Source of the DNA: a bacterium | GTDB lineage: Bacteria; Patescibacteriota; Minisyncoccia; Moranbacterales; UBA2206 | DNA: 64,000 nt | Assembly (NCBI GenBank): GCA_030654225.1 | Contig: JAURXY010000003.1 | Coordinates: forward strand, 16,056 to 80,055 | Direction: 5' to 3' | Shown: positions 1 to 64,000 of the stretch, piece by piece | Numbering within the stretch: the first letter of the stretch is position 1 | How the letters are laid out: each line of letters starts with the position of its first letter | Notes under the pieces: generated by a model | Told to the model about the DNA's origin: nothing | Database searches by the model: none | Seen by the model: the letters and a program-made list of their open reading frames with translations, nothing else | Position numbers and translations under genes: made by a program

Positions 1-121
1 ACAATATGTGAAACTTTCCGACACAATAAAAGGCTTCAAAATGATTCTGGATGGACAAATGGATGAAGTGGCGGAACAAGACTTCTATATGAAGGGCAGT
101 ATAACTGAAGTTAAAAAATAA
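1..121 (+). CDS. atpD: F0F1 ATP synthase beta subunit, C-terminal fragment (5' end outside window)
   Basis: Frame ending TAA at 119-121 translates ...[32 protein letters not shown], matching the conserved AtpD C-terminus (..GFKeIleGk.D.lpEqaFYMvGsI.E). atpC follows immediately. Confidence 0.6.
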
Positions 122-135
122 ATTTTTAACTTCAG

Positions 136-163
136 AATTTCTAATTTCTAATTTCTAATTTCT
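136..163. repeat. Tandem heptamer repeat (AATTTCT)x4 in the atpD-atpC spacer
   Basis: Four perfect head-to-tail copies of aatttct read directly from the sequence, immediately before the atpC ATG at 165. Confidence 0.9.
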
Positions 164-164
164 A

Positions 165-605
165 ATGGAGAATTTAAAAATAAAATTCAAAATAGTCACT
201 CCTGAAAAAACTGTTTTCGAAGATGTTGTTGATCAGGCGACTTTGCCGACCACGGATGGGGAAATAACAATCCTGCCAAATCATCGTAGTTATATTTCCA
301 GTTTGAAAGCGGGAGAATTGATGCTTCGAAAAGGCGAGGAAGAAATTTTGCTTTCTATTTCTGGTGGATTTATTGAATTTCACGGCAATGAATTGATTAT
401 TTTGGCCGACACAGCTGAACGAGCGGAAGAAATTGATTTAGTTCGCGCCAAAGAAGGCCGAAAGAAAGCCGAAGAGCTGAAAAACCAAGTTGTTTCAATG
501 GATGAAAATGAATATGCTCGCGTAGCGGCCGCCATCCAAAAAGAATCCGCTCGAATTCGTGTGGCCAGAAAACATCACACAAGAAGAAGTATAAAAACAG
601 ACTAA
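165..605 (+). CDS. atpC: F0F1 ATP synthase epsilon subunit
   Basis: 146 aa. N-terminal beta-sandwich region (KIVTPEKTVFEDVVDQATLPTTDGEITILPNH) and C-terminal helical hairpin typical of AtpC. Directly follows the atpD 3' end. Confidence 0.85.
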   Translation: MENLKIKFKIVTPEKTVFEDVVDQATLPTTDGEITILPNHRSYISSLKAGELMLRKGEEEILLSISGGFIEFHGNELIILADTAERAEEIDLVRAKEGRKKAEELKNQVVSMDENEYARVAAAIQKESARIRVARKHHTRRSIKTD

Positions 606-616
606 TTTTTTATATT

Positions 617-1639
617 ATGAAAAGCAAAATAAATTTACTAATCGAACTTAACAAGAAACATTCCGAATTATTTTGCAGTCAAAAACTGGAGCGTGATTTA
701 TATAGAGCAAAACACCCAACCAATGTAGTGGCTTTTAAATGTATGGATGGACGCATCCATCTTCCGGTTATCACGCAAACTCCATTGGGAATCATCAGTC
801 CTTTTCGCAATATGGGTGGCAGATTTGATTTAGGTTGGCCACTTCTCAATGTTTCTTTTGATGAATCTGTAACTCAGGCGGTTAAAAAAGGATCGCGAAC
901 ATTAGTCCTGGTAACCTATCATTTTTCCAAAGGAGATGTTCACAGAGGCTGTGCCGGTTTCAATTATGATTGTGAAGAATCAAAGAGATCTACAGCAAAT
1001 TTCAGAGATCAGATAAGAAGAATTTATGGGGTGGAAAATCAAGTTGTCTTTCCGGTTTTGATTGGAATTGAAACTGACAAAGATGCTCTGATTTTGCATG
1101 GAGATAATGGAGAGGTTGTTGATGTAAGCACACTAAAAAAGTCAGACGAAGAAAGTTTGCTAACAATTATTCATAGGCTTTTTCCCAATATGCCGGAACG
1201 AATTGTTTTGGATTTCTTGCCAATTATTGCAGGAAATCTAAATCAAATCGGAGAAACAAAAAAACAAAAAATGGAAGCTCAGTTGGCTCATGGTGAATGG
1301 GTTTTGGCAGTGGGAAAAGGTTTTGATTGGCTTCACACTCCGAATATGGCGATGATTGTCGGGCCGTATGATCCTAATATTGGTGAGCCAATTAAGACCG
1401 CGGCGGGTATTATCAAATCCAATTGGGAATCAGGCAGGATTGAAAAAGGGATTGTTATTTTAGCCTCGGCTCTTTATAGTGATGCAGCTGATCGAGCAAG
1501 AACGCAAGAACGAGCGATTTTTATGAAAAAGCTATCGGAAGATATTATGGCTAAAAATTATCCGGAAATGATGAAATATATGAATTCAATAGCGGTGGTG
1601 GTAAACTCAAATACTATGAAAATGGAAGTGATTGAATAA
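617..1639 (+). CDS. Beta-class carbonic anhydrase-like protein (divergent, extended)
   Basis: 340 aa. CMDGR (beta-CA CxDxR zinc motif) then FRNMGGRF (like beta-CA FvxRNxGN), then about 58 residues later HRGC (HxxC zinc motif). Family assignment rests on motifs only. Confidence 0.4.
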   Translation: MKSKINLLIELNKKHSELFCSQKLERDLYRAKHPTNVVAFKCMDGRIHLPVITQTPLGIISPFRNMGGRFDLGWPLLNVSFDESVTQAVKKGSRTLVLVTYHFSKGDVHRGCAGFNYDCEESKRSTANFRDQIRRIYGVENQVVFPVLIGIETDKDALILHGDNGEVVDVSTLKKSDEESLLTIIHRLFPNMPERIVLDFLPIIAGNLNQIGETKKQKMEAQLAHGEWVLAVGKGFDWLHTPNMAMIVGPYDPNIGEPIKTAAGIIKSNWESGRIEKGIVILASALYSDAADRARTQERAIFMKKLSEDIMAKNYPEMMKYMNSIAVVVNSNTMKMEVIE

Positions 1640-1654
1640 TGCAGGTGCGCTCGG

Positions 1655-1685
1655 TTGACAATTTTTTTTAGGGGAGTAATATAAT
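1655..1685 (+). promoter_or_regulatory. Sigma70-like promoter candidate (TTGACA-N17-19-TATAAT) upstream of the NuoB-like operon
   Basis: TTGACA at 1655-1660 followed by aatata/tataat at 1678-1685, in the 120-bp gap before the 1763 CDS. Confidence 0.3.
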
Positions 1686-1762
1686 AGGTGTTTGAGATAA
1701 AATAACTTGGTATATTTTAATTTCGGGTAATTCCGCTTTTTTATTTGTTTTAATTTTCTATT

Positions 1763-2305
1763 ATGAAAGCTTTCAGATTAATAAATATTTTATTGTTTAG
1801 CAAGAAAGTTACTGAGAAAAAGAAAGCTTTTTTTTCGTCCGATAAAGACAAATCTTTTGAAAAAGCAGGGCGGGAGATAAAAGAAATTATTGGGAATCTG
1901 TATGGCGGAAGATCGTTGCGCATTAGAGCGGTGGATGCTGGTTCGACTAATGCCGAAGAAATAGAGCTGACTGCTCTTGGCAACGCCTATTATGATATTG
2001 ACCGATTTGGTTTGAGCTTTGTGGCTTCTCCGCGTCACGCCGATATGTTATTTGTGAGTGGTCCAGTGACGAGAAATCTTGAGAAAGCTTTGCTTACTAC
2101 CTATGAGGCTATGCCAAAGCCTTGCATCGTGGTGGCAATTGGAGACGGTGCTTGTACGGGTGGAATTTGGAAAGATTCTTATGCAGTGGTGGGTCCAGTA
2201 GAAAATGTGATCCCAGTACATTTGAAAATTCCTGGGGATCCGCCTTCGCCAACCGAGATGCTTGTTGGAATACTTCATGCGTTAAAGAATGGAAGCGTCA
2301 ACTAA
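1763..2305 (+). CDS. NuoB/hydrogenase-small-subunit-like protein lacking the N2 Fe-S ligand cysteines
   Basis: DIDRFGL..SPRHADMLFVSGPVTRNLEKAL...PKPCIVVAIGDGACTGGIW...VIPVHLKIPGDPPSP aligns to the NuoB/Ech small-subunit core. The CCxxE motif is replaced by AGSTNAEE and PGCPP by PGDPP. The true start may lie downstream of 1763. Confidence 0.7.
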   Translation: MKAFRLINILLFSKKVTEKKKAFFSSDKDKSFEKAGREIKEIIGNLYGGRSLRIRAVDAGSTNAEEIELTALGNAYYDIDRFGLSFVASPRHADMLFVSGPVTRNLEKALLTTYEAMPKPCIVVAIGDGACTGGIWKDSYAVVGPVENVIPVHLKIPGDPPSPTEMLVGILHALKNGSVN

Positions 2306-4301
2306 ATATATGCTAGAAAATTATATCATTTTTGGAATAGAAATTTATTTTGCCGGTTTGATTTTATCGGCGTTGTTAGCTTTTTTGAATAAATCTTTTA
2401 AGAGCGGAACAAAATTATTTATTTTTTCCAATGGAATTGGTTTTTTGTCAATAATTTTTTATTTTTTATTTTTTTCAAAAGAAACTCTTGTTCTCGCTCA
2501 ATTTAATTGGTTTTTTGAATTTACTCCAAGATTGAATTTTCTTTCCGCGCTTTTCTTTGCAATTATAAGTGGCGTTTCTTGCTTGGTGGGAATTTATAGT
2601 TTGCGATATTTGGAACTTTATAAAAATGATTATAGTCCTCATACAGTTCAATGTTTAATGTCCGGATTTGTTTTAGGAATGCAAGGTGTTCTTTTGTCGA
2701 ATAATGCCTTTGTTTTCTTGCTTTTTTGGGAAGTGATGTCGATCGCTTCATTTTTCTTGGTTTTTTCCGATAAAAAAGAGGAATCAATCAAAGCGGCCTT
2801 CACATACTTCATCATGACTCATTTAGGCGCTTCAGCAATTTTGGGTGGCTTTTTGATTCTAGGTCAAGGCACACTTATTTTTAATTTGGATAATATAACC
2901 ATTGCTTCTCAAAACTTATCGCCGAATTTTTCAAATTTGGCTTTCTTGCTTTTTGTTTTTGGCTTTGGTTCTAAAGCAGGATTGGTGCCTTTCCATGTGT
3001 GGCTTCCCGAAGCTCATCCTCAAGCTCCGAGTAATATTTCAGCGATGATGAGCGGACTGATGCTGAAAGTATCGGTCTATGGATTTATTATGATTATTTT
3101 GAATTTTGTCAATATTCCTGGTTGGGCGGGACTTATTGTTTTATTCCTAGGAATTTTGTCGGGGATGGTAGGGGTTTTATATGCAGTAGTAGAAAGAGAT
3201 ATGAAAAAAGCATTTGCTTATAGCAGTATAGAAAATATGGGCATTATTTTTACAATGCTCGGGCTAGCGATTTATTTATTATCTTTTGGTAACTATCAAA
3301 TAGTGGCTTATTCCATAATCGCTTTTGCTATTTTCCACGCGCTGAATCATGCCCTGTTTAAATCAGCGCTTTTTCTTTCCAGTGGAATAATAATAAACCG
3401 AGTGCATACTAAAAGTTTGGAAATGATGGGTGGGATTGCCAAGTTGATGCCGATTTTCAGCTTGGCTTTTCTTCTCGCTATTTTGGGATCTTTACCGTTG
3501 CCATTATTTGGAACTTTTTATGGAGAATGGGGTCTTATTCGAAACAGCTTAACCTTAATGGGGGAATCAAGTGTTAGCTCGAATACGGTTATTCTATTAC
3601 TAGCTGTTATTTCTTTTGTGGCGATGATCAGCGGGCTGGCGATTTTTGCGATGGTAAAAATTTTTGGTATTTCAATGTTAGGATTACCACATAACCCTCA
3701 TATGGAAAAAAGAAATGAGCGTGCCGATTTTCTTTTGATTGTGCCGGTGCTTTTTTTGGCCGGTGGAGTGATTGTTTTTGGTTTTTTGGCAAAATTTATT
3801 ATTTTTCATATAACAAATTATTTGCAAACAGTTAATTTTTATTCTGCTCATACAATAACTTCTCCGATGGATATTTCTTCATTCTGGATAAGTGGCGCGA
3901 TTATTTTTACTGGCTTGGTAGTATATATTTTCCAAAAAATATTATTAAAAAATAAAAAGGAGCGAAGTTATCACACTTGGGACTGTGGTCAACCAATTGA
4001 TGCAACAATGCAATATAGCGCCACCGCTTTTTCTGCTCCGATAAGATTTTTCTTTCTTTCCTTTATCGGTAGAAAAAAATCAATGCAGTCAACTCCTATA
4101 GTAGAAACAAATCCTTGGATCAGAAAATATAACTTTGAGCTGTCTATTCGTTCGACTTGGAATGATGCGCTGTATGCTCCGATTGCGAAAAGTTTGCATT
4201 TTATGGCTGAGAAAATACGCTTTATTCAAAATGGTCGCATCCAATATTATATTTTGTTTCTCCTCGGCGCTCTAATTATCACTTTAATTTTTGCTTTATG
4301 A
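2289..4301 (+). CDS. NuoL/MrpA/HyfB-like antiporter-type membrane subunit
   Basis: 670 aa polytopic protein with the family signature HVWLPEAHPQAPSNISAMMSGLMLKVSVYG. Overlaps the previous and next genes (operon). Confidence 0.75.
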   Translation: MEASTKYMLENYIIFGIEIYFAGLILSALLAFLNKSFKSGTKLFIFSNGIGFLSIIFYFLFFSKETLVLAQFNWFFEFTPRLNFLSALFFAIISGVSCLVGIYSLRYLELYKNDYSPHTVQCLMSGFVLGMQGVLLSNNAFVFLLFWEVMSIASFFLVFSDKKEESIKAAFTYFIMTHLGASAILGGFLILGQGTLIFNLDNITIASQNLSPNFSNLAFLLFVFGFGSKAGLVPFHVWLPEAHPQAPSNISAMMSGLMLKVSVYGFIMIILNFVNIPGWAGLIVLFLGILSGMVGVLYAVVERDMKKAFAYSSIENMGIIFTMLGLAIYLLSFGNYQIVAYSIIAFAIFHALNHALFKSALFLSSGIIINRVHTKSLEMMGGIAKLMPIFSLAFLLAILGSLPLPLFGTFYGEWGLIRNSLTLMGESSVSSNTVILLLAVISFVAMISGLAIFAMVKIFGISMLGLPHNPHMEKRNERADFLLIVPVLFLAGGVIVFGFLAKFIIFHITNYLQTVNFYSAHTITSPMDISSFWISGAIIFTGLVVYIFQKILLKNKKERSYHTWDCGQPIDATMQYSATAFSAPIRFFFLSFIGRKKSMQSTPIVETNPWIRKYNFELSIRSTWNDALYAPIAKSLHFMAEKIRFIQNGRIQYYILFLLGALIITLIFAL

Positions 4302-5893
4302 GCCAAATAATAATCATATTAATCCAAGTCATTTTTATTTTAGCCGTAGCTCCGCTTGCTTCAGGCTTGGTGCGTTTTTTTAAGGCGCGTCTTCAAGGTA
4401 GAGATGGAGCTTCGCCTTTTTTACCGTACGTTACTTTGGCTACATTATTGCGCAAAGAAATGGTTATATCAGAGACTACCTCTTGGATTTTTAGGATAGT
4501 GCCTTTTGTAGTTTTTGGAAGCGTTCTTTTTCTGTCCGCTTTTATGCCACTTATTTTCAGAGGAATGAGCGTGCCTTTTTTTAGTGATTTTTTGGTTATT
4601 GCTGGAGTATTGGTGATCGGTTCAATTTTTTTAGTGTTGGGAGGCTTGGATGCCGGTAGTGCTTTTGGAGGAATGGGATCTAGTCGGGAAATGACAATTT
4701 CTGCTCTCATCGAACCGGTTATGATTTTAGTTTTTTCCGCCGTTAGTTTTTCAACTAAGGAATTTACAATTGATGGAATGTTGTCTAGCCAGACATTATT
4801 CCAACCATATTTAATATTGACCATAGTAGCTTTGATATTAGTGGCATTAGCAGAAAATGCTCGTTATCCGGTGGATAATCCCGCTACTCATCTTGAGCTC
4901 ACGATGGTGCATGAAGCGATGCTTTTGGAATATTCCGGAAAATATTTAGCCATACTCGAATATGCTTCTGCTATAAAGTTAGTTATTTTTTCTTTACTTA
5001 TCTCAAATTTTGTTTTTCCTTCCTTGCTTGTGGGAGCAGTTTCATGGAGCATAGGTTCTCTGATGACTATTTTATTTTTTAGTCTAATAAAAATCATCAT
5101 AGCTATGTTAGCACTGGCCTTTATTGAATCCGTTCTGGTTAAGATGCGATTTTACAGAATGTCAGAATATTTTTCCGTAGCTTTTGTGGTGGCTTTTCTT
5201 GGCATGGGCGCAACACTTATGTCCAAATTTACTAATATGGTTATAGAATATCATACTATGTTTTCGCTTTTTACGGTGGTGTGTATCGTGATTCTTTTTG
5301 GTCGAGTGCGTTTGAAAGCGATTTTGCGTTACTATGCCTTTTCTTCTTTAGCCATTGCCGGAATTGCTTGGGGACTAATTCCTTTAGTTTCCGAAACGGA
5401 AAAAATTCATCTATGGTTATTTGCAATTTTCACAATTATTACCAAGGCAATAGCAGTGCCGTATGTCATTAACCGTTCCAGCCATGTCAAAAAAAGTTTG
5501 ACAAACCTACCTTCATTTTTGCGTCCGGGAAAGAGCTATTTTTTAGCAGTTATTCTTTTGGTTATAACCTATTTTACTTTGGAAAATGTTTCTATTATAG
5601 GGCTGGCTAAATGGAGTTCATTGCTCTATTGCGCCGTCACTTTGATTGTTTTAGGCATAGCAATGATGATTATCAAGCGAAATATTTTTTCTCAGATTAT
5701 CGGTCTTCTGGTGATTGAAAATGGTATTGCAGTTTTTGTTTTGGCTACTGTTGGATCTCTTCCAATTACGATTGAATTTGGCATTTTTGCAGTAACTGTT
5801 GCTACGGCATATATTTTGGCTATATTAAGTGGGCAAATTAGTGATTTATATGGAAGCACCGACACGGAAGATTTACGAGAACTAGCTGAATAA
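4298..5893 (+). CDS. NuoH/HycD-like membrane subunit with C-terminal extension (possible NuoK/HyfE-like fusion)
   Basis: N-terminus RFFKARLQGRDGASPFLPYVTLATLLRKE and RYPVDNPATHLELTMVHEAMLLEYSGKYLAILEYA match the NuoH/HycD signature (E.EL..G...EYsG). It is about 200 aa longer than NuoH. ATGA overlap with the upstream gene. Confidence 0.6.
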   Translation: MSQIIIILIQVIFILAVAPLASGLVRFFKARLQGRDGASPFLPYVTLATLLRKEMVISETTSWIFRIVPFVVFGSVLFLSAFMPLIFRGMSVPFFSDFLVIAGVLVIGSIFLVLGGLDAGSAFGGMGSSREMTISALIEPVMILVFSAVSFSTKEFTIDGMLSSQTLFQPYLILTIVALILVALAENARYPVDNPATHLELTMVHEAMLLEYSGKYLAILEYASAIKLVIFSLLISNFVFPSLLVGAVSWSIGSLMTILFFSLIKIIIAMLALAFIESVLVKMRFYRMSEYFSVAFVVAFLGMGATLMSKFTNMVIEYHTMFSLFTVVCIVILFGRVRLKAILRYYAFSSLAIAGIAWGLIPLVSETEKIHLWLFAIFTIITKAIAVPYVINRSSHVKKSLTNLPSFLRPGKSYFLAVILLVITYFTLENVSIIGLAKWSSLLYCAVTLIVLGIAMMIIKRNIFSQIIGLLVIENGIAVFVLATVGSLPITIEFGIFAVTVATAYILAILSGQISDLYGSTDTEDLRELAE

Positions 5894-5917
5894 TTTATTT
5901 TTAAGTCTTAAATTTTT

Positions 5918-7399
5918 ATGAATCCAAATATTCTAATCATTCCATTTATACTAGCTTTCATTTTTTCGGTTGTTGCAAAAAATGAAAAAGTAGCGCGACT
6001 AAGCAATCTAGTATTTTCTTTGATTGGAGGATCGGCTTTGATTTTTTATGCAACGTCTTTTCTTATTTTCTCTCAAAATAAATTAATAAGTTCATGGTGG
6101 AGAATGGATGATTTTTCTGCTTTAATGGTAATTCTTATTGCAATTATTTATATCTTTTGCGTGATAATTAGTTTTCGCTATATCGGACATGAGTATGAGG
6201 AAAAAATTATCACCCTGTATCAGTATAAGTTATATTTTGCATTGTTTCAGCTATTTGCATTGTGTATGATTCTGGTTATTTTCACTAATAATTCGTTATT
6301 GCTTTGGTTGGCGCTGGAAGGAACAACTCTTTTCTCCACTTTTTTAGTTGGATTGTATCGTAAAAAAACCAGCATAGAAGCCGCTTGGAAATATATGATT
6401 CTTTGCTCGACTGGCATTAGTTTGGGTTTGGTGGGGATTTTGCTTTTGAGCTATGGCGCTCATGTCGGCGGAGTGGCGGAAGGTAATATTTTTTTATTAA
6501 ATCATCTGGCTGATAATGCCCAACTTATTCCAAAAAATATCATAAAATTAGCTTTCATATTTTTATTCATTGGCTTTGGAACAAAAGTTGGTTTGGCGCC
6601 AATGCATACTTGGCTTCCGGATGCTCACAGCAAGGCGCCATCTCCTATCTCGGCTATTTTTTCAGCAGTTCTTTTGAATGTTGCGCTCTATGCCATCCTA
6701 CGTTTTAAATTTATTACTGATAGTGCTTTTATGGATGCATCTTGGACGAATAATTTATTTTTGATTTTCGGTTTTTGCTCGGTGATTTTAGCGGCATTTA
6801 TGATGCTTATTCAAACAAACTATAAAAGGATGCTGGCCTATTCCAGTATCGAGCATATGGGAATAATTCTTTTTTCTCTGGGGCTTTCTCCGATTGGTGC
6901 GGTGGCTGGCGTGATGCATATGATTGGACACACCTTTGCCAAGTCGGCTTTGTTTTTTGGAGCAGGTGAAATTTTGATTCGATGGAAAACGACAAAAATT
7001 TCCAAGATAAAAAATATGTTCAAATATGCAAGATATACTAGCATTCTTTTTATCCTAGGAATCGTGGCAATTATTGCTATTCCGCCTTCAGCTTTGTTTG
7101 TGAGTGAATATGGTATGTTTGCTCAAGCAATTATTTTCCATCCGGTGGCGTCCCTCTTTTTGTTTATTGCTTTGAGTATTATTGCCTATGCTATGCTGTC
7201 TATTTCGATCAGAATGATTTTTGACACTGAAGAAGAAGTTTCAGAAAATAAGCTGGGAAAAGAAAAATGGAACATCACGCATACGATAATTGTTTTGGAA
7301 ATTTGCGTGTTGATATTTTTAGCCTTTTGGTTTACAACTGGAAACGCAATGGAGATAACTAATAATATAGTAAAAGATTTTTTATTTATTAAACAGTAG
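5918..7399 (+). CDS. NuoM/NuoN/MrpD-like antiporter-type membrane subunit
   Basis: 493 aa membrane protein carrying HTWLPDAHSKAPSPISAIFSAVLLNVALYAILRF, the Mrp/NuoLMN family motif. Confidence 0.75.
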   Translation: MNPNILIIPFILAFIFSVVAKNEKVARLSNLVFSLIGGSALIFYATSFLIFSQNKLISSWWRMDDFSALMVILIAIIYIFCVIISFRYIGHEYEEKIITLYQYKLYFALFQLFALCMILVIFTNNSLLLWLALEGTTLFSTFLVGLYRKKTSIEAAWKYMILCSTGISLGLVGILLLSYGAHVGGVAEGNIFLLNHLADNAQLIPKNIIKLAFIFLFIGFGTKVGLAPMHTWLPDAHSKAPSPISAIFSAVLLNVALYAILRFKFITDSAFMDASWTNNLFLIFGFCSVILAAFMMLIQTNYKRMLAYSSIEHMGIILFSLGLSPIGAVAGVMHMIGHTFAKSALFFGAGEILIRWKTTKISKIKNMFKYARYTSILFILGIVAIIAIPPSALFVSEYGMFAQAIIFHPVASLFLFIALSIIAYAMLSISIRMIFDTEEEVSENKLGKEKWNITHTIIVLEICVLIFLAFWFTTGNAMEITNNIVKDFLFIKQ

Positions 7400-7408
7400 T
7401 TTTATTTT

Positions 7409-8971
7409 ATGAATATTCAAGAAATTATTAAAACTTTTGCAGGAAAAATAACAGATGTAGTCGAAAAGAATGATTTGATATGCGCCAAAGTATCTCGCGA
7501 TGATTTGGCTGATATTTCGACTAAATTATTTCAAGAGTATAAGCTACCGCTATCTCTTCTTTTCGGTACAGATAATCGCAAGAAAAATGGAAATTTTGAA
7601 GTGCATGTTATTTTTAGTTTAGATGACGAACATAAATGGTTGAAAATTTCCGCTGAAGTGCCTGAAAGTGATCTGCAATATCCTTCGTTAACAAAAACGA
7701 TTATGGTGGCGCATTGGTATGAAAGGTATTTACGAGACATGTTTGGCGTTGTTCCTGTTGGACATCCGGACTTGCGAAGATTAGTGCATCATGAAAATAT
7801 TCCAGAAAATACGCATCCTTTACGCAAAGATTTTCAGTGGAATACAAAATTATCCAAAGATAATGTGTCATATCCGATGCATCATGTGACTGGTGAAGGA
7901 ATATTTGAAATTCCGGTTGGACCAATTCATGCGGGTATCATTGAGCCGGGACATTTTCGTTTTAATGTGGCCGGAGAAAGAATTCTAACCCTAGAAGGAA
8001 AATTGTTTTTTACTCATAAAGGAGTGGAGAAATTATTAGAAGGAAAAAATATTGATGAAGCCTTGCCTTTCATTGAAAGAATCTCGGGAGATATGAGTGC
8101 TTCACATTCTTTGGCATATGTGCAGGCGGTGGAAAAAATCAGCGGTTGTGTTGTGTCAAAAAGAGTGCAAATGCTTCGAGCGATTATCACTGAATGTGAG
8201 AGAATCACGATGCATATTCATGATTTGGCCAATATTGGAGGAATGGGAACGGGCTTTAGTTTTATCGCTGCCAATGGATTTCGCATTAAAGAAAGAATGA
8301 TGCGCTTGTCAGCGGATATTTGTGGTAATCGCTTTTGGCGAGGAATGATTGTTCCGGGAGGAATAAAAAGTGATATTAAAAAAGAAAATTTAGAAAAAAT
8401 ATTAGAAATATCACAAGAAGCTTGGAACGAAATAAACAAAATTACTACCGTTGCTTTGGATGACGAAGGCTTTTTGGATCGCTTGCAATATACCGGCGAA
8501 CTTCCCAAAGAAGCAGCCGAGGCTTTTGGCGCAGTCGGTTTTCCGGCACGTGCTTCTGAAATTAATCGAGATGTGCGTCGAGATCATCCATATGCTTCAT
8601 ATGCAGACTTTCCAATCAAGGTTATTACTAAGAAAAGTACTGATGTTTTTGCCCGCTATCGAATAAGGATAAAAGAAATTGAGCAATCAATAATTTTGCT
8701 CAAAACTTTGGTGGAAAAAATAGAGGAAGGAAGTGTTTTTGAAAAATGCGAAGTGAAAGACGGTTTTGCGATTGGCGCTGTTGAATCTTGGAGAGGTGAA
8801 ATTGTTTGCGCTTTGCAAATTAAAAATGGCGTGATTGAAAGATGCTATCCGCGCGACCCGTCTTTTTGTAATTGGGCGCTTTTCGGTATTATGGGTCCTG
8901 GTAATATCGTTCCTGATTTTCCACTCATCAATAAGAGTTTGAATCTGTCGTATTCGGGGAATGATTTGTAA
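7409..8971 (+). CDS. NuoC-NuoD fusion-like / [NiFe]-hydrogenase large-subunit-like protein lacking Ni-Fe ligand cysteines
   Basis: N-terminal NuoC-like region (WYERYLRDMFGV...GHPDLRRLV) and NuoD/HycE-like region (GPIHAGIIEPGHFRF...). The N-terminal RxCGxC and C-terminal DPCxxC Ni-Fe motifs are absent (C-terminus reads RDPSFCNWALF). Confidence 0.75.
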   Translation: MNIQEIIKTFAGKITDVVEKNDLICAKVSRDDLADISTKLFQEYKLPLSLLFGTDNRKKNGNFEVHVIFSLDDEHKWLKISAEVPESDLQYPSLTKTIMVAHWYERYLRDMFGVVPVGHPDLRRLVHHENIPENTHPLRKDFQWNTKLSKDNVSYPMHHVTGEGIFEIPVGPIHAGIIEPGHFRFNVAGERILTLEGKLFFTHKGVEKLLEGKNIDEALPFIERISGDMSASHSLAYVQAVEKISGCVVSKRVQMLRAIITECERITMHIHDLANIGGMGTGFSFIAANGFRIKERMMRLSADICGNRFWRGMIVPGGIKSDIKKENLEKILEISQEAWNEINKITTVALDDEGFLDRLQYTGELPKEAAEAFGAVGFPARASEINRDVRRDHPYASYADFPIKVITKKSTDVFARYRIRIKEIEQSIILLKTLVEKIEEGSVFEKCEVKDGFAIGAVESWRGEIVCALQIKNGVIERCYPRDPSFCNWALFGIMGPGNIVPDFPLINKSLNLSYSGNDL

Positions 8972-8996
8972 TTTTAGTTGACAATCTGAGATTTAA

Positions 8997-9037
8997 AACA
9001 GCGTTTTCTGGTATTATTCGGAAAACGCTGTTTTTTC
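8997..9037 (+). terminator. Rho-independent terminator after the NuoCD-like gene
   Basis: Perfect 12-bp stem aacagcgttttc/gaaaacgctgtt with a 11-nt loop, followed by a T-run. Confidence 0.65.
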
Positions 9038-9091
9038 TTGAAATAAATGAAAAAATGAGATAGAATAGGAAAGTATTAATAAATCTATTTT

Positions 9092-11551
9092 ATGGAAAAA
9101 TATAATCCTGAGATTATTGAGAGAAAATGGCAAAAATATTGGGCTAAAAACCCTGATAATTTTAGCGCTAAAGATGAATCGGGGCAGGAAAAAGCCTTTA
9201 TATTAGACATGTTTCCCTATCCGTCGGGGACAGGGCTTCATGTGGGGCATGTGGAGAGTTATACGGCAACAGACATATATTCAAGGTATCTTCGAATGAA
9301 CGGGAAAAACGTGCTTCATCCACAGGGTTTTGATGCCTTTGGGCTACCGGCGGAAAACTATGCGATAAAGACGGGAATTCATCCAAAAGAGACAATTTCC
9401 AACGCGGTGGAGGTTTTCAAGCGTCAAATTAATTCACTCGGTTTTTCTTATGATTGGTCGCGGGAAGTCAATTCATCAGATCCAAAGTATTATAAATGGA
9501 CACAGTGGTTGTTTTTGTTGTTTTATAAAAATGGTTTGGCGTACAAGAAAAAAGCCAAGGTGAATTGGTGCCCTAAATGTCAAACGGTTCTCGCGAATGA
9601 ACAGGCAGAAAATGGCAAGTGCGAAAGATGCGAATCGGAAGTTATTCAAAAAGATCTTGAGCAATGGTTTTTCAAAATTACCGACTTTGTCGAGGATAAG
9701 GGAAAAACTTCAGGACTACTTTCGGGACTGGAAAAAATTGATTGGCCAAATTCAACAAAATCATTGCAAAAAAATTGGATTGGAAAATCCGTTGGCGCGC
9801 AGTTCAAAATGCAAATTGAAAATACTGATAAGTTTATTGAAGTTTATACTACAAGAATCGATACTGTTTTTGGAATGACTTATGCGGTGGTGGCGCCGGA
9901 ACATGAAATTGTCGCTTCACTCCTCAAAGTCGAAAGTCGAAAGTCAAAAGTGAAAAGGGAAATTCAAAATTTAAAAATAGAAAATTCAGATGAGATAGGG
10001 AAGTATGTGGAAGCTTCAAAGAAAAAAACGGACCTTGATCGAATGGAAGCTAAAGAGAAGACCGGAGTAGAAATTAAGGGGATAAAAGTTATCAACCCAT
10101 TTAATGGTGAGGCGTTGTCACTGTTTGTAGCAGATTATGTTTTGTCGCAATATGGAACAGGAGCGGTGATGGCTGTGCCAGCGCATGACGAACGCGATTT
10201 TGAATTTGCGAAAAAATATAATTTAGAAATTAAAGAAGTTATTTCTGGTGATAAGAAAGACAAAGAAATACTTACTGATGATGGAATTTTGATAAATTCT
10301 ACTGAGTATAATAATTTAGAATCTGGTGAAGCTCGAGAAAAATTGACGGCGTGGCTAGAAGAGAAAAAAATTGGGCAAAGAAAAATAAATTATAAACTTC
10401 GTGATTGGTTGGTAAGTCGTCAAAGGTATTGGGGTGCGCCGATTCCGATAATTTATTGTGAAAAATGCGGTGAAGTGCCGGTGCCGGAAAAAGATTTGCC
10501 GGTTGAACTTCCGGATGATGTGGATTTCAAACCGACTGGAGAGTCTCCGCTAAAATATTCCAAAAAATTTCAAGAAGTTAAATGTCCGAAATGTGGAGGG
10601 GAAGCCAAAAGAGAATCGGATACAATGGATACCTTTGTTTGTTCCAGTTGGTACTATTTGCGCTACGCTGATTCAAAAAATGAAAAAGAATTTGCTTCCA
10701 AAGAAAAATTGGAAAAGTGGCTTCCGGTTGATCTTTATGTTGGCGGAGCGGAACACAGTGTGCTTCATCTTCTCTATGCTAGATTTTTCACCAAGGTTTT
10801 GCATAATTTGGGATACCTAAATTTTGACGAACCATTTTTGAAACTGCGTCACCAAGGAACAATTTTGGCAGAGGATGGAACAAAAATGTCAAAATCAAAA
10901 GGCAATGTAGTCAATCCAGATGATGTAGTGAAAGAATTTGGTGCTGATGCACTGCGAATTTTTGAAATGTTTATGGGACCATTGGAAGATATGAAACCTT
11001 GGCAGACCAAAGGCATTGTGGGCGTGTATAGATTTTTGGAAAAAACATGGAAAATGCAAACAAGAATCAATGATCAAGAAACAGGAGACAGCAAATTAAA
11101 TAATCTAATTCATAAGACTATCAAAAAAGTTGGTAAAGATATTGAAGAAATGAGATTTAATACTGCTATTTCGGCTCTAATGATTCTTGCTAATGAAATG
11201 GAAAAACAAGAAAAAATCCAAATTACTAATTACCAATTACTAATTACACTTTTATCTCCTTTCGCACCTCATCTTGCTGAAGAACTTTGGGAAAAGTTAG
11301 GACACAGTGAATCAATTTTCAAAGAAGAGTGGCCCACATATGATCCGGAAATGATTAAGGACGAAGAAATAGAGCTTATTATTCAAATCAACGGAAAAGT
11401 GCGCGATAAGATAATTGTGAGTGCGGATATTTCAGAAGACGAAGCGAAAACGATTGTGCTTGAAAGAGAAAAAGTTAAAAGTTATATATTGGGAAGGGAA
11501 ATTAGAAAGATCATATTTGTTAAGGGGAGATTAATTAATATTGTTTTTTAG
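9092..11551 (+). CDS. leuS: Leucyl-tRNA synthetase
   Basis: 819 aa with a HIGH-type motif (PYPSGTGLHVGHVESY), KMSKS, and editing and anticodon-binding regions collinear with LeuRS. Confidence 0.95.
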   Translation: MEKYNPEIIERKWQKYWAKNPDNFSAKDESGQEKAFILDMFPYPSGTGLHVGHVESYTATDIYSRYLRMNGKNVLHPQGFDAFGLPAENYAIKTGIHPKETISNAVEVFKRQINSLGFSYDWSREVNSSDPKYYKWTQWLFLLFYKNGLAYKKKAKVNWCPKCQTVLANEQAENGKCERCESEVIQKDLEQWFFKITDFVEDKGKTSGLLSGLEKIDWPNSTKSLQKNWIGKSVGAQFKMQIENTDKFIEVYTTRIDTVFGMTYAVVAPEHEIVASLLKVESRKSKVKREIQNLKIENSDEIGKYVEASKKKTDLDRMEAKEKTGVEIKGIKVINPFNGEALSLFVADYVLSQYGTGAVMAVPAHDERDFEFAKKYNLEIKEVISGDKKDKEILTDDGILINSTEYNNLESGEAREKLTAWLEEKKIGQRKINYKLRDWLVSRQRYWGAPIPIIYCEKCGEVPVPEKDLPVELPDDVDFKPTGESPLKYSKKFQEVKCPKCGGEAKRESDTMDTFVCSSWYYLRYADSKNEKEFASKEKLEKWLPVDLYVGGAEHSVLHLLYARFFTKVLHNLGYLNFDEPFLKLRHQGTILAEDGTKMSKSKGNVVNPDDVVKEFGADALRIFEMFMGPLEDMKPWQTKGIVGVYRFLEKTWKMQTRINDQETGDSKLNNLIHKTIKKVGKDIEEMRFNTAISALMILANEMEKQEKIQITNYQLLITLLSPFAPHLAEELWEKLGHSESIFKEEWPTYDPEMIKDEEIELIIQINGKVRDKIIVSADISEDEAKTIVLEREKVKSYILGREIRKIIFVKGRLINIVF

Positions 11552-11623
11552 CAATGAACAATGAACAATGAACAATGAACAATAAATTCATTGATCTTTG
11601 ATCCTTGATTCTTGATCATTGAT
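11552..11623. repeat. Tandem short repeats (CAATGAA x4, then CTTGAT-type repeats) in the leuS-NTase spacer
   Basis: gcaatgaacaatgaacaatgaacaatgaacaataaattcattgatctttgatccttgattcttgatcattgat, read directly. The halves are partially reverse-complementary. Confidence 0.8.
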
Positions 11624-12304
11624 ATGCAAGCAGTCATACTCGCAGCGGGTCGGGGGAAAAGAATGGGAAATTTGACAATGGCCACAACTAAGCCGATGCT
11701 CAAAATCAAAGGTAAACCGATTTTGGAGCATAAAATAAATGCTTTGCCAAAGAAAATCAAAGAAATTATTTTTATCGTGGGCTATCGAAGTATGGATATA
11801 ATCTCGCATTTCAAAAGATATTATGGTGGTCGCAGAATTATTTATGTTTTTCAAACAAATCTAAATGGGACAGGCGGAGCGATTCATTTGGCTAAGAGTA
11901 TTTTGCGCGATAATTTTTTAGTTATATATGGTGATGATCTTTATAGTAAAAAGGATATTCAAAAAATGCTGAAACATGATTTGGCAGTGCTTGCTAAGGA
12001 AGTGGATGATCCGAGCAAGTTTGGTATTATTAAAAAAAATAAAAAAGGACATATTTTAGATATTATTGAAAAGCCTAAAAAATCAAAAGATAACTTAGCT
12101 GCTACGGGCGTGTTTATGTTAAACCGAAGTTTTTTTGATTACGAGTTAGTTTCTGTCGGCAATGGAGAATTTGGACTGCCGCAAACTATGGCTAAAATGG
12201 CAAAGGACCATAAGATAAAAGTGGAAAAAGCCACATATTGGCACGCCATTGGCAATCCGGAAGATTTAAAAAAAGCAGAAAAAGTTTTGCATAAATTTAT
12301 TTAA
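11624..12304 (+). CDS. Sugar-phosphate nucleotidyltransferase (GlmU N-terminal/RmlA-like NTP-transferase domain)
   Basis: MQAVILAAGRGKRMG...KPML (G-x-G-x-R NTP-transferase signature). The ATG at 11624 is preferred over the TTG at 11612. Sits directly upstream of glmM-glmS. Confidence 0.7.
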   Translation: MQAVILAAGRGKRMGNLTMATTKPMLKIKGKPILEHKINALPKKIKEIIFIVGYRSMDIISHFKRYYGGRRIIYVFQTNLNGTGGAIHLAKSILRDNFLVIYGDDLYSKKDIQKMLKHDLAVLAKEVDDPSKFGIIKKNKKGHILDIIEKPKKSKDNLAATGVFMLNRSFFDYELVSVGNGEFGLPQTMAKMAKDHKIKVEKATYWHAIGNPEDLKKAEKVLHKFI

Positions 12305-12308
12305 TTCT

Positions 12309-13649
12309 ATGAAATTATTTGGCACTGATGGAATTAGAGCTTTGGTAAATGAAGAAATAATGAGTCCAGAAATGGGAGTTAAAATGGGAATAGCTCTTGT
12401 TTTATATTGTCAAAAAAGAAATGCGCCTCTCAAAATTGTCATCGGACGAGACACACGAGAGTCGGGCGTGATGTTGGAAGAAGCGATAATTTGCGGAATA
12501 ATTTCTATGGGCGGGACAGCAGTTTTGGCCGGAATAATTCCAACTCCTGGTGTGGCCTATTCAGTTGGCGAAGAAAAGGCTGGCGCAGGAATAGTAATTT
12601 CTGCTTCGCATAATTCTTTTGAATATAATGGGCTAAAGCCTTTCAATGATGACGGCACAAAACTTACCGATGAAGAAGAATCGGAGTTGCAAAAATATAT
12701 TTTGGAAAGATCGGCAAAAAAAACAGGAACGAATTTTGTTTTGGGTCAAAAAATAATCCTAACTGATGCCAAAGAGAAATATGCAAATTTTCTCCTAAGC
12801 AAAGTTTCTAATTTAGAATTAGGCAATTTGAAAATAGTTTTAGATTGTGCTAATGGGGCGACATATGAAATAGCGTCAAAGGTATTTGGAAAAAAAGCAG
12901 AAGTCACAGAAGTTCTTTTCGCTAGTCCAAACGGAAAAAATATCAATAGTAATTGCGGTTCGCAACACATTGAAACGCTTAGGAAAAAAGTTATTGAAAA
13001 AAAAGCGGATCTTGGTTTGGCTTTTGATGGTGATGGGGACAGACTGATTGTAATTGATGAAAAAGGCAATGCGCTAAATGGCGATCAGATAATTTATCTT
13101 ATTGCTAAGATGATGCAGAAAAAAGGAGAATTGAAAAATGAGGCTGTTGTCACGACAGTTATGAGCAATATCGGATTTATCAGTAGTTTGAAAAAAATTG
13201 GAATTAAACATTTTGTTGCTGGTGTAGGTGATCGACAAGTCTCACAAGAGATGAAAAAAAGAGAAATTATTCTTGGCGGAGAAGAATCTGGCCATATTAT
13301 TATGTCTAATTTTCAACCAACAGGTGATGGAATCGCTTCGGGACTAATGTTGATTTCGGCGATAAATTATTTTAACGAAAAATTATCCAAACTAACTCAA
13401 GAAATAGTTTTATTTCCAAAAATTTTGGTCAATGTTTTGGTGAAAAATAAGCCCGAACTAGAAACTGTTCCTGAGATTATGGAGATTATAAGAAAAATAG
13501 AAAATATTTTAGGAGAGAATGGACGCGTGCTTGTGAGATATTCTGGCACGGAAAATTTGTGTCGAGTTATGATTGAAGGAAGAAACAAGGAAGAAATCAA
13601 AAATTACGCTGATCAAATTGTTAGGGTTATAAATAATCTTTTAAATTAA
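12309..13649 (+). CDS. glmM: Phosphoglucosamine mutase / phosphohexomutase
   Basis: LFGTDGIRA at the N-terminus and an SASHNS active-site serine loop. 446 aa alpha-D-phosphohexomutase architecture. Confidence 0.85.
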   Translation: MKLFGTDGIRALVNEEIMSPEMGVKMGIALVLYCQKRNAPLKIVIGRDTRESGVMLEEAIICGIISMGGTAVLAGIIPTPGVAYSVGEEKAGAGIVISASHNSFEYNGLKPFNDDGTKLTDEEESELQKYILERSAKKTGTNFVLGQKIILTDAKEKYANFLLSKVSNLELGNLKIVLDCANGATYEIASKVFGKKAEVTEVLFASPNGKNINSNCGSQHIETLRKKVIEKKADLGLAFDGDGDRLIVIDEKGNALNGDQIIYLIAKMMQKKGELKNEAVVTTVMSNIGFISSLKKIGIKHFVAGVGDRQVSQEMKKREIILGGEESGHIIMSNFQPTGDGIASGLMLISAINYFNEKLSKLTQEIVLFPKILVNVLVKNKPELETVPEIMEIIRKIENILGENGRVLVRYSGTENLCRVMIEGRNKEEIKNYADQIVRVINNLLN

Positions 13650-13661
13650 AAATAAAATATT

Positions 13662-15542
13662 ATGTGTGGAATTATTGCATATATTGGAAAACAAAAAGCT
13701 GTGCCGATTCTTTTAGAAGGACTCAAACAGCTGGAGTATCGTGGTTATGATAGCGCAGGAATTTCGGTTATTCAAAATGAAAAAATAATTACTTTGAAAG
13801 CAGTGGGGAAAGTAGTGGAATTGCAAAATAAAATTGGAGCACAAGATTTTCTCGGGAAAATTGGTATCGCTCATACTCGCTGGGCGACGCATGGCAAGCC
13901 AAGCGACAGAAATTCTCATCCGCATGGGGATTGCGAGAGTAATATTTTCTTGGTGCATAATGGAATAATTGAAAACTATCAAGATCTCAAAAAAATACTT
14001 CAAAAGAAAAAACATAAATTTGTTTCTGAAACTGATTCAGAAGTTTTGGCCCATCTCATTGAGGAATTTAACAAAAAACCCGCCTCGACTCGCGGGGACG
14101 CTTCGTCGACGCGAGGCGGGCTAGATTTCAAAAAATCAGTGCTGGAAGCTTTGAAACTTGTTCGGGGAACTTATGGCTTGGCGATTATAAATAAAAATGA
14201 GCCGGACAAGATAATCATTGCCAGAAATGGTTCTCCATTGATTTTGGGAATTGGCAAAGATGAATTTATCGTGGCGTCGGATGCTAGCGCTATTGTGCGC
14301 CACACCGACAAGGTGATTTATTTAGATGATGGAGAGATGGCTCAGATTAGTGCGGATGGTTTTGAAATTAGCAATATTAAAAACAAAATTGTTAGCAAAG
14401 AAATTTCCAAATTAAATTGGACACTGGAAGAATCAAAAAAGGGAGGATTTCCACATTTTATGCTCAAGGAAATTTTTGAGCAACCGGAAGTAATTGCCAA
14501 TGGTCTTCGTGGCAGAGTGGAACATTTTTTGTCGGAGGATAATTTTCCAATTCTTGGCGGGCTTCGTCCAATTGAAAAGAAATTGCGACGGATTAAAAAA
14601 ATTATCATTGTGGCTTGTGGCACTTCCTATTATTCCGGATTGGTGGGGGAATATATGCTCGAAGAATATGCTGGCATTCCAACGGAAGTGGAATACGCCA
14701 GCGAGTTTCGTTATCGAAAACCAATTCTAGATTCTTCGACAGCTGTAGTGGCTATTTCTCAATCAGGTGAAACAGCGGACACATTGGCGGCCATTCGTGA
14801 AGCTAAAAACAAGGGAGCGCTGACACTGGGAATTGTGAATGTGGTTGGTTCAACAATTGCGCGCGAAACTGATGCAGGAACGCATACACTATCTGGCCCT
14901 GAAATTGGAGTGGCTTCGACCAAAGCTTTCACTACACAGCTTGTAGTTTTGGTGCTGTGGACTTTGATGCTCGGACGACAAAGGGATATGTCGAGTGTAA
15001 TGAGCAAGAGAATTGCGCAGGAGCTAAAAAATATGCCAAAACTCATTGAGGGAATTTTGAAAAAATCAAAAGAAATAAAAAAGATTGCCAAGAAATATTC
15101 ATATGCCAAAGATTTTTTGTATCTTGGTAGGAAATATAACTTTCCAATTGCGTTGGAAGGAGCTTTGAAAATAAAAGAAATTTCCTATGTGCACGCAGAA
15201 GGATATGCGACAGGGGAGATGAAGCACGGACCGATTGCTCTCATTGAAGAAAATTTTCCTTCAATTTTCATTTGCCCGAAAGACAGTGTCTATGAAAAAA
15301 ATATTTCTGGTATGCAAGAAATAAAAGCGCGCGGTGGAAAAATAATTGCCATTGCCACGACGGGCGACAAAGAAATTGCGCGTATTGCCGATGACGTAAT
15401 TTATATTCCAAAAACTTTGGAAATGCTCACACCATTTATCTCGGTTATTCCTTTGCAACTTTTCGCCTATTATTTTGGTGTGGCCAAAGGATATGATGTG
15501 GACAAGCCAAGGAATCTTGCTAAATCAGTGACGGTGGAATAA
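13662..15542 (+). CDS. glmS: Glutamine--fructose-6-phosphate aminotransferase
   Basis: MCGIIAYIG (N-terminal Cys nucleophile) followed by two SIS domains, ending ..KSVTVE. Contains an in-frame GC-rich palindromic insertion encoding KKPASTRGDASSTRGGLD. Confidence 0.95.
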   Translation: MCGIIAYIGKQKAVPILLEGLKQLEYRGYDSAGISVIQNEKIITLKAVGKVVELQNKIGAQDFLGKIGIAHTRWATHGKPSDRNSHPHGDCESNIFLVHNGIIENYQDLKKILQKKKHKFVSETDSEVLAHLIEEFNKKPASTRGDASSTRGGLDFKKSVLEALKLVRGTYGLAIINKNEPDKIIIARNGSPLILGIGKDEFIVASDASAIVRHTDKVIYLDDGEMAQISADGFEISNIKNKIVSKEISKLNWTLEESKKGGFPHFMLKEIFEQPEVIANGLRGRVEHFLSEDNFPILGGLRPIEKKLRRIKKIIIVACGTSYYSGLVGEYMLEEYAGIPTEVEYASEFRYRKPILDSSTAVVAISQSGETADTLAAIREAKNKGALTLGIVNVVGSTIARETDAGTHTLSGPEIGVASTKAFTTQLVVLVLWTLMLGRQRDMSSVMSKRIAQELKNMPKLIEGILKKSKEIKKIAKKYSYAKDFLYLGRKYNFPIALEGALKIKEISYVHAEGYATGEMKHGPIALIEENFPSIFICPKDSVYEKNISGMQEIKARGGKIIAIATTGDKEIARIADDVIYIPKTLEMLTPFISVIPLQLFAYYFGVAKGYDVDKPRNLAKSVTVE

Positions 15543-15544
15543 TT

Positions 15545-15907
15545 ATGGATATTAGCTCAATCAAAAACACCCGAGAATTTTTTTGGACCAATCATTCTAA
15601 ATATAAACTTCTTCAATATGGCTTGAGTCCGACGGCAGTCAAGAGTGTTATCAGGCGACCTGATCGAACTGAAACCGGCATCGCGCCCAAAACTACGGCG
15701 GTGATGAAAAGGAAAGACACGAAAAAAACTAAAAAAGAGGTTTGGGTGATGATACAGAAACAAGGAACAAGAAACAAGGAACAAGAAACAAAAGAAAAAA
15801 ATACATCAAAAACAAAAATAATCTCGGCGTGGATTTATCCGGGGGTGAGTCCGAAAGGCAAGGATATTTATGTGCCGGAGGATGCGTGGGAGGCGCTCGA
15901 GATATAA
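15545..15907 (+). CDS. Hypothetical protein with low-complexity K/E/Q-rich insert
   Basis: 120 aa ORF translationally coupled to glmS. The insert QKQGTRNKEQETKEKNTSKTK is encoded by the acaaggaacaagaaacaag repeat. Confidence 0.4.
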   Translation: MDISSIKNTREFFWTNHSKYKLLQYGLSPTAVKSVIRRPDRTETGIAPKTTAVMKRKDTKKTKKEVWVMIQKQGTRNKEQETKEKNTSKTKIISAWIYPGVSPKGKDIYVPEDAWEALEI

Positions 15908-15928
15908 TTTTTTGTTTTTAATTAACTC

Positions 15929-16002
15929 GAATGCGCATTTTTTATCTAAAATTTTTCTAAGTTAATGGCTGATACGAAAAATTTTAGAAAAAATCCGCAT
16001 TC
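15929..16002. repeat. Long imperfect inverted repeat (~26-bp arms, 20-nt loop) in the intergenic region
   Basis: Left arm gaatgcgcattttttatctaaaattttt; right arm aaaaattttagaaaaaatccgcattc (its reverse complement with 3 mismatches). Confidence 0.7.
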
Positions 16003-16155
16003 TCAAACAGGAATTAAAAACAAAAAATTATCCCCCTCGCTTATATAGATAGGAAATGTTCAAGATTAACTCTTAAAATAGAGTTGAATTTTTTTGAAAA
16101 AATTGAAATTTCAAATTATGGCTTTATTTAAGGTAAAAAACTATATAGAATACTT

Positions 16156-17235
16156 ATGAATATCCAAAAAATCGAACAAATTCTAAAAGATCAGAAACAA
16201 CCAAAATTTCGGTTGGGGCAGATAAAAAAGGCCGTCTATCAAGATGGGATTTCGAGTTTTTCGGAAATTTCGACGATTCCGAAAGAGTTGAGAAGCGTTT
16301 TGGAAAAAGAGAAAATACTTTCATTTGAGGTGGAAAAGGTCTTGGTTTCCAAAGATGGTAATTCGGCTAAGGCACTCGTGAAATTGTCCGATGGCAACAA
16401 AATTGAAACAGTTTTGATTTCTCCAAAAGTTGATATTTGGTCAGTCTGCATTTCTTGCCAAGTTGGTTGTCCAATGAGTTGCGCTTTTTGTGCGACAGGG
16501 CAAGCGGGATTCAAAAGAAATTTGACGGCCGAAGAAATTGTTGATCAGGTTTTGTTTTGGAAACAATATTTGAAAAATGATTCAGCCCGCCCCCTCTCCT
16601 GTCGCGAGTACGCGACATCCTCTCCCAAAGGGAGAGGAGGCATATTGAATAATGTCGTCTATATGGGGATGGGGGAACCGTTTTTGAATTGGGAAGAGGT
16701 TTTAGAAAGTTTGAAAATATTATCTGATCCAAAAGGTATGGCTTTTGGTTCGCGTTCAATTTCAATTTCGACAGTGGGAATCCCTGGCGGGATAGAAAAA
16801 TTAACCGAAGATTTCCCACAAGTGAATCTGGCAGTGTCATTGCATTTTTCCCAAGATGAAAAAAGAGATGAGTTTATGCCGGCGAATAAAAATCTAAGTT
16901 TGGAAAAATTGAAAATTGAGTTGGAAAAATATTTCCAGATATCTAATCGAAAAGTTTTTTTGGAATATATTCTGTTTTCCAAAATTAATGATAGTGAGAA
17001 AGATGCTAAAAATTTATTAAAATATATTAACTCTTTCAAAAAATCGCAACTTTTGCATGTAAATTTGATTCGATACAATTCAACAGATAGTAAAGATAAG
17101 TTCATTTCTTCTAGCGCGGAACAAACCGTGAAATTTAGAAATTATCTACTTGAGAATAAAATTAACTGCACAATCAGAAGAAGCCTTGGTGCAGACATCG
17201 AAGGGGCTTGTGGGCAATTAGCAGGAAAAAAATAA
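16156..17235 (+). CDS. rlmN: 23S rRNA (adenine2503-C2)-methyltransferase, radical SAM
   Basis: CISCQVGCPMSCAFCATGQAGFKRNLTAEEI (CxxxCxxC radical-SAM motif plus the RlmN context) and C-terminal ..GACGQL. Contains an in-frame GC-rich palindromic insertion encoding SARPLSCREYATSSPKGRGG. Confidence 0.9.
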   Translation: MNIQKIEQILKDQKQPKFRLGQIKKAVYQDGISSFSEISTIPKELRSVLEKEKILSFEVEKVLVSKDGNSAKALVKLSDGNKIETVLISPKVDIWSVCISCQVGCPMSCAFCATGQAGFKRNLTAEEIVDQVLFWKQYLKNDSARPLSCREYATSSPKGRGGILNNVVYMGMGEPFLNWEEVLESLKILSDPKGMAFGSRSISISTVGIPGGIEKLTEDFPQVNLAVSLHFSQDEKRDEFMPANKNLSLEKLKIELEKYFQISNRKVFLEYILFSKINDSEKDAKNLLKYINSFKKSQLLHVNLIRYNSTDSKDKFISSSAEQTVKFRNYLLENKINCTIRRSLGADIEGACGQLAGKK

Positions 17236-17337
17236 AATCATTATATCACTTTTGTATTTTCTGTAATAAATTATGATGAACAATATTTTGCGGTCGCAAG
17301 AAATTGTTAATCACTATTTAAAGGGCAATGGCAAAAC

Positions 17338-17399
17338 AGAAGCTAAGCTTCGGGCTAACCCGAAGATTAGCTTCTGGAAGTTGATTGATTTCCTTTTTT
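17338..17399 (+). other. Nested perfect hairpin followed (after a gap) by a T-run. Terminator or structured leader between rlmN and dxs
   Basis: agaagctaa-gcttcggg-ctaa-cccgaag-a-ttagcttct (9-bp outer and 7-bp inner stems). ttcctttttt lies 18 nt downstream. Confidence 0.35.
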
Positions 17400-17414
17400 A
17401 GCGTAGAATAAAGA

Positions 17415-19283
17415 TTGCAAAATATGGAAGAAAAAAAGGCTAAAAAAATATTAGATGATATTAACTTTCCGGCGGATTTGAAAAAAACTCCGCCAGAAAA
17501 ATTGCCGGAACTTTGCGAAGAAGTCCGCAATTTTTTGATTGAGAGCGTTTCGCAATCTGGCGGACATTTTGGTTCAAATCTTGGAGTGGTGGAGCTCACA
17601 GTGGCTCTGCATTATACTTTTGATACCCCAAAAGACATTTTGATTTGGGATGTGGGTCATCAAGCTTATCCGCATAAAATGCTTACGGGGAGAAAAGATA
17701 AACTACATACTATTAGAAAATATGGCGGATTAGCCCCTTTTCCCAAAAAAACCGAAAGTGAATACGATGCGTGTAGTGTCGGTCACACTAGCACCTCAAT
17801 TAGTTCTGCTTGCGGTATGGCGCTTGCCAATAGAAACAAAAAAAATGCCCCACAAATTGTGGCAGTGATTGGAGATGGCGCACTGGCTGGAGGGATGGCG
17901 TTTGAAGCATTGAATCACGCGGGGGATGTTGGTGTCGATATGCTAGTGGTGCTCAACGACAATAAAATGTCGATTTCGCCCAATGTGGGTGGTTTGGAAA
18001 AATATCTGACAAAAATAATTTCATCATCTTCTTTTGTGAGCGTGCGCGAAAAAGGGCGGAAATTTTTCGGTCGGGTTCCAATTCTGGAAAAATTTTTGCG
18101 TCGAGCAGAAAAACAAGCCAAGGGAATGTTGGTGCCTTCCACGCTTTTTGAACAACTAGGTTTTGAATATTATGGGCCAATTGATGGGCATGATGTGAAA
18201 AATTTGGTGGAAGTTCTATCCAATCTAAAAAAGATTAGGGGTCCAAAATTTTTGCATGTAGTGACGACAAAGGGTAAGGGGTATGCGCAGGCCGAAAAGG
18301 ATGAATTTTCTTTGCACGCGGTGGCGCCTTTTGACTTGGAGACTGGCAAAAAAAATGGCAGTAGTACCAAAAAAATAACTTTCTCAGATGTTTTTTCTGA
18401 TTGGATTTGTGAAAAAGCGAGAAAAGATGAAAAGCTTCAGGCGATTACACCGGCAATGTGCGAGGGTTCAGGCCTTTCACAGTTTCGCAAAATTTTCCCT
18501 GAGCGTTTTCACGATGTAGGAATCGCTGAACAACACGCCGTCACTTTTTCGGCGGGTCTTTCTGCGCAAGGAGCCAAGCCGGTCGTTTCAATTTATTCTT
18601 CTTTTCTGCAAAGAGCCTATGATCAAATTATTCATGACGTGGCTTTGGAAAATATGGATGTGCTTTTTGCAATTGACAGAGCGGGCGTTGTGGGGCCGGA
18701 TGGTGCGACTCATAATGGCAGTTTTGATCTTTCATTTCTTCGGGCGGTCCCAAATTTAGTCATTATGGCGCCATCCTGCGAAAATGAATGCTTTGCTATG
18801 CTCAGTGCCGGATATAAGCATAAAGGGCCGGCGGTGGTGCGTTATCCTCGAGGAGGCGGAAGCGGAAAATATAATCAAGAGAAATATAATTCTCTCGAAA
18901 TTGGCAAAGCGAAAATTATTAGAGAAGGAAAAAAGGTGGCGATTTTGTCTTTTGGCACGATGCTAGAAAATTGCAAAAAAAACGCGGAAGAACTGGACGC
19001 GACCTTGGTGGACATGCGATTTGTCAAACCACTGGATGAAGAAATGCTGAAAAATTTAGCCGAGACGCATAAATATTTTGTCACCATCGAAGACAATACA
19101 ATTGCTGGCGGAGCAGGTAGTGCGGTTAACGAATTTTTAGCCAAAGAAAATTTGAAAGTGAAAGTTAAAAATCTTGGTCTTCCCGATAAATTTCTCGAAC
19201 ACGGAACCCGCGAAGAACTTCTCAAAGAAATTGGACTCGACGAAGAGGGGATTTTGAGAGTGGTTAAGAGTTTTATTTTATAA
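17415..19283 (+). CDS. dxs: 1-deoxy-D-xylulose-5-phosphate synthase
   Basis: 622 aa. GGHFGSNLGVVELTVALHYTFDTPKDILIWDVGHQAYPHK is the DXS TPP-binding N-terminal signature, followed by transketolase-like pyrimidine and C-terminal domains. Confidence 0.95.
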   Translation: MQNMEEKKAKKILDDINFPADLKKTPPEKLPELCEEVRNFLIESVSQSGGHFGSNLGVVELTVALHYTFDTPKDILIWDVGHQAYPHKMLTGRKDKLHTIRKYGGLAPFPKKTESEYDACSVGHTSTSISSACGMALANRNKKNAPQIVAVIGDGALAGGMAFEALNHAGDVGVDMLVVLNDNKMSISPNVGGLEKYLTKIISSSSFVSVREKGRKFFGRVPILEKFLRRAEKQAKGMLVPSTLFEQLGFEYYGPIDGHDVKNLVEVLSNLKKIRGPKFLHVVTTKGKGYAQAEKDEFSLHAVAPFDLETGKKNGSSTKKITFSDVFSDWICEKARKDEKLQAITPAMCEGSGLSQFRKIFPERFHDVGIAEQHAVTFSAGLSAQGAKPVVSIYSSFLQRAYDQIIHDVALENMDVLFAIDRAGVVGPDGATHNGSFDLSFLRAVPNLVIMAPSCENECFAMLSAGYKHKGPAVVRYPRGGGSGKYNQEKYNSLEIGKAKIIREGKKVAILSFGTMLENCKKNAEELDATLVDMRFVKPLDEEMLKNLAETHKYFVTIEDNTIAGGAGSAVNEFLAKENLKVKVKNLGLPDKFLEHGTREELLKEIGLDEEGILRVVKSFIL

Positions 19284-19665
19284 ACCCAAAATGTTTAAGT
19301 GTTGGTAGGATGTTTGGGGCAAGATCTTCTGGGAGATTATTGATATTTAGCCAGTCCCATTTTCGAATATCTTCTCCCGGAATTATTTCGCCAATTCTTT
19401 TGGCTAAAAAGTGAACCAAGATAACATCGAAATTCCCCTCGGGGGTTTCTTTTTTTGTGTGAAGTAGGAATGGTTTTTCGTCTAAAATTTCAATTTCAAT
19501 TCCTAATTCTTCTTTAGATCTTCTTTTTGCAGTTTCAATCAAGCTTTCATTTTCTTGAATTTTTCCACCACAAAATTTCCAAATATCTTCTTTATAATCT
19601 TTATCTAATAAGACTTTATTATTTTCCACGATCACTGGACCAGACGCGATGATTATTTTTGGCAT
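19273..19665 (-). CDS. NUDIX hydrolase
   Basis: 130 aa with a Nudix box (GGKIQENESLIETAKRRSKEELGIE). Confidence 0.8.
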   Translation of the reverse strand: MPKIIIASGPVIVENNKVLLDKDYKEDIWKFCGGKIQENESLIETAKRRSKEELGIEIEILDEKPFLLHTKKETPEGNFDVILVHFLAKRIGEIIPGEDIRKWDWLNINNLPEDLAPNILPTLKHFGFIK

Positions 19666-19701
19666 ATTTTTTATGAAATTAAAAATTATTTAGGTTTTAA
19701 T

Positions 19702-20736
19702 TTAAAATTTACCAATAGCATTGAAAAAAATAATAGATGCCCATAATAAAACAATAAAAACAAAAAATATTTTGTTGGATATACTCATCTTCTCTGATGC
19801 CTTAAAAATATCAATAAAGTATTTAATAGAAAATACAAAAAATACAAAAAACATTAATGGAATAGAGAGATAAAATATATTTGCTTCGCTGGGGCAGGTT
19901 TCCATTAAGCGACAGGACCCTATATTTTTTAGATAAATTAATGCAATTAAAGAATATATAACAAATATACCACTTATTAACACTAAATTACGCACATTTT
20001 TCTTGAGGGATATATTTGCACCAATAATTTTTTGTTGAGATGTTTGAGGTATAAAATAGGTCAATAGTGAAAAAATAATAATAACTAAGATAATGGAATA
20101 TAAATTTTGCTGGCTTTTTCCTGAAAAAAAGTATGAACCACATGATTTTATAGTATTATTAGATTTCTTGCATGCGTTGCTGTTTCTTGCTGTAATGGAA
20201 CAATTATCAAGGCAACTATCTTTATGAAGGCGACCAAATGAGGAAGTTTTCAAATTATCACAAAAATCACAATTGTTTTTTATTTTTGCTAATCTTATGC
20301 TCGTTCCTTCAATACAGTGTTCTACTGCAGCTTGTTTATCAAAAGCAGTGCTTTCTTTTGTTGGTTCGCCATATAGATTGATTGTGAATGTTGCGGGAAA
20401 AGCATTGATTGTTTGATTGCAAAAAGAGATATCATTTTTCTGGGTGGCAAAGTACGCATAACAATTCCCAACTGTTTCATAGGAAGATCGATTATGGCTA
20501 CGGTTATAGGCTAAAGTATCTTCAGATATATTGCAATCAAGAATGTTGGAAAATTCTTTGCTTACTTTATATCTATCTGAGCCGTAGTCGGATATGTTAT
20601 TATTATTTTTTTTGGAATTTATAAAAAAAGCTATCAATAAGCTTATAATAAAAATTGAAGAAACGAAAACAATCTTTATTAGCTGTTCCTTCTTGTTATT
20701 TGGGGAATAATTAAAATTTTGATTTATTTGTTCCAT
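19702..20736 (-). CDS. Hypothetical Cys-rich membrane protein
   Basis: 344 aa. N-terminal TM helix, a Cys-rich presumed extracytoplasmic region, and several C-terminal TM helices. No recognisable catalytic motif. Confidence 0.45.
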   Translation of the reverse strand: MEQINQNFNYSPNNKKEQLIKIVFVSSIFIISLLIAFFINSKKNNNNISDYGSDRYKVSKEFSNILDCNISEDTLAYNRSHNRSSYETVGNCYAYFATQKNDISFCNQTINAFPATFTINLYGEPTKESTAFDKQAAVEHCIEGTSIRLAKIKNNCDFCDNLKTSSFGRLHKDSCLDNCSITARNSNACKKSNNTIKSCGSYFFSGKSQQNLYSIILVIIIFSLLTYFIPQTSQQKIIGANISLKKNVRNLVLISGIFVIYSLIALIYLKNIGSCRLMETCPSEANIFYLSIPLMFFVFFVFSIKYFIDIFKASEKMSISNKIFFVFIVLLWASIIFFNAIGKF

Positions 20737-20766
20737 AATTTTGAAATTAAAAATAAATTTTTACAG

Positions 20767-21396
20767 TTATTTTTTAAAACTTAATTCACTAACGGATTCT
20801 TCAATTGCTTTTCTAATTATTTTTTCTAATTTTGAATAATTATGATCATCTGCAAGTTGCAAAGCTTTGATATAATTATTTCTTCCTGAAATTGTTTCGA
20901 CTTTTAGTTCGATTGGTGGCAAGTTTAAATTAAGTAGAATAATATTATTTAACAATCTGCCGATTCTCCCATTATAATCTTGAAACGGATGAATCCAAGA
21001 AAATCTATGATGTGCCCAAGCGATTAAAAAAATCAATTCATCGAGAAATTTACTGTCATCAATTTTTGGCAAATGGTGCGTTCTTATTTGCAAGTCTTGA
21101 GTAAATTCAAGCATAAGTTGCGGTACCAAATAAAATTTCGGTGGGATATGCTTTGAAACCTTAACTTCAATGTTTCGATATTGGCCACCCATTTTTGGAA
21201 AAATCCAATTAAAGCCAATTTTGTGAATTTGCTTTATGAATTCTGGCGTGAGAGGCAAATTGCCTTTTTCGTTTTCTTGCAAAATAAAATCCCATGCCTT
21301 CTTTATTCCTTCAATTTCTAAAGGAATTAATTTGGAGCGTGGGATAATACCGAAAGACGTTTCTTTGTAGCTGGTTTCGCCTTTTCTTTTTTTCAT
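20767..21396 (-). CDS. Fic/DOC family protein
   Basis: HPFQDYNGRIGR matches the FIC motif HPFx[DE]GNGRxxR (G to Y at position 6). Confidence 0.8.
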   Translation of the reverse strand: MKKRKGETSYKETSFGIIPRSKLIPLEIEGIKKAWDFILQENEKGNLPLTPEFIKQIHKIGFNWIFPKMGGQYRNIEVKVSKHIPPKFYLVPQLMLEFTQDLQIRTHHLPKIDDSKFLDELIFLIAWAHHRFSWIHPFQDYNGRIGRLLNNIILLNLNLPPIELKVETISGRNNYIKALQLADDHNYSKLEKIIRKAIEESVSELSFKK

Positions 21397-21406
21397 CGTA
21401 TTGAAA

Positions 21407-21583
21407 TTAAGCTTTTTGCAAAACTTTTTTTACCATTTTTTGCGTTACTTCAGAATTTTCACTTTTAGTCGTTCGATAAACCATTTTATTTATAAACATA
21501 CCAAAATAATCCTGACGCATTTTGCTTTTTGCTGGGGATTTTTGAAAACTTTTTAAAATTTGAATCATTTGTTGTTTTGACAT
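21407..21583 (-). CDS. Small ORF (58 aa) upstream of fic. Candidate FicA/VbhA-like antitoxin
   Basis: The minus-strand ORF MSKQQMIQILKSFQKSPAKSKMRQDYFGMFINKMVYRTTKSENSEV... contains TTKSEN, matching the [ST]xxxE[GN] inhibitory motif of class I Fic antitoxins. It lies 10 bp upstream of the fic gene on the same strand and is absent from the ORF track because it is under 60 aa. Confidence 0.4.
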   Translation of the reverse strand: MSKQQMIQILKSFQKSPAKSKMRQDYFGMFINKMVYRTTKSENSEVTQKMVKKVLQKA

Positions 21584-21631
21584 ATCTTAAGATTAGCATA
21601 ATTAGCTTGCCTTGTCCATTTTTTTAGGAGG

Positions 21632-23254
21632 CTATATTTTCTTCACCATATAACTATCTTTCAATTTATACCCCAATTTTCGATAATATCCACGCACGCC
21701 GACGCCGGAAATTACTACAATTCTATCAAGCCCAAATTCTTTTTTGGTGATTTTTTCGGCCTCGAGGATTAGTTTTTTTCCAAGACCGATGTGTTGAGGA
21801 GAAATATTATCTTTTTGGTTGATCTGATTCATTTTACCATAAGTATGCACTTCTCTTATTATAGCAGAATTTTTTAGAACATTCGGGGCTATGCTTTTTT
21901 CGTTATTTATTCTTAGGCGTAAAAGTGCGAAAAGCTTAGACCTCACCCCAGCCCTCTCCTTATCAAGGAGAGGGAGCGTTGAATATTCTAAAAATATTTC
22001 TTGGCCGTCGCTGGAGGGATAGTCAATGCGATGCAAAATTATTTTTTCTTTGAGACTATAATCGGATCGCACTTCACGACAACGAATGCAAGGGCAGGTG
22101 GAATTTTTGGCGATTAGTTGGCGGAGATTGGAAACTTTTGGTCCGGCGATAATGGAACTTTCGGGTACATCACGCACCAGGCGAGAGATGCGAATATAAG
22201 GTGGAATAATTTCATTTTTAACGCGCAGGATAAATTTTTCAAAACTTTTGTCGGTGAGTGCTTTATATTTCCCGGCTTTCCATATTTTATACAGTGGACT
22301 TTGGCGAATAACGACAGTCGGATAAATCTTGAGCATATCAGGTTGGAAATTATGATCAGAAAAAAGTTTTTCAAACATTTGAAAATCTTTTTTGATGCTG
22401 GAGCCGAGAAGCCCTGGCATAATATGATAGTTGATTTTGAAACCAAAATCTTTGAGCAGTTTTGTAGCTTCGATAGTTCTTTGGACATTGTGTCCGCGTT
22501 TATTTTTTTCTAATACATCGTCAAAAATACTTTGCACCCCGAGTTCCACTCGAGTGCATCCAAGATTTCTAAAATTAATCAATTCTTCTGCGTCGATATA
22601 ATCCGGTCGTGTTTCCAGTGTCAGTCCGATTATTCTATGTTTAGCCGTCTCGTTTTTCTTCTGTTCCGTTTTTAATTTTATTTCAATATTGTTTCTTGTT
22701 TCTTGATTCTTGTTTCTTGATTTCGGATAATCATTACAAGCCCGAAAACACTCCAAAACAAATTTATTTTGATAACTTTTTGGCAGATAGGAAAAAGTTC
22801 CGCCCATCACGATAATCTCTATTTTGTCAGTTTTGTGGCCGTTGAGTTCTAGGGCGTGAATTCTTCTTTGCACTTGAAGATAAGGATTAAATTTAGCGGA
22901 AATGGCGCGCATCACAGCTGGTTCATTTGAGAGATAGCTTTTGGGCATTTCCACTTCATCGGGGCAATAAATGCATTTGCCTGGACAAGGATAACTTTTA
23001 GTAAGCACTGCCACCACAGCCACGCCAGAATCGGTGCGAATTTTTTTGCTAAAAAGGCAATTTTCTAAATCCGGATTGCGTTTGATTTTTTTTTGAGTAA
23101 TCATTTTTTCATAAAGTTCGCGAATGTCAGCGTTGGTTGGGAGTGGCAGTCCCAAATTTTTGCAAATTTCTTTTTTGCGTTTCAAAAAGAGCTCAGGATT
23201 TGAAATCTTGGTTTGGGTTGCTAGTTTTATGAAATTGTCATAGGATTTAAGCAT
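21632..23254 (-). CDS. elp3: Elp3-like tRNA uridine(34) modification enzyme (radical SAM + GNAT acetyltransferase)
   Basis: 540 aa. Radical-SAM core (CPGKCIYCPDE) and C-terminal GNAT (HIGLGKKLILEAEKITKKEFGLDRIVVISGVGVRGYYRKLGY). Contains two in-frame repeat or palindrome insertions. Confidence 0.85.
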   Translation of the reverse strand: MLKSYDNFIKLATQTKISNPELFLKRKKEICKNLGLPLPTNADIRELYEKMITQKKIKRNPDLENCLFSKKIRTDSGVAVVAVLTKSYPCPGKCIYCPDEVEMPKSYLSNEPAVMRAISAKFNPYLQVQRRIHALELNGHKTDKIEIIVMGGTFSYLPKSYQNKFVLECFRACNDYPKSRNKNQETRNNIEIKLKTEQKKNETAKHRIIGLTLETRPDYIDAEELINFRNLGCTRVELGVQSIFDDVLEKNKRGHNVQRTIEATKLLKDFGFKINYHIMPGLLGSSIKKDFQMFEKLFSDHNFQPDMLKIYPTVVIRQSPLYKIWKAGKYKALTDKSFEKFILRVKNEIIPPYIRISRLVRDVPESSIIAGPKVSNLRQLIAKNSTCPCIRCREVRSDYSLKEKIILHRIDYPSSDGQEIFLEYSTLPLLDKERAGVRSKLFALLRLRINNEKSIAPNVLKNSAIIREVHTYGKMNQINQKDNISPQHIGLGKKLILEAEKITKKEFGLDRIVVISGVGVRGYYRKLGYKLKDSYMVKKI

Positions 23255-23427
23255 GGGGGGAGTTGGGGAATTGAATAATTAAAATTTTCTCTAAATTAAA
23301 CTCGAGTCCTAGAAATTCTTGCCAAAATTTTTCTGACAACCAACGGCGGAAACAGAAAAATTTTGGATAATTTCTGGACTCTCAAGCAGTAATTTATCGA
23401 AAATTTTAATCATTCAATTTATTTATT

Positions 23428-24093
23428 ATGGAGATGGAGGATAAAATTTTAAGAGACATTGAAAACGGTTATGATTTGATGGTGGAGAAATTTTCCAATA
23501 CTCGAAAATATTTTTGGAGGGATTTTGAATTTATTCGAGGATACATTCCTGATGATGGGAAAATTTTGGATTTTGGTTGTGGCAACGGGCGTTTTTTGGA
23601 AATGCTGAAAGACAGAAGGCAAGAATATTTTGGCGTGGATGTTTCACAAAAACTAATTGATATCGCCAAGGAGAAATATGCAAAAGAGGGGGTCAATTTT
23701 CAAAAAATATCCAGTTCGGACATTCTACCATTTCCTGACAATTTTTTCAACAGTGTCGTGTCCATTTCAGTTTTTCATCATTTTCCTTCTGGTCACGCGC
23801 AAAGGATGGCCAAAGAAATTTATCGCGTGACAAAGCCTGGCGGGATGGTCATAATCAGCGTTTGGAATTTATGGCAGAAGAGATATTGGAAATATTGGCT
23901 AAATCCAAAAAATCTTTGGGAAAAAAATATTAACATACCTTTCAAAAACAATCAAGAAGAAATCTTCAATCGCTTTCATCATATGTTTAGAAAAAAAGAA
24001 TTGGAAAAGCTTTTCTGGCAGGCTGGCTTCCAAATTGAAAAATCTCTTGTGCTTAACAAGAAAAATATTATTATAATAGGTAAGAAAATATAA
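23428..24093 (+). CDS. Class I SAM-dependent methyltransferase
   Basis: ILDFGCGNGRFLEML (motif I GxGxG) and the downstream Rossmann-fold pattern. Substrate unknown. Confidence 0.75.
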   Translation: MEMEDKILRDIENGYDLMVEKFSNTRKYFWRDFEFIRGYIPDDGKILDFGCGNGRFLEMLKDRRQEYFGVDVSQKLIDIAKEKYAKEGVNFQKISSSDILPFPDNFFNSVVSISVFHHFPSGHAQRMAKEIYRVTKPGGMVIISVWNLWQKRYWKYWLNPKNLWEKNINIPFKNNQEEIFNRFHHMFRKKELEKLFWQAGFQIEKSLVLNKKNIIIIGKKI

Positions 24094-24099
24094 CTTTTG

Positions 24100-24183
24100 T
24101 GCCCAAGGAGAGACTCGAACTCTCAAGAGATTACTCCCACGCGATTTTGAGTCGCGCGCGTATACCAATTCCGCCACTTGGGC
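24100..24183 (-). tRNA. tRNA-Leu (anticodon CAA)
   Basis: The reverse complement folds as GCCCAAG acceptor / GCG..CGC D-arm / CGCGA-CTCAAAA-TCGCG anticodon arm (CAA) / 15-nt variable arm / GAGAG-TTCGAGT-CTCTC T-arm / CTTGGGC-A. CCA is not encoded. Confidence 0.85.
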
Positions 24184-24238
24184 ATATTTATATTATTTTG
24201 TCATAAGATACATTTGTAGTATAATAGACTTATAGATT

Positions 24239-25030
24239 ATGGCAAAGATTATTTCATTAGTCAATCAAAAGGGCGGAGTGGGCAAAACTACCTCAGCCAT
24301 TAACCTAGCAACCTATTTGGCGGAGCTGGGCAAGTTTGTTTTGCTTGTGGACCTTGACCCACAAGGCAATGCTTCTTCTGGACTGGGACTAAATGTCAGA
24401 GAAATTGAAAAAAGTCTCTATCACTCAATGATACTCGGAGAACATCCGTCGAAAATCATTATGCGTACAGAAACTTTCGGCCATGATTTGATTCCTGCTT
24501 CGCAGGATTTGGCCGGAGCGGGGATTGAGCTTGTGCATATGGATAATCGTGAGTTTCGACTGTACAATGTTCTACGAGAAATTAGAACTAACTACGACTA
24601 CATTATAATTGATTCTCCACCAAGTCTCGGACTCCTCACAATTAATGGTCTGGTAGCGAGCGATGAAATTATTATTCCCGTGCAAACAGAATACTTTGCT
24701 TTGGAGGGTCTTAGTCAACTTCTAAATACTATTAATCTTATCAAAGAAAATCTTCAGCCTGAACTTAAGGTTATGGGCGCACTTCTCACGATGTATGACA
24801 AGCGAAATCGTTTGGCGCGTCAAGTAGTCAAAGAAGTGCAGGATCATTTTCCGGGGCATGTTTTTGAGAGTGTTATCCCTCGTTCAATTCGTTTGGCGGA
24901 AGCCCCAGGATTTGGCAAATCAATTTTGAGTTTTGATTCGCTTTCCAAAGGCGCGAGAGCTTACAAAAATCTAGCCAAAGAAATTATCGAACTAGATAAA
25001 AATAATAATAAAAAGGATTTTTCAGTTTAA
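24239..25030 (+). CDS. parA: Chromosome partitioning ATPase ParA/Soj
   Basis: Deviant Walker A NQKGGVGKTT, 263 aa, followed by parB. Confidence 0.9.
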   Translation: MAKIISLVNQKGGVGKTTSAINLATYLAELGKFVLLVDLDPQGNASSGLGLNVREIEKSLYHSMILGEHPSKIIMRTETFGHDLIPASQDLAGAGIELVHMDNREFRLYNVLREIRTNYDYIIIDSPPSLGLLTINGLVASDEIIIPVQTEYFALEGLSQLLNTINLIKENLQPELKVMGALLTMYDKRNRLARQVVKEVQDHFPGHVFESVIPRSIRLAEAPGFGKSILSFDSLSKGARAYKNLAKEIIELDKNNNKKDFSV

Positions 25031-25049
25031 AAAAATAAAAAATAAATTT

Positions 25050-25955
25050 ATGGCTCAGAATTATGGACTTGGTCGAGGACTGTCATCACTCATTCCTCAG
25101 AAATCAAAAAAAATTGATAAGCCAGCAGAAGATTTCAACTATTTTGGTGCTTCTGGAAAACCAATCGCGAACGTTTCTGAAGAGAAAAATGGCATAGAAG
25201 AAATTGAAATTTCAAAAATTGTGCCTAATCCCTATCAGCCACGAACGGTTTTTGATGAAGTAAAACTTCAAGAGTTGGCTGATTCTATAAAAGAACATGG
25301 AATAATTCAGCCGATCACAGTGAGTAAATCTGGTGGGCAATATGAAATTATTGCTGGTGAACGGCGTTTTCAGGCAGCTAAAATTGCCGGCCTCGCTGTT
25401 GTGCCGGTGATTATGCGAGAAACAACAACTGATCAACAAAAACTAGAATTGGCGATTATTGAAAATATTCAACGCCAAGATTTAAATCCAATTGAAGAGG
25501 CTAAATCATATTTGAAACTTACCAATGAATTCGCTCTTACACAAGAAGAGGTTGCAAAAAAATTAGGAAAAAATCGAAGTTCAGTAGCCAACAAAGTTCG
25601 ACTTTTGAATTTACCAATTGAAATTCAAAAAGCTCTAGTGGAAGGAAAAATTACGGAAGGACATTGTAAGTTGCTTTTGGCTATTCCTAACCCAGAAAAA
25701 CAAAGAGCTTTCTATGAACTGATAATCAAAAATGGTTTGACTGTGCGTCAAACGGAAGACAAAACCAAGGAAGTGACTGTCCACTCTCATAAAAGAAACA
25801 TTGTCGTTGACCCGGAAACCAAAAGCTTGGAAGACGAACTAATCGGCATCCTTGGCACCAAAGTCAAAATAAAAAAATCAGGTGGTGGTGGGCAGATTGT
25901 GATCGAATATTATTCCAAAGAAGAATTGAATAATATTTTGGGGAAGATAAAATAA
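25050..25955 (+). CDS. parB: Chromosome partitioning protein ParB/Spo0J
   Basis: ParB box GIIQPITV...YEIIAGERRFQAAKIAG plus an HTH. The final 90 bp are duplicated at 28756-28845. Confidence 0.9.
   Translation: MAQNYGLGRGLSSLIPQKSKKIDKPAEDFNYFGASGKPIANVSEEKNGIEEIEISKIVPNPYQPRTVFDEVKLQELADSIKEHGIIQPITVSKSGGQYEIIAGERRFQAAKIAGLAVVPVIMRETTTDQQKLELAIIENIQRQDLNPIEEAKSYLKLTNEFALTQEEVAKKLGKNRSSVANKVRLLNLPIEIQKALVEGKITEGHCKLLLAIPNPEKQRAFYELIIKNGLTVRQTEDKTKEVTVHSHKRNIVVDPETKSLEDELIGILGTKVKIKKSGGGGQIVIEYYSKEELNNILGKIK
25866..25955 (+). repeat. Direct repeat copy A (3' end of parB)
   Basis: 90 bp matching 28756-28845 with 4 mismatches. Confidence 0.9.
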
Positions 25956-25988
25956 ATTTATAAATAATTATTTTTAATAAACAAAACT

Positions 25989-26552
25989 ATGAAAAAAACA
26001 TTGCTAATTTTGGGGGTAGTCGTAGTTATTGTTGGTGGTTATATTTGGCTAACGTATAATAAACTCATAACTGCCAATGAAAACATTGACAATCAATGGG
26101 CGCAAGTGGAAACGCAATATCAAAGACGAATAGATTTAATTCCAAATCTTGTTGAGTCCGTTAAGGGCGTGATGAATCAAGAACAAAAAATATTTGGTGA
26201 TTTAGCTGAGGCTAGAACTCGCTATGCAGGCGCAACAAATGCTAATCAGAAAGTTGAAGCTGCTACTCAAGTGGATAGCGCTTTTGCTAGACTTTTAGCA
26301 GTAATGGAAAATTATCCACAATTAAAATCATCCGATAATGTACAAACACTCATGGCGCAATTAGAAGGAACAGAGAATAGAATTAGCGTTGAAAGAAAAA
26401 GATATAATGATTCAGTCAAAGATTTCAATGTTATGATCAAAAGAATTCCAGACAAATGGATTGCAAATTCTTTAGGATTTTCAGAAAAAAATTATTTTGA
26501 AGCTACGAAGGGATCTGAAAATGCTCCAAAGGTTGATTTAAAAAACAACTAA
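25989..26552 (+). CDS. lemA: LemA family protein
   Basis: N-terminal TM helix then NENIDNQWAQVETQYQRRIDLIPNLVESVKG, characteristic of the LemA family. Confidence 0.85.
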   Translation: MKKTLLILGVVVVIVGGYIWLTYNKLITANENIDNQWAQVETQYQRRIDLIPNLVESVKGVMNQEQKIFGDLAEARTRYAGATNANQKVEAATQVDSAFARLLAVMENYPQLKSSDNVQTLMAQLEGTENRISVERKRYNDSVKDFNVMIKRIPDKWIANSLGFSEKNYFEATKGSENAPKVDLKNN

Positions 26553-26555
26553 AAA

Positions 26556-27575
26556 ATGATTTCTAGAATCATAAAATTTTCGCTACTTCTTTTTATATTT
26601 TTTGCTTTTCCAGTAAAAGCTTATTATAATCCGGGAACTCCAACCGGATTTGTTAATGATTATGCAGGAATATTAAGCGCAGAACAAAAACAAACGCTGG
26701 AAAGCAAGCTTTCACAATTTGAAAAAAACTCAAGCAATGAAATTTCTGTGGTGACTGTCCCAAGCTTGAAGGATGATACAGTTGAAAATTTTGCAGTTGA
26801 ACTTTTCAAGGACTGGGGCATTGGCAAAAAAGATAAAGATAATGGCGTGTTGGTTTTGGTCGCACTTTCTGACAAGAAAATGAGAATTGAGGTTGGCTAT
26901 GGTCTAGAAGGCACGCTTACGGATGCACAGGCTAGCTGGATAATTAGCGATATAATGAGACCAGCTTTTCAAAAAAGTGATTATTATTCTGGAATAAATG
27001 GAGCAGTGGATAAAATTGTTGCTTCAATTAACGGAGAAAATATTATTCTTCAAGATGCTAAGCAAAAAGTAAAAATTCAAGAGATAGAAAAAAAATTAAG
27101 AGAGTCGCAACCGATTGTTGATTCTGTATATTCAATAAAACATCCCATTGGAATCCTAGGTGTTCTGCAATTTATTATTGGGATTCTTTTGTTAACACTT
27201 CTTTTGATAACTGTTTATTCTGGATTTTATATTCCTTATATATTAGTAAGGTTAATTCTTGGTGTATTAGGTAAAAATAAAAGCTGGGTAGCAGGTGGGA
27301 TATTCGGAGGAATGATTGGAACTTCAATTGGAATTTTAAAAGAAAGTTTGTATAATGGATTACTTTGGTCTTTTATTCTTATACCAATTAGCCTTCTGCT
27401 TGATTTTTATCTTTCGAAATATAATACATTTTGGAAAAAAGATCTTAAGAGCTTATTAAAAACAAAAGGTGGTAAAAAAGGTGGATTTTGGTCAGGAGGG
27501 TCCTCCGGTGGTGGAGGTTTTGGTGGATTTGGTGGCGGGAGTTCCGGAGGCGGAGGCGCTAGCGGAGGTTGGTAA
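26556..27575 (+). CDS. TPM-domain protein with C-terminal TM segments and Gly-rich tail
   Basis: Signal/TM then YAGILSAEQKQTLESKL...SVVTV...GVLVLVALSDKKMRIEVGYGLEG (TPM fold signature). The C-terminus reads GGSSGGGGFGGFGGGSSGGGGASGGW. LemA-TPM pairs are a common gene neighbourhood. Confidence 0.8.
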   Translation: MISRIIKFSLLLFIFFAFPVKAYYNPGTPTGFVNDYAGILSAEQKQTLESKLSQFEKNSSNEISVVTVPSLKDDTVENFAVELFKDWGIGKKDKDNGVLVLVALSDKKMRIEVGYGLEGTLTDAQASWIISDIMRPAFQKSDYYSGINGAVDKIVASINGENIILQDAKQKVKIQEIEKKLRESQPIVDSVYSIKHPIGILGVLQFIIGILLLTLLLITVYSGFYIPYILVRLILGVLGKNKSWVAGGIFGGMIGTSIGILKESLYNGLLWSFILIPISLLLDFYLSKYNTFWKKDLKSLLKTKGGKKGGFWSGGSSGGGGFGGFGGGSSGGGGASGGW

Positions 27576-27634
27576 ATATGATATACTAAATTTAGAAGGA
27601 AGGTAGTATTTAATTAAAATAATTTAATAAAAAA

Positions 27635-28192
27635 ATGAAGATCTCAATGAGCAAAACGAGGGAACAGTTCCCCCTGAGTACGAAAAAAGTTCTCAAGAAA
27701 ACCGTAGCAGGAACATTAATTTGGTCAATATTATTATTTATAATCTGGCTTTTTGTCACTGTTGCTGTTGTTGTAAATAATAAAAGCTCTGCGGGGATAG
27801 CAGGAATAATAACATTGGCAATCTTTGGATTAATGGCCTTAATTATATTCGGGACATATTTTTATCAAAAGTGGTATTATTCGGTGTATTTTTATGATCT
27901 TACGGATGATTTTATTATCATTAAAAAAGGACCAATCACACCAAGCGAAATTACAATTCCATACGAAAGAGTGCAGGATGTTTATGTCGATCAGGATTTA
28001 CTGGATAGATTATTTGGAATTTATGATGTTCATTTGTCTAGTGCGACGATTTCCTCTGGCATGGAAGCTCATATAGATGGTGTAGAAAAAGTGGCGGCCG
28101 ATGGTTTGCGTGGATTTTTATTACAAACTGTTCAACAAAAAATTGGTAGAAAAAATAATCAAAATTTAAACAATAATCAACCTAATCAATAA
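27635..28192 (+). CDS. Membrane protein with bacterial PH (bPH_2/YdbT-like) domain
   Basis: Two TM helices then ITIPYERVQDVYVDQDLLDRLFGIYDVHLSSA, typical of bPH_2/DUF304. Confidence 0.6.
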   Translation: MKISMSKTREQFPLSTKKVLKKTVAGTLIWSILLFIIWLFVTVAVVVNNKSSAGIAGIITLAIFGLMALIIFGTYFYQKWYYSVYFYDLTDDFIIIKKGPITPSEITIPYERVQDVYVDQDLLDRLFGIYDVHLSSATISSGMEAHIDGVEKVAADGLRGFLLQTVQQKIGRKNNQNLNNNQPNQ

Positions 28193-28196
28193 AAAT

Positions 28197-28748
28197 ATGG
28201 AAAATATTTCACAAGTAATAACAGAAAAAAATTATCCCATCACAAAGCTTTGGATTTTTAAAGCCCCTATCATTATCATTTTATTAAATGTGGTTGCTTT
28301 ATTTTTTGGTTATTATTTTCCTTATCTTGTTTTAGCTATACCTATTATGTTAATTGTTAATCCTCTAATTAGAGCAAATTTTCATTATTCACTGGATGAT
28401 AAATTTTTCGATATAAAACAAGGAGTTATATCAAAAAAGCGAAGAAGCTTGCCTTATGGAGTTATTCAGAATGTTTTTGTTAAACAAGATTTATTTGATA
28501 GAATTTTTGGATTGGCTACTTTGAGAGTTGAAAACGCTTCGCAGGCAGGTGGTGGCAGTGGTGAACGCTGGTGGAACAAGAGCTATGGTTCAAAAGCTAC
28601 TGCTTATGGACAAAATGAGGGCGTTGGTTCTTCTGGGAATAAAGTGAATATCCCAGGACTTAAGAAACAAAACGCAGAAGACTTAAAAAGTTATATTCTT
28701 CAAAAGATAAAAGAAAATCCAATTGAAGATAGCCAATCAGGATTATAA
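28197..28748 (+). CDS. Membrane protein with bacterial PH (bPH_2/YdbT-like) domain, paralog
   Basis: Two TM helices then LPYGVIQNVFVKQDLFDRIFGLATLRVENA. Paralogous to the preceding gene. Confidence 0.6.
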   Translation: MENISQVITEKNYPITKLWIFKAPIIIILLNVVALFFGYYFPYLVLAIPIMLIVNPLIRANFHYSLDDKFFDIKQGVISKKRRSLPYGVIQNVFVKQDLFDRIFGLATLRVENASQAGGGSGERWWNKSYGSKATAYGQNEGVGSSGNKVNIPGLKKQNAEDLKSYILQKIKENPIEDSQSGL

Positions 28749-28755
28749 TATTATA

Positions 28756-28845
28756 AAAATAAAAAAATCAGGTGGTGGTGGGCAAATTGTGATTGAATAT
28801 TATTCCAAAGAAGAACTGAATAATATTTTAGGGAAGATAAAATAA
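28756..28845 (+). repeat. Direct repeat copy B (non-coding duplicate of the parB 3' end)
   Basis: aaaataaaaaaatcaggtggtggtgggcaaattgtgattgaatattattccaaagaagaactgaataatattttagggaagataaaataa is 86/90 identical to 25866-25955. Lies outside any annotated gene. Confidence 0.9.
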
Positions 28846-29038
28846 TTAGATGTTAGAAAAAATTATTCAAGTAGCTGTTGAATTTTATAAAAAAATTATT
28901 GGCGTATATTGGCCGACTTATTTTTCGTGGCTCACAGAAAAACTAAGTGGAACGGAACCATTTGCAACGCTTTTAATTTCAATCTTTCTAATTTTCGCAC
29001 TTATAATTTATATTTGGTTTCGTAACCGCAACGACTAA

Positions 29039-30517
29039 CTAAATCATCCCTTCTTTCTTCATAAACTTTTTGATATGTGATTTGGCGGCGGAGGTTTTGA
29101 CGAAGCGAAGCCAGTCTCGGCTGGGGTTTTTGTGATCTTTAGTGGTGAGTATTTCAAGTACGTCCCCATTTCTTACTTTATAGTCCAGTGGCACCATCTT
29201 ACCATTTGCTTTGGCGCTCATAGCGCGGTCACCAATTTCACTGTGCACCCTATAGGCAAAATCAATAGGGGCGGCTTCTTCGGGCAGATCAATAACATCA
29301 CCTTTCGGAGTAAAAGCAAAAATGTGATTTTTGAAAAAATCAATCTTGAGACTTTCTATAAATTCTTTGTCATCCTTGCCAAGTTCATTTTGCCATTCGC
29401 GCAGTTGTTTTACCCAAGCAATTTCTTTCTCCGGAACCTTGGCTTTTTCGCGAAAGAAGAAATTTTTGAAAGTTTTTTTCTTTTCAGAATATATCCAATG
29501 GGCGGCAATTCCAAATTCTGCTTCATCATCCATTTGTTTGGTGCGAATTTGAATTTCCAAAAAATTTCCGGCTGGTCCAAAAATTGTAGTGTGAATGGAT
29601 TGATAGCCATTAGGTTTTGGCAAGGAAATGTAGTCCTTAATGCGTCCAACTAGCGGTCTATATTTTTTGTGTACAATGCCCAGTGTTTCATAGCAATTGA
29701 CAATTTCTGGTACGATGATTCGAATGCCAGCTAAATCATAAATTTTTCCAATGTCCATATCATGTTTTTTGAGTTTTTGGAAAAGACTGTACAGTCGTTT
29801 GGATCGGCCAAAAATTTCGAGGACTTGAATTTTTTCTTGAGACAATTCTTTTTTTAGCTCTGCTACCATAACATCAATGTATTTTTTCATAGCTTCTTTT
29901 TGTTCGGCGGATATTTTGGCAGTATACTGATAGTTTTCTTTATCCAAAAATTTGAAAGCCAAATCTTCTAGGTTGCCTTTCATCTCTCCAATTCCCAGTC
30001 GATTGGCAATGGGCGCAAAAACATCCAGCGTTTCTCTGGCAATTCGCTCTTGTTTTTCTGGTGGCAAACTTTCGAGCGTTTCCATGTTATGCAACCGATC
30101 AGCTAGTTTGATTATCACCACGCGAATATCTTCAGCCATAGCCAAAAACATTTTGCGAAGATTTTCCAAATAATTTTCTTCTTTTGCTCCGCGCAATTTT
30201 ATTTTTCCAAGCTTTGTTACCCCATCAACCATTTTGGCAATTTCCGGTCCGAAATTTTTTTCTATTTCTTCCAATGTGACTTGGGTGTCTTCTGGAACAT
30301 CATGCAAGAGTCCCGCGGAAATTGTTTTTGAGCCCATTCCCATATGGGCTAGATTTAAGGCGGTATGTAATGAGTGCTGAATATAGTCTTCGCCCGATTT
30401 TCTTTTTTGACCAATATGTGCATTAAGAGCTGTCTGATAAGCACTTCTAATCAAAGCTTCTCGACGAGAATCCATAGTAAGTTTGGAATTTTTTATTACA
30501 TCTTCAATAGTTATCAT
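29039..30517 (-). CDS. rel: Bifunctional (p)ppGpp synthetase/hydrolase, short RelA/SpoT homolog
   Basis: HD hydrolase (HSLHTALNLA...LLHDVPEDT), synthetase (YDLAGIRIIVPEIVNCYETLGIVHKKYRP...YQSIHTTIFGP) and TGS regions. 492 aa. Confidence 0.9.
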   Translation of the reverse strand: MITIEDVIKNSKLTMDSRREALIRSAYQTALNAHIGQKRKSGEDYIQHSLHTALNLAHMGMGSKTISAGLLHDVPEDTQVTLEEIEKNFGPEIAKMVDGVTKLGKIKLRGAKEENYLENLRKMFLAMAEDIRVVIIKLADRLHNMETLESLPPEKQERIARETLDVFAPIANRLGIGEMKGNLEDLAFKFLDKENYQYTAKISAEQKEAMKKYIDVMVAELKKELSQEKIQVLEIFGRSKRLYSLFQKLKKHDMDIGKIYDLAGIRIIVPEIVNCYETLGIVHKKYRPLVGRIKDYISLPKPNGYQSIHTTIFGPAGNFLEIQIRTKQMDDEAEFGIAAHWIYSEKKKTFKNFFFREKAKVPEKEIAWVKQLREWQNELGKDDKEFIESLKIDFFKNHIFAFTPKGDVIDLPEEAAPIDFAYRVHSEIGDRAMSAKANGKMVPLDYKVRNGDVLEILTTKDHKNPSRDWLRFVKTSAAKSHIKKFMKKEGMI

Positions 30518-30532
30518 AAGAAGTAGTACATT

Positions 30533-32782
30533 CTAGTCTTGATTTTCTTTTTCAAAATCACATTCCTTAGCGGAACATTTGATTTTATTTTTCGCCGCAA
30601 AAACCAGAAGGCCTTTGCATTTAGGGCAAATTTCTCCATTGGGTTTGTTCCAAATAGCAAAATCACATTTAGGATAAGTATTGCAACCATAGAAACTGCG
30701 CCCGCGCTTAGATTTTCGTTCAACGATTTCTCCCACGCCACACTTAGGACAATTTACGCCAGTTTTATTTTCGATTTTTTTGATATTTTTGCAATTAGGA
30801 TAGGCGCTGCAACCCAGAAACATTCCAAATTTACCTCTTTTTATTGCCATTGGTGCGCCACAAAGTTCACAAGCTTCTTTGCCATTTTCTTTTTCAATGC
30901 CTTCTTCAATCTTTTTTTCATCTTCTGTTTTTTCAGTATGCTTGCAATTTGGATAATTGGAACAAGCCACAAATTTTCCAAAGCGACCAAATTTCACAAT
31001 CAAATCCCCGCCACATTCTGGACAACTTGTCCCAAGTTTTTCTTGAAAACTTTCCTTGGTCACTTCTTTGGTTTTTTCTTTGAGATTTTTGTGAAATGGT
31101 ACATAAAAATCTTTGATCACCGGCACCCATTCTTTTTTACCTTCAGCAATTTCATCTAAGTCTTCTTCCATTTTTGCGGTAAATTTATAATCAACAATTT
31201 GGGAAAAATGCTCTGCCAAAAGATCACTAACAACAAAACCTATTTCCAGTGGAAAGAGTTTTCTATTTTCATCTTTCTCTACATATTTTCTGTCGATGAT
31301 AGTGGAAATGGTTGGCGCATAAGTGGATGGTCGGCCAATGCCAAATTCTTCCATAGTTTTAATAAGGGCAGCTTCGCTGTAGCGGGCGGGCGGGGTGGTA
31401 AATTTTTGCTCAGGCTTAATTTCAACTAAATCAACCTTTTCTTTTTCTTCTAGTTCCGGCAAAATATTTTCGGTAACAGGCATTTTGTCTCCATAAATTT
31501 TTAGATAGCCATCAAATCTAATGGTGGAGCCATTGGCACGCAAAGTATAAATATCCGGGGAATTTTTTTGAAAAGCTCTGATATCTACTGCGACACTGTC
31601 TAAGATCGCACTAGCCATTTGAGAAGCTATCATTCTTTGCCAAATTAATTTATATAGTCGGTATTGTTTTGAATCTAGATATTCTTTTATCGACTCTGGA
31701 TCATGTTCGGGAAAAGTTGGACGGATAGCCTCATGAGCTTCCTGCGCACCCTTGGATTTATTTTTGAAAAAACGCGGACTAGCTAGGGCATATTCTTTTC
31801 CAAAAAGAGTTTCAATTTTTTTCGTAGCAGAAATCAAGGATTCCATAGAAAGATTCAAACTGTCAGTTCGCATATAGGTAATTAGTCCAACAGAACCAGC
31901 GGAACCGATATTTATTCCTTCGTATAATTTTTGGGCAATAGCCATAGTTTGTTTGGCGCTGTAGCCAAGGCGACTATTAGCGTCTTGTTGCAAGGTGGAA
32001 GTAGTGTAGGGAGGAAGGGGATTTTTTTGAACTTCTTTTTTAGAAACATTTTCTATTTCAAAGTCAGCTTTTTCTAGAAAACTTTTCATCGCTCCGGCTT
32101 GTTTTTTATCCTTTATTCCCATCTTGCCAAAAGCTTTGCCATTTTCTTTGGAAAGTTTGGCTTCGAAAATTTCATCAGCGCCAGATTTTTGTTTTTTCAA
32201 ATTAGCTATTATGGTCCAATATTCTTCTGGTTTGAAAGCCTTAATTTCTTTTTCGCGTTCAACGATAAGACGCAGTGCCACAGATTGAACACGGCCAGCT
32301 GAGAGTCCGCGTCTAATTTTTTTCCATAAAAATGGAGAAAGCTCATAACCAACTAAGCGATCTAAAACTCTCCTTGCTTGTTGTGCATCAACTAAATTTA
32401 AATCTATTGAACGAGGATTGGCCAGCGCTTTTTCAATGGCAGTTTTGGTTATCTCATGAAAAACTATGCGCTGAGTATTTTTTTCGGATAACCCTAAGGC
32501 TTCTTGCAGATGCCAAGAAATGGCTTCTCCTTCACGGTCTTCGTCAGTTGCGAGAATTACTTCATTAGCTTTCTTGGCTAATTTTTGAAGTTCGGAAACT
32601 CTAGGTAAAGCTTTGGAAGGAATGGTATATTCTGGGGTAAAATTGTTCTTGATATCAATGCCCATTTCTTTTTGAGGCAAATCGCGAACATGTCCATAGG
32701 ATGATTTCACGATAAAACTTTTTCCTAGGAATTTAGAAATAGTTTTGGCTTTAGTTGGAGACTCTACGATAACTAGCTTCAT
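30533..32782 (-). CDS. topA: DNA topoisomerase I
   Basis: TOPRIM N-terminus MKLVIVESPTKAKTISKFLG...GHVRDLP, a type IA core, and C-terminal C4 zinc ribbons. 749 aa. Confidence 0.95.
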   Translation of the reverse strand: MKLVIVESPTKAKTISKFLGKSFIVKSSYGHVRDLPQKEMGIDIKNNFTPEYTIPSKALPRVSELQKLAKKANEVILATDEDREGEAISWHLQEALGLSEKNTQRIVFHEITKTAIEKALANPRSIDLNLVDAQQARRVLDRLVGYELSPFLWKKIRRGLSAGRVQSVALRLIVEREKEIKAFKPEEYWTIIANLKKQKSGADEIFEAKLSKENGKAFGKMGIKDKKQAGAMKSFLEKADFEIENVSKKEVQKNPLPPYTTSTLQQDANSRLGYSAKQTMAIAQKLYEGINIGSAGSVGLITYMRTDSLNLSMESLISATKKIETLFGKEYALASPRFFKNKSKGAQEAHEAIRPTFPEHDPESIKEYLDSKQYRLYKLIWQRMIASQMASAILDSVAVDIRAFQKNSPDIYTLRANGSTIRFDGYLKIYGDKMPVTENILPELEEKEKVDLVEIKPEQKFTTPPARYSEAALIKTMEEFGIGRPSTYAPTISTIIDRKYVEKDENRKLFPLEIGFVVSDLLAEHFSQIVDYKFTAKMEEDLDEIAEGKKEWVPVIKDFYVPFHKNLKEKTKEVTKESFQEKLGTSCPECGGDLIVKFGRFGKFVACSNYPNCKHTEKTEDEKKIEEGIEKENGKEACELCGAPMAIKRGKFGMFLGCSAYPNCKNIKKIENKTGVNCPKCGVGEIVERKSKRGRSFYGCNTYPKCDFAIWNKPNGEICPKCKGLLVFAAKNKIKCSAKECDFEKENQD

Positions 32783-32811
32783 AAATTTTTATTATTAGAG
32801 ATTGGAAATTA

Positions 32812-32960
32812 TATAGGACTTACGCACTTCTCTTCAAATCTATTGTTCGCTGAAATTACAAAAAAATAAACTAAGATTATAGATAGTAATTATAGATTTC
32901 AATCCTGCCATTGTACTGGCTACATAAATAGATTTTCAGAAAAATGCGTAAGTCCTATTA
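32812..32960. repeat. ~150-bp intergenic element bounded by 15-17-bp inverted repeats (TATAGGACTTACGCA ... TGCGTAAGTCCTATTA)
   Basis: Left IR at 32812-32826 and right IR at 32945-32960 are reverse complements. The right IR overlaps the dprA stop codon, and the element sits upstream of the topA start. Confidence 0.6.
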
Positions 32961-34076
32961 TAGTTGAATATAATTTTGTCCGCCAATGTTTTTTACCCAG
33001 CCTTTAATTTCCATCATTGAAAGTGTGCCGGAACACATTGCTGTTTGCAGTTTAGCTAGTTTAGCAATATTGTCAATGTGAAGCGGATCAGTGGAAAGGA
33101 TTTTTAGCAGTATTTTTTCTTCAGCAGTCGTTGGATTTTTTGGAGATAATTCTTTTCTCACAGTTTCTTTGTTTAAATCTAATTCTTCCAGGATATCTTT
33201 TATCCCCGTAACAACGCGGGCACCAGATTTTATGAGATTATTGGTGCCGAAAGATAGTGGGGAAAAGATTGAACCCGGCACAGAAAAAATTTCTCGATTA
33301 TATTCCAGGGCCATATTAGCTGTTATAAGTGAACCGCTTTTTTCTCCCGCTTCAATTACGATTGTTCCAAGTGTAAGCCCAGCGATAATTCTGTTTCTAG
33401 CAGGAAAAGTCATTGGTCCGGCAGGCATTTCCAACGGATATTCGCTAACAAGGGCTCCACTTCTCATTATTTCACGAGATAAATTGAAATTATTTCTTGG
33501 ATAAATATTTATATCATCTAAACTGTTGCCAAGAACAGCAATAGTTTGCCCGGCATTGTCCAGTGCACCTCGGTGAGCGAAGGTGTCAATGCCAAGCGCC
33601 ATTCCACTCACAACTACAACGCCAGCGCTAGCTAAATCTTTGGCGAGGCTAGTGGCAATTTGCGAACCATAAGCAGTGTATCTTCTTGAGCCAACAATGG
33701 AAATCATCGGAGAGGCATTTATATTAAATTCTCCTTTTGTATAAATAATATATGGAGGGTTGTTAATTTCTTTGAGAAGGGCAGGGTAGAGCGAATCGGG
33801 AAGGGTAATCATCTGGATATTTTCTTTTTGCATTTTTTCCCATTCAAAATCAGGGTTAATATTGGCTTTTTCCAAGAATATTTTTTCGGCTAATTTTTCT
33901 CCAACAGCACTATTTTTAAGATCTTCTAGGCTGGCGTGCCAAATATTTTCACCAGTTTCGAAAAAATTCAAAAGCATCTGCATTTTTTTTGCTCCAACTC
34001 CAGCGATTTTGTTTAGCGCGTTCAAATATTTCATAAGTTCTCTTTCAATGTAGCACAAAAGTGAAAAACTTGACAA
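32958..34076 (-). CDS. dprA: DNA processing protein DprA/Smf
   Basis: ISIVGSRRYTAYGSQIATSLAKDLASAGVVVVSGMALGIDTFAHRGAL is the DprA Rossmann-like core. Confidence 0.9.
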   Translation of the reverse strand: MSSFSLLCYIERELMKYLNALNKIAGVGAKKMQMLLNFFETGENIWHASLEDLKNSAVGEKLAEKIFLEKANINPDFEWEKMQKENIQMITLPDSLYPALLKEINNPPYIIYTKGEFNINASPMISIVGSRRYTAYGSQIATSLAKDLASAGVVVVSGMALGIDTFAHRGALDNAGQTIAVLGNSLDDINIYPRNNFNLSREIMRSGALVSEYPLEMPAGPMTFPARNRIIAGLTLGTIVIEAGEKSGSLITANMALEYNREIFSVPGSIFSPLSFGTNNLIKSGARVVTGIKDILEELDLNKETVRKELSPKNPTTAEEKILLKILSTDPLHIDNIAKLAKLQTAMCSGTLSMMEIKGWVKNIGGQNYIQL

Positions 34077-34111
34077 ATATTCAATCTATGCTAGAATAGT
34101 CTACTAATATG

Positions 34112-34149
34112 CGATGCGAATCTACGAATGACATGCGAATCTACGAATA
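34112..34149 (+). promoter_or_regulatory. Dispersed element: tandem ATGCGAATCTACGAAT dimer
   Basis: gatgcgaatctacgaatgacatgcgaatctacgaataaa. The same 38-bp dimer recurs at 36516-36553 and 50651-50688, with variants at 43207-43245, 50046-50084 and 50205-50243. Confidence 0.6.
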
Positions 34150-35222
34150 AATTCAAAGGAATGATTAAAAATAAACTAAAAAATTCAGAAATTGTGAGCA
34201 GAAGCGACAAAAAATCGCTATTTTTAGGTTTATCAAACGATTTGCTTTCTGGGTTGAATCAACGATCTCGAGAAATAGTGCAGAAAAGATTTGGTCTTTT
34301 GAATGGAAACCGAGAAACACTGGATAAAATTGGGCGTCACTATGGGATAACAAGAGAAAGAGTGCGACAGATAATTTTTGAAGCGCTTCGAAATATCTCC
34401 GCCAAAACGGAACATGAAAGCTTTGTGAGCGCCGAAGAAAAAATAATTTTTACAATTAACCAAAACGATGGTATAATAAAAGTAAGTGAAATTATTGAAA
34501 AATTTAATTCCACTGGACAAGCGGAAGCGAACGCTATAAAGTTTTTTGCTCTTTGTTCTAAGAGAATTTTAGAAGCTGAAGAAAAAAATGTTTTTGAAAA
34601 GATTTGGACAGTTTCTGAAGATATACTTTCTGAGGTGAAGAAAACTTTAACTGAAGCTGAAAAAATTGTCAAAGAAGAAAAGAGGTTGTTTAGTGACGAG
34701 GAAATTATCGAGAAACTTTTTTCTGCTTTGCCACATTTGCCAAAAGGAAAAATTCTAAACTTTCTCAAAACCTCAGCTAACATCAAGAAAAATAAGTTTG
34801 GCAAGAGAGGCATGAAAAATTGGGCGGAAGTTTCCCCAAAAGGAACGCGAGAAAGGGTACATCTAGTTCTCAAGGAACACAAAAAACCCTTGCATTTTGT
34901 GGAAATCGCCAGTCTTATTGACAAATTTGAATTAGGCAAGAGAAAAGCTCATCCGCAAACTGTGCACAATGAATTAATCAAGGATGAAAGATTCGTTTTG
35001 ATTGGAAGAGGAATCTATGCACTCCGCGAATGGGGATATTCTGAAGGGACAATTCAGGAAGTGATCAAGAGTATTTTGAAGGAAAAGAAAAAACCTCTGA
35101 AAAAAGAAGAGATAATTGAAGAAGTTTTGAGAATTCGAAAAGTAAAAAAAACTACGATTAGTATCAATTTGAATAATGCTAAAATTTTTGAGAGAAAAAA
35201 CGAGACTTATACTATAAAATAA
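34128..35222 (+). CDS. Sigma-70 region-4 (HTH) domain protein with uncharacterised C-terminal domain
   Basis: LSGLNQRSREIVQKRFGLLNGNRETLDKIGRHYGITRERVRQIIFEALRNI matches sigma-70 region 4.2. The start is probably the MIKNK ATG at 34161. About 250 further aa have no recognisable motif. Confidence 0.55.
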   Translation: MTCESTNKFKGMIKNKLKNSEIVSRSDKKSLFLGLSNDLLSGLNQRSREIVQKRFGLLNGNRETLDKIGRHYGITRERVRQIIFEALRNISAKTEHESFVSAEEKIIFTINQNDGIIKVSEIIEKFNSTGQAEANAIKFFALCSKRILEAEEKNVFEKIWTVSEDILSEVKKTLTEAEKIVKEEKRLFSDEEIIEKLFSALPHLPKGKILNFLKTSANIKKNKFGKRGMKNWAEVSPKGTRERVHLVLKEHKKPLHFVEIASLIDKFELGKRKAHPQTVHNELIKDERFVLIGRGIYALREWGYSEGTIQEVIKSILKEKKKPLKKEEIIEEVLRIRKVKKTTISINLNNAKIFERKNETYTIK

Positions 35223-35240
35223 AAATTTCATTTTAATGTC

Positions 35241-36512
35241 ATGAACAACGCTTCGGACATCTTCGCAATATTTGTAGCCTTGTGGCAAGCCATCAGTTTT
35301 TTTTGGTGGATTATATTGCCGATAATGTTTTGGTATATTTTCAAAATTATTTGGAAAGACTTCACTCTTGTCAAATCTGTTATTTCTTGGCGAAGGCTTC
35401 AGCAGTGGACATTTGTGGAGATAATTCCTCCACGAGAGATTGAAAAAGGTCCCAAAATGATGGAAACTATTTTTTCCAGTATGGCTGGAGTCTTGTCGAC
35501 ATACAACACTTTTGATGAATATTTAAAAGGAGCTTGGGAACACGACCGTTTTAGTTTGGAAATTGTGGGAGAAGAAGGAAAGCTCCATTTCTATATCCGC
35601 ACGCAAAAAAGATTTTTGGGACTTGTGGAAGCTAATATCTATGCACAATATCCAGACGCAGAAGTTTTGGAGGTGCCCGACTATACGGCAAATTTTCCGA
35701 AAATTATTCCCAACAAAGATTGGGATCTTTGGGGGACTGATTTTGAATTTGTAGCCAAAGGTCCGATTCCAATTAAGACTTATGACAGATTTGAAGAAAC
35801 TGTTTCAGGAGAAATGAATGATCCAATGTCGGCTATTGCGGAAATAATCGGATCGCTTGGTCCTGGGCAGCACATTTGGCTTCAATACGTTTTGCAACCC
35901 TTGCCAGAGCCAGAAGCAAAAAAGAAAGAGCATATGGATGTGTTAAAAAAACTCAAAGGAGAAAAAGTGGTTGAGGTAATGGGACTTGGCGGACATCTGA
36001 TAGACGTTTTTTCTAATTTAACCAAGGGCTTGTCGGCTCCCGTAGAATTTGCAGCAGCAAAAAAAGAAGAATTGGGGCCATTGGAATTTCGACTTTCTCC
36101 GGGGGAAAAAGATCTTTTGAAAGCTACTGAAGAAAATCTAGGGAGAAATCTTTTCAAAACAAAAATGCGCTATATTTATTTGGCAAAAAAAGATAGTTGG
36201 GATGGATCATATAAAACTTCTTTTATCGGGGCATTGAAACAATTTAATGATTTGAATTTTAATCAGTTTAAGCCGGAAGATATTTCTAAAACTTATGGAA
36301 AAATATTTTTTACTGAGCCAAGAGCTAATATAAGGAAAAGAAAACTTCTGAATCGCTATAGATTTCGTAATATGGATGGAGTGAATATGATTTTTTCTAC
36401 CAAAGAATTGGCGACAGTGTTTCATTTCCCTGATATGGGAGTAAAATCACCTGCGGTACAAAGAACTGCGGGAAGATTGGGTAGTGCGCCGGCTAATTTA
36501 CCAATAGAATAA
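35241..36512 (+). CDS. Hypothetical membrane-anchored protein (2 N-terminal TM helices)
   Basis: 423 aa, N-terminal FAIFVALWQAISFFWWIILPIMFWYIF then a soluble domain. No recognised motif. Located immediately upstream of the VirD4-like ATPase. Confidence 0.45.
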   Translation: MNNASDIFAIFVALWQAISFFWWIILPIMFWYIFKIIWKDFTLVKSVISWRRLQQWTFVEIIPPREIEKGPKMMETIFSSMAGVLSTYNTFDEYLKGAWEHDRFSLEIVGEEGKLHFYIRTQKRFLGLVEANIYAQYPDAEVLEVPDYTANFPKIIPNKDWDLWGTDFEFVAKGPIPIKTYDRFEETVSGEMNDPMSAIAEIIGSLGPGQHIWLQYVLQPLPEPEAKKKEHMDVLKKLKGEKVVEVMGLGGHLIDVFSNLTKGLSAPVEFAAAKKEELGPLEFRLSPGEKDLLKATEENLGRNLFKTKMRYIYLAKKDSWDGSYKTSFIGALKQFNDLNFNQFKPEDISKTYGKIFFTEPRANIRKRKLLNRYRFRNMDGVNMIFSTKELATVFHFPDMGVKSPAVQRTAGRLGSAPANLPIE

Positions 36513-36515
36513 ACC

Positions 36516-36553
36516 GATGCGAATCTACGAATTTAATGCGAATCTACGAACAA
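36516..36553 (+). promoter_or_regulatory. Dispersed element: tandem ATGCGAATCTACGAA dimer
   Basis: gatgcgaatctacgaatttaatgcgaatctacgaacaa, 35 nt upstream of the ATPase start codon. Confidence 0.6.
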
Positions 36554-36587
36554 AATACGAAAAATTTTATTAATTACAAAAATTACA

Positions 36588-38450
36588 ATGGGTGATATTA
36601 ACTTATTTGCTAAAACTAATTTTAGGAATCAAGAAAGAAGTTTTGGGATAAAAACAGATGACCGTAGGCGTCATATGTATGTGATTGGAAAGACTGGAAT
36701 GGGAAAATCTAACATGTTGGAAAACATGGCGATTCAAGATATTCAAGCTGGCCGGGGAATGTGCTATGTTGATCCGCACGGTGAAGGCGCAGAAAAAATG
36801 CTTCGAGCTATTCCGGCTAATCGCATAAATGATGTGGTCTATTTCAATCCGGCGGACAAAGAATTTCCAATTGCTTTTAACATTCTGGAATCAGTCGAGG
36901 AGGACAAAAAACATTTGGTGGCTTCTGGCATGATGGGAGTTTTCAAAAAAATCTGGCCAGATGTTTGGAGTCCAAGAATGGAATATATTTTGAACAATAC
37001 GATTTTGGCACTACTAGATTATCCTGGTTCGACAATGCTTGGAGTGAATCGAATGATGAGTGACAAAGATTATAGAAAAAGAGTTTATCCAAAGATAAAA
37101 GATCCGGTGGTGAAATCTTTTTGGCTGAATGAATTTGATAAATGGGAAGATAAATTCAGAAAAGAAGCCGTAGCGGCTATTCAAAACAAAGTGGGACAAT
37201 TTTTGTCATCTTTTGTCATTCGTCATATCGTAGGGCAACCAAAATCTTCCATTGATATGCGAGATATTATGGATAATGAGAAAATTTTAATTGTTAATCT
37301 TTCTAAGGGGAGAATTGGAGAGGATGCCATGAGACTTTTGGGCGGAATGATTGTGACTAAAATTCAGTTGGCGGCAATGGGACGAGTAGAAATTCCAGAA
37401 AATGAAAGAAAAGATTTTTTTCTTTATGTGGATGAATTTCAAAATTTCGCCACTGAATCTTTTGCTAATATTTTGTCCGAAGCTAGAAAATATCGTTTAG
37501 CTTTAATTTTAGCGCATCAATATGTCAATCAGTTGATTTTTGATGGCAATACCACAGTGCGAGATGCCATTTTTGGCAACGTTGGAACAATCGTTTCTTT
37601 TCGCGTTGGAGCGGAAGATGCTGAGGCTTTGGAAAAAGAATTCGATCCTGTTTTTTTAATGAACGATATTGTGAATCTTTCCAAATATCAAATGTATTTG
37701 AAGCTCATGATCGATGGTATTGCCGGAGATGCTTTCAGCGCTACTTCTCTTCCGCCGATAAGTCTAGCTGATACTGAAAATAATGAAGGAAAGGCAATAG
37801 CTGTTTCGCGTGAACGCTATGGAAAATCCAGAAAAGAAGTGGAAGAAAAAATTGCGCGTTGGAGCGGAATGTTTGATTTTGAAGAATTTGAAAATGAAGG
37901 AGGCGGAGAAAAGGTTGACACGGAAAAGCCTAAAGAAAAAAATATTATTATTCCTAATCCACAAGCGAAAAAATCAAGATTAAATAACGTAGAAAGAGAT
38001 AGTAATAGTATAAAAAATGAGGCAGTGATTAAGGCTGTAATTCCAGTTGAAAAAATTATTAACACTGAAATTAAGGAAGAGAAAAAAATGTACGACGCCG
38101 TTTGTAGTAATTGTGATGAAAAAATTCAAGTGCCATTTGCGCCTGATCCGAAACGACCAACTTTTTGCAAGGAATGTCTCAAGGAATATCAAAGAGCCAG
38201 AGCGGTAAATCAAAAAGAAAAAGAAGAAAAGCAAAGTTATGTAGCGAAAAGAGAGATTACTCCGAAATATTCGCGAGATGAAGAGAGACAGCAAAATTCA
38301 AAACCGGATGTGATTGTTTCCTGCGACAAGCCGATGAGTCTTTCTCAAATGTCGCATATTGCACCCAAAAAATTCAAGTCTCTTCGAAAAAAATCGGAAG
38401 TTAATTTAGCTGACGTGAGAAATTTGATAAACCAAACAAAAAATAATTAA
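36588..38450 (+). CDS. AAA-like ATPase of the TraD/TraG/VirD4 (type IV coupling protein, DUF87-like) family with C-terminal zinc ribbon
   Basis: Walker A HMYVIGKTGMGKSN, Walker B FFLYVDEFQNF, and the RLALILAHQ motif characteristic of the TraG/VirD4 C-terminal domain. C-terminal CSNCDEKIQ...CKEC zinc ribbon. No N-terminal TM region. Confidence 0.6.
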   Translation: MGDINLFAKTNFRNQERSFGIKTDDRRRHMYVIGKTGMGKSNMLENMAIQDIQAGRGMCYVDPHGEGAEKMLRAIPANRINDVVYFNPADKEFPIAFNILESVEEDKKHLVASGMMGVFKKIWPDVWSPRMEYILNNTILALLDYPGSTMLGVNRMMSDKDYRKRVYPKIKDPVVKSFWLNEFDKWEDKFRKEAVAAIQNKVGQFLSSFVIRHIVGQPKSSIDMRDIMDNEKILIVNLSKGRIGEDAMRLLGGMIVTKIQLAAMGRVEIPENERKDFFLYVDEFQNFATESFANILSEARKYRLALILAHQYVNQLIFDGNTTVRDAIFGNVGTIVSFRVGAEDAEALEKEFDPVFLMNDIVNLSKYQMYLKLMIDGIAGDAFSATSLPPISLADTENNEGKAIAVSRERYGKSRKEVEEKIARWSGMFDFEEFENEGGGEKVDTEKPKEKNIIIPNPQAKKSRLNNVERDSNSIKNEAVIKAVIPVEKIINTEIKEEKKMYDAVCSNCDEKIQVPFAPDPKRPTFCKECLKEYQRARAVNQKEKEEKQSYVAKREITPKYSRDEERQQNSKPDVIVSCDKPMSLSQMSHIAPKKFKSLRKKSEVNLADVRNLINQTKNN

Positions 38451-38456
38451 GGAAAA

Positions 38457-39530
38457 ATGATAAAAAATGGAAAAAAAGTATTGTTAGGCATGTCAGGCGG
38501 TGTCGATTCCTGTGTGTCAGCAGCCCTGCTTAAAAAGCAGGGTTTTGATGTTAGGGGAATATATTTACAAATGTGGAAAGTTGATGGAGAAAAGAGTAAT
38601 GCAAAAGCAATTAAGGATGCGCAAAAAATTGCCAAAATTTTGGATATCCCGTTGGAAATTATGGATGTACGAAAAAAATTCAAAAAAGAAGTGGCAGGAT
38701 ATTTTTTGAAAGAATATTTGGCGGGACGCACGCCTAATCCGTGTATTTTTTGCAATGAAAATTTGAAATTTAAAACGTTGTTTGAAATGGCGAATAAACT
38801 AAAAATTGACTACATTGCCACTGGCCATTATGCAAGAATCATGAAGCATGAAACATGTAGCATGAAGCAGAAGAAATATAAATTATTAGAAGCGAAAGAT
38901 AGAAATAAGGATCAGTCATATTTTCTATATCGTCTGAAACAAAAGCAGTTGGCCAGAATTATTTTTCCTCTGGGAGAAATAGAAAAAACTGAAACGAGAA
39001 AATTGGCCAAGAAGTTTGGTCTGCCGGTTTTTGACAAAGCGGAATCGCAAGACATTTGTTTTTTGGCAAATATGTCAGTCGAGGAATTTTTGACGAAAAA
39101 TATGAAATTGAAAAAAGGGAAAATAATTGATACGAGCAGGCAAGTTATCGGAGAGCATCTGGGACTTCCTCTCTACACACTTGGTCAACGCAAGGGAATA
39201 AATATCGGTGGAACAGGGCCGTATTATGTGACAAAAAAAGATGTTAAAAAAAATTGTATAATTGTGACTAACAAAAAAGAGGATTTGTCTTTATTCTCTA
39301 AATTTGTTAATCTAGAGGAGTTAAATTGGATTTTGGCTGTGCCTAAATTTCCGGCCAAAGTTTTAGCGAGAATTAGATATCGAAGTTCTCTAATTCCAGC
39401 GGTGATAAAAAAACAAAAAAATGGATGCCGGGTTGTTTTTGATGAGATTCAGCGCGCAGTGACGCCTGGGCAATCAATTGTGTTTTATAATAAAAAATCA
39501 GAAATTTTAGGTGGGGGAATAATAAAATAA
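38457..39530 (+). CDS. mnmA: tRNA-specific 2-thiouridylase
   Basis: PP-loop VLLGMSGGVDSCVSAALL...IYLQMW and conserved catalytic Cys residues. 357 aa. Confidence 0.9.
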   Translation: MIKNGKKVLLGMSGGVDSCVSAALLKKQGFDVRGIYLQMWKVDGEKSNAKAIKDAQKIAKILDIPLEIMDVRKKFKKEVAGYFLKEYLAGRTPNPCIFCNENLKFKTLFEMANKLKIDYIATGHYARIMKHETCSMKQKKYKLLEAKDRNKDQSYFLYRLKQKQLARIIFPLGEIEKTETRKLAKKFGLPVFDKAESQDICFLANMSVEEFLTKNMKLKKGKIIDTSRQVIGEHLGLPLYTLGQRKGINIGGTGPYYVTKKDVKKNCIIVTNKKEDLSLFSKFVNLEELNWILAVPKFPAKVLARIRYRSSLIPAVIKKQKNGCRVVFDEIQRAVTPGQSIVFYNKKSEILGGGIIK

Positions 39531-39539
39531 TAAAAATTT

Positions 39540-39809
39540 ATGTACGGAAATAATGATTTGAGCGATGAAGATAAAAAAAGGCAACTAAATGCTTTAAATA
39601 TGCAACTGAGCATGCTTGACAGTGATCAGAAGAAATTTTCCAATGAAAAAAATATTTTGGAAGCGGAAATTAGAAAAATCAAGATGAATGGTGAAAGACT
39701 GCGCATTGATTTAAGTGAAAAACAAAAAAGATTTGAAACGGTGAATTTTCAATTTTCGCAAAATGAAGATGAGATAAAGAGACTAAAAAGAAAATTAACC
39801 TCATTATAA
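39540..39809 (+). CDS. Hypothetical coiled-coil protein
   Basis: 89 aa, highly charged heptad-like sequence. No motif. Confidence 0.3.
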   Translation: MYGNNDLSDEDKKRQLNALNMQLSMLDSDQKKFSNEKNILEAEIRKIKMNGERLRIDLSEKQKRFETVNFQFSQNEDEIKRLKRKLTSL

Positions 39810-39890
39810 TTTTTAATTCACCCTGTTAAGTAATTTTTTATTAAAAAATTAATTTTGCAAAGCAAAATTTACTAAACAGGGTAAAAAAAT

Positions 39891-40145
39891 ATGATATCAA
39901 ATTTAACGAACATCGTGATCTCATCTATTAGTAATCAAAAAGAAGAAATTGCTGAAAAATTTAACAATTATGAAAGTAAAGTGAAGGATATTGAAAGAGA
40001 AATAAACAACGAAAAAGTAGATGTTTCTAACAGAGAAGAAATACTTGCAAAAGCTATGGGTATGCTGGAAGAATTGTTTGGCTCTTATGTAACGAATGAT
40101 AATTACAGAAAAATAAAAACAGAACTTGGTTATAAGATAAGGTAA
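39891..40145 (+). CDS. Hypothetical coiled-coil protein
   Basis: 84 aa, charged. No motif. Confidence 0.3.
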   Translation: MISNLTNIVISSISNQKEEIAEKFNNYESKVKDIEREINNEKVDVSNREEILAKAMGMLEELFGSYVTNDNYRKIKTELGYKIR

Positions 40146-40150
40146 TCTTT

Positions 40151-42118
40151 ATGACAGCCAACGAATTACGAACAAAATATTTGGAATTTTTCAAACAACG
40201 GGGACATCAGATTGTGCCAAGTGGTTCTTTGATTCCGGAAAATGATCCTACGACGCTTTTTACGGGTTCGGGAATGCAACCGATGATTCCCTATCTTATG
40301 GGAGAAAAGCATCCTTTGGGAGGTAGAATTGCTGATTCACAAAAAAGTTTTCGTTCGGGAGACATCGAAGAAGTGGGCGACAATCGTCATACTACTTTTT
40401 TCGAAATGTTGGGGAATTGGTCGTTGGGAGATTATTTCAAAAAAGAACAAATTGGTTGGATGTTTGAATTTTTGACTAAAGAAATTGGCCTAGATCCGGA
40501 AAAAATTTATGTGACAGTTTTTCGTGGGGATGAAAGCTTGAAAATTCCTCGCGATGACGAATCGGTGGTTTATTGGCAAGAATTGTTCAAAAGCATAAAT
40601 ATCGAAGCTTTGGCAGTGGACAATGCGGAGATTGGCGGAATGCAAAATGGGCGAATTTTCTATTATCCAGTGGAAAAAAATTGGTGGAGTCGCGCCGGCG
40701 TGCCGAACAATATGCCACTTGGAGAACCAGGAGGACCGGATAGCGAAATGTTTTGGGATTTTGGAGCGGAACTGAAAATTCACGAAAATTCGCAATGGAG
40801 AAATCAACAATGTCATGTTAATTGTGATTGTGGGAGATTTTTGGAAATCGGAAATAATGTTTTTATGCAATATATCAAAACTCAAACTGGTTTCGAACTT
40901 TTGAAACAACAAAATGTTGATTTTGGCGGAGGACTAGAAAGAATTTTGGCGGCGACAAATGGCAATCCAGATATATTCCTCACGGATATTTTTGCAAAAG
41001 CTAAAGCGGAAATTGAAAAATTATCTGGGAAAAAATATGAAGATAACAGGGAAGCTTTTCGGGTGATTTTGGATCATCTTCGCGCGGCGACATTCTTGAT
41101 TGCTGATGGCGCCTATCCTAGCAACAAAGATCAAGGATATTTTGTGCGACGGCTAATTCGCCGAGCAGTGCGATTTGCGCATAAATTAGGAATAGAAAAA
41201 AACTTTTGTTCTGATATCGCTAAAATTTATATCCAATATTATCAAGGTGCCTATCCTGATTTATTAGAGAAATCAGAAAAGATTTTAGAAGAGTTGGAAA
41301 AAGAGGAGGATAAATTTAGGAGGACTTTTGCTAAAGGAGAGAAAATTCAGGACAAAGAAACTCAGCAACTTTATTATGATCTTATTCTTAAGGAAAAAGC
41401 TTTGCATGCAGGATTATCTGATGAAGAGGTGATTAATTTATTGAAAGATAAGGGCATACCAACTAGCGCTATTAATTTATCTGCTGAAATAGCATTTAAT
41501 TTGGAGACGACACATGGTTATTTTCATGATTTATTCTTTGATAATTTGAAAGAGGAAATACCAGGTGCAAACAAAAAAATTAACAATATAAATAAAAAAT
41601 TTGAAGAAAAACTTGAAAAACATCAAGAACTTTCTCGTACTGCTTCAGCTGGGAAATTCAAGGGTGGATTAGCTGATCACAGTGAAAAAATAACGGCGCT
41701 TCACACGGCGACGCATTTGATGCTGGCGGGACTACGAAAAGTTCTCGGGGAAAATGTTCATCAAAAAGGATCAAACATCACAGAGGAACGAATTCGTTTT
41801 GATTTTTCGCATTCCGACAAAATGACGGATGAGCAAAAAAAAGCCGTCGAGGATTATGTGAACGAAGCGATTAATTCTAAGACTGATGTCGTGATGGAAG
41901 AAATGACGCTTTCCGAAGCGAGAGAGAAGGGCGCCGAAGGGGCATTTGAAAATAAATATGGTGAGCGAGTGAAAGTATATTCAATCTTTGGATTTTCCAA
42001 TGAGATTTGTGGCGGTCCGCATGTCCGAAACACCGGCGATATCGAAGGCGTTTTCAAAATCACAAAAGAAGAAAGTTCTTCTACTGGAGTGCGCAGAATC
42101 AAAGCAATTATCTCCTAA
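40151..42118 (+). CDS. alaS: Alanyl-tRNA synthetase (short form lacking the C-terminal C-Ala/DHHA1 region)
   Basis: Class II catalytic core (FFKQRGHQIVPSGSLIPENDPTTLFTGSGMQ), editing domain HxxxH (HTATHLM) and CGGPHV. Only 655 aa, versus about 870 for canonical AlaRS. Confidence 0.9.
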   Translation: MTANELRTKYLEFFKQRGHQIVPSGSLIPENDPTTLFTGSGMQPMIPYLMGEKHPLGGRIADSQKSFRSGDIEEVGDNRHTTFFEMLGNWSLGDYFKKEQIGWMFEFLTKEIGLDPEKIYVTVFRGDESLKIPRDDESVVYWQELFKSINIEALAVDNAEIGGMQNGRIFYYPVEKNWWSRAGVPNNMPLGEPGGPDSEMFWDFGAELKIHENSQWRNQQCHVNCDCGRFLEIGNNVFMQYIKTQTGFELLKQQNVDFGGGLERILAATNGNPDIFLTDIFAKAKAEIEKLSGKKYEDNREAFRVILDHLRAATFLIADGAYPSNKDQGYFVRRLIRRAVRFAHKLGIEKNFCSDIAKIYIQYYQGAYPDLLEKSEKILEELEKEEDKFRRTFAKGEKIQDKETQQLYYDLILKEKALHAGLSDEEVINLLKDKGIPTSAINLSAEIAFNLETTHGYFHDLFFDNLKEEIPGANKKINNINKKFEEKLEKHQELSRTASAGKFKGGLADHSEKITALHTATHLMLAGLRKVLGENVHQKGSNITEERIRFDFSHSDKMTDEQKKAVEDYVNEAINSKTDVVMEEMTLSEAREKGAEGAFENKYGERVKVYSIFGFSNEICGGPHVRNTGDIEGVFKITKEESSSTGVRRIKAIIS

Positions 42119-42185
42119 AGCGAAGCTTTAGGAAAAAGGCTTAAAATAGGGCAAAATCGGCTCTATTTTTTTGTGTGGGCAAAAA

Positions 42186-42214
42186 GATTGACAAAAGGCT
42201 AATTCTATGCTACA
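42186..42214 (+). promoter_or_regulatory. Sigma70-like promoter TTGACA-N17-TACAAT
   Basis: TTGACA at 42186-42191, 17-nt spacer, TACAAT at 42209-42214, upstream of the 42378 gene. Confidence 0.45.
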
Positions 42215-42377
42215 ATTTATAGTTAAAAATCGTACATTAAAAATCCAACCAAAACTCGATTGCCCGGTTTTTGCCTTTAGTTAGTGATCTAATTTGAGGC
42301 AGAAATCGGGGAATTGAAAAACTGAAATGGCCATTTCGGCCGAATTTTAATTTAATGTTATTTTGAGGAGATGAAAA

Positions 42378-43100
42378 ATGAAGAAAATGACGATGATCGT
42401 GTTGGCAATGGTGGTTTTTTTTGGTTTTAATATTTGCGTTACTCAGGCGGAGCAACAACGAATGTATTTTCAATTAGAATCAGGGCAGGAAGTACAAAAA
42501 TTTGTTAATTTTTCCTTCAATGCGTCTTGGGGTTGCCAAACTTACCGATTCATTTCGGGCGATCCAAATTTTGGAAATAAGCCTTATTGGGAAGAAATCC
42601 CCCCCGGTTCATATTCGGGTCCTGGCATGGGTCTTTACCGTTTTATTGCGGAAGGATCAAAGGGAGAGGTAAATATTTCTGGTGAAACAACTATGTTGTC
42701 TGGCTACCAAGACATTAGAGATTTACAAGACATAAGTCTCTTCGTAAAGGATTCTTGGGTGCCATTTAATCTGGGATTTCTTCCGATGTGTAAGGATGGT
42801 GCTTTATTATACACCTATAGCTGGGTAAACCCAGGATGGGGCACTTCAATTTGTCATAAGCAAGCAGATGAGTATACGACTATTTTCAAGAAATTAGTTG
42901 GTGTTGTTATTTTCAGCAGCGCCGGATTTTTGGAAAAAGTTGTTCTGGCTAATTCCAATACAATAAATGACATGTGGATAAATACTGGTGAAATTGCCTT
43001 ATTGATCCACTATGAAGGCAACAACTGGCCAGCCGAAAATAAGATTTTTTCGATGGCCGTAAAGAATATTAATCAAAACATCAAAAATTCATCGAACTGA
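42378..43100 (+). CDS. Hypothetical secreted protein
   Basis: Signal peptide MKKMTMIVLAMVVFFGFNICVTQA. 240 aa, no motif recognised. Confidence 0.5.
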   Translation: MKKMTMIVLAMVVFFGFNICVTQAEQQRMYFQLESGQEVQKFVNFSFNASWGCQTYRFISGDPNFGNKPYWEEIPPGSYSGPGMGLYRFIAEGSKGEVNISGETTMLSGYQDIRDLQDISLFVKDSWVPFNLGFLPMCKDGALLYTYSWVNPGWGTSICHKQADEYTTIFKKLVGVVIFSSAGFLEKVVLANSNTINDMWINTGEIALLIHYEGNNWPAENKIFSMAVKNINQNIKNSSN

Positions 43101-43110
43101 GGATTCGATT

Positions 43111-43150
43111 AAGAGGGCTCGCGTTGTAGTATCGCGCGAGCCCTCTTTTT
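43111..43150 (+). terminator. Rho-independent terminator
   Basis: GC-rich 13-bp stem aagagggctcgcg/cgcgagccctctt followed by a T-run. Confidence 0.7.
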
Positions 43151-43206
43151 GCGTCTCAATTCTTGCAAACAACTAATAATAATGCTAAATTTAGGATAAT
43201 AGTAGT

Positions 43207-43245
43207 GATGCGCTTGCCTGCCGGTAGGCAGGAATCTACGAATAT
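43207..43245 (+). promoter_or_regulatory. Dispersed ATGCG/AATCTACGAAT element interrupted by a 20-bp perfect hairpin
   Basis: gatgcg-[cttgcctgccggtaggcagg]-aatctacgaatat. The hairpin cctgcc/ggcagg is inserted between the motif halves. Located 20 nt upstream of the 43266 gene. Confidence 0.5.
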
Positions 43246-43265
43246 AATTCTAAGAACTAAAAAAT

Positions 43266-43607
43266 ATGAAAATAGTTGAAGAAAAAATAACTTTGGAAGA
43301 GCTGAAGGAGATGTCTGGAAAAATGTTTGGAAATTTGGTGAAAGCGGTGGTGGATATTGAAAAAGAAATTATGGTTGTGGATGCTGGTTTGCATGCTGAT
43401 GAAGAGGCATTACTTTTGGAAAATGGTTCCGAGCAGAAAAACCTTTGGGGAATAAATCTTTATCCAGAAATGACGGGAGAGGACTTTGTGGAATTTGATT
43501 CAATGATAAACTTGCGTCCATCACAAAATAATCGCAGTCGGGGAGTTGATGACACAGAAATTCAAAAGAAAATAATACAAATAGTTGATAAATTAGTAAA
43601 AAAATAA
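43266..43607 (+). CDS. Hypothetical protein
   Basis: 113 aa acidic protein. No motif. Confidence 0.45.
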   Translation: MKIVEEKITLEELKEMSGKMFGNLVKAVVDIEKEIMVVDAGLHADEEALLLENGSEQKNLWGINLYPEMTGEDFVEFDSMINLRPSQNNRSRGVDDTEIQKKIIQIVDKLVKK

Positions 43608-43613
43608 ATTAGC

Positions 43614-43940
43614 ATGCAACATACTGACCTAACAAACAATAGATGGCAAGAATTTTCATTTTTTGAACAAATGGCGAACGTCGGCAGTGAAGTTGAACGG
43701 GCGATAAAATGGAAAAACAAGGAAAATTTGGAATATAGCCGAATGGCTTTGGAACGAGCTTTGGAACTGCTTGATCTTACAATTTCTGATCCAAAAAATA
43801 AAAAAGGATTGAAAGAAATATTGCGCGTGCGAGAAGCTTTGGCGGATTATTTCGCGTTTAGCAACGAGTATAAATCAACGGATAAAAGTTGGCAAAATTA
43901 TTTCTACTCTTTTAATTTTGCAGCACGCTTAGGAATTTAA
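43614..43940 (+). CDS. Hypothetical protein
   Basis: 108 aa. No motif. Confidence 0.4.
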   Translation: MQHTDLTNNRWQEFSFFEQMANVGSEVERAIKWKNKENLEYSRMALERALELLDLTISDPKNKKGLKEILRVREALADYFAFSNEYKSTDKSWQNYFYSFNFAARLGI

Positions 43941-43960
43941 TAAAAATAAGATAAAATTTT

Positions 43961-45178
43961 ATGACAAAAGTTATTACTGATGAAAAAATGATTGACGAGG
44001 TTTTGGAAAGAGGGGTGGAGCAAATTTTTCCGGATAAAAAAACACTCAAAGAAAAATTGATGAGCGGAGAAAGAATCCGGCTGTATTGTGGCTATGATCC
44101 GACGGCGCCATCACTTCACATTGGAAACGCGGTGACAATCAACAAGCTTTCTCAATTCCAAAAACTTGGTCATGAAATTATTTTTCTCATAGGTGATTTT
44201 ACTTGCATGATTGGAGATCCGACGGATAAATTAGCTACGCGAAAAAAAATGACGCGCGAAGAAATTTTGGAAAATGCTAAAGGATATCAAAAACAAGCGA
44301 GCGGATATTTGAAGTTTGATGGAGAAAATCCAGCGCAGATTATGTATAACAGCGAATGGAATGACAAATTAACTTTCAAAGAACTAATTGAACTTTCTTC
44401 TAACTTTACGGTTCAGCAAATGATTCAGCGTGATATGTTTCAAAAAAGAATGGCAGAGGAAAAACCAATTTATTTGCATGAATTTCTCTATCCTTTGACG
44501 CAAGGTTATGATAGCGTGGTGATGAATGTGGATTTGGAAATTGGCGGGAACGATCAAATGTTTAATATGTTGGCTGGCAGAACTTTGCAAAAAAATATTA
44601 ATAACAAGGAAAAATTTGTTGTGACGCTAAAACTCTTGGCGGATGAGACTGGCAAGAAAATGGGCAAAAGTGAAGGCAACGCAGTTTTTTTGGATCAAGC
44701 TCCGCAGGATATGTATGGCGCAGTGATGAGTTGGACAGATGGAACAATCGCTGTGGGTTTTGAAATGGCGACCAATGTTTCAATGCAAGAAGTAAAAGAA
44801 GTTGAGGAAGCTTTGAAAGATGAAAAAAATAATCCGCGAGACTACAAAATGAAATTGGCTTATGAAATGGTGAAAATAAATTATGGTGAAGAAGCAGCCG
44901 ATAAAGCGCAGGAAAATTTTGTCAGGACTGTGCAGAAAAAAGAAGTGCCAGATGTTGTAGTGGAAGAAAATGGAAATAATGGAGAAAAGCTGATTGATTT
45001 TATAGTGCGAGCAAAATTAGCTTCAAGTAATGGTGATGCCAAAAGAAAAATTGAACAAGGTGGAGTTTCGATTGATGGGGAAATCGTGAAAGACATTCAA
45101 ATAAAAATTTCGAAAGATATGAATGGAAAAATTTTGAAAGTTGGCAAGAGAGAATTTCGAAAGATAATCGTGAAATAA
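43961..45178 (+). CDS. tyrS: Tyrosyl-tRNA synthetase
   Basis: HIGN (class I HIGH), KMGKS (KMSKS), and a C-terminal S4-like domain. 405 aa. Confidence 0.92.
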   Translation: MTKVITDEKMIDEVLERGVEQIFPDKKTLKEKLMSGERIRLYCGYDPTAPSLHIGNAVTINKLSQFQKLGHEIIFLIGDFTCMIGDPTDKLATRKKMTREEILENAKGYQKQASGYLKFDGENPAQIMYNSEWNDKLTFKELIELSSNFTVQQMIQRDMFQKRMAEEKPIYLHEFLYPLTQGYDSVVMNVDLEIGGNDQMFNMLAGRTLQKNINNKEKFVVTLKLLADETGKKMGKSEGNAVFLDQAPQDMYGAVMSWTDGTIAVGFEMATNVSMQEVKEVEEALKDEKNNPRDYKMKLAYEMVKINYGEEAADKAQENFVRTVQKKEVPDVVVEENGNNGEKLIDFIVRAKLASSNGDAKRKIEQGGVSIDGEIVKDIQIKISKDMNGKILKVGKREFRKIIVK

Positions 45179-45469
45179 TTGTATAATAGACAAGAAACCC
45201 CGCACCAATTTCGATAAGATTTTATTTTAAGAAATAGTCTTAATTGCGAATACGCCTACGGCTTGGATTTTAATAAAAAAATTGTTTGATATTAGAATTG
45301 GTGAGGGGTAAAGTTATCCACAGGTCTTGCATTATTTTCAAAAAACTGTAGAATTATTTTATTAATTAAATTAAATAAAAAGCTGGGCAGTATTTTTAGG
45401 TTTTTTTCGCTTCGCATTAGAATTGTTATGAATGTGAGGTTTACTGTCGGGCTAAATAAAAGGTAAGAG

Positions 45470-45913
45470 ATGGCAGAGAAAAAAAAATCAGTCGGCAAGA
45501 AAAGTGCCAAGACAATTAATTTTGGATTGCACCTCACTCTTGACGGCTACGGTGGAAATCCGGATAAGCTAAATGACGGGAATTTAGTGAAAAAAATTCT
45601 AGACGAGCTCCCGGGAAAAGTAGGCATGCATAAAATTTATGGACCAGTGACGATGGATTGTCCCGAATTCAACGAAAAGGATTCTGGGGGGCATAGTGGT
45701 TTTGTGATGATCGCAGAGAGTCACATTAGTTGCCACACTTTTCCGTGGCGGAAATTTGTGAGTATCGATGTGTACACTTGCGGAAGTTCAATGGACAAGA
45801 AGTTTATCGTGAACTATTTCAAAAAAGCGTTTGAACTCAAAAAAGTGGAATTGAACTTCATAAAACGCGGAACAAAATTTCCAGCCAAGGATTTGGTAGC
45901 GAAAGAAAAATAA
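45470..45913 (+). CDS. speH: S-adenosylmethionine decarboxylase proenzyme-like (SpeH/class 1B type)
   Basis: GHSGFVMIAESHISCHTFPWRKFVSIDVYTCG matches the AdoMetDC core (sG...laESHisiHTwPE...DiftCG, with the autoprocessing ES site). Confidence 0.7.
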   Translation: MAEKKKSVGKKSAKTINFGLHLTLDGYGGNPDKLNDGNLVKKILDELPGKVGMHKIYGPVTMDCPEFNEKDSGGHSGFVMIAESHISCHTFPWRKFVSIDVYTCGSSMDKKFIVNYFKKAFELKKVELNFIKRGTKFPAKDLVAKEK

Positions 45914-45929
45914 TCTTGAATATATAAAA

Positions 45930-45969
45930 AAGGCGAGGTCTTACTCAATGGAGTAGCCTCGCTTTTTTT
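45930..45969 (+). terminator. Rho-independent terminator after speH
   Basis: Stem ggcgagg...cctcgc followed by 7 T. Confidence 0.6.
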
Positions 45970-45995
45970 GTATGATGATACAGTTTTTTGAAATT

Positions 45996-46307
45996 TTAAA
46001 ATGGTAGCTCGACTAAACTCCCTTGCTCTTTCGCCCATTTGGCCATATATTCAAATTTCTTCTCCGATGTAGGTCCCAATGGGGTTGTTCTGGGTAAATT
46101 CATAGCCTCAGTTGGATTTTCTGAATACCCTATTTTTTGTTCGCGCAAAATCTCACGAAACACCCAACCCCACTTGTAATCGATTGAGTCCTGAGGAATT
46201 ACCCCTTCCATCTCCAGTTGATGAGTAAAATCGCTTAAATGACGCAATGCATACTTTTTCATGGTTGCCTCCTTATTGCAAATAATATAGGTTAATTTCC
46301 AGACCAC
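45996..46307 (-). CDS. Hypothetical protein
   Basis: 103 aa ORF. The likely start is the internal MKKYALRH (about 88 aa). No motif. Confidence 0.4.
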   Translation of the reverse strand: MVWKLTYIICNKEATMKKYALRHLSDFTHQLEMEGVIPQDSIDYKWGWVFREILREQKIGYSENPTEAMNLPRTTPLGPTSEKKFEYMAKWAKEQGSLVELPF

Positions 46308-46485
46308 ATTCCCTAAGAAAATTTATATAAATTGTTTCAACAATTATTTGTTAAGGAATAAACTACATTATCATAGATTTATTGTTCTGTCAAAACAAAT
46401 TTCGGGTATGGGAATATCGCTTTTTGATTTCTAAGATCTGTGGTATAATTATGGTAGTTAATAAAAACAAAATTATTTTTTTTCA

Positions 46486-47754
46486 ATGTCTATTTTTTCT
46501 AAAATTGCAGGATTAGGAAAGCCTTCTTCGGAATTTATCGTATCCTTGGATATTGGTACGGAAGTGGTCAAAGTTTTGGTTTTCAAAATTGATCCGGAAA
46601 CGGGAGCGGGAATAGTTCGTGGTGTGGGCAGATCGCGCCAAGGCTTGAAAGACATGCACAGCGGAGCCGTCTCTGATATTTCTGGCGTGATTGTCAATTG
46701 TCGAGAAGCCATTGCAATGGCGCAAAATATGGCCGGCGCGAAAAAAGTTGAAAAAGCGATTATCGGCATTGCGGGGGAATTGGTCAAAGGCACCACAACC
46801 ACAGTGCATTATGAAAGAATTAATCCGGAAATCAGAATTGATTTGCCAGAACTAAAAAACATCATTCAAAAAGTTCAAAGAAAAGCTTTTGATAGGATCA
46901 GAAGTCAGTTGTCTTGGGAAACAGGACACAGTGAAATAGAAATTGAGCTAATTAATGCGGTGATTGTGGATGTTAGAATTGATGGATACAAAGTTTCTAA
47001 TCCAGTCGGATTTCAAGGACGCGATGTTTCAATGTCTATTTTCAATGCTTATGCGCCAATGATGCATCTCGGAGCGCTCACTAAAATCGCAGAAGAACTT
47101 GATCTTAATCTTTTGAATATCGCAGCTGAGCCATATGCCGTAGCTCGCTCAATGGGCGTGGAAGATTCTTTGGATTTTAGTGCAATTTTCATCGACATTG
47201 GTGGCGGAACAACAGATGTTGCTGTGGTGCGAAATGGCGGACTAGAAGGCACGAAAATGTTTGGCTTGGGTGGACGAGCTTTCACTAAAAGATTAGCGCA
47301 AGAACTCAATATTGGTTTTGAAGAAGCAGAAATGCTCAAAATTAAATATGCCGAAGGAAAATTAGGGAGGGATGTGAGTGTGAAAATTGAAAAAATTCTT
47401 TCGGATGATTGCGATGTGTGGCTTCGCGGAATTGAATTAACCTTGTCGGAATTTTCTGAATCAGACATTTTGCCACATCGTTTTTTTCTGTGCGGAGGAG
47501 GTTCTGGACTGCCTGGGATAAAGAAATCTCTGATGAGTACGCACTGGAGAAAAAATTTGCCTTTTGCAAAATCAATTGAAGTTGGATATCTGCAACCAAA
47601 AGATGTGGTAAATATTATTGATGAAACAGGACAGCTCAAAGATCCACAAGACATCACACCAATGGGGCTAGCTAATTTGGCGTTAGATTTAGCCGGAGAA
47701 GAAAAAGTAATTGCCGGAATACTTCGGCGAACAGTGAAAATGATGCAGAAGTAA
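46486..47754 (+). CDS. Actin-fold ATPase, FtsA/PilM-like
   Basis: SLDIGTEVVKVLVF (phosphate-1) and FIDIGGGTTDVAVV (phosphate-2/adenosine motif), 422 aa. ftsA versus pilM was not resolved, and no ftsZ follows. Confidence 0.6.
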   Translation: MSIFSKIAGLGKPSSEFIVSLDIGTEVVKVLVFKIDPETGAGIVRGVGRSRQGLKDMHSGAVSDISGVIVNCREAIAMAQNMAGAKKVEKAIIGIAGELVKGTTTTVHYERINPEIRIDLPELKNIIQKVQRKAFDRIRSQLSWETGHSEIEIELINAVIVDVRIDGYKVSNPVGFQGRDVSMSIFNAYAPMMHLGALTKIAEELDLNLLNIAAEPYAVARSMGVEDSLDFSAIFIDIGGGTTDVAVVRNGGLEGTKMFGLGGRAFTKRLAQELNIGFEEAEMLKIKYAEGKLGRDVSVKIEKILSDDCDVWLRGIELTLSEFSESDILPHRFFLCGGGSGLPGIKKSLMSTHWRKNLPFAKSIEVGYLQPKDVVNIIDETGQLKDPQDITPMGLANLALDLAGEEKVIAGILRRTVKMMQK

Positions 47755-47775
47755 ATTTAAATAATATAAAAAATT

Positions 47776-49668
47776 ATGCACCAGACATTTTATATCGATA
47801 TTGATGAAGAAATAACTTCTATCGTAGAGAGACTCAAGAAAGCCCGAGCGAGTGAAATTATTATAGTCGCACCTAAAAGAGCGTTGCTTATTCAAAGCAT
47901 CGTGAATTTGCGCATTCTCAAAAAAGAAGCGGATGAAAATGATATTCAACTAATGATGGTGACTCAAGATAAGCTTGGGAAAATTCTCATCGAGAAAGCT
48001 GGAATTTTTGTTCAACAAAAAATGGATAATATTTCTGATGAGGAAATCAATCTTAATGAAGAAGATATGGCAGGCGCTCAGAATTATTCCAACGAAAATG
48101 AGATGAATGGAATACGGGAAAGTCAAAATCGACTAAGCAAGATTGGCTCAGAAAATTATTTTAGCGAAGAGGAAAAGGCGCAGTATTTGCAGGCTAATTT
48201 GGAAAAAAACAGAAAAATTAAGGTGATCAAGAAAGATGAACCAATACAAGAAAAATTAATTAACAAAGAGTTGGTATCTGGAGTGGGAAAGATTTCCGGA
48301 AAAAAAGGGATAAGAGTGAGTCTGGATATTTCTACTCGATCAAGTGTTGCTGAAGAGCCAGAAATTATTGAAAAAAGCAGTACGAAAGAAAATGATGGAA
48401 TACAGGAGAAAAAAATAGAGAATTTTTTCTTTCAAAAGAATGATTTTGAAAATAATTCAAGAAAGTCACATGCTGAAGAATTTGGAAATTATGATTTATC
48501 CAAAAAAGATCATAGGGGTTTTTTGATTTTTGGATTAATTTCATCTTTGGCAGTGCTGGCTATCATCGCTTATTTATTTTTGCCAAAAGCTACTTTGAAA
48601 ATTACTGCCAAAGTGAAAACTCAATCAGTTGATTCTAATATAACCGGTAGCATAACGGCCGTTTCTTCTGATTTTGAAAAAGAAATTATTCCAGCCAAGA
48701 TAGTTTCAGCTGAAAGTTCTATTACTGAAAATTTCAAGGCTTCTGGGGATAAATCAGTTTCTAACCAAAAATCGCGAGGTAAAATTACAATTTACAATGA
48801 ATATAACGCTAGTCCACAACCTCTCGTGGCAACAACTAGATTTCTAAGTAGCAACGGAAAAATTTTTAGATTAGTAACGGGAGTGACAATTCCTGGAATG
48901 GAAACGGTTAGGGGAGAAACAAAGCCAGGAACAGTGGAGGCAACCGTGGTTGCAGATACGGCAGGAGAAAGTTTCAATATCGGTCCAGATAAATTTTCAA
49001 TTCCCGGCTTTGAAGGTAGCGGAGCAGAGAAATATACTAAATTTTATGCTAAATCAGATACGGCAATGTCAGGCGGAGGAAGTGGAAATCAAACAGCTAA
49101 TTATATAACCGATAGTGATGTGACTTCCGCCAAAGCCAAGTCTCTCACAAAATTGAATGAAGAAATTAAAAATAAATTAAAAGAATCCGCGGGAGAAGAT
49201 GTGGTTATCTTGGACGACGCGACGCAAGGCGACGAACCAATCTATAAGTTGTCTAATTCAAGTGGAGACGTGGTGGATACGTTTCAAATTACTATGCAAA
49301 CAAAAGTTAAGGCGATTGTGGTCAGCAAAAAAGATCTAAATGAAATGGTGGCGAAAATGATTTCCAAGGCAGGCGATGGTAAGGCAGGTATAGATAGCGC
49401 TTCTATGAAGTTAGATTTTGGAAAATCCAGTGTTGATTTTTCGGCTGGAACCATTGATATAAAATTTCATGCCGTTGGCGAAATTATTCCAAATCTCAAT
49501 TTAGAAGCTATGAAAAAAGAGATTTTAGGAAAAAATAACGAGGATTTAACGGCTTATCTAAGTACATTTTCCGATATCAAGGATGCCAATGTGGAATATC
49601 GGCCGTCATTTATAAATAGTCGCATTCCGCAAATAGAAAGTCGAGTAGAGATAATACTTGACAAATAA
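47776..49668 (+). CDS. Hypothetical bitopic membrane protein (cytoplasmic N-domain, single TM, ~370-aa exported domain)
   Basis: 630 aa with a TM helix at FLIFGLISSLAVLAIIAYLFL. No motif. Directly downstream of the FtsA/PilM-like gene. Confidence 0.45.
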   Translation: MHQTFYIDIDEEITSIVERLKKARASEIIIVAPKRALLIQSIVNLRILKKEADENDIQLMMVTQDKLGKILIEKAGIFVQQKMDNISDEEINLNEEDMAGAQNYSNENEMNGIRESQNRLSKIGSENYFSEEEKAQYLQANLEKNRKIKVIKKDEPIQEKLINKELVSGVGKISGKKGIRVSLDISTRSSVAEEPEIIEKSSTKENDGIQEKKIENFFFQKNDFENNSRKSHAEEFGNYDLSKKDHRGFLIFGLISSLAVLAIIAYLFLPKATLKITAKVKTQSVDSNITGSITAVSSDFEKEIIPAKIVSAESSITENFKASGDKSVSNQKSRGKITIYNEYNASPQPLVATTRFLSSNGKIFRLVTGVTIPGMETVRGETKPGTVEATVVADTAGESFNIGPDKFSIPGFEGSGAEKYTKFYAKSDTAMSGGGSGNQTANYITDSDVTSAKAKSLTKLNEEIKNKLKESAGEDVVILDDATQGDEPIYKLSNSSGDVVDTFQITMQTKVKAIVVSKKDLNEMVAKMISKAGDGKAGIDSASMKLDFGKSSVDFSAGTIDIKFHAVGEIIPNLNLEAMKKEILGKNNEDLTAYLSTFSDIKDANVEYRPSFINSRIPQIESRVEIILDK

Positions 49669-49827
49669 TTGGGGAAGCGATATTATGGTAGGGAAGTTAA
49701 AAATAAAGTTTCAATATATAGAGGGAATTTTTCGGTTTTCAGGAATTTGGATTGATAGTTTAGTCCCAAGACACAAGTGAAATTTTTTCACTGGTCTTGC
49801 GAAATTCCGTCTATTTTTTGTTTTATA

Positions 49828-50046
49828 ATGAATAATAAAGAATTAGTTAAATTAGAAGGAGAAGTTGTGGAAAATTTGCCTAGCACAACGTTCAAGGTAA
49901 AATTGGATAATGGCCATGAAATCTTGGCTCATATTTCTGGAAGAATGCGAGTGAACTATATTCGTCTTATTCCAGGAGATAGAGTTATTGTTGAAATGAG
50001 TCCATACGACCTAACCAAAGGTAGAATTACTCAAAGATTAAAATAG
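49828..50046 (+). CDS. infA: Translation initiation factor IF-1
   Basis: [72 protein letters not shown] is the S1-like IF-1 fold. The start is the internal ATG of the 49777 ORF. Confidence 0.9.
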
Positions 50047-50084
50047 CATGCGAATAGCGCGCTACGAATGCGCCCATGCGAATG
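50046..50084 (+). promoter_or_regulatory. Dispersed-element variant ATGCGAAT-[AGCGCGCTACGAATGCGCCC]-ATGCGAAT (infA-rpmJ spacer)
   Basis: Read directly. Ends 8 nt before the rpmJ ATG. Confidence 0.5.
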
Positions 50085-50091
50085 AAATAAT

Positions 50092-50205
50092 ATGAAAGTA
50101 AGAGCATCAGTAAAAAAAATTTGTGATAAATGTAAAATTGTTAAAAGAAACAAAAAGATTTTTGTTATTTGTTCTAATCCAAAGCATAAACAACGTCAAG
50201 GATAG
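50092..50205 (+). CDS. rpmJ: 50S ribosomal protein L36
   Basis: Translates to [37 protein letters not shown] (37 aa, C-x2-C...C-x4-H zinc ribbon). Missing from the ORF track because it is under 60 aa. Confidence 0.85.
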
Positions 50206-50243
50206 CATGCGAATAGCGCACTACAAATGCGCCCATGCGAATT
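50205..50243 (+). promoter_or_regulatory. Dispersed-element variant ATGCGAAT-[AGCGCACTACAAATGCGCCC]-ATGCGAAT (rpmJ-rpsM spacer)
   Basis: Near-identical copy of 50046-50084. Confidence 0.5.
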
Positions 50244-50256
50244 TATAAAAACAATT

Positions 50257-50643
50257 ATGTTACGAATTTCCGGAGTTAATATTCCAGATGAAAAAAGAAT
50301 AGTGATTTCTCTAACCTATATATATGGGATAGGTAATGCTGTGGCAGCTAAAATTTTGAAAGAGCTTGGCATTTCTCCAGATAAAAGAACCAAAGATTTG
50401 AATGACGAAGAGCAAAATGCTATTCGAACTTACATTGAGAAAAAAATAAAATCTGAAGGAGAGCTTAAGCATGAAGTACGAAACAATATCAAGAGACTCA
50501 AGGAAATTGGTTGTTATCGCGGAACTCGTCATCAAAAAGGTTTGCCAACCAGAGGACAAAGAACTAAAACGAACAATCGAACTGTACGAGGCAATGTGAG
50601 ACGAACAATGGGATCTGGCCGAGTAAAGACTGAAAAGACTTAA
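50257..50643 (+). CDS. rpsM: 30S ribosomal protein S13
   Basis: [26 protein letters not shown]...[21 protein letters not shown]. The start is the internal ATG of the 50227 ORF. Confidence 0.92.
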
Positions 50644-50650
50644 AAAAGCG

Positions 50651-50688
50651 ATGCGAATCTACGAATGACATGCGAATCTACGAATTAT
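50651..50688 (+). promoter_or_regulatory. Dispersed element: tandem ATGCGAATCTACGAAT dimer (rpsM-rpsK spacer)
   Basis: atgcgaatctacgaatgacatgcgaatctacgaattat, identical to the copy at 34113-34149. Confidence 0.6.
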
Positions 50689-50716
50689 TTTTTTAAAAAA
50701 GTTGATAATTTAAATT

Positions 50717-51187
50717 ATGGCTGAAGAAAAAAAATTAAAAACTGAAGAGAAAAAAGAATCAGAAACAAAAACTGAAGTTTTGGAAGTGGAAAAAAACGAA
50801 GAAGAAGTAGCTAAGAAAAAAATCAAGAAAGCTAAACGACAAATTTCTAAGGGCCGAGCGACAGTTAAGTGTTCATATAACAACACCATGGTGAGTGTGG
50901 CTGACTTGACCGGTTGCGTTTTAGGTTGGGCAAGTTCAGGAATGCTTGGTTTTAAAGGAGCAAAAAAGGCCACTCCATATGCTGCTACTCAAGTGGTGGC
51001 TAATGTAAGTGAAAAAGTAAAAAAATACGGACTAACAGAATTGGAAGTTTTTGTCAAAGGTGTGGGAAGTGGTAGAGAAGCTTCTATCCGCGCGCTGGCT
51101 AATAATGGATTTGATTTAACATTAATCAAGGATGTGACCCCGATTCCACACAATGGATGTCGGGCGAAAAAACCTAGACGAATATAA
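50717..51187 (+). CDS. rpsK: 30S ribosomal protein S11 (with K/E-rich N-terminal extension)
   Basis: Core ..ATVKCSYNNTMVSVADLTGCVLGWASSGMLGFKGAKKATPYAA..PHNGCRAKKPRR. Confidence 0.92.
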   Translation: MAEEKKLKTEEKKESETKTEVLEVEKNEEEVAKKKIKKAKRQISKGRATVKCSYNNTMVSVADLTGCVLGWASSGMLGFKGAKKATPYAATQVVANVSEKVKKYGLTELEVFVKGVGSGREASIRALANNGFDLTLIKDVTPIPHNGCRAKKPRRI

Positions 51188-51192
51188 AGTTT

Positions 51193-51825
51193 ATGGCACG
51201 AGATATACAAGCAAAATGTAGAAAATGCAGAAGGGCTGGAGAAAAGCTTTTTATTAAAGGTGACAGGTGTAACGGACCTAAATGCGCTATGGTAAAACGG
51301 GCTTATGCACCGGGAGTTCATGGCAAAAAAATAAAACGCGGACTTAGCGAATACGGAATGCAACTTGCAACAAAACAGAAGATAAAAAGAATGTATGGTG
51401 TTCTAGAAAAACAATTCAGAAAACATTTTGAAGAGGTAAAAGGAAAAAAAGGAATCACGGGAGATTTGCTGTTGGCTCGCTTGGAAATGCGCCTAGACAA
51501 TGTGGTATATCGAATGGGCTTGGCTAGTTCTAGATCCGGGGCTCGTCAATTAGTTAATCACGGGCTAATTAGCGTGGAAGGAAAAAAAGTGACTATTCCG
51601 TCATATGAAACTAAAATCGGGCAAACTATTGGACTAAATAAGGCTAAAACAGAACGAAATTATTTCAAAAATATAGATCAAGCTTTGAAAAATAAAAAAG
51701 ATTTTCCAGCTTGGATAAGTTTTGACGCGGATAAAAAAGAAGGAAAAGTCACGGGGCAACCACAAAGAATGGATATTGGGGTAAATGTTGACGCCCAAAT
51801 TATAGTGGAATATTATTCTCGATAA
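51193..51825 (+). CDS. rpsD: 30S ribosomal protein S4
   Basis: MARDIQAKCRKCRRAGEKLFIKGDRC (zinc-ribbon-type N-terminus) and an S4 RNA-binding domain. Confidence 0.92.
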   Translation: MARDIQAKCRKCRRAGEKLFIKGDRCNGPKCAMVKRAYAPGVHGKKIKRGLSEYGMQLATKQKIKRMYGVLEKQFRKHFEEVKGKKGITGDLLLARLEMRLDNVVYRMGLASSRSGARQLVNHGLISVEGKKVTIPSYETKIGQTIGLNKAKTERNYFKNIDQALKNKKDFPAWISFDADKKEGKVTGQPQRMDIGVNVDAQIIVEYYSR

Positions 51826-51839
51826 ATTAAAATAACAGA

Positions 51840-51915
51840 AAAATACAGAATACAACAGAATAACACAGAAAAAATTCTGTGTCGTTCTGAAAAATTCTGT
51901 GTCGTTCTGAAAATT
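51840..51915 (+). repeat. Intercistronic repeats before rpoA: 8-bp hairpin plus a 20-bp direct repeat x2
   Basis: acacagaa-aaaa-ttctgtgt hairpin, then (aaaaattctgtgtcgttctga)x2. Confidence 0.7.
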
Positions 51916-51917
51916 AT

Positions 51918-52883
51918 ATGCAAATATCACTTCCTCAAAAACCTAAATATGTTTCTTCGGATAAGAAAACAGCTACTTTCGAAATTGAAGGTTGCTATCC
52001 GGGATATGGAACAACATTAGGCAACGCTCTTCGCAGAGTACTTTTGTCTTCTCTTTCTGGGGCGGCTATCGTTTCTGTTAAGATAAAAAATGTTAAACAT
52101 GAATTTTCCACTATCCCAAATGTAGCGGAAGATATTATTCAGATTATCTTGAACTTGAAGCAAGTGAGATTCAAGCTTTTCGGGGAAGAAAGCGTGAAAG
52201 TTAATTTGAAAGTTAAGGGTGAAAAGAAAATAACTGCTGATATGATAGAATGTCCTTCCAATGTGGAAGTGGTTAATGGCGATGCTTTCATTGCTTCTAT
52301 CACTAGTCCAAAAGGTGAAGTTGAAATAGAAATGGAAATTTCTAGTGGAATTGGTTATATCCCAGTGGAGCAACAAGATCGCGAGAAAAAAGAAGTGGGT
52401 GTGATTGCGGTGGACGCAATTTATACTCCGATTCGAAGAGTTAATTATACTATTTCTAATATGCGCGTGGGAAAAAGAACTGATTTTGAAAAAATAAGTT
52501 TGGAAATTGCAACTGACGGAAGCATTGATCCGCAAGAAGCTTTTTTGAAATCAGTAGAAATTCTCGTGGAACAATTCTCAATCCTTAAGGATTTGGAAAA
52601 AGCTGGTAAGGAAAAAGAAGCGGTTATCGAAGAAAAAAAGGAAGTTGAAGTAGAGGTGAAAAAAGTAGAAAAAGATCCAAATATAGTTGAAATTGCTGAC
52701 CTAAAGAGTCTTTCCACTAGAACTCTAAATGTTTTAGAAAAAGCAAAAATCAAAAATGTTGGTGATATTGTAAAATTAAACGAGGACGAAATTACTAATT
52801 TGGATGGCATGGGAGCAAAAGGCATCAAAGAAATCAAAAAAGCCGTAGGTGATTTCGGGCTAAATTTAAAGAAAGTAGAGTAG
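51918..52883 (+). CDS. rpoA: DNA-directed RNA polymerase alpha subunit
   Basis: N-terminal domain GNALRRVLLSSLSGAAIV... and a C-terminal alphaCTD helix-hairpin-helix. 321 aa. Confidence 0.92.
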   Translation: MQISLPQKPKYVSSDKKTATFEIEGCYPGYGTTLGNALRRVLLSSLSGAAIVSVKIKNVKHEFSTIPNVAEDIIQIILNLKQVRFKLFGEESVKVNLKVKGEKKITADMIECPSNVEVVNGDAFIASITSPKGEVEIEMEISSGIGYIPVEQQDREKKEVGVIAVDAIYTPIRRVNYTISNMRVGKRTDFEKISLEIATDGSIDPQEAFLKSVEILVEQFSILKDLEKAGKEKEAVIEEKKEVEVEVKKVEKDPNIVEIADLKSLSTRTLNVLEKAKIKNVGDIVKLNEDEITNLDGMGAKGIKEIKKAVGDFGLNLKKVE

Positions 52884-52905
52884 ACTAACTAGATTTTTTA
52901 CGATT

Positions 52906-53268
52906 ATGCAACACAAGAATAAAACAAAGGAATTTGGCAGAACAACAAGTCAAAGAAAGGCAATGTATAAAACAATGCTAGGGAGTTTGATTATGCGAGA
53001 GAAAATTCAAACAACTGAGGCAAAAGCTAAAGAGCTCAAAGCCAGAATTGACAAGGTGATCAACAAAGCTAAAATTGGCAATGATGAAAAGAAAAAGCTT
53101 AGCATCCGAAGAGATTTGGTCAAATATATTCCAGAAATTGCTATCAAAAAGATCACCGGAGAATTTTTGAAAAAATTTGAAAAGAAAAATTGTGGCTATA
53201 CAAGAGTGATAAAATTAGCTCCAAGAAAAAGTGATGGAGCCAGAGTTGCAGTAATTGAATTTATATAA
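52906..53268 (+). CDS. rplQ: 50S ribosomal protein L17
   Basis: GRTTSQRKAMYKTMLGSLIMREKIQTTEAKAKELK. Confidence 0.9.
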   Translation: MQHKNKTKEFGRTTSQRKAMYKTMLGSLIMREKIQTTEAKAKELKARIDKVINKAKIGNDEKKKLSIRRDLVKYIPEIAIKKITGEFLKKFEKKNCGYTRVIKLAPRKSDGARVAVIEFI

Positions 53269-53270
53269 TT

Positions 53271-53657
53271 ATGAAAACAATCAACAGAAAATATCATTTA
53301 TTTGATGCGAAAAAAGAAAATCTTGGAAGAATGGCAACAAAAATTGCGACAATTCTTCGTGGTAAAAACAAAGTTGATTTCACTCCAAATATCGACGGTG
53401 GTGATTTTGTGGTGGTTATAAATTCTGACAATCTGCAAGTGACTGGCAATAAACTAGATGGAAAGTTGTACCATCATTATAGCGGATATCCTGGAGGAAT
53501 TAGAAGCGTAAAACTCAAAGATCAAATTGAAAAAGATTCTCGAGAAGTCATCAAAATGGCAGTTTATGGAATGTTGTCAAAAAATAAATTGAGAGATTTG
53601 ATGATAAAGAGACTTTTGATATACAAAGATGATAAGCATGAGCACAAGATTTCCTAA
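53271..53657 (+). CDS. rplM: 50S ribosomal protein L13
   Basis: GRMATKIATILRGKNKVDFTPNIDGGDFVVVIN...HYSGYPGG. Confidence 0.9.
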   Translation: MKTINRKYHLFDAKKENLGRMATKIATILRGKNKVDFTPNIDGGDFVVVINSDNLQVTGNKLDGKLYHHYSGYPGGIRSVKLKDQIEKDSREVIKMAVYGMLSKNKLRDLMIKRLLIYKDDKHEHKIS

Positions 53658-53680
53658 TTATATTAGTAGAGAAAAAAATT

Positions 53681-54142
53681 ATGCCAACAAAGAAAATTGT
53701 AAAAAAAGAAGATAAGATAGTTGAAAAAAAAGAAGTTGCCAAGAAAGGAACTTATTTTTATGCAGTCGGCAGAAGAAAAACTGCTATAGCTAGAGTCAAG
53801 ATTTTTCCATCTGACATTGCTCAAAATACACTCGTGATAAATGAAAAGAAATTCGAAGAATATTTTCCAGTGAGTCGCTGGCGAGATTTGGCGAAAGCCC
53901 CCTTAGCTTTAGCAGGTGAAGGTGCAAAATTTAGCGTAGAAGCAAAGGTTTATGGTGGCGGAATAAGTGCACAGGCTGACGCAGTAAAACTTGGAATTGC
54001 TAGAGCGCTTGTGCTTTTTGACAAAGAATTGAAAAAAGCTTTGAAGGGAGAAAAATATCTAACCCGTGATCCGCGAGAAGTGGAACGCAAGAAATTCGGC
54101 CTCAAAAAAGCTAGAAAAGCCCCTCAATGGGCGAAACGATAG
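53681..54142 (+). CDS. rpsI: 30S ribosomal protein S9
   Basis: YFYAVGRRKTAIARVKIFP...GGGISAQADAVKLGIARAL...KKARKAPQWAKR. Confidence 0.9.
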   Translation: MPTKKIVKKEDKIVEKKEVAKKGTYFYAVGRRKTAIARVKIFPSDIAQNTLVINEKKFEEYFPVSRWRDLAKAPLALAGEGAKFSVEAKVYGGGISAQADAVKLGIARALVLFDKELKKALKGEKYLTRDPREVERKKFGLKKARKAPQWAKR

Positions 54143-54166
54143 GAAATTTTATTTATGTATTTCTCA

Positions 54167-54200
54167 AAATACCCCCGACAAAGTCGGGGGTATTTTTTTG
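54167..54200 (+). terminator. Rho-independent terminator after the ribosomal operon
   Basis: Stem acccccgac/gtcgggggt with a 4-nt loop, followed by an 8-T run. Confidence 0.8.
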
Positions 54201-54416
54201 CTATAAAATTGATTTTAGAGTAAAATAAGAGATAGAAAATAAAAAAAGGCTCCTTAGGTACTAACACCTTTCGGATCCTTTTCGTCTTTATGCATAAAAT
54301 ATACACCCAAATCAGCGAAATGTCAACAGTATCAACTAAACCTATTCATAATACACTTATTTAGACTAAATATTCCACAAAATTTGCGAACACATCCTTT
54401 GGCTTATTAGGAAAAA

Positions 54417-54444
54417 GGGGGTAGAATGGAAGTGTTAAGTAATC
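54417..54444 (+). promoter_or_regulatory. Conserved ~28-bp element GGGGGTAGAATGGAAGTGTTAAGTAATC (copy 1)
   Basis: Nearly identical to 56000-56027. The GTTAAGTAA core also occurs at 56050-56060, 61331-61340 and 61343-61354. Confidence 0.6.
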
Positions 54445-54776
54445 TGATGAATTGCGTAATATAAATAATTCGGGGTGGTGGTGAATCAAAATTGAAAAAC
54501 ATTCTCAAAACCGTGAAAATGCACTAATTTTAACCACATTTTCACGATTATGTTGACAAAAACGTGAAATCTCTAGAAAAAGGCGTTTGGAAGATTGGGG
54601 TTGAAAATTAGAAAAAATCATAAAAAAGAAATTGAATTACAAGAAAAATTACCAGTTTTTGTGAAAAACTAAGCATAAATAAGCCATCTTAGCGGATAGT
54701 TTAAGCTACTTGACTAGTGTAAACAAAAATGATATATTAGTTTATGCTAGTATATTAGAGTAAACTAAATAACTTT

Positions 54777-55922
54777 ATGAAAAATATAATTGGAATAAAG
54801 AAAAAACACATAAAGGGATATAACTATCTTTCCCTTTTTTCTTTTCCTTCAAATGAGATAAGAAATGCTATTCCGAATTCGCTGATTCAAAAATCAAATC
54901 ATGCGCAATTTCTTTTAGGAAAACTTTCTGGAATTACAATATTACTCCCGGATGTCAATTATTTTATAAGCTCGTATGTCATGAAAGATGCGGCGTCTTC
55001 TTCTCAAATCGAAGGAACAAAAGCGACTATGATTGATGCTTTGGAATATGTTGCTGATTCGATGAGCGAAAGCGACACGGACGCAGACGATATTGCTCAT
55101 TATATACAGGCTTTAAATTATGGCCTAGACAGATTAAAGCAAGAAAATTTTCCTTTCACCCTTCGTTTTATAAGAGAGTTGCATGGCAAATTGATGCAAA
55201 AAGCGCGATCAACTCATTTTGCTGATCCTGGTGAATTTCGCAAGTCTCAAAATTGGATTGGCGGAACAAGACCTGATAATGCAAGTTTTGTGCCACCTGC
55301 TCCAGAAGAAATTGCCAGTGCACTTGGTGATCTTGAAAAGTTTATCCATTCTTCATTTGCCCATCCGGTCGTGGACGCTGGTTTATTGCATGCGCAATTT
55401 GAAACTATCCATCCATTTTTGGACGGCAATGGTCGCACAGGAAGGCTTTTGATTACTTTTTATCTAATTCATCATAAATATCTTGAGTTGCCGGCATTAT
55501 TTTTGTCGTCTTATTTTAAAAAATATCAAAAAGTTTATTATCAGAGACTTGGTAAATATCATAATGGCAATATTTTGCCATGGCTTGAATTTTTTACGGA
55601 TGCGGTAATTGAAACGGCAAATGAGGCAATAGAAATATCAAAAAAGGTGACGAAATTACGCGATCGAGATTTGATTATTATTTCAAGATTTAGCAAAAAA
55701 ACTTCAGATATTGCTGTAAAGGTTGTGCAGAGGTTATATAAAGATCCAATAGTTTCATCTACTACTATCCAAGAGTGGATTGGTCAAACAAAACCGGGTG
55801 CGCTTAAATTTATTGATAAACTTATTGAGTCGGATATTTTAGTGCTTCATCGCAAAGGAGAAGGAACACGTCCATCATTATATGCACATAAAGAATATCT
55901 AAAAATTTTTGCTGAAAAATAA
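54777..55922 (+). CDS. Fic/DOC family protein (long form with C-terminal wHTH-like region)
   Basis: Canonical FIC motif HPFLDGNGRTGRLL. 381 aa. Confidence 0.8.
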   Translation: MKNIIGIKKKHIKGYNYLSLFSFPSNEIRNAIPNSLIQKSNHAQFLLGKLSGITILLPDVNYFISSYVMKDAASSSQIEGTKATMIDALEYVADSMSESDTDADDIAHYIQALNYGLDRLKQENFPFTLRFIRELHGKLMQKARSTHFADPGEFRKSQNWIGGTRPDNASFVPPAPEEIASALGDLEKFIHSSFAHPVVDAGLLHAQFETIHPFLDGNGRTGRLLITFYLIHHKYLELPALFLSSYFKKYQKVYYQRLGKYHNGNILPWLEFFTDAVIETANEAIEISKKVTKLRDRDLIIISRFSKKTSDIAVKVVQRLYKDPIVSSTTIQEWIGQTKPGALKFIDKLIESDILVLHRKGEGTRPSLYAHKEYLKIFAEK

Positions 55923-55999
55923 TTGGATTTTAAAATTAGAAAATATCACAAAAAAAGAAAAAGCCCATCACGGGCTTTTTCTTTACGAAAGGGGGGATT

Positions 56000-56060
56000 G
56001 GGGGTAAGATATAAGTGTTAAGTAACCCGCCTCATCGGCGGACAAGCATGTTAAGTAACA
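56000..56060 (+). promoter_or_regulatory. Conserved element GGGGGTAAGATATAAGTGTTAAGTAACC (copy 2) plus a second GTTAAGTAACA
   Basis: Read directly. Lies upstream of the AbrB-like/MTase operon. Confidence 0.6.
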
Positions 56061-56078
56061 AAACTAAAAACAAATAAT

Positions 56079-56261
56079 ATGCCTACGCGAAAAATTGAGG
56101 AGAAAAATGTGAGGAAATTAACCCGCATGGGGAGAGCGGGAAGTAGTCTCGGGATGACCATCCCGAAAGAAATTGTCCAGGAACTTGGTTGGCGAGAACG
56201 TCAGAAAGTGGTTGTGAAAAAGTTGGGGAATAAATTAATCATTGAGGATTGGAAGAAATAA
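56079..56261 (+). CDS. AbrB/MazE/SpoVT-type swapped-hairpin DNA-binding protein (antitoxin/controller-like)
   Basis: 60 aa: RKLTRMGRAGSSLGMTIPKEIVQELGWRERQKVVVKKLGNKLIIE is the typical SpoVT-AbrB fold pattern. Directly upstream of the MTase. Confidence 0.55.
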   Translation: MPTRKIEEKNVRKLTRMGRAGSSLGMTIPKEIVQELGWRERQKVVVKKLGNKLIIEDWKK

Positions 56262-56270
56262 ATAAGAATT

Positions 56271-57494
56271 ATGGCGAACAGCAATCTTACAAACGCAAAA
56301 AAAGCCAAGAATGATGAGTTCTATACTCAATTTGGAGATATTCAAAAAGAGATTGAGGCATATTTGGAATATGACAAAAATGTATTCCGAAATAAAGTAG
56401 TATATTGCAACTGCGATGATCCGTTTGAAAGCAATTTCTTTCGCTATTTCGTGCTTAATTTCAACAAACTTGGATTGAAACAGCTTATCACAACTAGTTA
56501 TAAACCCTCGCCAGTAGCCAACACGCAACTAGCGCTATTTGGCGATGATAAAACTCTCACAAAATTAAAAGGCCGTCCAAAAATAAATGCTAACAAATTT
56601 ATTATCAACGAAGTGCACGACATAGATGGTGATGGAGAATTTAATTTGAAGGATATCGCTCAACAACTAAAAGATAACAAAAACAATGAATGGGAGCCAC
56701 TCATCGGCGACGGTGATTTTCGTAGCGATGAATGCTTGGATTTACTTAAAGCGTCAGACATTGTAGTAACGAATCCGCCCTTTAGTTTGTTTCGCGAATA
56801 CGTTAATCAACTTTTTGAGCACAACAAAAAACTTGTCATTATTGGAAATATGAATGCGATTACATATAAGGAAATTTTCCCCCTGATTAAAGCAAATAGA
56901 TTGTGGCTTGGAGCAACTGGAAATGGAAGTGATATGGTTTTTGCCGTACCAAGCGGTATTGAGATTGCAGAGAGTGACAGACAAAAGGCAGCTCGACTAG
57001 GTTATGTAGGTGATTATACAAGACTTGGAAACTCTTGCTGGTTTACAAATCTTGATCATGGTAGGCGTCATAGACCACTACCACTAATGACGGGGGCAGA
57101 TATTATAAAGTTCAGTGCAAAAAAACCGTTTGAAAAATACGACAATTATAATGCAATAGAAATTTCTTTTGTTAAAAATATCCCTAGTGATTATGATGGA
57201 GTGATGGGTGTGCCGATTAGTTTTCTTGATAAATATAATCCCGACCAGTTTGAAATTTTAGGAGCTACTCAAAGAGGTTGTCATAATGAGGTTCCTGACA
57301 CAAAAAAATATGATGATTACTGGGAAGTAAGACAGAGTGGCAAGAAAACAGGATCTTCTGGTGGGAAAACAAATGAAAATGCTAATTTAGTTGGGAATGA
57401 TGGGAAGAAGAATTATTTTATAAATAACGAAGGCCGAATAATTCAATCCGCTTATCAAAGAATTTTTATTAAACATAAGAAAGTCAAAAAATAA
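56271..57494 (+). CDS. N6-adenine (or N4-cytosine) DNA methyltransferase, gamma-class motif order
   Basis: EFYTQ (motif X-like), ...CDDPFESNFF (motif I-like), VVTNPPFSLF (motif IV, NPPF). Confidence 0.75.
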   Translation: MANSNLTNAKKAKNDEFYTQFGDIQKEIEAYLEYDKNVFRNKVVYCNCDDPFESNFFRYFVLNFNKLGLKQLITTSYKPSPVANTQLALFGDDKTLTKLKGRPKINANKFIINEVHDIDGDGEFNLKDIAQQLKDNKNNEWEPLIGDGDFRSDECLDLLKASDIVVTNPPFSLFREYVNQLFEHNKKLVIIGNMNAITYKEIFPLIKANRLWLGATGNGSDMVFAVPSGIEIAESDRQKAARLGYVGDYTRLGNSCWFTNLDHGRRHRPLPLMTGADIIKFSAKKPFEKYDNYNAIEISFVKNIPSDYDGVMGVPISFLDKYNPDQFEILGATQRGCHNEVPDTKKYDDYWEVRQSGKKTGSSGGKTNENANLVGNDGKKNYFINNEGRIIQSAYQRIFIKHKKVKK

Positions 57495-57496
57495 CT

Positions 57497-58363
57497 ATGA
57501 AAGAATTTTTTAAGAGTAGTTTGTTTTGGTTGTTGCCGTTGATTCTTTTTTTAATGGCATTATACAGAGAATGGGAAAATGATAACAACCTTGGAAAAGA
57601 AATTAGAAAAATTTTTTGTAACAAAAAGTTTAAAGGAAAAAAGGTTTCGATAAGACAGCCAGATATATTTCTTTATTATATCCTTCAACGTTCTTTAAAT
57701 TATTTATTCAGGGGAATTGTCCTTAGGCATATTTTAAATTATTATCTAGTGTTCCCTCTTACAATAATTTTTTCACTATTTTTATATTATCGATATGAAG
57801 TTGACGATCAGAGTTTGATATTGTTTATAACATTCATGTCTATACTTTGGTATTCCAAAGAAACTTTTGATTCCAGGCAAGAACAAAAAAATGCAAATAG
57901 AATTGCGAAAAAAGCAAATGAAATTGCAATTGGAAGACCCGTTCTATCAATTATAAAAAATTATGGTGATACGATTGAACTTAGAAATGATGGAACTAAT
58001 ATAGCTTACAATATTTGGATTAAATTTTATTATAAGGAAAGAGAAAATATTAAAAATGACAAGATTAAATTTCCAATTTTAGGTAGGGGACTATTTTACC
58101 GGATTGACATTAACAACGGAGCGTTTAATATTCTGTTGAGCGAAAATTCAAAAAAATTAATTGATTTAATAGATGGAGAAAAGAAAAATGAAAATGATCA
58201 GCTGATTCCAGATGAAAATTTAGGAGTGATTATTGAATATAGCGATTCCTCAAGTAAAGAAGGGAGACAGTATTTTGATTATTGGAAAGTAGATAAGGAT
58301 ATCTTATTGAGTCATAATGAAGGAAGATTTAGATTAGAGAAAATGAATATTGTAAATAAATAA
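57497..58363 (+). CDS. Hypothetical membrane protein, translationally coupled to the MTase
   Basis: 288 aa with 3-4 predicted TM helices in the N-terminal half. No motif. The start lies 3 bp after the MTase stop. Confidence 0.45.
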   Translation: MKEFFKSSLFWLLPLILFLMALYREWENDNNLGKEIRKIFCNKKFKGKKVSIRQPDIFLYYILQRSLNYLFRGIVLRHILNYYLVFPLTIIFSLFLYYRYEVDDQSLILFITFMSILWYSKETFDSRQEQKNANRIAKKANEIAIGRPVLSIIKNYGDTIELRNDGTNIAYNIWIKFYYKERENIKNDKIKFPILGRGLFYRIDINNGAFNILLSENSKKLIDLIDGEKKNENDQLIPDENLGVIIEYSDSSSKEGRQYFDYWKVDKDILLSHNEGRFRLEKMNIVNK

Positions 58364-58575
58364 AACCATGCGAAGTAAGTCTGAGATCTTGAACTAATTT
58401 ATTTTATGAATAAACAAGACAAAAACAACCATCTCAAACGGTGAGACTAAGATCGAAGTGCATGTTGAGTGTGAGACGATGTGGCAACTGTTCGGAAATT
58501 CCGAACAACTTAGCATAAAAAGATTTCTTACATACTGCCTAATATTCTAAAAATTATAAACTAACTAAAAAAAAT

Positions 58576-59745
58576 ATGAAAACAATTTTAAAAACCGACA
58601 TTACTGTCAAAGATATTTGCGAAGGATTTGTTTATAACGAACTTGAGGGCAAAGGACTTTTTGGTTTGTCTGGCAAATTAACCATTCAACCGGAATATCA
58701 GCGTAATTATATTTATGCCTCCGATGGTGGGAAAAGAGAAATTGCTGTTATCGAATCAATACTTAAGGGTTATCCAATAGGTTTGATTTATTTTAATGTG
58801 GTTTCTGAAAGTGGTCTGGAAGTTTTGGACGGGCAACAGCGCATCACTAGTCTCGGACGATTTTTGACTGATAAATTTGCAATCAAAGATGAAAATGGCA
58901 TGGAACAATATTTTTCAGGTCTTGCAAAAGATAAACAATCCAAAATATTAAAGACAACACTAACTATTTATGAATGTAAAGGCGAAGAAAGTGAGATAAA
59001 AGAATGGTTTCGAACGATTAATATTGCCGGTGTTCCGCTTAATAATCAAGAACTTCTCAATGCAGTTTATTCTGGTCCGTTTGTTACGCTTGGCAAAGAA
59101 GAATTTTCAAACAGCCAAAACGCCAATATTCAAAAATGGAGCGCTTATGTATCGGGTAGCGCCAACCGACAAGAATTTTTGGAATGCGCATTGGACTGGG
59201 TTAGTAAATGCAATATCGGCGATTATATGAGCAGTCATCGCAATGATAAAAATATTACTGAATTAAAAACCTATTTTAACAGTGTGATTGATTGGGTATC
59301 TAATGTATTTACTGATATTGAGAGCGAGATGAAAGGTATTGAATGGGGACGATTGTATGAGCAGTATCACAAGAAAGCTTATGATCCTGTTAAAGTGTCG
59401 GCAGAAGTGAAAAAACTTTACGGTGATCCGTATATCAAAAATCGAAAAGGTATTTTTGAATATATTCTCGGTGGATCCGTCAACACAAAATTACTTGAGG
59501 TTAGAATTTTTGATGAAGCAATTAAAAAAGCAGTTTATGTAACACAAACTACTAAAGCAGAGAAAAAAGGCAAATCAAATTGCTCGCATTGTGCTATTGG
59601 ACACGATGCTAACAAAAGCAAGATTTGGAAGCTAGATGAAATGGACGCCGATCATGTGGCGGCATGGAGCAAGGGTGGTGCGACTTCAATAAAAAACTGT
59701 GAAATGTTGTGTAAGACGCATAATAGAGCAAAGGGGAATCGGTAA
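58576..59745 (+). CDS. GmrSD-like type IV restriction endonuclease (DUF262 ParB-like NTPase + C-terminal HNH/DUF1524 nuclease)
   Basis: DGQQRITSL (DUF262 hallmark) and a C-terminal H-N-H pattern: [51 protein letters not shown]. Confidence 0.8.
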
Positions 59746-59776
59746 AAAACTAAAAGCGTAATTAATAAGCTTTGGA

Positions 59777-60286
59777 ATGAATAAAAATATGATAGATGAT
59801 AATCTAAAGCTAATAATAGAGAGTGTTTCTGATGAAAAGTTCAACGAAACTATATCTAAAGGAGCTTTAAAATTAAATGATAATCAAATTCAAACAGTGT
59901 CTTTTATTTTTTGGCTTTGTTATATGGCTGAAAATGATTTGAATGATGTGTTAAAACAGGCGTGGCAATTATCAACTGAAATAACGAATCCAGAAATTAG
60001 CGAGTCTGATCAAAAAATATTATTGAAAACATTTTCAAAAAAAGATAACTTTGACATTAATAATTTAGAATATTTTGCAGACAAAATAAAAATACACGAA
60101 GCAATGTGTGACGATAATCTTACAAAATTATTATGGAAATTAAATGAGCTAAGAAATGATATAAGTCATAATCGCATTAATAAGTTGGGATATAACGGCC
60201 AGAGCTTATTTTTAAGAGAAATAAAAGAAAAAATATTATTTGACTATTTTGAATTGTTTGAACATTATAAACCAATAAAATTATGA
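59777..60286 (+). CDS. HEPN-domain protein (Abi/Swt1-like, Rx4-6H)
   Basis: 169 aa all-alpha. LRNDISHNR matches the HEPN Rx4H motif near the C-terminal helix. Confidence 0.45.
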   Translation: MNKNMIDDNLKLIIESVSDEKFNETISKGALKLNDNQIQTVSFIFWLCYMAENDLNDVLKQAWQLSTEITNPEISESDQKILLKTFSKKDNFDINNLEYFADKIKIHEAMCDDNLTKLLWKLNELRNDISHNRINKLGYNGQSLFLREIKEKILFDYFELFEHYKPIKL

Positions 60287-60343
60287 TTTCACTGCTTCCT
60301 TCATATCTTTCGCTTCGATATGAAAGCGAAGTAAGAAAATAAC

Positions 60344-61201
60344 ATGAAAAATTATCGTCTTGCCATTGATGGTGATCGTTATGAGCAATACTATTGGAGT
60401 TTATTTATTCAAAACAATTTTCAAAGCTATGAGGATTTTTGGATAGAGAATATTGTTCTGCTAACCAATCGACCGCAAGATATTCATTTCAAAACTGATC
60501 AGGAATTAGCAAAAATTGGAAAAACAGACAACGATATTTGCATTGCTCAACTTCATTATTCAATTTTGAGGCATTTGGCTCGAGCGTTTGATATTTGGAA
60601 CAAGGACCGTGTTGATCTTGACGATTTGACTGACGGGATGACTCGATTGTGTGGTGCACTTGATGTCACGTTTGAATTATTGGAAAGATTTGAAAACCCT
60701 TCTAATTATGATTCTTGGCTTGCAAGAAAAAATAATGGCAATCTAGGTGGTGAAGATGCTCGAAAGAATTGGAAAGAAAAATATCCTGAAAATATAAAAT
60801 TAATTAGATATTATAGAAATCATCTTGTTCACGGGAGGATGACGCCTGGAATAATAGAACATATTTTTTATTTTCCAAAAATAAGTATGGAAGAGAAATA
60901 TTTTGATTGGAGAGAAATAACTTTCAAAAATGAAATGGAAAAAAATAAAAATAATTTTATGTCGGCAAAAGAAATTTTGGAATTGGCGTGGCATGAAGTG
61001 GTTGACTATCTTGATAACCAATGGAGAATTCACTTGTTAAAACAGGAAAATCCTGATAAGGATATAGACAAATCAAATCTTATTTCAAAGAAGACTGCTA
61101 GTGGCGTATGGTCTAAAGGCACAAAAGTTTTCAATACATCTGCAACGCAACTTAGTGGCTCAGTGTATGAAACAGGCAAGGACGAAAAAATAATTTTTTA
61201 A
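60344..61201 (+). CDS. Hypothetical protein, possible second HEPN-like protein
   Basis: 285 aa. YYRNHLVHGR contains an Rx4H pattern. No other motif. Confidence 0.35.
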   Translation: MKNYRLAIDGDRYEQYYWSLFIQNNFQSYEDFWIENIVLLTNRPQDIHFKTDQELAKIGKTDNDICIAQLHYSILRHLARAFDIWNKDRVDLDDLTDGMTRLCGALDVTFELLERFENPSNYDSWLARKNNGNLGGEDARKNWKEKYPENIKLIRYYRNHLVHGRMTPGIIEHIFYFPKISMEEKYFDWREITFKNEMEKNKNNFMSAKEILELAWHEVVDYLDNQWRIHLLKQENPDKDIDKSNLISKKTASGVWSKGTKVFNTSATQLSGSVYETGKDEKIIF

Positions 61202-61534
61202 TCGCTTTATTACATCTTTGGTTTGAGAGTGATTTGTTTTCGGGGTATAATAGAAAAAAGAGGTCAACTACATTTTTGAATAAATGGGGTCAGGTACCTT
61301 TTTCAGAAATAAATTTAAGAAATAATTTTTGTTAAGTAATATGTTAAGTAACACTTTTTTCAAAGGAATCTTAATAAAACTAAAAACTAAAGAAATAAAA
61401 ACGATCTATAGTCAAAAATTGGTGGACTTGGAGGAACTCAAAAAATCAGCACCTAGGAAGGTTTTTTCGGGGGAGCTATAAAACGCTTTATATCAAGCAC
61501 TATTTTGACAGTGTGCACAGGCAGTGTGCAGATA

Positions 61535-61564
61535 TTGACAACTATGCACAAAAAATGGTAAAAT
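61535..61564 (+). promoter_or_regulatory. Promoter-like TTGACA-N18-TGgTAAAAT with flanking TGTGCA(C/T)A repeats
   Basis: TTGACA at 61535-61540, extended -10 tggtaaaat at 61556-61564. Four TGTGCANA-type repeats lie between 61513 and 61575. Confidence 0.35.
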
Positions 61565-61602
61565 TTGTGCATAATAAAAAATATCTACACAATAAGACGA
61601 TA

Positions 61603-61636
61603 TTTCAGAAACAAAAAAAGACGGAAATTAATCCGT
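61603..61636. terminator. Bidirectional intrinsic terminator (serves rpmE on the minus strand)
   Basis: Stem agacgga/tccgtct with an A-run upstream and a T-run downstream. rpmE ends at 61660. Confidence 0.65.
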
Positions 61637-61659
61637 CTTTTTTGCTATAAAAAGCTATA

Positions 61660-61953
61660 TTATTTTTTCTTTTTAGAAAATACTTTCTTGATTTCGGCCT
61701 TGGTTTTGACAACTTTTTCTTTCTTTGGTTTTTTGGCTACTTTTTTGGCGGCGGCTTTTTCAGCTAATTTTTTGAAGCGATCAACTCGGCCCGTAGCGCC
61801 CATTTCTTTCTTTTTGCCAGTGTATAGCGGGTGGCAAGCTCCACAAATTTCAATTTTCATTTCTGGCACTGTTGAACCGGTTTCAATCACGCTACCGCAA
61901 GAACAGGTTATTTTTGCGTCAGAATAGTACTTAGGATGAATGTTTTTCTTCAT
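61660..61953 (-). CDS. rpmE: 50S ribosomal protein L31
   Basis: MKKNIHPKYYSDAKITCSCGSVIETGSTVPEMKIEICGACHPLYTGKK (C4 zinc motif), with a K/A-rich C-terminal tail. Confidence 0.9.
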   Translation of the reverse strand: MKKNIHPKYYSDAKITCSCGSVIETGSTVPEMKIEICGACHPLYTGKKKEMGATGRVDRFKKLAEKAAAKKVAKKPKKEKVVKTKAEIKKVFSKKKK

Positions 61954-62183
61954 AAGGTTAGGTAAGTTTTAGTTGTTTATACTAAGGTAATTTAGCATAG
62001 CCTTTGAGAATTGACAAGGGGCGCCGTGGATGATATATTAGATAAGTCGTTTTATTTCAAATAAGACGGCTAAAACACATACTTTCTCTGGATTCCGTCC
62101 TGATCCCCAAAAAGGGATTTTAGGAGTCCAGCTTTTTAGTAAGCCAAGAGAGAGTAGCGGGATAATTAATTAAGGAAAAAACA

Positions 62184-62999
62184 ATGGAAGAAAATAAGAA
62201 AGAATCGACCGTAATGGTTGATCAAAACGCTCCAGCTAAACAGCCGGTAGTTGATTGTTTCTCTGATTTAGATTTTTCTAAATTGGAAGTGACGCTCGAA
62301 GAAATGTTTAAGAACGGTGTTCATTTCGGACATCACAAATCAAGGAAGAGTCCAAAGATGAATAAATTTATCTTTGCAACCAAAGATAATATTAATATTT
62401 TGAATTTGGAAAAAACCAAAGAGAGACTTGAAGAGGCCATGAAATTTATTTCTAAGATAATTTCCGAAAATCAAGAAATACTTTTCGTTGGAACAAAAAA
62501 ACAAGCCAAAAAAATAGTAGAATCAGCTGCCAAGAAATGTGGTATGCCAAGCGTCACAGAAAGATGGTTGGGTGGAACTTTCACTAATTTTTCAGTAATT
62601 TCTGGTCGCACTAGATATCTTCGCGAAGGATCAGAAAAACAACAAAAAGGTGAGTTTGCTAAATACACCAAATTTGAACAAATGAAAAAAGCGGAAGAAC
62701 TGGAAAGATTGGAAAACAAGATGGGAGGAATAAGAGAAATGATGAAACTACCAGGGGCTATTTTTATCGCTTCAGTAATGGAAGATAACATTGCCTTGAA
62801 AGAAGCGAAGAACAAGGGCATTCCAGTTATCGCTTTGGTGGACACTAATATTGATCCAACGGATGTGGATTATCCAATTCCAGCTAATGAAGACGCCGTT
62901 TCATCTTTGAAATTGATGTTAGCTTATATCACAAAAGCAGTTTTGGATGGCAAGGAAAGAAAAGAAAAATCAATCATTGAAGAAAAAGTAATTAGTTAA
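62184..62999 (+). CDS. rpsB: 30S ribosomal protein S2
   Basis: GVHFGHHKSRKSPKMNKFIFATKDNINILNLEKT... and the conserved C-terminal flavodoxin-like region. N-terminal extension. Confidence 0.92.
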   Translation: MEENKKESTVMVDQNAPAKQPVVDCFSDLDFSKLEVTLEEMFKNGVHFGHHKSRKSPKMNKFIFATKDNINILNLEKTKERLEEAMKFISKIISENQEILFVGTKKQAKKIVESAAKKCGMPSVTERWLGGTFTNFSVISGRTRYLREGSEKQQKGEFAKYTKFEQMKKAEELERLENKMGGIREMMKLPGAIFIASVMEDNIALKEAKNKGIPVIALVDTNIDPTDVDYPIPANEDAVSSLKLMLAYITKAVLDGKERKEKSIIEEKVIS

Positions 63000-63008
63000 A
63001 AAAAGAGC

Positions 63009-63587
63009 ATGTTAGATAAAATAAAAAAATTAAGAGAACAAACGGGAGCAGGAATGGTTGACATCAAAAAGGCTTTGGAAGAAGCAAGTGGCGATGAGGC
63101 AAAAGCTATTGAAATACTTCGTAAGCGCGGAAAAGAAAAAGCCTTGAAAAAATCCGAACGAACTACCCAAGAAGGAGTTGTGGTAAGCTACATCCATTCA
63201 AATAAAAAAGTAGGCGCTATAATCAAACTTCTTTGTGAAACTGATTTCGTGGCTAAGAATGAAGAATTTGGAAAATTAGCACAGGACATTGCTATGCATA
63301 TCACAGCCATGAATCCAAAATACATAAAACCAGAAGATGTTCCTGCGGAAATTGTGGATAAGGAAAAAGAAATTTGGATCGAACAATTGAAAAATGAAGG
63401 CAAGAGCGAAAACTTGATGCCAAATATTTTGGCCGGAAAAGAAAAGAAATTCCGCGAGGAACTATCGCTTATGACACAACCATTTGTCAAAAATCCAGAT
63501 CAAACTATTGGTGATTTAGTGAAAGAAAAAATTGGAAAAATTGGAGAAAATATTCAGGTGGGAAAGTTTTATCGAATAGAACTATAA
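63009..63587 (+). CDS. tsf: Elongation factor Ts (short form)
   Basis: MLDKIKKLREQTGAGMVDIKKALEEASGDEAKAIEILRKRG is the UBA-like N-terminus and TS signature. 192 aa. Follows rpsB as in most bacteria. Confidence 0.9.
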   Translation: MLDKIKKLREQTGAGMVDIKKALEEASGDEAKAIEILRKRGKEKALKKSERTTQEGVVVSYIHSNKKVGAIIKLLCETDFVAKNEEFGKLAQDIAMHITAMNPKYIKPEDVPAEIVDKEKEIWIEQLKNEGKSENLMPNILAGKEKKFREELSLMTQPFVKNPDQTIGDLVKEKIGKIGENIQVGKFYRIEL

Positions 63588-63594
63588 AAACTAT

Positions 63595-64000
63595 ATGGCT
63601 AATGTTTTAGTTTCTATATATTCTTGGGAAAATCCTAAGATTTATAGAAGCAATATTGAACTGAAAAAAGATGACAAGGTTATTGTTCCAATGGAAAATG
63701 GGAATGAACTTGGAATAGTTTTGGAAATTGATGTTAAAACTAAGGATGATTTGAAAGAAGAAGTGGTGAGAAAAGCAACTAAAAGAGACGCGGAAACTTA
63801 TGAAAAATATGAAAAAGAAAAAGATACTTTGCTGGATAGATGTCGAAAAGAGATAAAAGAAAGTCAACTGCCAATGAAGGTAATTGATGTTAGAATAAGT
63901 TTGGATGGTAAGCAGGCTACTTTTGTTTTTACGGCTGATGGCCGAGTGGATTTTCGAGAATTAGTCAAGGTTCTTTCCAAGGATTTCAAAAAATCGATTA
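63595..64000 (+). CDS. PSP1/RicT (YaaT)-like domain protein, 5' portion (runs off the window)
   Basis: Translation MANVLVSIYSWENPKIYRSNIELKKDDKVIVPMENGNELGIVLEI...RVDFRELVKVLSKDFKKSI matches the PSP1 C-terminal domain pattern (GD.VIVe.erG.e.G.V ... DyRVDFRELVK.L...f...I). Not in the ORF track because there is no stop within the window. Confidence 0.55.
   Translation, partial: MANVLVSIYSWENPKIYRSNIELKKDDKVIVPMENGNELGIVLEIDVKTKDDLKEEVVRKATKRDAETYEKYEKEKDTLLDRCRKEIKESQLPMKVIDVRISLDGKQATFVFTADGRVDFRELVKVLSKDFKKSI

Follow-up and report, generated by a model that had tools for sequence, protein, structure and literature searches.

The 64 kb stretch of DNA analysed here (the window) carries, on the forward strand at positions 617-8971, a CsoSCA2-type carbonic anhydrase (CA) gene and, after it in the same direction, five genes for an energy-converting-hydrogenase-related (Ehr) module without redox cofactor ligands, immediately downstream of the last genes of an ATP synthase operon. 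This atp-Ehr-CA neighbourhood recurs in genomes of the Candidate Phyla Radiation (CPR), to which the bacterium belongs. The reading we favour, tentatively and at somewhat under an even chance, is that this Ehr is a redox-free ion-translocating module that would share an ion circuit with an H+ F-ATPase and be coupled to CO2/HCO3-/H+ interconversion. CPR Ehr (Jaffe 2020) and CsoSCA2 (Sutter 2022) were each already known separately, and we found no paper in the literature describing the atp-Ehr-CA context. The recurrent Ehr-CA pairing provides a testable clue to the function of the long-unexplained Ehr family.

The Ehr genes run in the order NuoB-like, HyfB/NuoL-like, NuoH-like::HyfE/NuoK-like fusion, HyfF/NuoM-like and NuoC-NuoD fusion (Table 1). 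The initial annotation had assigned the subunits as NuoB, NuoL, NuoH, NuoM/N and NuoC-NuoD homologues, and Pfam and NCBIfam searches bear this out with matches far beyond chance (Oxidored_q6 4e-23; Proton_antipo_M 6e-49 and 1e-51; NADHdh 4e-27), the large subunit matching both Complex1_49kDa (9e-41) and Complex1_30kDa (4e-23). The five genes had also been described as co-directional and overlapping; the direction is right, but overlaps occur at two junctions only (17 and 4 nt), the other two being gapped (24 and 9 nt). The module adjoins atpD/atpC and directly follows the beta-CA-like gene, as claimed. Only 11 nt separate the end of atpC from the start of the CA gene, and by tblastn the atpD tail has 67% (L086) and 50% (L100) identity over its last 38-39 residues.

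Table 1 Features at the start of the window.
Feature	Position	Strand	Evidence or remark
atpD 3' end (F1 beta subunit), cut by window edge	2..118	+	tblastn with relatives' atpD
atpC (F1 epsilon subunit), final F1Fo operon gene	165..605	+	PF02823 1e-23, PF00401, TIGR01216 above cut-off
CsoSCA2-type beta-carbonic anhydrase (compact, non-carboxysomal), 340 aa	617..1639	+	PF20686
Sigma-70-like promoter candidate for ehr genes (TTGACA-16-TAATAT)	1655..1682	+	top score in scan of 1-9300
Short conserved hairpin + T-run (CGGGTAATTCCG-CTTTTTT)	1724..1742	+	39 nt before ehrS start codon
EhrS (NuoB/HycG/MbhJ-like small subunit, without Fe-S ligands), 180 aa	1763..2305	+	PF01058 4e-23
EhrA (HyfB/HycC/NuoL-type antiporter-like subunit), 670 aa	2289..4301	+	NF005086 hydrogenase-4 subunit B 8e-141
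EhrB (NuoH/HycD-like + HyfE/NuoK-like fusion), 531 aa	4298..5893	+	PF00146, PF00420, NF008556
EhrD (HyfF/NuoM/N-type antiporter-like subunit), 493 aa	5918..7399	+	NF005045 hydrogenase-4 subunit F 1e-103
EhrL (NuoC-NuoD, HycE/HyfG-like fusion, without NiFe ligands), 520 aa	7409..8971	+	PF00329 + PF00346
leuS	starts 9092	+	

Alignment against solved structures confirms the reported ligand loss and makes it more complete. In EhrL, compared residue by residue with HycE (7e-75), RVCGICGFAHS has become RISGDMSASHS and DPCYSCTD has become NLSYSGND, so that both NiFe CxxC pairs are replaced, as they are in EhrL of all CPR homologues; the former active-site motifs SGD..H and NLSYSG.D are invariant across Ehr. 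EhrS, whose best PDB matches are MbhJ (2e-25) and HycG (7e-24), has GSTNAEEIE for GSCNGCDIE and GDPP for GCPP, with T, E, G and D at the four Fe-S ligand positions. Three of the four N2 cysteines had been counted as lost; in fact all four canonical ones are, the third position being Gly. The Cys of GDGACTGG lies two residues downstream of that position and is not conserved, most close relatives having Ile there (GDGAIDGG). Among 67 classifiable Ehr loci, the majority (47) keep the small-subunit cluster. No ferredoxin-type motif (CxxCxxCxxxC) occurs across the 64 kb, and neither the window nor the cluster of any CPR relative holds a NuoE/F/G/I-like gene or a 4Fe-4S motif, in agreement with the initial annotation's statement on NuoE/F/G/I. 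FDH, NuoE/F and HycF genes are absent from 16 CPR loci, and CPR clusters have the gene content S-A-B(E)-D-L only. Since the cofactor ligands are missing, electron transfer could not drive this module, which points to coupling to an ion gradient.

The residues of the ion paths, on the other hand, are kept. EhrA, which aligns to HycC (3e-50) and MbhH (3e-45), retains the TM5 Glu (FWEVMS), TM7 Lys (GSKAG), TM8 His (HVWLPEAH) and TM12 Lys (LFKSALF), and the EhrD translation shows LEGTT (TM5 Glu), GTKVG (TM7 Lys), HTWLPDAH and FAKSALF. EhrB joins a NuoH/HycD-like domain (approximately residues 1-300; PF00146 4e-27 at 6-289, HycD 4e-30), in which the NuoH loop is kept, to a HyfE/NuoK-like domain (approximately 324-529; NF008556 1e-14 at 324-529, PF00420 3e-7 at 442-529). 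The C-terminal extension noticed earlier on the NuoH homologue is therefore real and can now be named as this fused domain; in the L100-type clade the two domains are separate genes.

The CA protein matches PF20686 (CsoSCA_cat; 1.4e-7, 31.6 bits, cut-off 21.5) and aligns to CsoSCA 2fgy. Its AF2 model (pLDDT 90) has CsoSCA structures 8thm, 2fgy and 9g4t as best folds (E ~1e-17, TM 0.71-0.75). The beta-CA motifs on which the gene was first recognised are present (C42, D44, R46, H102, C112) and invariant in 15 homologues, and dN/dS relative to L006 is 0.035. With all catalytic residues kept, the protein is predicted to be a catalytically intact CsoSCA2, a family described in PMC9164163; the suggested link to DabA- or Cup-type subunits falls away, the protein being CsoSCA-type.

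The spacer between the CA gene and ehrS holds a promoter candidate and a hairpin (Table 1). The pattern 'TTGACA..GGAGTAAnAT' is kept in the corresponding spacer of L006, L007, L014, L167/168 and L175, and a hairpin with T-run lies at -32 to -75 of ehrS in L006, L007, L014 and L167/168 and also in the CA-less L086. The window's hairpin is thermodynamically unremarkable (z = -0.1).

Gene neighbourhoods were compared across nine independently sampled Ehr-anchored CPR loci (L086, L087, L169-L175), a small, MAG-derived and phylogenetically non-independent set. The ATP synthase operon is the most strictly conserved neighbour: atpD-atpC lies just upstream of the module in 9/9, with a gap of as little as 10 nt (L169, L174), vs 7/9 with a CA-family gene immediately 3' of EhrL. 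L100 has the atpD-atpC-Ehr order too, though its EhrL is 43% identical and belongs to a different Ehr clade. Because a Na+ motif is missing from the c subunits of the nearest relatives, the ATPase is read as H+ type. The CA following EhrL is CsoSCA2 in L169 and L174, gamma-CA in L171, L172 and L173 (CcmM/Cam-like at E 1e-35 to 1e-49, their Zn histidines being visible in the sequences) and Pro_CA_2 in L087 and L175. CA-anchored loci outside this set gave four more arrangements: CsoSCA2-Ehr (window, L007, L014, L167), CsoSCA2-Ehr-gammaCA (L006), CsoSCA2-Ehr-Pro_CA_2 (L015) and, in L166, Ehr with two CsoSCA2 paralogs after it. A recognisable CA is absent from the Ehr loci of L086 and L170 (2/9) and L100 and from the partial loci L096, L102 and L106, while for about 16 CsoSCA2 loci of CPR no Ehr lies within 10 kb. 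L008 reads atpC-CsoSCA2-leuS, and Ehr presence among close relatives, of which L008 is one, is patchy. Beyond CPR, Ehr adjoins CsoSCA2, SulP or gamma-CA in Betaproteobacteria and Nitrospirae, as Ehr-SulP-CsoSCA2 in Nitrospirae (L094, L095) and as SulP-Ehr facing a convergent CsoSCA2 gene in Sulfuricella and Thiobacillus (L074, L082, L031); L137 has Ehr-gammaCA. In an unbiased sample with many short contigs, just 3 of roughly 47 Ehr loci from outside CPR have a CA close by. Within CPR the proposed CA link comes out of the comparison stronger than the initial annotation could anticipate, Ehr being flanked by three CA families in varying positions; the exact CA-Ehr order is not universal. When one CA family replaces another while the position stays conserved, functional pairing is the classic interpretation, and the three non-homologous families filling the same slot after EhrL suggest that CA and Ehr are so paired.

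We propose that this Ehr module, as a member of the complex I/hydrogenase-4 lineage, retains its NuoH/NuoK-type channel together with two antiporter-like paths for ions, under a NuoB/NuoCD cap that would bind neither NiFe nor an Fe-S cluster. In fermentative CPR cells the H+-type F1Fo ATPase would supply the ion gradient. The module may then carry protons through the membrane, or swap H+ for Na+ across it, in step with cytoplasmic CO2 + H2O <-> HCO3- + H+, with a CA, here the predicted intact CsoSCA2, as its conserved functional partner. The result would be an energy-coupled CO2/bicarbonate/proton system powered by ATPase-generated proton-motive force rather than redox chemistry, possibly serving bicarbonate supply or cytoplasmic pH control. 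Ion translocation by Ehr, its physical or kinetic coupling to the CA and the direction of the reaction we infer from sequence. The proton-motive force that CO2 hydration would cost a CPR fermenter counts against this mechanism.

Could the module instead be a decaying hydrogenase-4 operon with no function left? All cofactor ligands are gone and the distribution is patchy, yet at least 16 divergent CPR loci still carry all five ORFs intact, hundreds of homologues exist at 60-85% identity, the ion-path residues are kept and dN/dS is ~0.08-0.11 with dS saturated. Between the same genomes the Ehr proteins are 72-80% identical, vs 60% for LeuRS and 66% for atpC, and EhrL, with 79-80% identity to its L006 and L086 counterparts, is the most conserved subunit. 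Purifying selection on the genes is strong, they are functional rather than decaying, and conservation effectively refutes a relic. In a neighbour-joining tree of the large subunit, the window's EhrL falls inside a monophyletic CPR clade of Ehr, apart from the bona fide hydrogenases in the sample, in agreement with Jaffe et al. 2020; together with the HMM searches and alignments, this supports the original assignment to Ehr. A surviving redox enzyme, in which an unlinked FDH, ferredoxin or NuoEF-like partner and non-cysteine ligands or an organic cofactor feed a new large-subunit site, is very improbable. The cluster retained by most Ehr small subunits, the invariant polar residues replacing the NiFe cysteines and the FDH-Ehr complexes proposed in Margulisbacteria and Saganbacteria (PMC6349859) speak for it; the full replacement of the cluster ligands in the CPR clade, the unconserved nearby Cys and the missing partner genes and motifs speak against it. 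Quinones and respiratory chains are not known from CPR organisms of this type, which also counts against a redox role.

A more serious alternative, though still an unlikely one, is a Mrp-like secondary antiporter that only exchanges Na+ (or K+) for H+ on the F-ATPase proton-motive force, either for pH/sodium homeostasis or as the energy source for Na+-dependent uptake, for instance by SulP/BicA-type bicarbonate carriers. The CA would then assist through loose coupling, supplying or buffering protons in the cytoplasm, and CO2 hydration would be neither energised nor vectorial. MrpA/MrpD and MbhH are among the nearest relatives of the membrane subunits, the module has a NuoK/MrpC-like domain, interchangeable soluble CAs of three families suit diffusible H+/HCO3- coupling better than a docked subunit, the SulP-Ehr-CsoSCA2 trios of Nitrospirae and Sulfuricella are in keeping with a need to recycle Na+ for a Na+/HCO3- symporter, and with an H+-type c subunit a sodium gradient would need a separate converter. 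However, the module has no counterparts of MrpB, E, F and G, and bona fide Mrp needs no NuoB/NuoCD/NuoH-like subunits, yet these are the most conserved here (77-80% vs 70-74% identity for the antiporter-like subunits); the invariant former active-site motifs suggest a specific role of the cap. The CA-Ehr adjacency could also be partly indirect, because both sit at the atp operon end. That it reflects no functional link at all, both being independently drawn to this 3' end as a permissive insertion site or for shared high expression, with Ehr assisting or regulating the ion circuit of the ATP synthase (e.g. as a gated proton return path), seems improbable. Such a reading accommodates the stricter association with atp, atp-CsoSCA2 loci without Ehr (L008, L016, L017, L020, L024, L044) and atp-Ehr loci without CA (L086, L100), but CA and Ehr also adjoin away from atp genes in CPR (L014, L015, L167) and in non-CPR loci showing none (L031, L058, L074, L082, L094, L095, L137), and three non-homologous CA families directly after EhrL are not expected from chance or a generic insertion hotspot.

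For the energy-coupled Ehr-CA system that we favour, the nearest analogues are DAB and the cyanobacterial NDH-1MS/Cup complexes. The initial annotation had drawn this parallel; the recurrent CA-Ehr synteny is in its favour, and vectorial CO2 hydration itself stays an analogy. Bicarbonate accumulation by the known vectorial systems is short-circuited when a CA is free in the cytosol, which argues against a DAB-like concentrating role here and for a looser coupling via proton supply or buffering. DabA and Cup are dedicated CA-like subunits, whereas CsoSCA2 here belongs to an ordinary free-standing enzyme family that also occurs without Ehr, and Ehr would differ from both systems in being driven by ATPase-made proton-motive force.

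The genes and the ligand loss that the initial annotation had described, a cofactor-stripped five-subunit module beside atp genes and a beta-carbonic-anhydrase-like gene, are confirmed by profile searches and residue-level alignment. Subunit families of this energy-converting-hydrogenase-related (Ehr) module were assigned by Pfam and NCBIfam profiles, with the C-terminal third of EhrB forming a HyfE/NuoK-like domain (PF00420; NF008556 at residues 324-529, 1e-14). Among solved structures, the subunits of E. coli formate hydrogenlyase and the Mbh of P. furiosus are closest (matches to PDB entries: HycE 7e-75, HycG 7e-24, MbhJ 2e-25, HycC 3e-50, HycD 4e-30). Only B, CD, H and K-like homologs plus two L/M/N-like ones are present at the locus, in line with the earlier statement that NuoE, NuoF, NuoG and NuoI are missing. 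The other genes of the window are housekeeping genes (glmS, glmM, topA, ribosomal proteins and similar), its GC content is about 36%, and its nearest relatives are MAGs of Candidatus Moraniibacteriota.

Features of the atp-CA-Ehr locus (CA, carbonic anhydrase; positions in the window)
Feature	Position	Strand	Remarks
atpD, last 39 codons	2-118	+	
atpC	165-605	+	
CA-like gene	617-1639	+	340 aa; start 11 nt after atpC
Spacer	1640-1762		123 nt
EhrS, small subunit	1763-2305	+	NuoB/HycG-like, PF01058 4e-23
EhrA, antiporter-like subunit	2289-4301	+	HyfB-like, NF005086 8e-141
EhrB, NuoH-like fusion	4298-5893	+	NuoH/HycD-like, PF00146 4e-27
EhrD, antiporter-like subunit	5918-7399	+	HyfF-like, NF005045 1e-103
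EhrL, large subunit	7409-8971	+	NuoC-NuoD fusion, PF00329 + PF00346
leuS	from 9092	+	

A terminator scan flagged an inverted repeat at 105-135 (13 bp, 5-nt loop; CTGAAGTTAAAAA-ATAAA-TTTTTAACTTCAG) that runs across the atpD end (about 118) into the spacer between atpD and atpC. The spacer preceding ehrS was compared between the window and L006, L007, L014, L167/168, L175 and L086 (L-numbers denote relative loci from genome and metagenome searches with the CA or EhrL). It holds a conserved promoter-like TTGACA-N16-TAATAT site ('GGAGTAAnAT') and, after it, a short conserved hairpin with a T-run (CGGGTAATTCCG-CTTTTTT) located 32-75 nt 5' of the start codon. This order of stop, promoter, terminator-like element and start is unusual, and a leader attenuator is conceivable; the ehrS leader folds no better than its shuffles (z = -0.1). 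A riboswitch or other known RNA in 1-9300 was considered and dropped, as the single Rfam match was at chance level.

Aligned to HycE, the large subunit reads RISGDMSASHS for RVCGICGFAHS and NLSYSGND for DPCYSCTD. All four NiFe cysteines are therefore replaced, and the L1 and L2 CxxC motifs are likewise missing in all homologs belonging to the Candidate Phyla Radiation (CPR). In the small subunit, GSCNGCDIE and GCPP of MbhJ/HycG have become GSTNAEEIE and GDPP, and the third canonical cysteine (GAC in HycG/MbhJ, GSC in NDUFS7) is matched by a glycine; the cysteine of the EhrS GDGACTGG stretch lies two residues past the canonical site and is an isoleucine in L006, L007, L086 and L087. All four canonical Fe-S ligands are therefore gone, so that the cysteine loss proposed for the NuoB homolog stands, with the count of three corrected to four. 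A CxxCxxCxxxC motif is absent from all six frames of the 64-kb window and no gene is added in 16 CPR clusters, on which grounds a hidden NuoI/HycF or ferredoxin was rejected. Cysteines could also not be recovered through a corrected frame or start, the ORFs being unambiguous and the replacements common to dozens of homologs. Across loci, the former cluster cysteines have mostly given way to polar or acidic residues in both Fe-S-less clades (T, E, G, D in the CPR main clade; D/S, C/T, D/E, N in the L100 clade; both clades are described below), and these replacements could form a new polar or cation-binding site instead of reflecting plain pocket collapse.

A metagenome scan with an EhrL alignment gave 80 loci, and motif extraction sorted these together with the genome loci into true hydrogenases (class 1; CGxC and CYxC motifs, small-subunit cysteines intact), the majority of Ehr, with a Cys-less large subunit and an intact small-subunit cluster (class 2), and Ehr with both subunits stripped (class 3). 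The small-subunit [4Fe-4S] cysteines are kept in 47 of the 67 classifiable Ehr loci and missing in 20. In a neighbour-joining tree of 93 sequences, which is distance-based and was built without curated reference sets, EhrL of the window lies inside a monophyletic CPR Ehr clade, apart from 13 Cys-containing hydrogenases, and every member of this clade is class 3; the Ehr architecture suggested earlier is thereby borne out. A second Fe-S-less clade (L100, L102, L106, L096, L115) and a singleton (L154) are also present, which indicates two or three losses of the cluster. The placement agrees with Jaffe et al. 2020 (PMC7304191), in which the group-4-related large subunits of CPR are described as a monophyletic Ehr subclade that has no metal-binding cysteines and 'likely cannot interact with H2'; neither ATP synthase nor antiporters nor carbonic anhydrase are mentioned there. 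The window shares with published CPR Ehr the group-4-hydrogenase-like large and small subunits, the NuoH-like and antiporter-like subunits and the lack of NiFe CxxC motifs, whereas the NuoH-like and HyfE-like proteins are fused in the window. Most Ehr keep the four small-subunit cysteines, in contrast to the window clade, which has lost all; Fe-S-less Ehr small subunits may have been described before. In other papers the function of Ehr is either called unknown or a redox role or redox partners are proposed, and the complexes are spread over CPR, Nitrospira, ammonia oxidisers, Margulisbacteria, Elusimicrobia and Geobacter.

The ion-path residues are retained: EhrA keeps FWEVMS (TM5 Glu), GSKAG (TM7 Lys), HVWLPEAH and LFKSALF (TM12 Lys), EhrD keeps LEGTT, GTKVG, HTWLPDAH and FAKSALF, and the NuoH loop ENARYPVDNP..ELTMVHEAMLLEYSG is present. 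Relative to L006, the closest relative, the Ehr genes have dN/dS ratios of 0.08-0.11 and the CA gene one of 0.035, values that are upper-bound indications only, since dS is saturated between the relatives and the true ratios are therefore lower. For the same genome pair, the Ehr and CA proteins are 72-88% identical, compared with 60% for LeuRS and 66% for atpC, and the most conserved of the five subunits are the peripheral EhrS and EhrL. Judged from these sequence comparisons, this is not a decaying operon. Since all redox centres are lost and conservation nevertheless exceeds that of housekeeping genes, the core job of the module cannot be electron transfer.

The CA-like protein scores above the Pfam gathering threshold for the CsoSCA catalytic domain (PF20686) and is alignable to CsoSCA 2fgy. 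The zinc ligands C42, H102 and C112 and the Asp-Arg dyad of D44 and R46 are shared without exception by 15 diverse homologs, and an AF2 model (pLDDT 90) matches CsoSCA 8thm, 2fgy and 9g4t in Foldseek at E ~1e-17. We assign the gene as a predicted carbonic anhydrase of CsoSCA2 type, with a modelled two-domain CsoSCA fold. CsoSCA2 proteins are defined by a short N-terminus and a location outside a carboxysome locus (PMC9164163); the catalytic motif of the 340-aa window protein begins at residue 42, leaving an N-terminus of ~40 residues, and the window ORF map shows no evident carboxysome or RuBisCO genes. It resembles other CsoSCA2 proteins in length (~340-370 aa), in the short N-terminal domain and in having an active and a defunct beta-CA domain, and the non-carboxysomal CsoSCA2 copy of Nitrosomonas oligotropha is a direct homolog (45% identity). 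The family has more than 2,292 proteins and at least 569 loci in GTDB species-representative genomes, with CPR, Nitrosomonas, Thiobacillus, Thiodiazotropha, Marinobacter, Nitrospira and others as hosts. In their section on CsoSCA2, Sutter, Kerfeld & Scott 2022 (PMC9164163) describe it as having all catalytic residues, as occurring in both autotrophs and heterotrophs and as unstudied, and note links to cbbLS; links to ATP synthase operons, Ehr, SulP or DAB-like operons are not mentioned in that section. Gamma-CA, Pro_CA_2 (another CA family) and SulP were not found within the window by tblastn.

To view the gene neighbourhood from the Ehr side, in what we call an unbiased test, we took the nine CPR main-clade loci that were found via EhrL and have full flanks.

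Genes flanking the Ehr module in nine CPR loci found via EhrL
Locus	5' of EhrS	3' of EhrL
L086	atpD-atpC	leuS, no CA
L087	atpD-atpC	Pro_CA_2
L169	atpHAGDC	CsoSCA2
L170	atpAGDC	185-aa protein, no family match
L171	atp	gamma-CA
L172	atp, GGDEF, 334-aa protein without family match	gamma-CA
L173	atp	gamma-CA
L174	atp	CsoSCA2
L175	atp	Pro_CA_2

Within this small and phylogenetically non-independent sample of MAGs and metagenome contigs, Ehr follows atpD-atpC in all nine loci and a CA-family gene, from one of three families, lies directly 3' of EhrL in seven; of 16 distinct CPR loci overall, Ehr comes after atpC in 13, and one or more CA genes adjoin it in 14. The CPR gamma-CAs match the CcmM N-domain model at 1e-39 to 1e-49 and Cam-type CA at 1e-35 to 1e-39, have the active CcmM gamma-CA domain 3kwc as top PDB match (1e-32) and carry the RADEG..QD..HGL..AH..HGP pattern with the zinc histidines. 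The Pro_CA_2 neighbours score 61.5 and 37.6 bits against a Pfam threshold of 30 and have CLDFR and HHSDC motifs. A locus of the second Fe-S-less clade, L100, is likewise organised as atpD-atpC-Ehr (EhrL 43% identical to that of the window), and is judged to belong to Patescibacteria from the 83-84% identity of its atpD to those of two CPR loci, L020 and L044. Outside CPR, class-2 Ehr occurs as Ehr-SulP-CsoSCA2 in the Nitrospirae-like L094 and L095, flanked there by sigma-54 two-component regulators, and as Ehr-gammaCA in L137. The gamma-CA of L137 (6109-6849) has a hydrophobic N-terminal segment (MKRFGNVVLGVSIAGNLVLAGLMLSGF) that hints at anchoring in the membrane or at export, and the protein might thus work on the membrane's outer side. 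Most non-CPR Ehr loci have only two-component regulators nearby, and a recurrent redox partner was rejected after clustering of flanking ORFs returned mainly histidine kinases and sigma-54 regulators. We found no literature linking Ehr with CA, or with ATP synthase in CPR, which does not mean that such links are unpublished.

Several neighbours deserve separate mention. An unannotated family of ~185 aa adjoins Ehr in L170 (11640-12197) and L115 (8506-8961, minus strand) and CsoSCA2 in L016 (9041-9487), with 'VCGDGD' and 'HYPCAA' motifs resembling beta-CA zinc sites and no significant NCBIfam model match. A GGDEF (diguanylate cyclase) gene separates atpC from Ehr in two CPR loci (GGDEF-related coordinates: L172 3390-4394 and 2313-3383; L166 195-1142), and the 334-aa protein that follows it in L172 has CSDGR and HDEC motifs. 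Despite their CxDx...HxxC-like motifs, neither the 334-aa nor the ~185-aa proteins (including the L016 and L115 homologs) were counted as CAs: hhalign probability to the CsoSCA2 profile was ~1% or less, and BLASTP against Pro_CA_2 and Pfam at E<=1 gave nothing significant. Some contigs are evidently mis-binned, CPR-like ones being labelled Micavibrio, Bdellovibrionales or Gammaproteobacteria; L017 (Gammaproteobacteria) probably is because its atpD is CPR-like (73-75% identity), and L010 (Bdellovibrionales) and L015 (Micavibrio) look similarly mis-binned.

The survey from the CA side covered 80 genome loci holding CsoSCA2. A full Ehr module follows CsoSCA2 in four Moraniibacteriota-type loci (L006, L007, L014, L015), two of which have a further CA gene: CsoSCA2-Ehr-gammaCA in L006 and CsoSCA2-Ehr-Pro_CA_2 in L015. 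The gamma-CA ORF of L006 (8669-9157) encodes 162 aa versus 201-268 aa elsewhere and may be truncated; in the window, where EhrL ends at 8971 and leuS begins at 9092, this gene is missing. Two further CA-anchored loci have Ehr followed by two CsoSCA2 paralogs (L166) and LGT-CsoSCA2-Ehr (L167). Ehr is absent from L008 (82% CA identity; atpC-CsoSCA2-leuS) and from many CPR loci with atp-CsoSCA2 (L016, L017, L020, L024, L044). Tandem CsoSCA2 paralogs occur in L017 (8835-9839 and 10001-11035) and L166 (8710-9849 and 10001-11113), those of L166 sharing just 24-29% identity with one another and with further members of the family. Beyond CPR, CsoSCA2 follows a large operon of DabA and 4x PF00361 in Nitrosomonas, cbbLSQO in Thiobacillus and SulP in Nitrospira, and in Sulfuricella and Thiobacillus it is convergent with a class-2 Ehr operon headed by a SulP gene. 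In Nitrosomonas L001 (520-11053) the order is PF00361, a 1,090-aa DabA, three further PF00361 genes and, directly after, CsoSCA2; the same enlarged DAB-like operon with CsoSCA2 is seen in L035, L039, L040, L063 and others, and a free CA beside a vectorial CA system is unexpected. Thiobacillus L002 (4480-11059) has cbbL-cbbS-cbbQ-cbbO, a 98-aa ORF and CsoSCA2 on one strand, with a DabA and PF00361 operon 2 kb away on the opposite strand. SulP directly 5' of CsoSCA2 is a conserved pair in Nitrospira/Nitrospirae (L027-L030, L038, L070).

The three pairwise associations (atp-Ehr, atp-CA and Ehr-CA) each exist independently, and the Ehr-CA pairing is also seen where no atp genes are near and in lineages other than CPR. 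A genome of ~1,000 genes with one or two CA genes would be expected to show such adjacency orders of magnitude less often than the 7 of 9 loci viewed from the Ehr side, and this excess holds even if only three to five events were independent. Because different CA families, of which gamma has an unrelated fold, occupy the same Ehr-adjacent slot, chance and a generic hotspot for insertions are both very improbable sources of the pattern. The associations and the exchange of CA families therefore argue for a functional connection between the redox-free Ehr module, CA activity and the F-ATPase ion circuit, which we consider well supported and probably correct; the overall interpretation of the initial annotation is supported as well. 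As to the coupling ion, the c subunits of the nearest relatives (L007 4333-4581; L008 3695-3943) read ...GPGIGIGILASKA...AFAEAVAIYALV and are without the Gln and Ser/Thr of Na+ c rings, so the ATPase looks H+-coupled; a Na+-type enzyme, with its obvious need for a Na+/H+ converter, was rejected for lack of the Q...E-S/T signature. In all likelihood, then, the ATPase sets up a proton gradient with ATP from fermentation; because the Ehr module is without redox input, it has to draw on this gradient or convert it.

For the mechanism we infer as the single most likely one, tentatively and with slightly less than even confidence, an energy-coupled system for CO2/HCO3-/H+ with DAB and NDH-1MS as analogues, looser forms included. 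CA catalyses the only rapid reaction in the cytoplasm by which protons are released or taken up. The main rival, an Mrp-like Na+/H+ antiporter that merely profits from CA-mediated proton supply, is in our view less likely. That the partner CAs are ordinary, interchangeable soluble enzymes is in its favour, as is the consideration that free CA in the cytosol would undo the work of a pump that concentrates bicarbonate; however, Mrp needs no NuoB/CD/H cap, and in the module this cap is conserved more strongly than any other part, with unvarying polar residues where the active site used to be (SGD..H, NLSYSG.D). A far-reaching form of the energy-coupled system, which we regard as unlikely, is that in this Ehr clade CO2/bicarbonate acid-base chemistry has assumed the part that redox chemistry has in complex I and energy-converting hydrogenases, making Ehr-CA a third energy-coupled inorganic-carbon/proton class. 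An interchangeable soluble CA (CsoSCA2, gamma-CA or Pro_CA_2) would then keep CO2/HCO3-/H+ turnover fast, the turnover would be coupled via the conserved cofactor-less NuoB/NuoCD/NuoH interface to ion translocation, and the module would form one circuit with the H+ F-ATPase. If true, Ehr-CA would have evolved independently of the other two classes, NDH-1MS/Cup and DAB, and the widespread Ehr family would have its first function.

The CPR Ehr clade is a natural experiment in which the redox centres are gone and the complex is kept. Its position behind the ATP synthase and its CA adjacency suggest a machine for protons, CO2 and bicarbonate that is linked to the sole primary ion pump of the cell. 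If true, this would explain pH or bicarbonate management in ultra-small fermentative bacteria, provide a new energy-coupled CA class of interest to engineers of CO2-concentrating mechanisms, and imply that complex I coupling machinery is workable without redox chemistry. The atp-Ehr-CA pattern makes the long-open question of Ehr function directly testable, with a hypothesis that is clonable.

Among known systems, E. coli Hyf/Hyc (PDB 7z0s) is the best sequence match for every subunit and shares the NuoC-NuoD fusion and the HycC-type C-terminal region. The window, by contrast, lacks the NiFe site, the proximal Fe-S cluster, HycF/HyfH, HyfA, HycB, HyfD and formate dehydrogenase, and its gene order, unlike that of Hyf/Hyc, opens with the small subunit; hyp maturation genes are not evident in the window ORF map. 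Without NiFe cysteines it is not a group 4 [NiFe]-hydrogenase (Hyf/Hyc/Mbh/Ech), and the group 4 Fe-S wire (small-subunit cluster plus a HycF/NuoI-type 2x[4Fe-4S] subunit) is missing too. Nor is it a complex I (Nuo/Nqo), having no N2 ligands in the NuoB homolog and no NuoE/F/G/I/A/J. The subunit set, the loss of both CxxC pairs and the tree grouping are those of Ehr. Mrp antiporters are similar in their MrpA/MrpD-type subunits with TM5 Glu and TM7/TM12 Lys, in a NuoK/MrpC-like domain and in redox-independent operation, but have no NuoB, NuoCD and NuoH homologs, all of which the window has; there are no MrpB/E/F/G-like ORFs in 617-8971, and hence no seven-subunit MrpA-G composition.

A CA fold on a complex-I-lineage membrane arm is known from the gamma-CA domain of plant and protist mitochondrial complex I, and a gamma-CA gene directly follows Ehr in CPR loci L171-L173 and L006 and in non-CPR L137, although not in the window. 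The complex I gamma-CA 6x89_G2 is a weak PDB match to these proteins; the plant subunits are structural and part of a redox-active complex, whereas the CPR gamma-CAs appear to be active CcmM/Cam-type enzymes. The cyanobacterial NDH-1MS and NDH-1MS' complexes (CupA/CupB) are complex-I-lineage membrane machines coupled to CO2 hydration. NDH-1MS is driven by electrons passing from ferredoxin to plastoquinone and keeps its Fe-S clusters, in contrast to the window module, which has no redox centre; Cup proteins are unrelated to CsoSCA2 and gamma-CA, and no window protein has a Cup-family Pfam match (CupA/CupB; ChpY/ChpX). DAB, an energy-coupled carbonic anhydrase of chemolithoautotrophs defined by ion-gradient-dependent, unidirectional CO2 hydration, pairs the beta-CA-fold DabA with the NuoL/Mrp-type DabB. 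The window is comparable in that a gene for a beta-CA-fold protein adjoins NuoL/Mrp-type antiporter-like subunits and, by analogy with DAB and given the absence of redox input, an ion gradient would be the only plausible energy source. It differs in that no window protein matches PF10070 (DabA was found only in the proteobacterial loci L001 and L002), the CA being a stand-alone CsoSCA2, for which gamma-CA or Pro_CA_2 can stand in among relatives, and in a membrane part of five subunits, including NuoB/CD/H homologs, versus one DabB; in Nitrosomonas, CsoSCA2 lies beside a separate large DAB-like operon. The locus falls into two families already known, CPR Ehr and CsoSCA2, and its complete redox-centre loss, atp position and recurrent CA pairing would together represent a new version of the energy-coupled CA/complex-I-like theme.

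Follow-up and report, generated by a model that had tools for sequence, protein, structure and literature searches.

Non-carboxysomal homologues of the carbonic anhydrase CsoSCA were given the name CsoSCA2 in 2022 ('Atypical carboxysome loci: JEEPs or junk?', Front Microbiol, USF Genomics Class/Scott lab; PMC9164163). The same paper describes a compact variant, placed outside the carboxysomal clade and listed in nine Candidatus Moranbacteria genomes, in which an N-terminus of ~40 residues predicted as two helices is combined with an active and a defunct domain and all active-site residues are present. CsoSCA2 proteins were speculated to form 'other types of enzyme complexes', and the neighbourhoods considered below (ATP synthase operon, Ehr, extended DAB, SulP and CPA1) receive no mention in that work (PMC9164163). 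In a later structural paper CsoSCA2 sequences served merely as an outgroup (PMC12646314). Expression of the Accumulibacter CsoSCA homologue CAP2UW1_1967 is high and dynamic (PMC4796919), and at least one member of the CsoSCA-homologue family is therefore in use.

The carboxysomal enzyme itself (CsoS3; 2FGY, 8THM, 9G4T) is a two-domain beta-carbonic anhydrase (beta-CA) with one active site per chain, a Cys-x-Asp-x-Arg ... His-x(9-10)-Cys zinc site, an N-terminal domain of ~144 residues and a Rubisco-binding peptide. Canonical beta-CAs (PF00484; E. coli Can, pea CA) are homodimers of single-domain subunits (~160-220 residues) with a Cys/His/Cys zinc site (CxDxR ... HxxC) and an Asp-Arg dyad. A CA-related protein encoded beside complex-I-type antiporter-like (PF00361) subunits is known from the vectorial CO2 hydration systems DabA/DabB and CupA/CupB-NDH-1, the cyanobacterial NDH-1 drawing its energy from redox chemistry. 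Finally, a CPR clade of the hydrogenase-like Ehr complexes was reported in 2020 to be without metal-binding (NiFe-ligand) cysteines (PMC7304191).

The window analysed here is a stretch of 64,000 nucleotides from a Moranbacterales genome (contig JAURXY010000003.1). Its open reading frame listing contains a genuine ATG-start frame, immediately behind an ATP synthase operon, for a protein of 340 residues (Table 1). The protein scored 31.6 bits against PF20686 (CsoSCA_cat) over residues 80 to 162, above the gathering score of 21.5. Membership of the canonical beta-CAs was considered and rejected, the Pfam matches to PF00484 (Pro_CA; E=0.095, 13.4 bits, under the cutoff of 25.7) and PF20393 both being non-significant. 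The original prediction had described a protein of low similarity outside its zinc-ligand motifs; this holds against canonical beta-CAs and fails against PF20686. TIGR02701, the carboxysomal equivalog, reached 38.3 bits over residues 81 to 162 only. As this is far below its cutoff of 241, the protein is, by profile score, a relative and not an orthologue of carboxysomal CsoSCA. Searches of Pfam and NCBIfam at E<=0.1 gave no match to DabA (PF10070) or to the Cup family.

Table 1. Features of the window around the carbonic anhydrase gene, followed by the gene arrangements of CsoSCA2 among the compared loci.
Feature	Position or loci	Strand	Basis
atpC (F1 epsilon), last gene of F1Fo ATP synthase operon	165..605	+	PF02823/PF00401, TIGR01216
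csoSCA2-type beta-carbonic anhydrase gene, 340 aa	617..1639	+	ORF, PF20686, phmmer to 2fgy, AF2, Foldseek
Codons C42-M-D44-G-R46: predicted first zinc ligand and Asp/Arg dyad	740..754	+	Invariant in 67 homologues; aligns with C173/D175/R177
Codons H102-C112 (HFSKGDVHRGC): predicted second and third zinc ligands	920..952	+	H102 and C112 invariant, H109 not; H102 and C112 align with H242, C253 of 2fgy
Second-domain motif codons H225-x-E227-W...G233-x-G235-F-D237-x-x-H240-x-x-N243	1289..1345	+	Invariant columns
Promoter-like element (TTGACA ... TAATAT/TATAAT) in the 123-nt CA-Ehr spacer	1655..1685	+	Consensus scan
NuoB/HycG-like small subunit, Ehr cassette	1763..2305	+	PF01058; alignment to MbhJ/HycG
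HyfB-like Ehr membrane subunit	2289-4301	+	PF00361, PF00146+PF00420 and sub-cutoff NCBIfam hydrogenase-4 models, jointly for the membrane subunits at 2289..7399
HyfC(NuoH)+HyfE(NuoK) fusion, Ehr membrane subunit	4298-5893	+	As for 2289-4301
HyfF-like Ehr membrane subunit	5918-7399	+	As for 2289-4301
NuoC/NuoD-HycE-like large subunit	7409..8971	+	Alignment to E. coli HycE
CPR atp operon, then CsoSCA2	14/81 loci: window, L001-L003, L006, L013, L014, L016, L017, L020, L021, L041, L043, L051	same strand	
CsoSCA2, then Ehr	5 Moraniibacteriota-type loci		
CsoSCA2 convergent with or near Ehr	Sulfuricella L072, Thiobacillus L028, deltaproteobacterial MAG L057		
PF00361 - DabA (~1,100 aa) - PF00361 x3 - CsoSCA2	~20 Nitrosomonas, Thiodiazotropha, Rhodocyclaceae loci		
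SulP - CsoSCA2 - sigma54 regulator/kinase	Nitrospira; Nitrosomonas also has SulP downstream		
CPA1 Na+/H+ exchangers adjacent to CsoSCA2	L063, L071, L051		

A database search returned 2,292 homologues at E<=1e-3, with identities of 43-100% over the full length among the matches listed, and when one genome per species was scanned, relatives turned up in at least 569 species genomes. The nearest genome loci are those of Candidatus Moraniibacteriota, with up to 88% identity, and the N. oligotropha CsoSCA2 of PMC9164163 belongs to the same family (L036, 45% identity). The protein matches the compact CsoSCA2 of that paper in its length (~340-370 aa), its two N-terminal helices, its active and defunct domains, its complete set of CsoSCA active-site residues, its location outside cso loci and its Moranbacteria host. 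No difference was seen in the protein itself, and it is the gene neighbourhoods described here that the paper does not report. Thus, the 340-residue protein is a member of the non-carboxysomal CsoSCA2 clade in its compact form and not a new enzyme class. The idea of a new beta-CA subclass is accordingly not supported: CsoSCA already constitutes a structural subclass, its CsoSCA2 clade has been named, and an identical protein is present at NCBI under the title 'MAG: carboxysome shell carbonic anhydrase [bacterium]'. Apparent fusions of CsoSCA2 with SulP or other sequences (ORFs of 622-1005 aa; L034, L052, L069) were rejected as artefacts of upstream ORF extension through high-GC, low-complexity sequence.

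The fold was modelled with AlphaFold2 from a 67-sequence alignment (mean pLDDT 92.5, pTM 0.91). Foldseek matched the model best to CsoSCA of H. neapolitanus and Cyanobium (E 3e-17 to 2e-16, TMq 0.68-0.75), with 2fgy, 9g4t and 8thm at the top (E about 3e-17, TMq 0.73-0.75), in alignments of 362-387 columns to full CsoSCA. These were followed by the two-domain Porphyridium beta-CA (3e-6) and then by ordinary beta-CAs (~1e-3, TM ~0.25-0.33). Sequence comparison gave the same picture, since all matches below E=1e-3 in a PDB search were CsoSCA chains (2fgy, 9g4t, 9skx, 9skr), and phmmer aligned the protein to 2fgy at E=2e-5. The beta-CA fold put forward in the original prediction, for which Foldseek on an AlphaFold model had been proposed as the check, is therefore supported by the PF20686 match, the phmmer alignment and a confidently modelled alpha/beta core.

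In the model, two N-terminal helices (residues 2-21 and 23-32) lead into a first strand at residue 36 and a catalytic alpha/beta domain spanning residues ~35-215. A second alpha/beta domain (~220-340) is beta-CA-like, zinc-less and without the Cys/His/Cys triad; the invariant motif that it contains aligns weakly in phmmer with 'GHAERYISVGDGFD' of the CsoSCA C-terminal domain. The excess of ~120 residues over canonical beta-CAs that had been pointed out is real, and it is accounted for by the second, zinc-less duplicate domain of CsoSCA rather than by a docking module. The protein possesses neither a signal peptide nor a membrane segment and is therefore taken to be cytoplasmic. It shares with the carboxysomal enzyme the two-domain fold, the single active site per chain and the zinc-site pattern (TMq 0.73-0.75); however, it is only ~17-19% identical, has shorter loops, lacks both the Rubisco-binding peptide and the N-terminal domain of ~144 residues, and is not encoded in a cso operon. 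With canonical beta-CAs it has the alpha/beta core, the zinc site and the Asp-Arg dyad in common, but its duplicated domain lies within one chain.

The motifs CMDGR (residues 42-46), FRNMGGRF (63-70) and HRGC (109-112) are present as originally described, and 2,292 homologues together with the invariant columns of the 67-sequence alignment place them, on this comparative evidence, far beyond chance. Residues C42, D44, R46, R64, G68, F70, Y101, H102 and C112 are invariant in that alignment. The phmmer alignment to 2fgy, given in residue numbers from which a 28-residue tag offset has been subtracted, places C42/D44/R46 on C173/D175/R177, H102 on H242 and C112 on C253. We take C173, H242 and C253 to be the zinc ligands of H. 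neapolitanus CsoSCA and D175/R177 its Asp/Arg dyad (Sawaya et al. 2006). Alignment and invariance together support C42, H102 and C112 as the predicted zinc ligands and D44/R46 as the predicted catalytic dyad, in keeping with the Cys/His/Cys site that had been proposed. The assignment of the histidine has to be revised, however. HRGC had been read as the HxxC zinc motif of canonical beta-CAs, yet H109 is conserved in fewer than 90% of the homologues, with Q or L in some members, and the invariant histidine is H102 of 'TYHFS', 10 residues before C112. The predicted site thus has the H-x9-C spacing of CsoSCA rather than HxxC, in which the histidine and cysteine are 3 residues apart. The distance from C42, previously estimated at about 58 residues, comes to 60 for H102 and 67 for H109. 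The conserved residues point to carbonic anhydrase activity.

The stop codon of atpC and the start of the carbonic anhydrase gene are separated by 11 nt, and the gene probably shares a transcript with the ATP synthase operon. On its 3' side, beyond a spacer of 123 nt, lies a five-gene Ehr (hydrogenase-like) cassette, followed by housekeeping genes (LeuRS, NTP-transferase, PGM, GlmS, RlmN-like and DXS) that include sugar-nucleotide genes. No terminator was found between the carbonic anhydrase gene and the cassette. The promoter-like element in the spacer may act as a promoter, the total number of such sites in the consensus scan being not above shuffle expectation. Pfam annotation, covering open reading frames up to ~24 kb, identified no cso or RuBisCO genes.

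Cofactor ligands have been lost from both hydrogenase-like subunits of the cassette. When aligned with E. coli HycE (7z0s_E, E=7e-75), the large subunit shows RISGDMSASHS where HycE has RVCGICGFAHS, and LSYSG where it has PCYSC, such that all four NiFe-binding cysteines are replaced. In the small subunit, GSTNAEE stands for the GSCNGCD/GGCNGCE of MbhJ/HycG and PGDPP for PGCPP; of the four [4Fe-4S] cysteines, three or more are replaced and at most one is left. The replacements in both subunits are kept in related metagenomic loci. The cassette agrees with the CPR clade of PMC7304191 in missing the NiFe-ligand cysteines, and we found no report of the small-subunit FeS cysteine loss in CPR Ehr in the literature searched. 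The Ehr of Sulfuricella, encoded beside a CsoSCA2 gene, retains its FeS cysteines, so that their loss is a peculiarity of the CPR form. The cassette in the window would accordingly be classed as a redox-cofactor-less, Ehr/Mrp-like ion translocator.

Gene neighbourhoods were compared across 81 loci, comprising the window and 80 loci kept from the one-genome-per-species scan, by clustering the neighbouring open reading frames and annotating representatives with Pfam (Table 1). The arrangement in which a CPR atp operon is followed by CsoSCA2 recurs across loci with 45-88% carbonic anhydrase protein identity, and Ehr adjoins CsoSCA2 in 8/81. In ~20 proteobacterial loci CsoSCA2 is the last gene of an extended DAB-type cluster with four PF00361 subunits. 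At least one ion or inorganic-carbon transport module was present in the flanks of ~47/81 loci and none nearby in ~40%, although common descent among the Nitrosomonas loci and among those of Moraniibacteriota inflates the counts. CsoSCA2 adjoins ATP synthase and other ion- or bicarbonate-transport genes unusually often. The pattern seems not to have been described before: in the literature searched we found nothing relevant on a link of CA with Ehr, of CA with Moranbacteria or of DabA with Nitrosomonas, nor a report of Ehr frequently following the atp operon across an intervening CA or CA-like gene. While the 340-residue protein is an ordinary member of a named and annotated family, whatever value the locus has lies in this comparative pattern. 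Spanning F-ATPase, Ehr, four-antiporter DAB clusters, SulP and Na+/H+ exchangers, it offers a lead on the wide spread of this carbonic anhydrase in non-autotrophs and on the role of the redox-dead CPR Ehr complexes.

We consider it likely that the protein is a soluble, cytoplasmic, zinc-dependent beta-CA of the CsoSCA2 type, probably co-transcribed with ATP synthase, that equilibrates CO2, HCO3- and H+ with ion translocation at the membrane. One zinc ion would be held by C42, H102 and C112, and the D44-R46 dyad would position the zinc-bound water or hydroxide that attacks CO2; the C-terminal half would be a diverged duplicate domain whose metal site has been lost. By interconverting CO2 + H2O and HCO3- + H+ in the cytoplasm, the enzyme would keep the CO2/HCO3-/H+ system at equilibrium, such that the supply or removal of protons and bicarbonate keeps pace with their movement by the membrane ion translocators. 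In the window these translocators would be the F-ATPase and Ehr; in other lineages they would be DAB-type clusters, SulP and Na+/H+ exchangers. The arrangement may be likened to that of animal cells, where cytosolic carbonic anhydrase is paired with proton ATPases and SLC26/NHE transporters. Established by the analysis are the family membership, the fold, the conservation of the catalytic residues and the pattern of gene neighbourhoods; we infer the enzymatic activity, the co-transcription and the physiological coupling of CsoSCA2 from the conserved residues and the gene order described above. One consideration speaks against a simple soluble enzyme: next to a DAB-type CO2 pump, a carbonic anhydrase free in the cytoplasm should drain an accumulated bicarbonate pool, which hints at a regulated or complex-bound activity.

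The other possibility raised in the original prediction was that a CA-fold protein had been recruited into the neighbouring membrane module as one of its subunits. In this alternative, which we regard as unlikely, CsoSCA2 would be a peripheral subunit docked on the redox-dead Ehr or on PF00361 antiporter-like subunits, where CO2 hydration or dehydration would be vectorial and coupled to the ion gradient; the analogy is with DabA-DabB, or with CupA/CupB on cyanobacterial NDH-1, alongside the neighbouring ATP synthase. With its NiFe cysteines gone and at least three of its four FeS cysteines lost, CPR Ehr would need some non-redox partner reaction. CsoSCA2 immediately precedes Ehr in the window and in L001, L002, L011, L012, L101 and L112, and is convergent with or near Ehr in Sulfuricella, Thiobacillus and the deltaproteobacterial MAG. 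The position of CsoSCA2 at the end of ~20 proteobacterial PF00361-DabA-PF00361x3 clusters, the occurrence of a second, weakly beta-CA-like small family in the atpC-Ehr slot of Uhrbacteria-type loci, and the speculation on enzyme complexes in PMC9164163 are consistent with the same proposal. The DAB comparison has its limits: the DabA that shares a cluster with CsoSCA2 in Nitrosomonas is a separate gene of 1,103 aa, the 340-residue protein is without a PF10070 match, and the likeness is known from gene adjacency. Cyanobacterial NDH-1 in turn runs on redox chemistry, of which CPR Ehr is incapable. The comparison was also made from the Ehr side, using 37 metagenomic CPR-type Ehr loci whose NuoB-like proteins are closely related to that of the window. 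CsoSCA2 lies directly upstream of Ehr in only five of these (L081, L084, L091, L101, L112), and in four (L083, L090, L103, L110) atpC is followed by Ehr with nothing between. Moreover, L003, whose carbonic anhydrase is 82% identical to that of the window, retains the atpC-CA-LeuRS synteny but is without the five-gene cassette. CsoSCA2 proteins encoded near Ehr and away from it are equal in length, with no added segment that could serve for docking, and the promoter-like site lies between the carbonic anhydrase gene and Ehr. An obligate, dedicated role as an Ehr subunit is therefore not supported and, as far as this evidence goes, the suggestion has not been borne out; in CPR the tighter link is with the ATP synthase operon rather than with Ehr. 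Doubtful, too, is the wider proposal that the cofactor-less CPR Ehr is no redox enzyme but the membrane engine of a carbonic anhydrase-coupled ion machine, on which either CsoSCA2 or the small Uhrbacteria-type protein docks. Were this true, CO2 hydration and dehydration would be coupled to H+ or Na+ translocation feeding, or fed by, the ATP synthase encoded upstream; the DAB/Cup-like principle would have been realised on a hydrogenase-derived scaffold, and Ehr complexes would have received their first assigned function.

It is improbable that the main function of CsoSCA2 is to sense CO2/bicarbonate or to regulate ATP synthase or neighbouring transporters, with the fold kept but bulk catalysis given up. 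Such a role might be read into the Nitrospira loci, where the gene lies between SulP and pairs of sigma54 response regulators and histidine kinases, and into the second-domain motif (H225, E227, G233, G235, F236, D237, H240, N243), which is conserved beyond the apparent need of a 'defunct' structural domain. A regulatory precedent also exists, PMC11086599 describing allosteric regulation of Cyanobium carboxysomal CsoSCA by RuBP. However, all catalytic residues, the Asp-Arg dyad included, are invariant, as would be expected of an active enzyme, and Pfam identified no DNA-binding or signalling domain. The explanation that the gene is the remnant of a decayed carboxysome operon, or a mis-called frame with chance motifs, is very hard to sustain. 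It can draw on the 'carboxysome shell' name of the NCBI entry, but the flanks consist of atpC and Ehr, followed by LeuRS, sugar-nucleotide and DXS genes, and contain neither cso nor RuBisCO genes. Its homologues, 2,292 in number, are conserved over the full length (43-90% identity), the 38 bits obtained with TIGR02701 fall far short of the cutoff of 241, and the compact variant falls outside the carboxysomal clade (PMC9164163). A soluble carbonic anhydrase serving the ion translocators encoded around it remains our preferred reading.

A further observation concerns the slot between atpC and Ehr, which in seven of the 37 metagenomic Ehr loci (Uhrbacteria-type) is filled by a protein of ~210 aa. 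Only 19 clusters, most of them from Uhrbacteria, make up this family, and its invariant residues are C39-x-D41 ... H114-x-P116-C117. No significant Pfam domain was found in it, one member giving a sub-threshold match to PF00484 (E=0.007); the best PDB profile match, to a beta-CA, fell on the HxxC motif (E=0.033). In a Foldseek search with an AlphaFold2 model (pLDDT 84), beta-CAs made up most of the top 50 matches, all of them weak (E 4.5e-3 and above, TM 0.3-0.5). The link to beta-CAs through these matches is weak and, as the family is without the Arg of the Asp-Arg dyad, we refer to it as beta-CA-like and not as a carbonic anhydrase. Profile homology to CsoSCA2 was non-significant (hhalign probability 0.3%). 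In L013, L043 and L051 the gene comes immediately after CsoSCA2; we therefore rejected the notion that the family merely replaces CsoSCA2, which it accompanies at these loci. On an independent look-up the family was again located between atpC and Ehr, with one divergent member elsewhere.

Among the comparison loci containing CsoSCA2, that of Nitrosomonas oligotropha Nm75 (L036) carries a six-gene cluster in the order PF00361, DabA (approximately 1,100 aa), a PF00361 gene whose product has a NuoL N-terminus, two further PF00361 genes and CsoSCA2. The cluster is conserved in L031, L032, L037, L038, L040, L042, L048, L049, L055, L062, L073 and L077. As a locus for a DAB-type inorganic-carbon pump, it encodes four antiporter-like subunits and a second carbonic anhydrase; no description of it was found in the searchable literature.

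In Nitrospira MAGs (L024-L027 and L035), a SulP anion transporter gene is followed in conserved order by CsoSCA2, a sigma54-type response regulator, a histidine kinase and a response regulator. This arrangement suggests a regulated bicarbonate-handling locus. Two Thiobacillus MAGs (L019 and L028) possess a gene pair directly 5' of CsoSCA2, comprising an ORF of approximately 270 to 290 aa and then one of approximately 780 aa, the latter sharing an ORF cluster with a von Willebrand-like protein. Judged by sequence appearance alone, the pair resembles CbbQ/CbbO, the Rubisco activase. An Ehr cluster converges toward CsoSCA2 in L028.

The large subunit of the Ehr cassette in the window (1763-8971) has lost all four NiFe cysteines, and at least three of the four [4Fe-4S] cysteines are missing from the NuoB-like subunit. 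Thus, the cassette retains no recognisable redox cofactor site. A single 531-aa protein within it represents a fusion of NuoH-like and NuoK-like subunits. In related metagenomic loci, the F1Fo atp operon very often lies immediately 5' of the Ehr cassette.

In the slot that separates atpC from the Ehr cassette, or else immediately 3' of CsoSCA2, we found genes for a family of small proteins (approximately 210 aa), hosted mainly by Uhrbacteria, with the invariant residues C-x-D ... H-x-P-C. The family has no Pfam assignment, and its AF2 model bears a weak resemblance to beta-carbonic anhydrases.

Features of the window and of comparison loci (CsoSCA2 loci and metagenomic loci)
Feature	Locus	Position
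Small-family member	L095	5244-5879
Small-family member	L099	5238-5894
Small-family member	L088	1243-1884
Small-family member	L113	5237-5866
Small-family member	L120	8001-8627
Small-family member	L013	8987-9520
Small-family member	L043	7769-8353
Small-family member	L051	10139-10726
Two tandem CsoSCA2 genes 3' of atpC	L014	8823-11035
CsoSCA2 and second paralogue	L004	10001-12219
Six-gene DabA-CsoSCA2 cluster	L036	502-11035
Perfect 13-bp inverted repeat, CTGAAGTTAAAAA-ATAAA-TTTTTAACTTCAG	Window	105-135

L014 and L004 each carry two CsoSCA2 genes; the second paralogue of L004, immediately 3' of the first, is much more divergent (137 bits against the family profile). The MAG titles of L007, L012, L014 and L043 name Bdellovibrionales, Micavibrio or Gammaproteobacteria. 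Their CsoSCA2 proteins are of the Moraniibacteriota type (47-63% identity to the window protein) and their atp or Ehr synteny is of the CPR type, which together suggest mis-binned or mislabelled CPR contigs.

Within the atp operon of the window, the inverted repeat lies approximately 30 nt 5' of atpC and might serve as an attenuator or as a site of RNA processing.

Follow-up and report, generated by a model that had tools for sequence, protein, structure and literature searches.

Short GC-rich palindromes carried in frame by housekeeping genes of an uncultured Moranbacteria: probable miniature mobile repeats of Parcubacteria

In an uncultured member of the Moranbacteria (CPR), the genes for three essential enzymes carry short GC-rich palindromic inserts, and these are likely miniature, non-autonomous repeats spreading within and between Parcubacteria genomes, although multiple copies have not been established in the genome studied here. 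Each element is a discrete unit whose ends are fixed; copies occupy many unrelated sites, and close relatives may carry or lack them. Insertion is clean and leaves no target duplication, and coding copies always have a length divisible by three and use two of the six frames. The window, which is the whole stretch of 64,000 nucleotides analysed, has a GC content of 35.8%. A first-pass annotation had described the hairpins in glmS, rlmN and elp3, and their coordinates, sequences, GC-richness and preserved reading frames were all confirmed (Table 1), as was the CCTCTCC/GGAGAGG core common to the rlmN and elp3 hairpins. Its treatment of the three inserts as one phenomenon did not hold, as they fall into no fewer than two or three separate element families.

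Table 1. Palindromic inserts, host genes and intergenic hairpins of the window
Feature	Position	Strand	Details
glmS element, GC-rich palindrome, 42 nt	14079..14120	+	CCCGCCTCGACTCGCGGGGACGCTTCGTCGACGCGAGGCGGG; outer stem 9 bp plus inner pairing; GlmS residues 140-153, PASTRGDASSTRGG
glmS, glutamine-fructose-6-phosphate aminotransferase, 626 aa	13662..15542	+	Pfam GATase_6/7 and SIS domains
rlmN double-hairpin element	16585..16640	+	GC-rich run; left flank CCCGCCCCCTCTCC, then hairpin 1, then hairpin 2; codes for SARPLSCREYATSSPKGRGG, about residues 144-162
rlmN hairpin 1	16600-16617		TGTCGCG-AGTA-CGCGACA
rlmN hairpin 2	16618-16638		TCCTCTCCC-AAA-GGGAGAGGA
rlmN, radical-SAM 23S rRNA/tRNA A-C2 methyltransferase, 359 aa	16156..17235	+	
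elp3 element, 34 nt	21941..21974	-	gene strand CCCTCTCCTTGATAAGGAGAGGGCTGGGGTGAGG
elp3 10-bp hairpin	21952-21974		CCCTCTCCTT-ATC-AAGGAGAGGG; peptide TLPLLDKERAG
elp3 segment distinct from empty alleles	21944-21982		peptide STLPLLDKERAGV
Elp3-family radical-SAM/acetyltransferase gene, 540 aa	21632..23254	-	
GC hairpin followed by TTTTT	43113..43150	+	stem 43113-43145, directly 3' of ORF 42378-43100; -27.5 kcal/mol; sequence end ...GAGCCCTCTTTTTGCG
Short GC hairpin module, intergenic	43217..43232	.	CCTGCC-GGTA-GGCAGG (CCTGCCGGTAGGCAGG)

The three sites are among the stablest 50-nt RNA folds of the window. Folds slid along the window averaged -6.0 kcal/mol (sd 3.5), with the 0.1 and 0.5 percentiles at -23.8 and -17.9 kcal/mol, and the sites in glmS, rlmN and elp3 reach -28.1, -26.9 and -18.5 kcal/mol, respectively; the remaining top hairpins are intergenic and terminator-like. 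Perfect GC-rich stem/loops of at least 7 bp gave 13 records, which reduce to about 9 distinct hairpins, and ten Markov shuffles gave 0-4 each; the DNA folds of the inserts gave z = -2.4 (glmS), -6.0 (rlmN) and -3.8 (elp3) against dinucleotide shuffles. Another strong hairpin, used as a control, lies at 38524-38542 close to the 5' end of mnmA, within the tRNA_Me_trans HUP-domain match. No signs of insertion were seen there, and no relatives covered that part of the window for comparison; intragenic hairpins, as this control illustrates, need not all be elements.

Two intergenic hairpins had also been regarded as comparable, and only one of them stood up. The module at 43217-43232 recurs in relatives (L001 12252, L004 9855, L033 4430 and L035 2723), and the L033 copy lies within an ORF, where it encodes SLPAGRQA. 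The hairpin at 43113-43150 is most likely an intrinsic terminator, because TTTTT follows its stem on the 3' side and it stands directly after the end of an ORF; its membership in the element families has not been shown. The terminator scan, which allows loops of at most 8 nt, did not pick it up because its loop is longer.

That the three segments are insertions and not conserved residues was borne out by alignment, as each falls in a gap: the glmS element against Escherichia coli GlmS (E = 2.6e-155), the rlmN element against solved RlmN/Cfr homologues and the elp3 element against archaeal and Dehalococcoides Elp3. The related copies expected elsewhere were found as well, and the glmS element has the most. 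It is a clean 42-nt (14-codon) indel, missing from relatives L001, L002 and L004, whose GlmS is 94-97% identical and whose empty site reads AACAAAAA(A/G)|CTAGAT. It differs by one mismatch from the family consensus CCCGCCTCGACTCGCGGAGACGCTTCGTCGACGCGAGGCGGG. A 24-nt piece of it used as a query matched 25 metagenome contigs from about 10 JGI projects, which resolve into about 21 independent sites, all with the same sharp 42-nt boundaries and with flanks that are unrelated. Listed copies within three mismatches of the consensus number 22, and 13 of these are identical over all 42 nt. The host genomes span 31-49% GC and come from Moranbacteria and from Parcubacteria of the Paceibacteria type: matching host proteins carry the name Candidatus Moranbacteria, and the nearest named relatives of the UvrB encoded on contig L036 belong to Paceibacterota, Parcubacteria and Taylorbacteria. 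Seventeen of the sites (~80%) lie within housekeeping genes, including those for UvrA and UvrB. Furthermore, orthologous TrpRS genes carry three independent clean 42-bp insertions at three different positions.

The rlmN element gives support to a different explanation, namely that the hairpins were selected in each host gene, with a function for the mRNA or DNA hairpin or for the encoded loop, such as a pause in translation between folding units, a site for an RNase or for regulation, or contact with another protein. The composite occupies the orthologous site in L001, L011, L018, L019 and L020, and compensatory changes among them preserve both stems; for example, hairpin 1 occurs as GTCGCG/CGCGAC, GCCCCG/CGGGGC, GCTCCG/CGGAGC or GGCGC/GCGCC in different genomes. 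On sequence comparison the insert is judged to be old, because same-site copies occur in genomes with RlmN only 59-64% identical to that of the window. Its DNA is better conserved than the remainder of the gene (86% vs 64% in L018, 95% vs 83% in L011), which is not predicted for a purely selfish, neutrally decaying element and therefore counts against the preferred reading. Against selected function, relatives with RlmN 82-85% identical have quite different sequences at this site, insert presence varies among relatives at 82-88% nucleotide identity with nothing else changed, and the same elements turn up in genes unrelated to one another as well as between genes. The double hairpin itself recurs at a non-orthologous site, dxs, on the L019 contig that also carries it in rlmN, and in L004 one palindrome is shared by atpD and rlmN of the same contig. 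Mobile palindromes, or concerted evolution among copies, would also maintain the stems. A search of Rfam gave no family match, and disorder is predicted for the insert: the AlphaFold model of RlmN has a mean pLDDT of 87.9, and only residues 143-159, the insert, fall below 50, so that it is the sole low-confidence loop of an otherwise confident model. Selected function is thus considered unlikely.

The window, L002/L003 and L009 carry the elp3 insert, and L001 and L004 lack it. Its filled and empty alleles differ by replacement of 12 nt by 39 nt, not by a clean insertion, which is a point against mobile repeats and in favour of palindromes generated locally, whether by slippage, snap-back synthesis or template switching, where a loop-coding site is fragile. 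Indel hotspots with many unrelated inserts do exist at the rlmN site and in other K/N/Q-rich loops, and in L011 a palindrome lies within a palindrome, where the 21-mer CCTGCCTCGCCGGCAGGCGGG is nested in an older rlmN insert; a second copy lies in an upstream small ORF. But local origin cannot place one and the same 42-nt sequence at some 21 unrelated sites across genomes that differ so much in GC content, nor the identical 19-21-mers and 34-mers found at unrelated loci; the 34-nt elp3 pattern matches exactly at L034 10836-10869, a non-orthologous position upstream of an hrcA-like ORF. Nor do inserts and flanks have any sequence in common. For the glmS element this very improbable explanation is already largely refuted.

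The 42-mer has a length of 3n and no stop codon in any of the six frames. Its coding copies are all 42 nt long, and among the four non-coding copies two measure 43 nt. The peptide is PASTRGDASSTRGG at 13 of the 17 coding sites and PPRVDEASPRVEAG at the other four, with none in the remaining four frames; under uniform frame use, confinement to two of six frames has a chance of (1/3)^17, about 8e-9. UvrB proteins 95% identical to the L036 host protein retain a remnant, PASSADA, which falls 8 residues short of the full insert, and more distant UvrBs have nothing at that position. These observations bear on the scarcely plausible reading that the inserts are removed from mRNA or protein or bypassed by ribosomes, like Magnusiomyces byp or T4 gene 60. 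The byps are a close analogy, as short hairpin inserts derived from GC clusters in coding regions of an AT-rich genome. Selection on frame and length speaks against bypass, because a skipped insert would face neither, and the two frames used encode mild, low-Arg peptides; moreover, the 14-residue insert lacks intein or intron features, and the decayed in-frame UvrB remnant fits a translated sequence. Chimeric joins or sequencing artefacts are the least credible source: every sequence comes from a MAG or metagenome contig and hairpins can cause library artefacts, but the rlmN insert occurs in independent assemblies (the window, an NCBI MAG, and L001, from JGI), the elp3 insert in the window, ENA contigs L002/L003 and L009, and the 42-mer across several projects, all in frame within otherwise intact genes.

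The elements appear to resemble Rickettsia palindromic elements (RPEs) and intragenic REPs in kind. RPEs are dispersed palindromes of ~100-150 bp that lie in frame within unrelated housekeeping genes of a bacterium with a small genome and are translated as extra peptides compatible with the protein fold, and no associated transposase is known (Ogata et al., 2000, via PMC10969869). The likeness to RPEs first proposed is largely supported by the dispersed copies and the insertions, and extends to the fold-compatible peptides and the lack of a known transposase. Unlike RPEs, the present elements measure only 21-50 nt, are far richer in GC than their 36% GC genome, stop-free in six frames and nested in one another, and their hosts are CPR/Patescibacteria, not Alphaproteobacteria; sequence homology with RPEs has not been shown. 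REP/REPIN and GTAG- or CGTC-tagged repeats are 20-40 nt long, imperfectly palindromic and fixed at their ends, with several families per genome and some intragenic copies, notably in replication/repair genes (Di Nocera et al., 2013, PMC3733652). The present elements share these features, with UvrA and UvrB among the hosts, and the absence of target-site duplication; CGTC-type families also lack a known dedicated transposase. In contrast, REPs are overwhelmingly extragenic and high-copy, and here intragenic sites prevail, no terminal GTAG/CGTC tag exists (the ends are CCCGCC...GGCGGG, with CGTC internal only) and no RAYT gene was seen. MITEs (such as Correia, Nezha and ERIC) are likewise short, non-autonomous and strain-variable, with terminal inverted repeats and occasional in-frame ORF fusion. 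As a rule, MITEs duplicate their target site and can be traced to a parent IS, whereas neither a duplication nor a parent IS was found here, and these elements are several times smaller. Yeast mitochondrial GC clusters are mobile GC-rich palindromes of a very AT-rich genome that also occupy coding sequence (var1; byps) and may be nested or composite, but they are mitochondrial and eukaryotic, and byps are bypassed where the present evidence points to translation. No earlier description of such elements was found.

How the repeats would move is the most speculative step. Pfam scanning of 56 window ORFs revealed no transposase, RAYT, integrase or reverse transcriptase, and none was obvious in the genes flanking intergenic 42-mer copies. 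At the 42-mer insertions, neither a target-site duplication nor a conserved target sequence was found, the sole signal being a weak preference for A at +2 (14 of 22 copies). Copy number is apparently low, with a single 42-mer in ~293 kb of unselected Moranbacteria DNA, and this, together with the missing transposase and target motif, counts against mobile repeats. An enzyme acting in trans, encoded by the host or a mobile element, would probably mobilise them by recognising, in single-stranded DNA, the hairpin or the CCCGCC...GGCGGG termini. The best candidate is an HUH enzyme of a REP/RAYT-like or IS200/IS605-like kind, since these systems also lack target-site duplication, though no such gene was found here; IS200/IS605-type enzymes normally require a defined target tetra- or pentanucleotide.

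Landing in genes is about as frequent as random insertion predicts. Persistence in essential genes may rest on a length that is a multiple of three and on the lack of stop triplets, with the surviving frames presumably giving small, polar, Gly/Ser/Pro/Ala-rich peptides as disordered surface loops (in RlmN, putatively between helix alpha1 and strand beta2) and the Arg-rich copies in the other four frames purged by selection. Inserts would then decay by in-frame partial deletion and be overwritten by new insertions, which would give rise to hotspots of loop hypervariability, the rlmN site among them. The inserts look like miniature selfish elements able to live in genes without breaking them.

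The GC-rich palindromes inside glmS, rlmN and elp3 are probably dispersed elements of a mobile type that are tolerated in frame. All three were found where the first-pass annotation had placed them and with the translations it had given. The GC content of the window is 35.8%. Folding of 50-nt segments across all of the window gave a mean of -6.0 kcal/mol (sd 3.5; 0.1 percentile -23.8). Against this background, the sites in glmS and rlmN (-28.1 and -26.9 kcal/mol) ranked 2nd and 5th among all positions and the elp3 site (-18.5 kcal/mol) fell within the top 0.5%, the remaining top hairpins being mostly intergenic and terminator-like. The z-scores of the DNA folds against dinucleotide shuffles were -2.4 for glmS, -6.0 for rlmN and -3.8 for elp3. 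The window had 13 records of perfect GC-rich stem/loops of 7 bp or more (~9 distinct hairpins) against 0-4 in shuffles, and in 436 kb 41 of 60 GC-rich perfect hairpins lay within ORFs. Two intergenic hairpins had been cited as comparable, which holds for only one of them, a member of a recurrent short module (CCTGCCGGTAGGCAGG); the other lies immediately 3' of a stop codon, is followed by TTTTT and is most plausibly a terminator. Further intergenic structures of the window are listed in the table, among them an AT-rich segment that is missing in the relative's contig L003, folds as a long imperfect hairpin with arms GAGTCCTAGAAATT...CAGAAAAATTTTGG and could be either an AT-rich MITE-like element or a divergent promoter/operator.

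Alignment gaps against proteins of solved structure (E. coli GlmS, Cfr/RlmN, and archaeal and Dehalococcoides Elp3) confirm that the three segments are insertions. Syntenic contigs of relatives with 82-88% nucleotide identity to the window were also compared. Three relatives, whose GlmS is 94-97% identical, lack exactly 14 codons, those between K139 and L154, and at the DNA level the insert is a clean 42 nt between AACAAAAA(A/G) and CTAGAT. The elp3 insert is present in the window, L002/L003 and L009 and missing in L001 and L004, which have 12 nt (TNQD) where the filled alleles have 39 nt; its distribution is out of step with overall relatedness, since L001 is the closest relative yet empty. 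At another site, elp3 of L001 carries a different in-frame insert of 105 nt, which encodes LPAMLRSLNNSDDNISSQKLKSKQQNKYSIAMQAG and has GC-rich terminal inverted repeats (CCTGCCCGCAATGC.../...GCATCGCAGGCGGG), the ends CCTGCC.../...GGCGGG and an AT-rich centre. This insert is MITE-like, related to the small modules but larger. The Elp3-family protein itself is full-length (radical SAM plus acetyltransferase) in the window and its relatives, with E = 7e-114 against the archaeal protein; bacteria do not commonly encode Elp3.

The glmS element belongs to a widespread family. In a metagenome scan, 24 nt of it matched 25 contigs, where the chance expectation for a 24-mer is essentially zero, and all 25 matches sit in one 42-nt unit with the consensus CCCGCCTCGACTCGCGGAGACGCTTCGTCGACGCGAGGCGGG. 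The samples behind these contigs were groundwater and sediment. CCCGCC and GGCGGG mark the precise limits of the similarity, with unrelated sequence on either side. The unit has a 9-bp terminal stem formed by the inverted repeats CCCGCCTCG/CGAGGCGGG, an asymmetric interior and invariant ends; 13 of the 22 copies listed within three mismatches are identical to the consensus, and the window copy is one base off. Once duplicate and orthologous contigs are removed, ~21 independent sites remain, 17 of them within long ORFs. The host ORFs, named by reading translations without a domain search, include LeuRS, TrpRS (three sites), PNPase, ATP synthase gamma (AtpG), UvrA, UvrB, GatB, TatD, RfbB, LigT, ribosomal protein S2, GlmS, an M23 peptidase, a glycosyltransferase and others. 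Among the TrpRS genes, three orthologues (76-79% identical) carry one copy each at different positions that are empty in the other two, and all three are exact 42-bp insertions. For UvrB, the metagenome contig L036 has the full element, two 95% identical proteins have a remnant that is eight residues shorter (PASSADA), and proteins of 71-75% identity have nothing there, a series that indicates insertion followed by in-frame partial deletion. The 42-mer is near-invariant between its hosts, which span 31-49% GC and belong to lineages with no more than 38-75% identity between orthologous proteins; Moranbacteria is the name given to some of them, and the UvrB of L036 is nearest to those of Paceibacterota, Parcubacteria and Taylorbacteria. 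Such near-invariance would imply strong constraint imposed by some recognition machinery, or horizontal spread, or a combination of these. As side observations, a 43-nt variant (GCGAATGACGC) in L030 creates a TGA that ends a dnaX-like ORF within the element, so that the stop codon of a truncated DnaX may come from this copy, and in the flanks of L034 and L039 the 42-mer is nested within AT-rich TACGAA/TTCGTA repeat arrays.

The 42-mer is 14 codons long, and its sequence has no TAA, TAG or TGA in any of the six frames, the elements being free of stop codons because they are GC-rich. At the 17 coding sites, 13 copies read PASTRGDASSTRGG and four read (x)PPRVDEASPRVEAG; the four other frames, which are Arg-rich, are never used (0/17; chance under uniform frame use ~8e-9). 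All coding copies are 42 nt, a multiple of three, and open; of the four non-coding ones, two have 43 nt. These constraints on frame and length show what appears to be selection on the translated product, with translation inferred from the use of two of six frames and without proteomic data. An intein or intron was rejected on account of the inserts' 9-20 residues, the strong constraint on frame and length and the Rfam search, in which tRNA-Leu was the sole match over the whole window and no insert was matched; bypass and excision are argued against by the same constraint. The proposal that the inserts occupy loops is also upheld. In the AlphaFold model of the window RlmN (42-sequence alignment; mean pLDDT 87.9, pTM 0.88), the insert at residues 143-159 is the only segment with pLDDT <50 and is predicted to lie between helix 125-140 and the radical-SAM barrel strand 163-169; for GlmS and Elp3, the loop position rests on the alignment gaps.

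In RlmN, the site after FWKQYLK is hypervariable, with inserts of ~0 to 45 residues among 42 Moranbacteria homologues. The window and L001 have the double hairpin in common, L011 has the same double hairpin with a nested additional 21-nt hairpin (CCTGCCTCGCCGGCAGGCGGG), the insert of L004 is a 44-nt perfect palindrome of unrelated sequence, and L002, L007, L009 and L012-L014 have AT-rich K/N/Q-type inserts. As far as the sequences alone can tell, the nesting in L011 and the replacement by unrelated palindromes in L004 show permissive loops that have been struck repeatedly. The double hairpin also occupies this site in genomes whose RlmN is merely 59-64% identical to that of the window, and its stems show compensatory changes, although these were read from per-sequence folds only, MAFFT having aligned the unequal-length stems inconsistently. 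Conservation of the insert exceeds that of the surrounding rlmN (86% vs 64% to L018; 95% vs 83% to L011), for which three explanations are possible, concerted evolution with other copies, renewed insertion into an element already present, and selection acting on the hairpin; these are not separable here. A second hypervariable site was seen after RYNST (columns ~395-430 of the RlmN alignment A1; ~residue 312 of the window RlmN), where the homologues P0007, P0009, P0091 and P0114 have 10-27 additional residues.

Related copies elsewhere, which the first-pass annotation's reading presupposed, are not confined to the 42-mer. In L019, the double hairpin lies in rlmN and also in dxs, as a 20-residue insertion, and the elp3 element fits a 34-nt pattern (CCCTCTCCTTNATAAGGAGAGGGYTGGGGTGAGG) that is present upstream of an hrcA-like ORF in L034. 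The palindrome GGGACTAAGTCCCC-AANT-GGGGACTTAGTCCC of L004 is found in both atpD (GTKSPNGDLVPK) and rlmN (GTKSPIGDLVPR), with a near variant in UvrA of L028. The 21-mer of L011 is found in rlmN and in an upstream small ORF, both reading LPRRQAG, and its 19-mer is intergenic in L002/L003. Since the ends CCYGCC...GGCGGG are common to the glmS 42-mer, the 21-mer and the 105-nt element of L001, these three may form one superfamily, an inference from shared termini. The intergenic DNA of relatives, including the flanks in L034 and L039, holds further repeat families; palindromes of the GTCATTCTGAGCG.../...CGCTCAGGATGAC type there contain nested short GC hairpins, and CCTAACATCGGATGTTAGG hairpins occur in L002/L003 and L011.

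Any specific mechanism of mobilisation remains tentative and rather doubtful. No target-site duplication was found, the glmS and three TrpRS filled/empty comparisons being exact at 42 bp and the 22 flank pairs being without direct repeats; no target motif was found either, the sole signal being an A at +2, which 14 of 22 copies have. The absence of duplication recalls, by analogy, HUH/IS200-type or REP/RAYT systems. However, these systems use a defined target, and REPs also a GTAG tag, neither of which was found for the present elements. No transposase was found with Pfam among the 56 window ORFs scanned, nor on inspection of the ORFs around four intergenic copies, and Pfam showed no RAYT or IS200-type HUH transposase in those 56 ORFs, which leave the rest of the genome uncovered; neither the window nor the loci inspected showed an autonomous IS whose termini match and which could be the parent. 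The sharp ends of the 42-mer, the absence of target duplication and the near-invariance across hosts would point to an unidentified mobilising enzyme. A phage vector has no supporting evidence in viral contigs, which gave no match for the 42-mer core or the elp3 motif, one intergenic match for the 19-mer (contig of 39% GC) and one irrelevant match for the pattern of the second rlmN hairpin (contig of 70% GC). A DNA-uptake sequence, an idea raised by the DprA of the window, is rejected because the elements are clean insertions of 42-nt units and not short motifs gathered by point mutation.

Among known systems, the Rickettsia palindromic elements (RPEs) are the closest analogue, and the RPE-like interpretation of the first-pass annotation emerges considerably strengthened. 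A 2024 review of MITEs still regards RPEs as the exception in which a palindrome inserts in frame (PMC10969869); REPs within genes are on record from several phyla, and CGTC-type REPs have no known transposase (PMC3733652). Like RPEs, the present elements form palindromic families dispersed over many unrelated loci (in the contigs compared, not within the window's own genome), are inserted in frame in ORFs of unrelated conserved genes, with translation inferred, and stand at surface or loop positions compatible with the fold. Unlike RPE-1 to RPE-10, which are ~100-150 bp and have Rickettsiales hosts, they are 21-50 nt and live in Moranbacteria and in Paceibacteria-type bacteria. With REPs and REPINs the 42-mer shares a short imperfect palindrome (20-40 nt in REPs) with fixed ends, but the conserved unpaired GTAG/CGTC end is missing, CCCGCC and GGCGGG being both paired and CGTC internal only; furthermore, REPs are mainly extragenic, in contrast to a 42-mer found chiefly in ORFs. 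Terminal inverted repeats of the 42-mer and the 105-nt element recall MITEs, whose target-site duplication is absent here, so that membership fails. The elements thus behave like RPEs and intragenic REPs and are members of neither by the tested criteria of size, tags, location and host. Yeast mitochondrial GC clusters and byps offer a functional analogy only. No paper was found on such elements in CPR or containing the 42-mer sequence, where coverage was incomplete and absence is not proof.

An NCBI MAG protein encoded on an 86-kb contig matches the window RlmN at 100% identity, the nearest named relatives by RlmN homologue search are Candidatus Moranbacteria / Parcubacteria, and the GlmS is MDO9230912.1. 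The genes of the window are ordinary housekeeping ones (atpC, an Mrp/Mbh-like module, leuS, a glmU-like gene, glmM, glmS, rlmN, dxs, a NUDIX gene, elp3, parAB, relA, topA, dprA, mnmA, alaS, tyrS and a ribosomal protein/rpoA cluster), together with restriction-modification and Fic genes. Three blocks of the window are missing at the same places in syntenic relatives. LeuRS varies in length, and the extra segment of L004 and L020 matches a NUDIX domain, so that a whole domain appears to have been inserted; L002 LeuRS has a palindromic insert of GTCATTCTGAATGAAGCGGAG.../...CGCTCAGGA type. In the defence cluster, the protein adjoining the methyltransferase is possibly its cognate endonuclease.

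Coordinates of elements, genes and neighbouring features in the window and in the contigs compared
Feature	Contig	Position	Strand	Details
glmS	window	13662-15542		
glmS 42-mer	window	14079-14120	+	inside glmS
rlmN double hairpin	window	16585-16640	+	inside rlmN
elp3	window	21632-23254		
elp3 element	window	21941-21974	-	34 nt
105-nt elp3 insert	L001	9922-10026		~ window position 22047
Short-module hairpin	window	43217-43232		intergenic
Terminator-type hairpin	window	43113-43145	+	intergenic
Very stable hairpin, moderate GC	window	42261-42310		-28.4 kcal/mol; intergenic, 3' of alaS
Very stable hairpin, moderate GC	window	17331-17380		-27.6 kcal/mol; intergenic, 3' of rlmN; small indels against relatives
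AT-rich intergenic segment	window	23268-23400		133 nt; -34.5 kcal/mol; between elp3 and methyltransferase gene
Imperfect inverted repeat	window	51836-51909		between rpsD and rpoA; CAGAA/TTCTG units; 35-nt arms, 74% complementary
dnaX-like ORF with 43-nt variant	L030	5335-6430		
Repeat families	L002	10940-11230		intergenic
Repeat families	L011	1-120		intergenic
Repeat families	L001	13132-13187		intergenic
Block missing here in syntenic relatives	window	617-8971		CsoSCA-like protein, complex-I/Mrp-Mbh-like module; between atpC and leuS
Block missing here in syntenic relatives	window	19702-21396		344-aa unknown-family protein, Fic; between NUDIX gene and elp3
Block missing here in syntenic relatives	window	25989-28748		LemA, TPM, two bPH_2 proteins; between parB and relA
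leuS	window	9092-11551		819 aa
leuS	L002	1249-3843		864 aa; palindromic insert near window position 9812
leuS	L004	2412-5381		975-990 aa
leuS	L020	3450-6377		975-990 aa
leuS	L019	4254-7226		975-990 aa
Fic protein	window	20767-21396		
Fic protein	window	54777-55922		
Defence cluster	window	56271-59745		EcoRI-type adenine methyltransferase; adjoining 288-aa protein without Pfam match; GmrSD-N/HNH protein

A large part of bacterial diversity belongs to the CPR/Patescibacteria, whose proteins are noted for unexplained lineage-specific insertions. On a broader reading, to which we give about even weight, Parcubacteria (CPR) would harbour an undescribed class of ultra-small (21-50 nt), ORF-compatible mobile elements that are GC-rich, a multiple of three in length, open in all six frames and sharply delimited, insert with neither target duplication nor motif, lie in essential genes about as often as in intergenic DNA and are a main source of the hypervariable loop insertions of CPR housekeeping proteins, the near-invariance of the 42-mer implying an unknown conserved mobilising activity or horizontal spread. 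The mobilising enzyme is worth finding. In practice, the elements are strain-level polymorphism markers; they also give rise to artefacts when CPR MAGs are annotated and aligned. Known until now essentially from Rickettsia, the RPE phenomenon is extended to another, distant phylum and to elements of far smaller size, and a design rule for selfish DNA in coding sequence can be put forward: a length of 3n, a GC-rich and hence stop-free composition, and Gly/Ser/Pro/Ala-rich peptides. For part of the CPR insertions, this gives a concrete mechanism, in which tiny palindromes enter essential genes and are tolerated as disordered loops.
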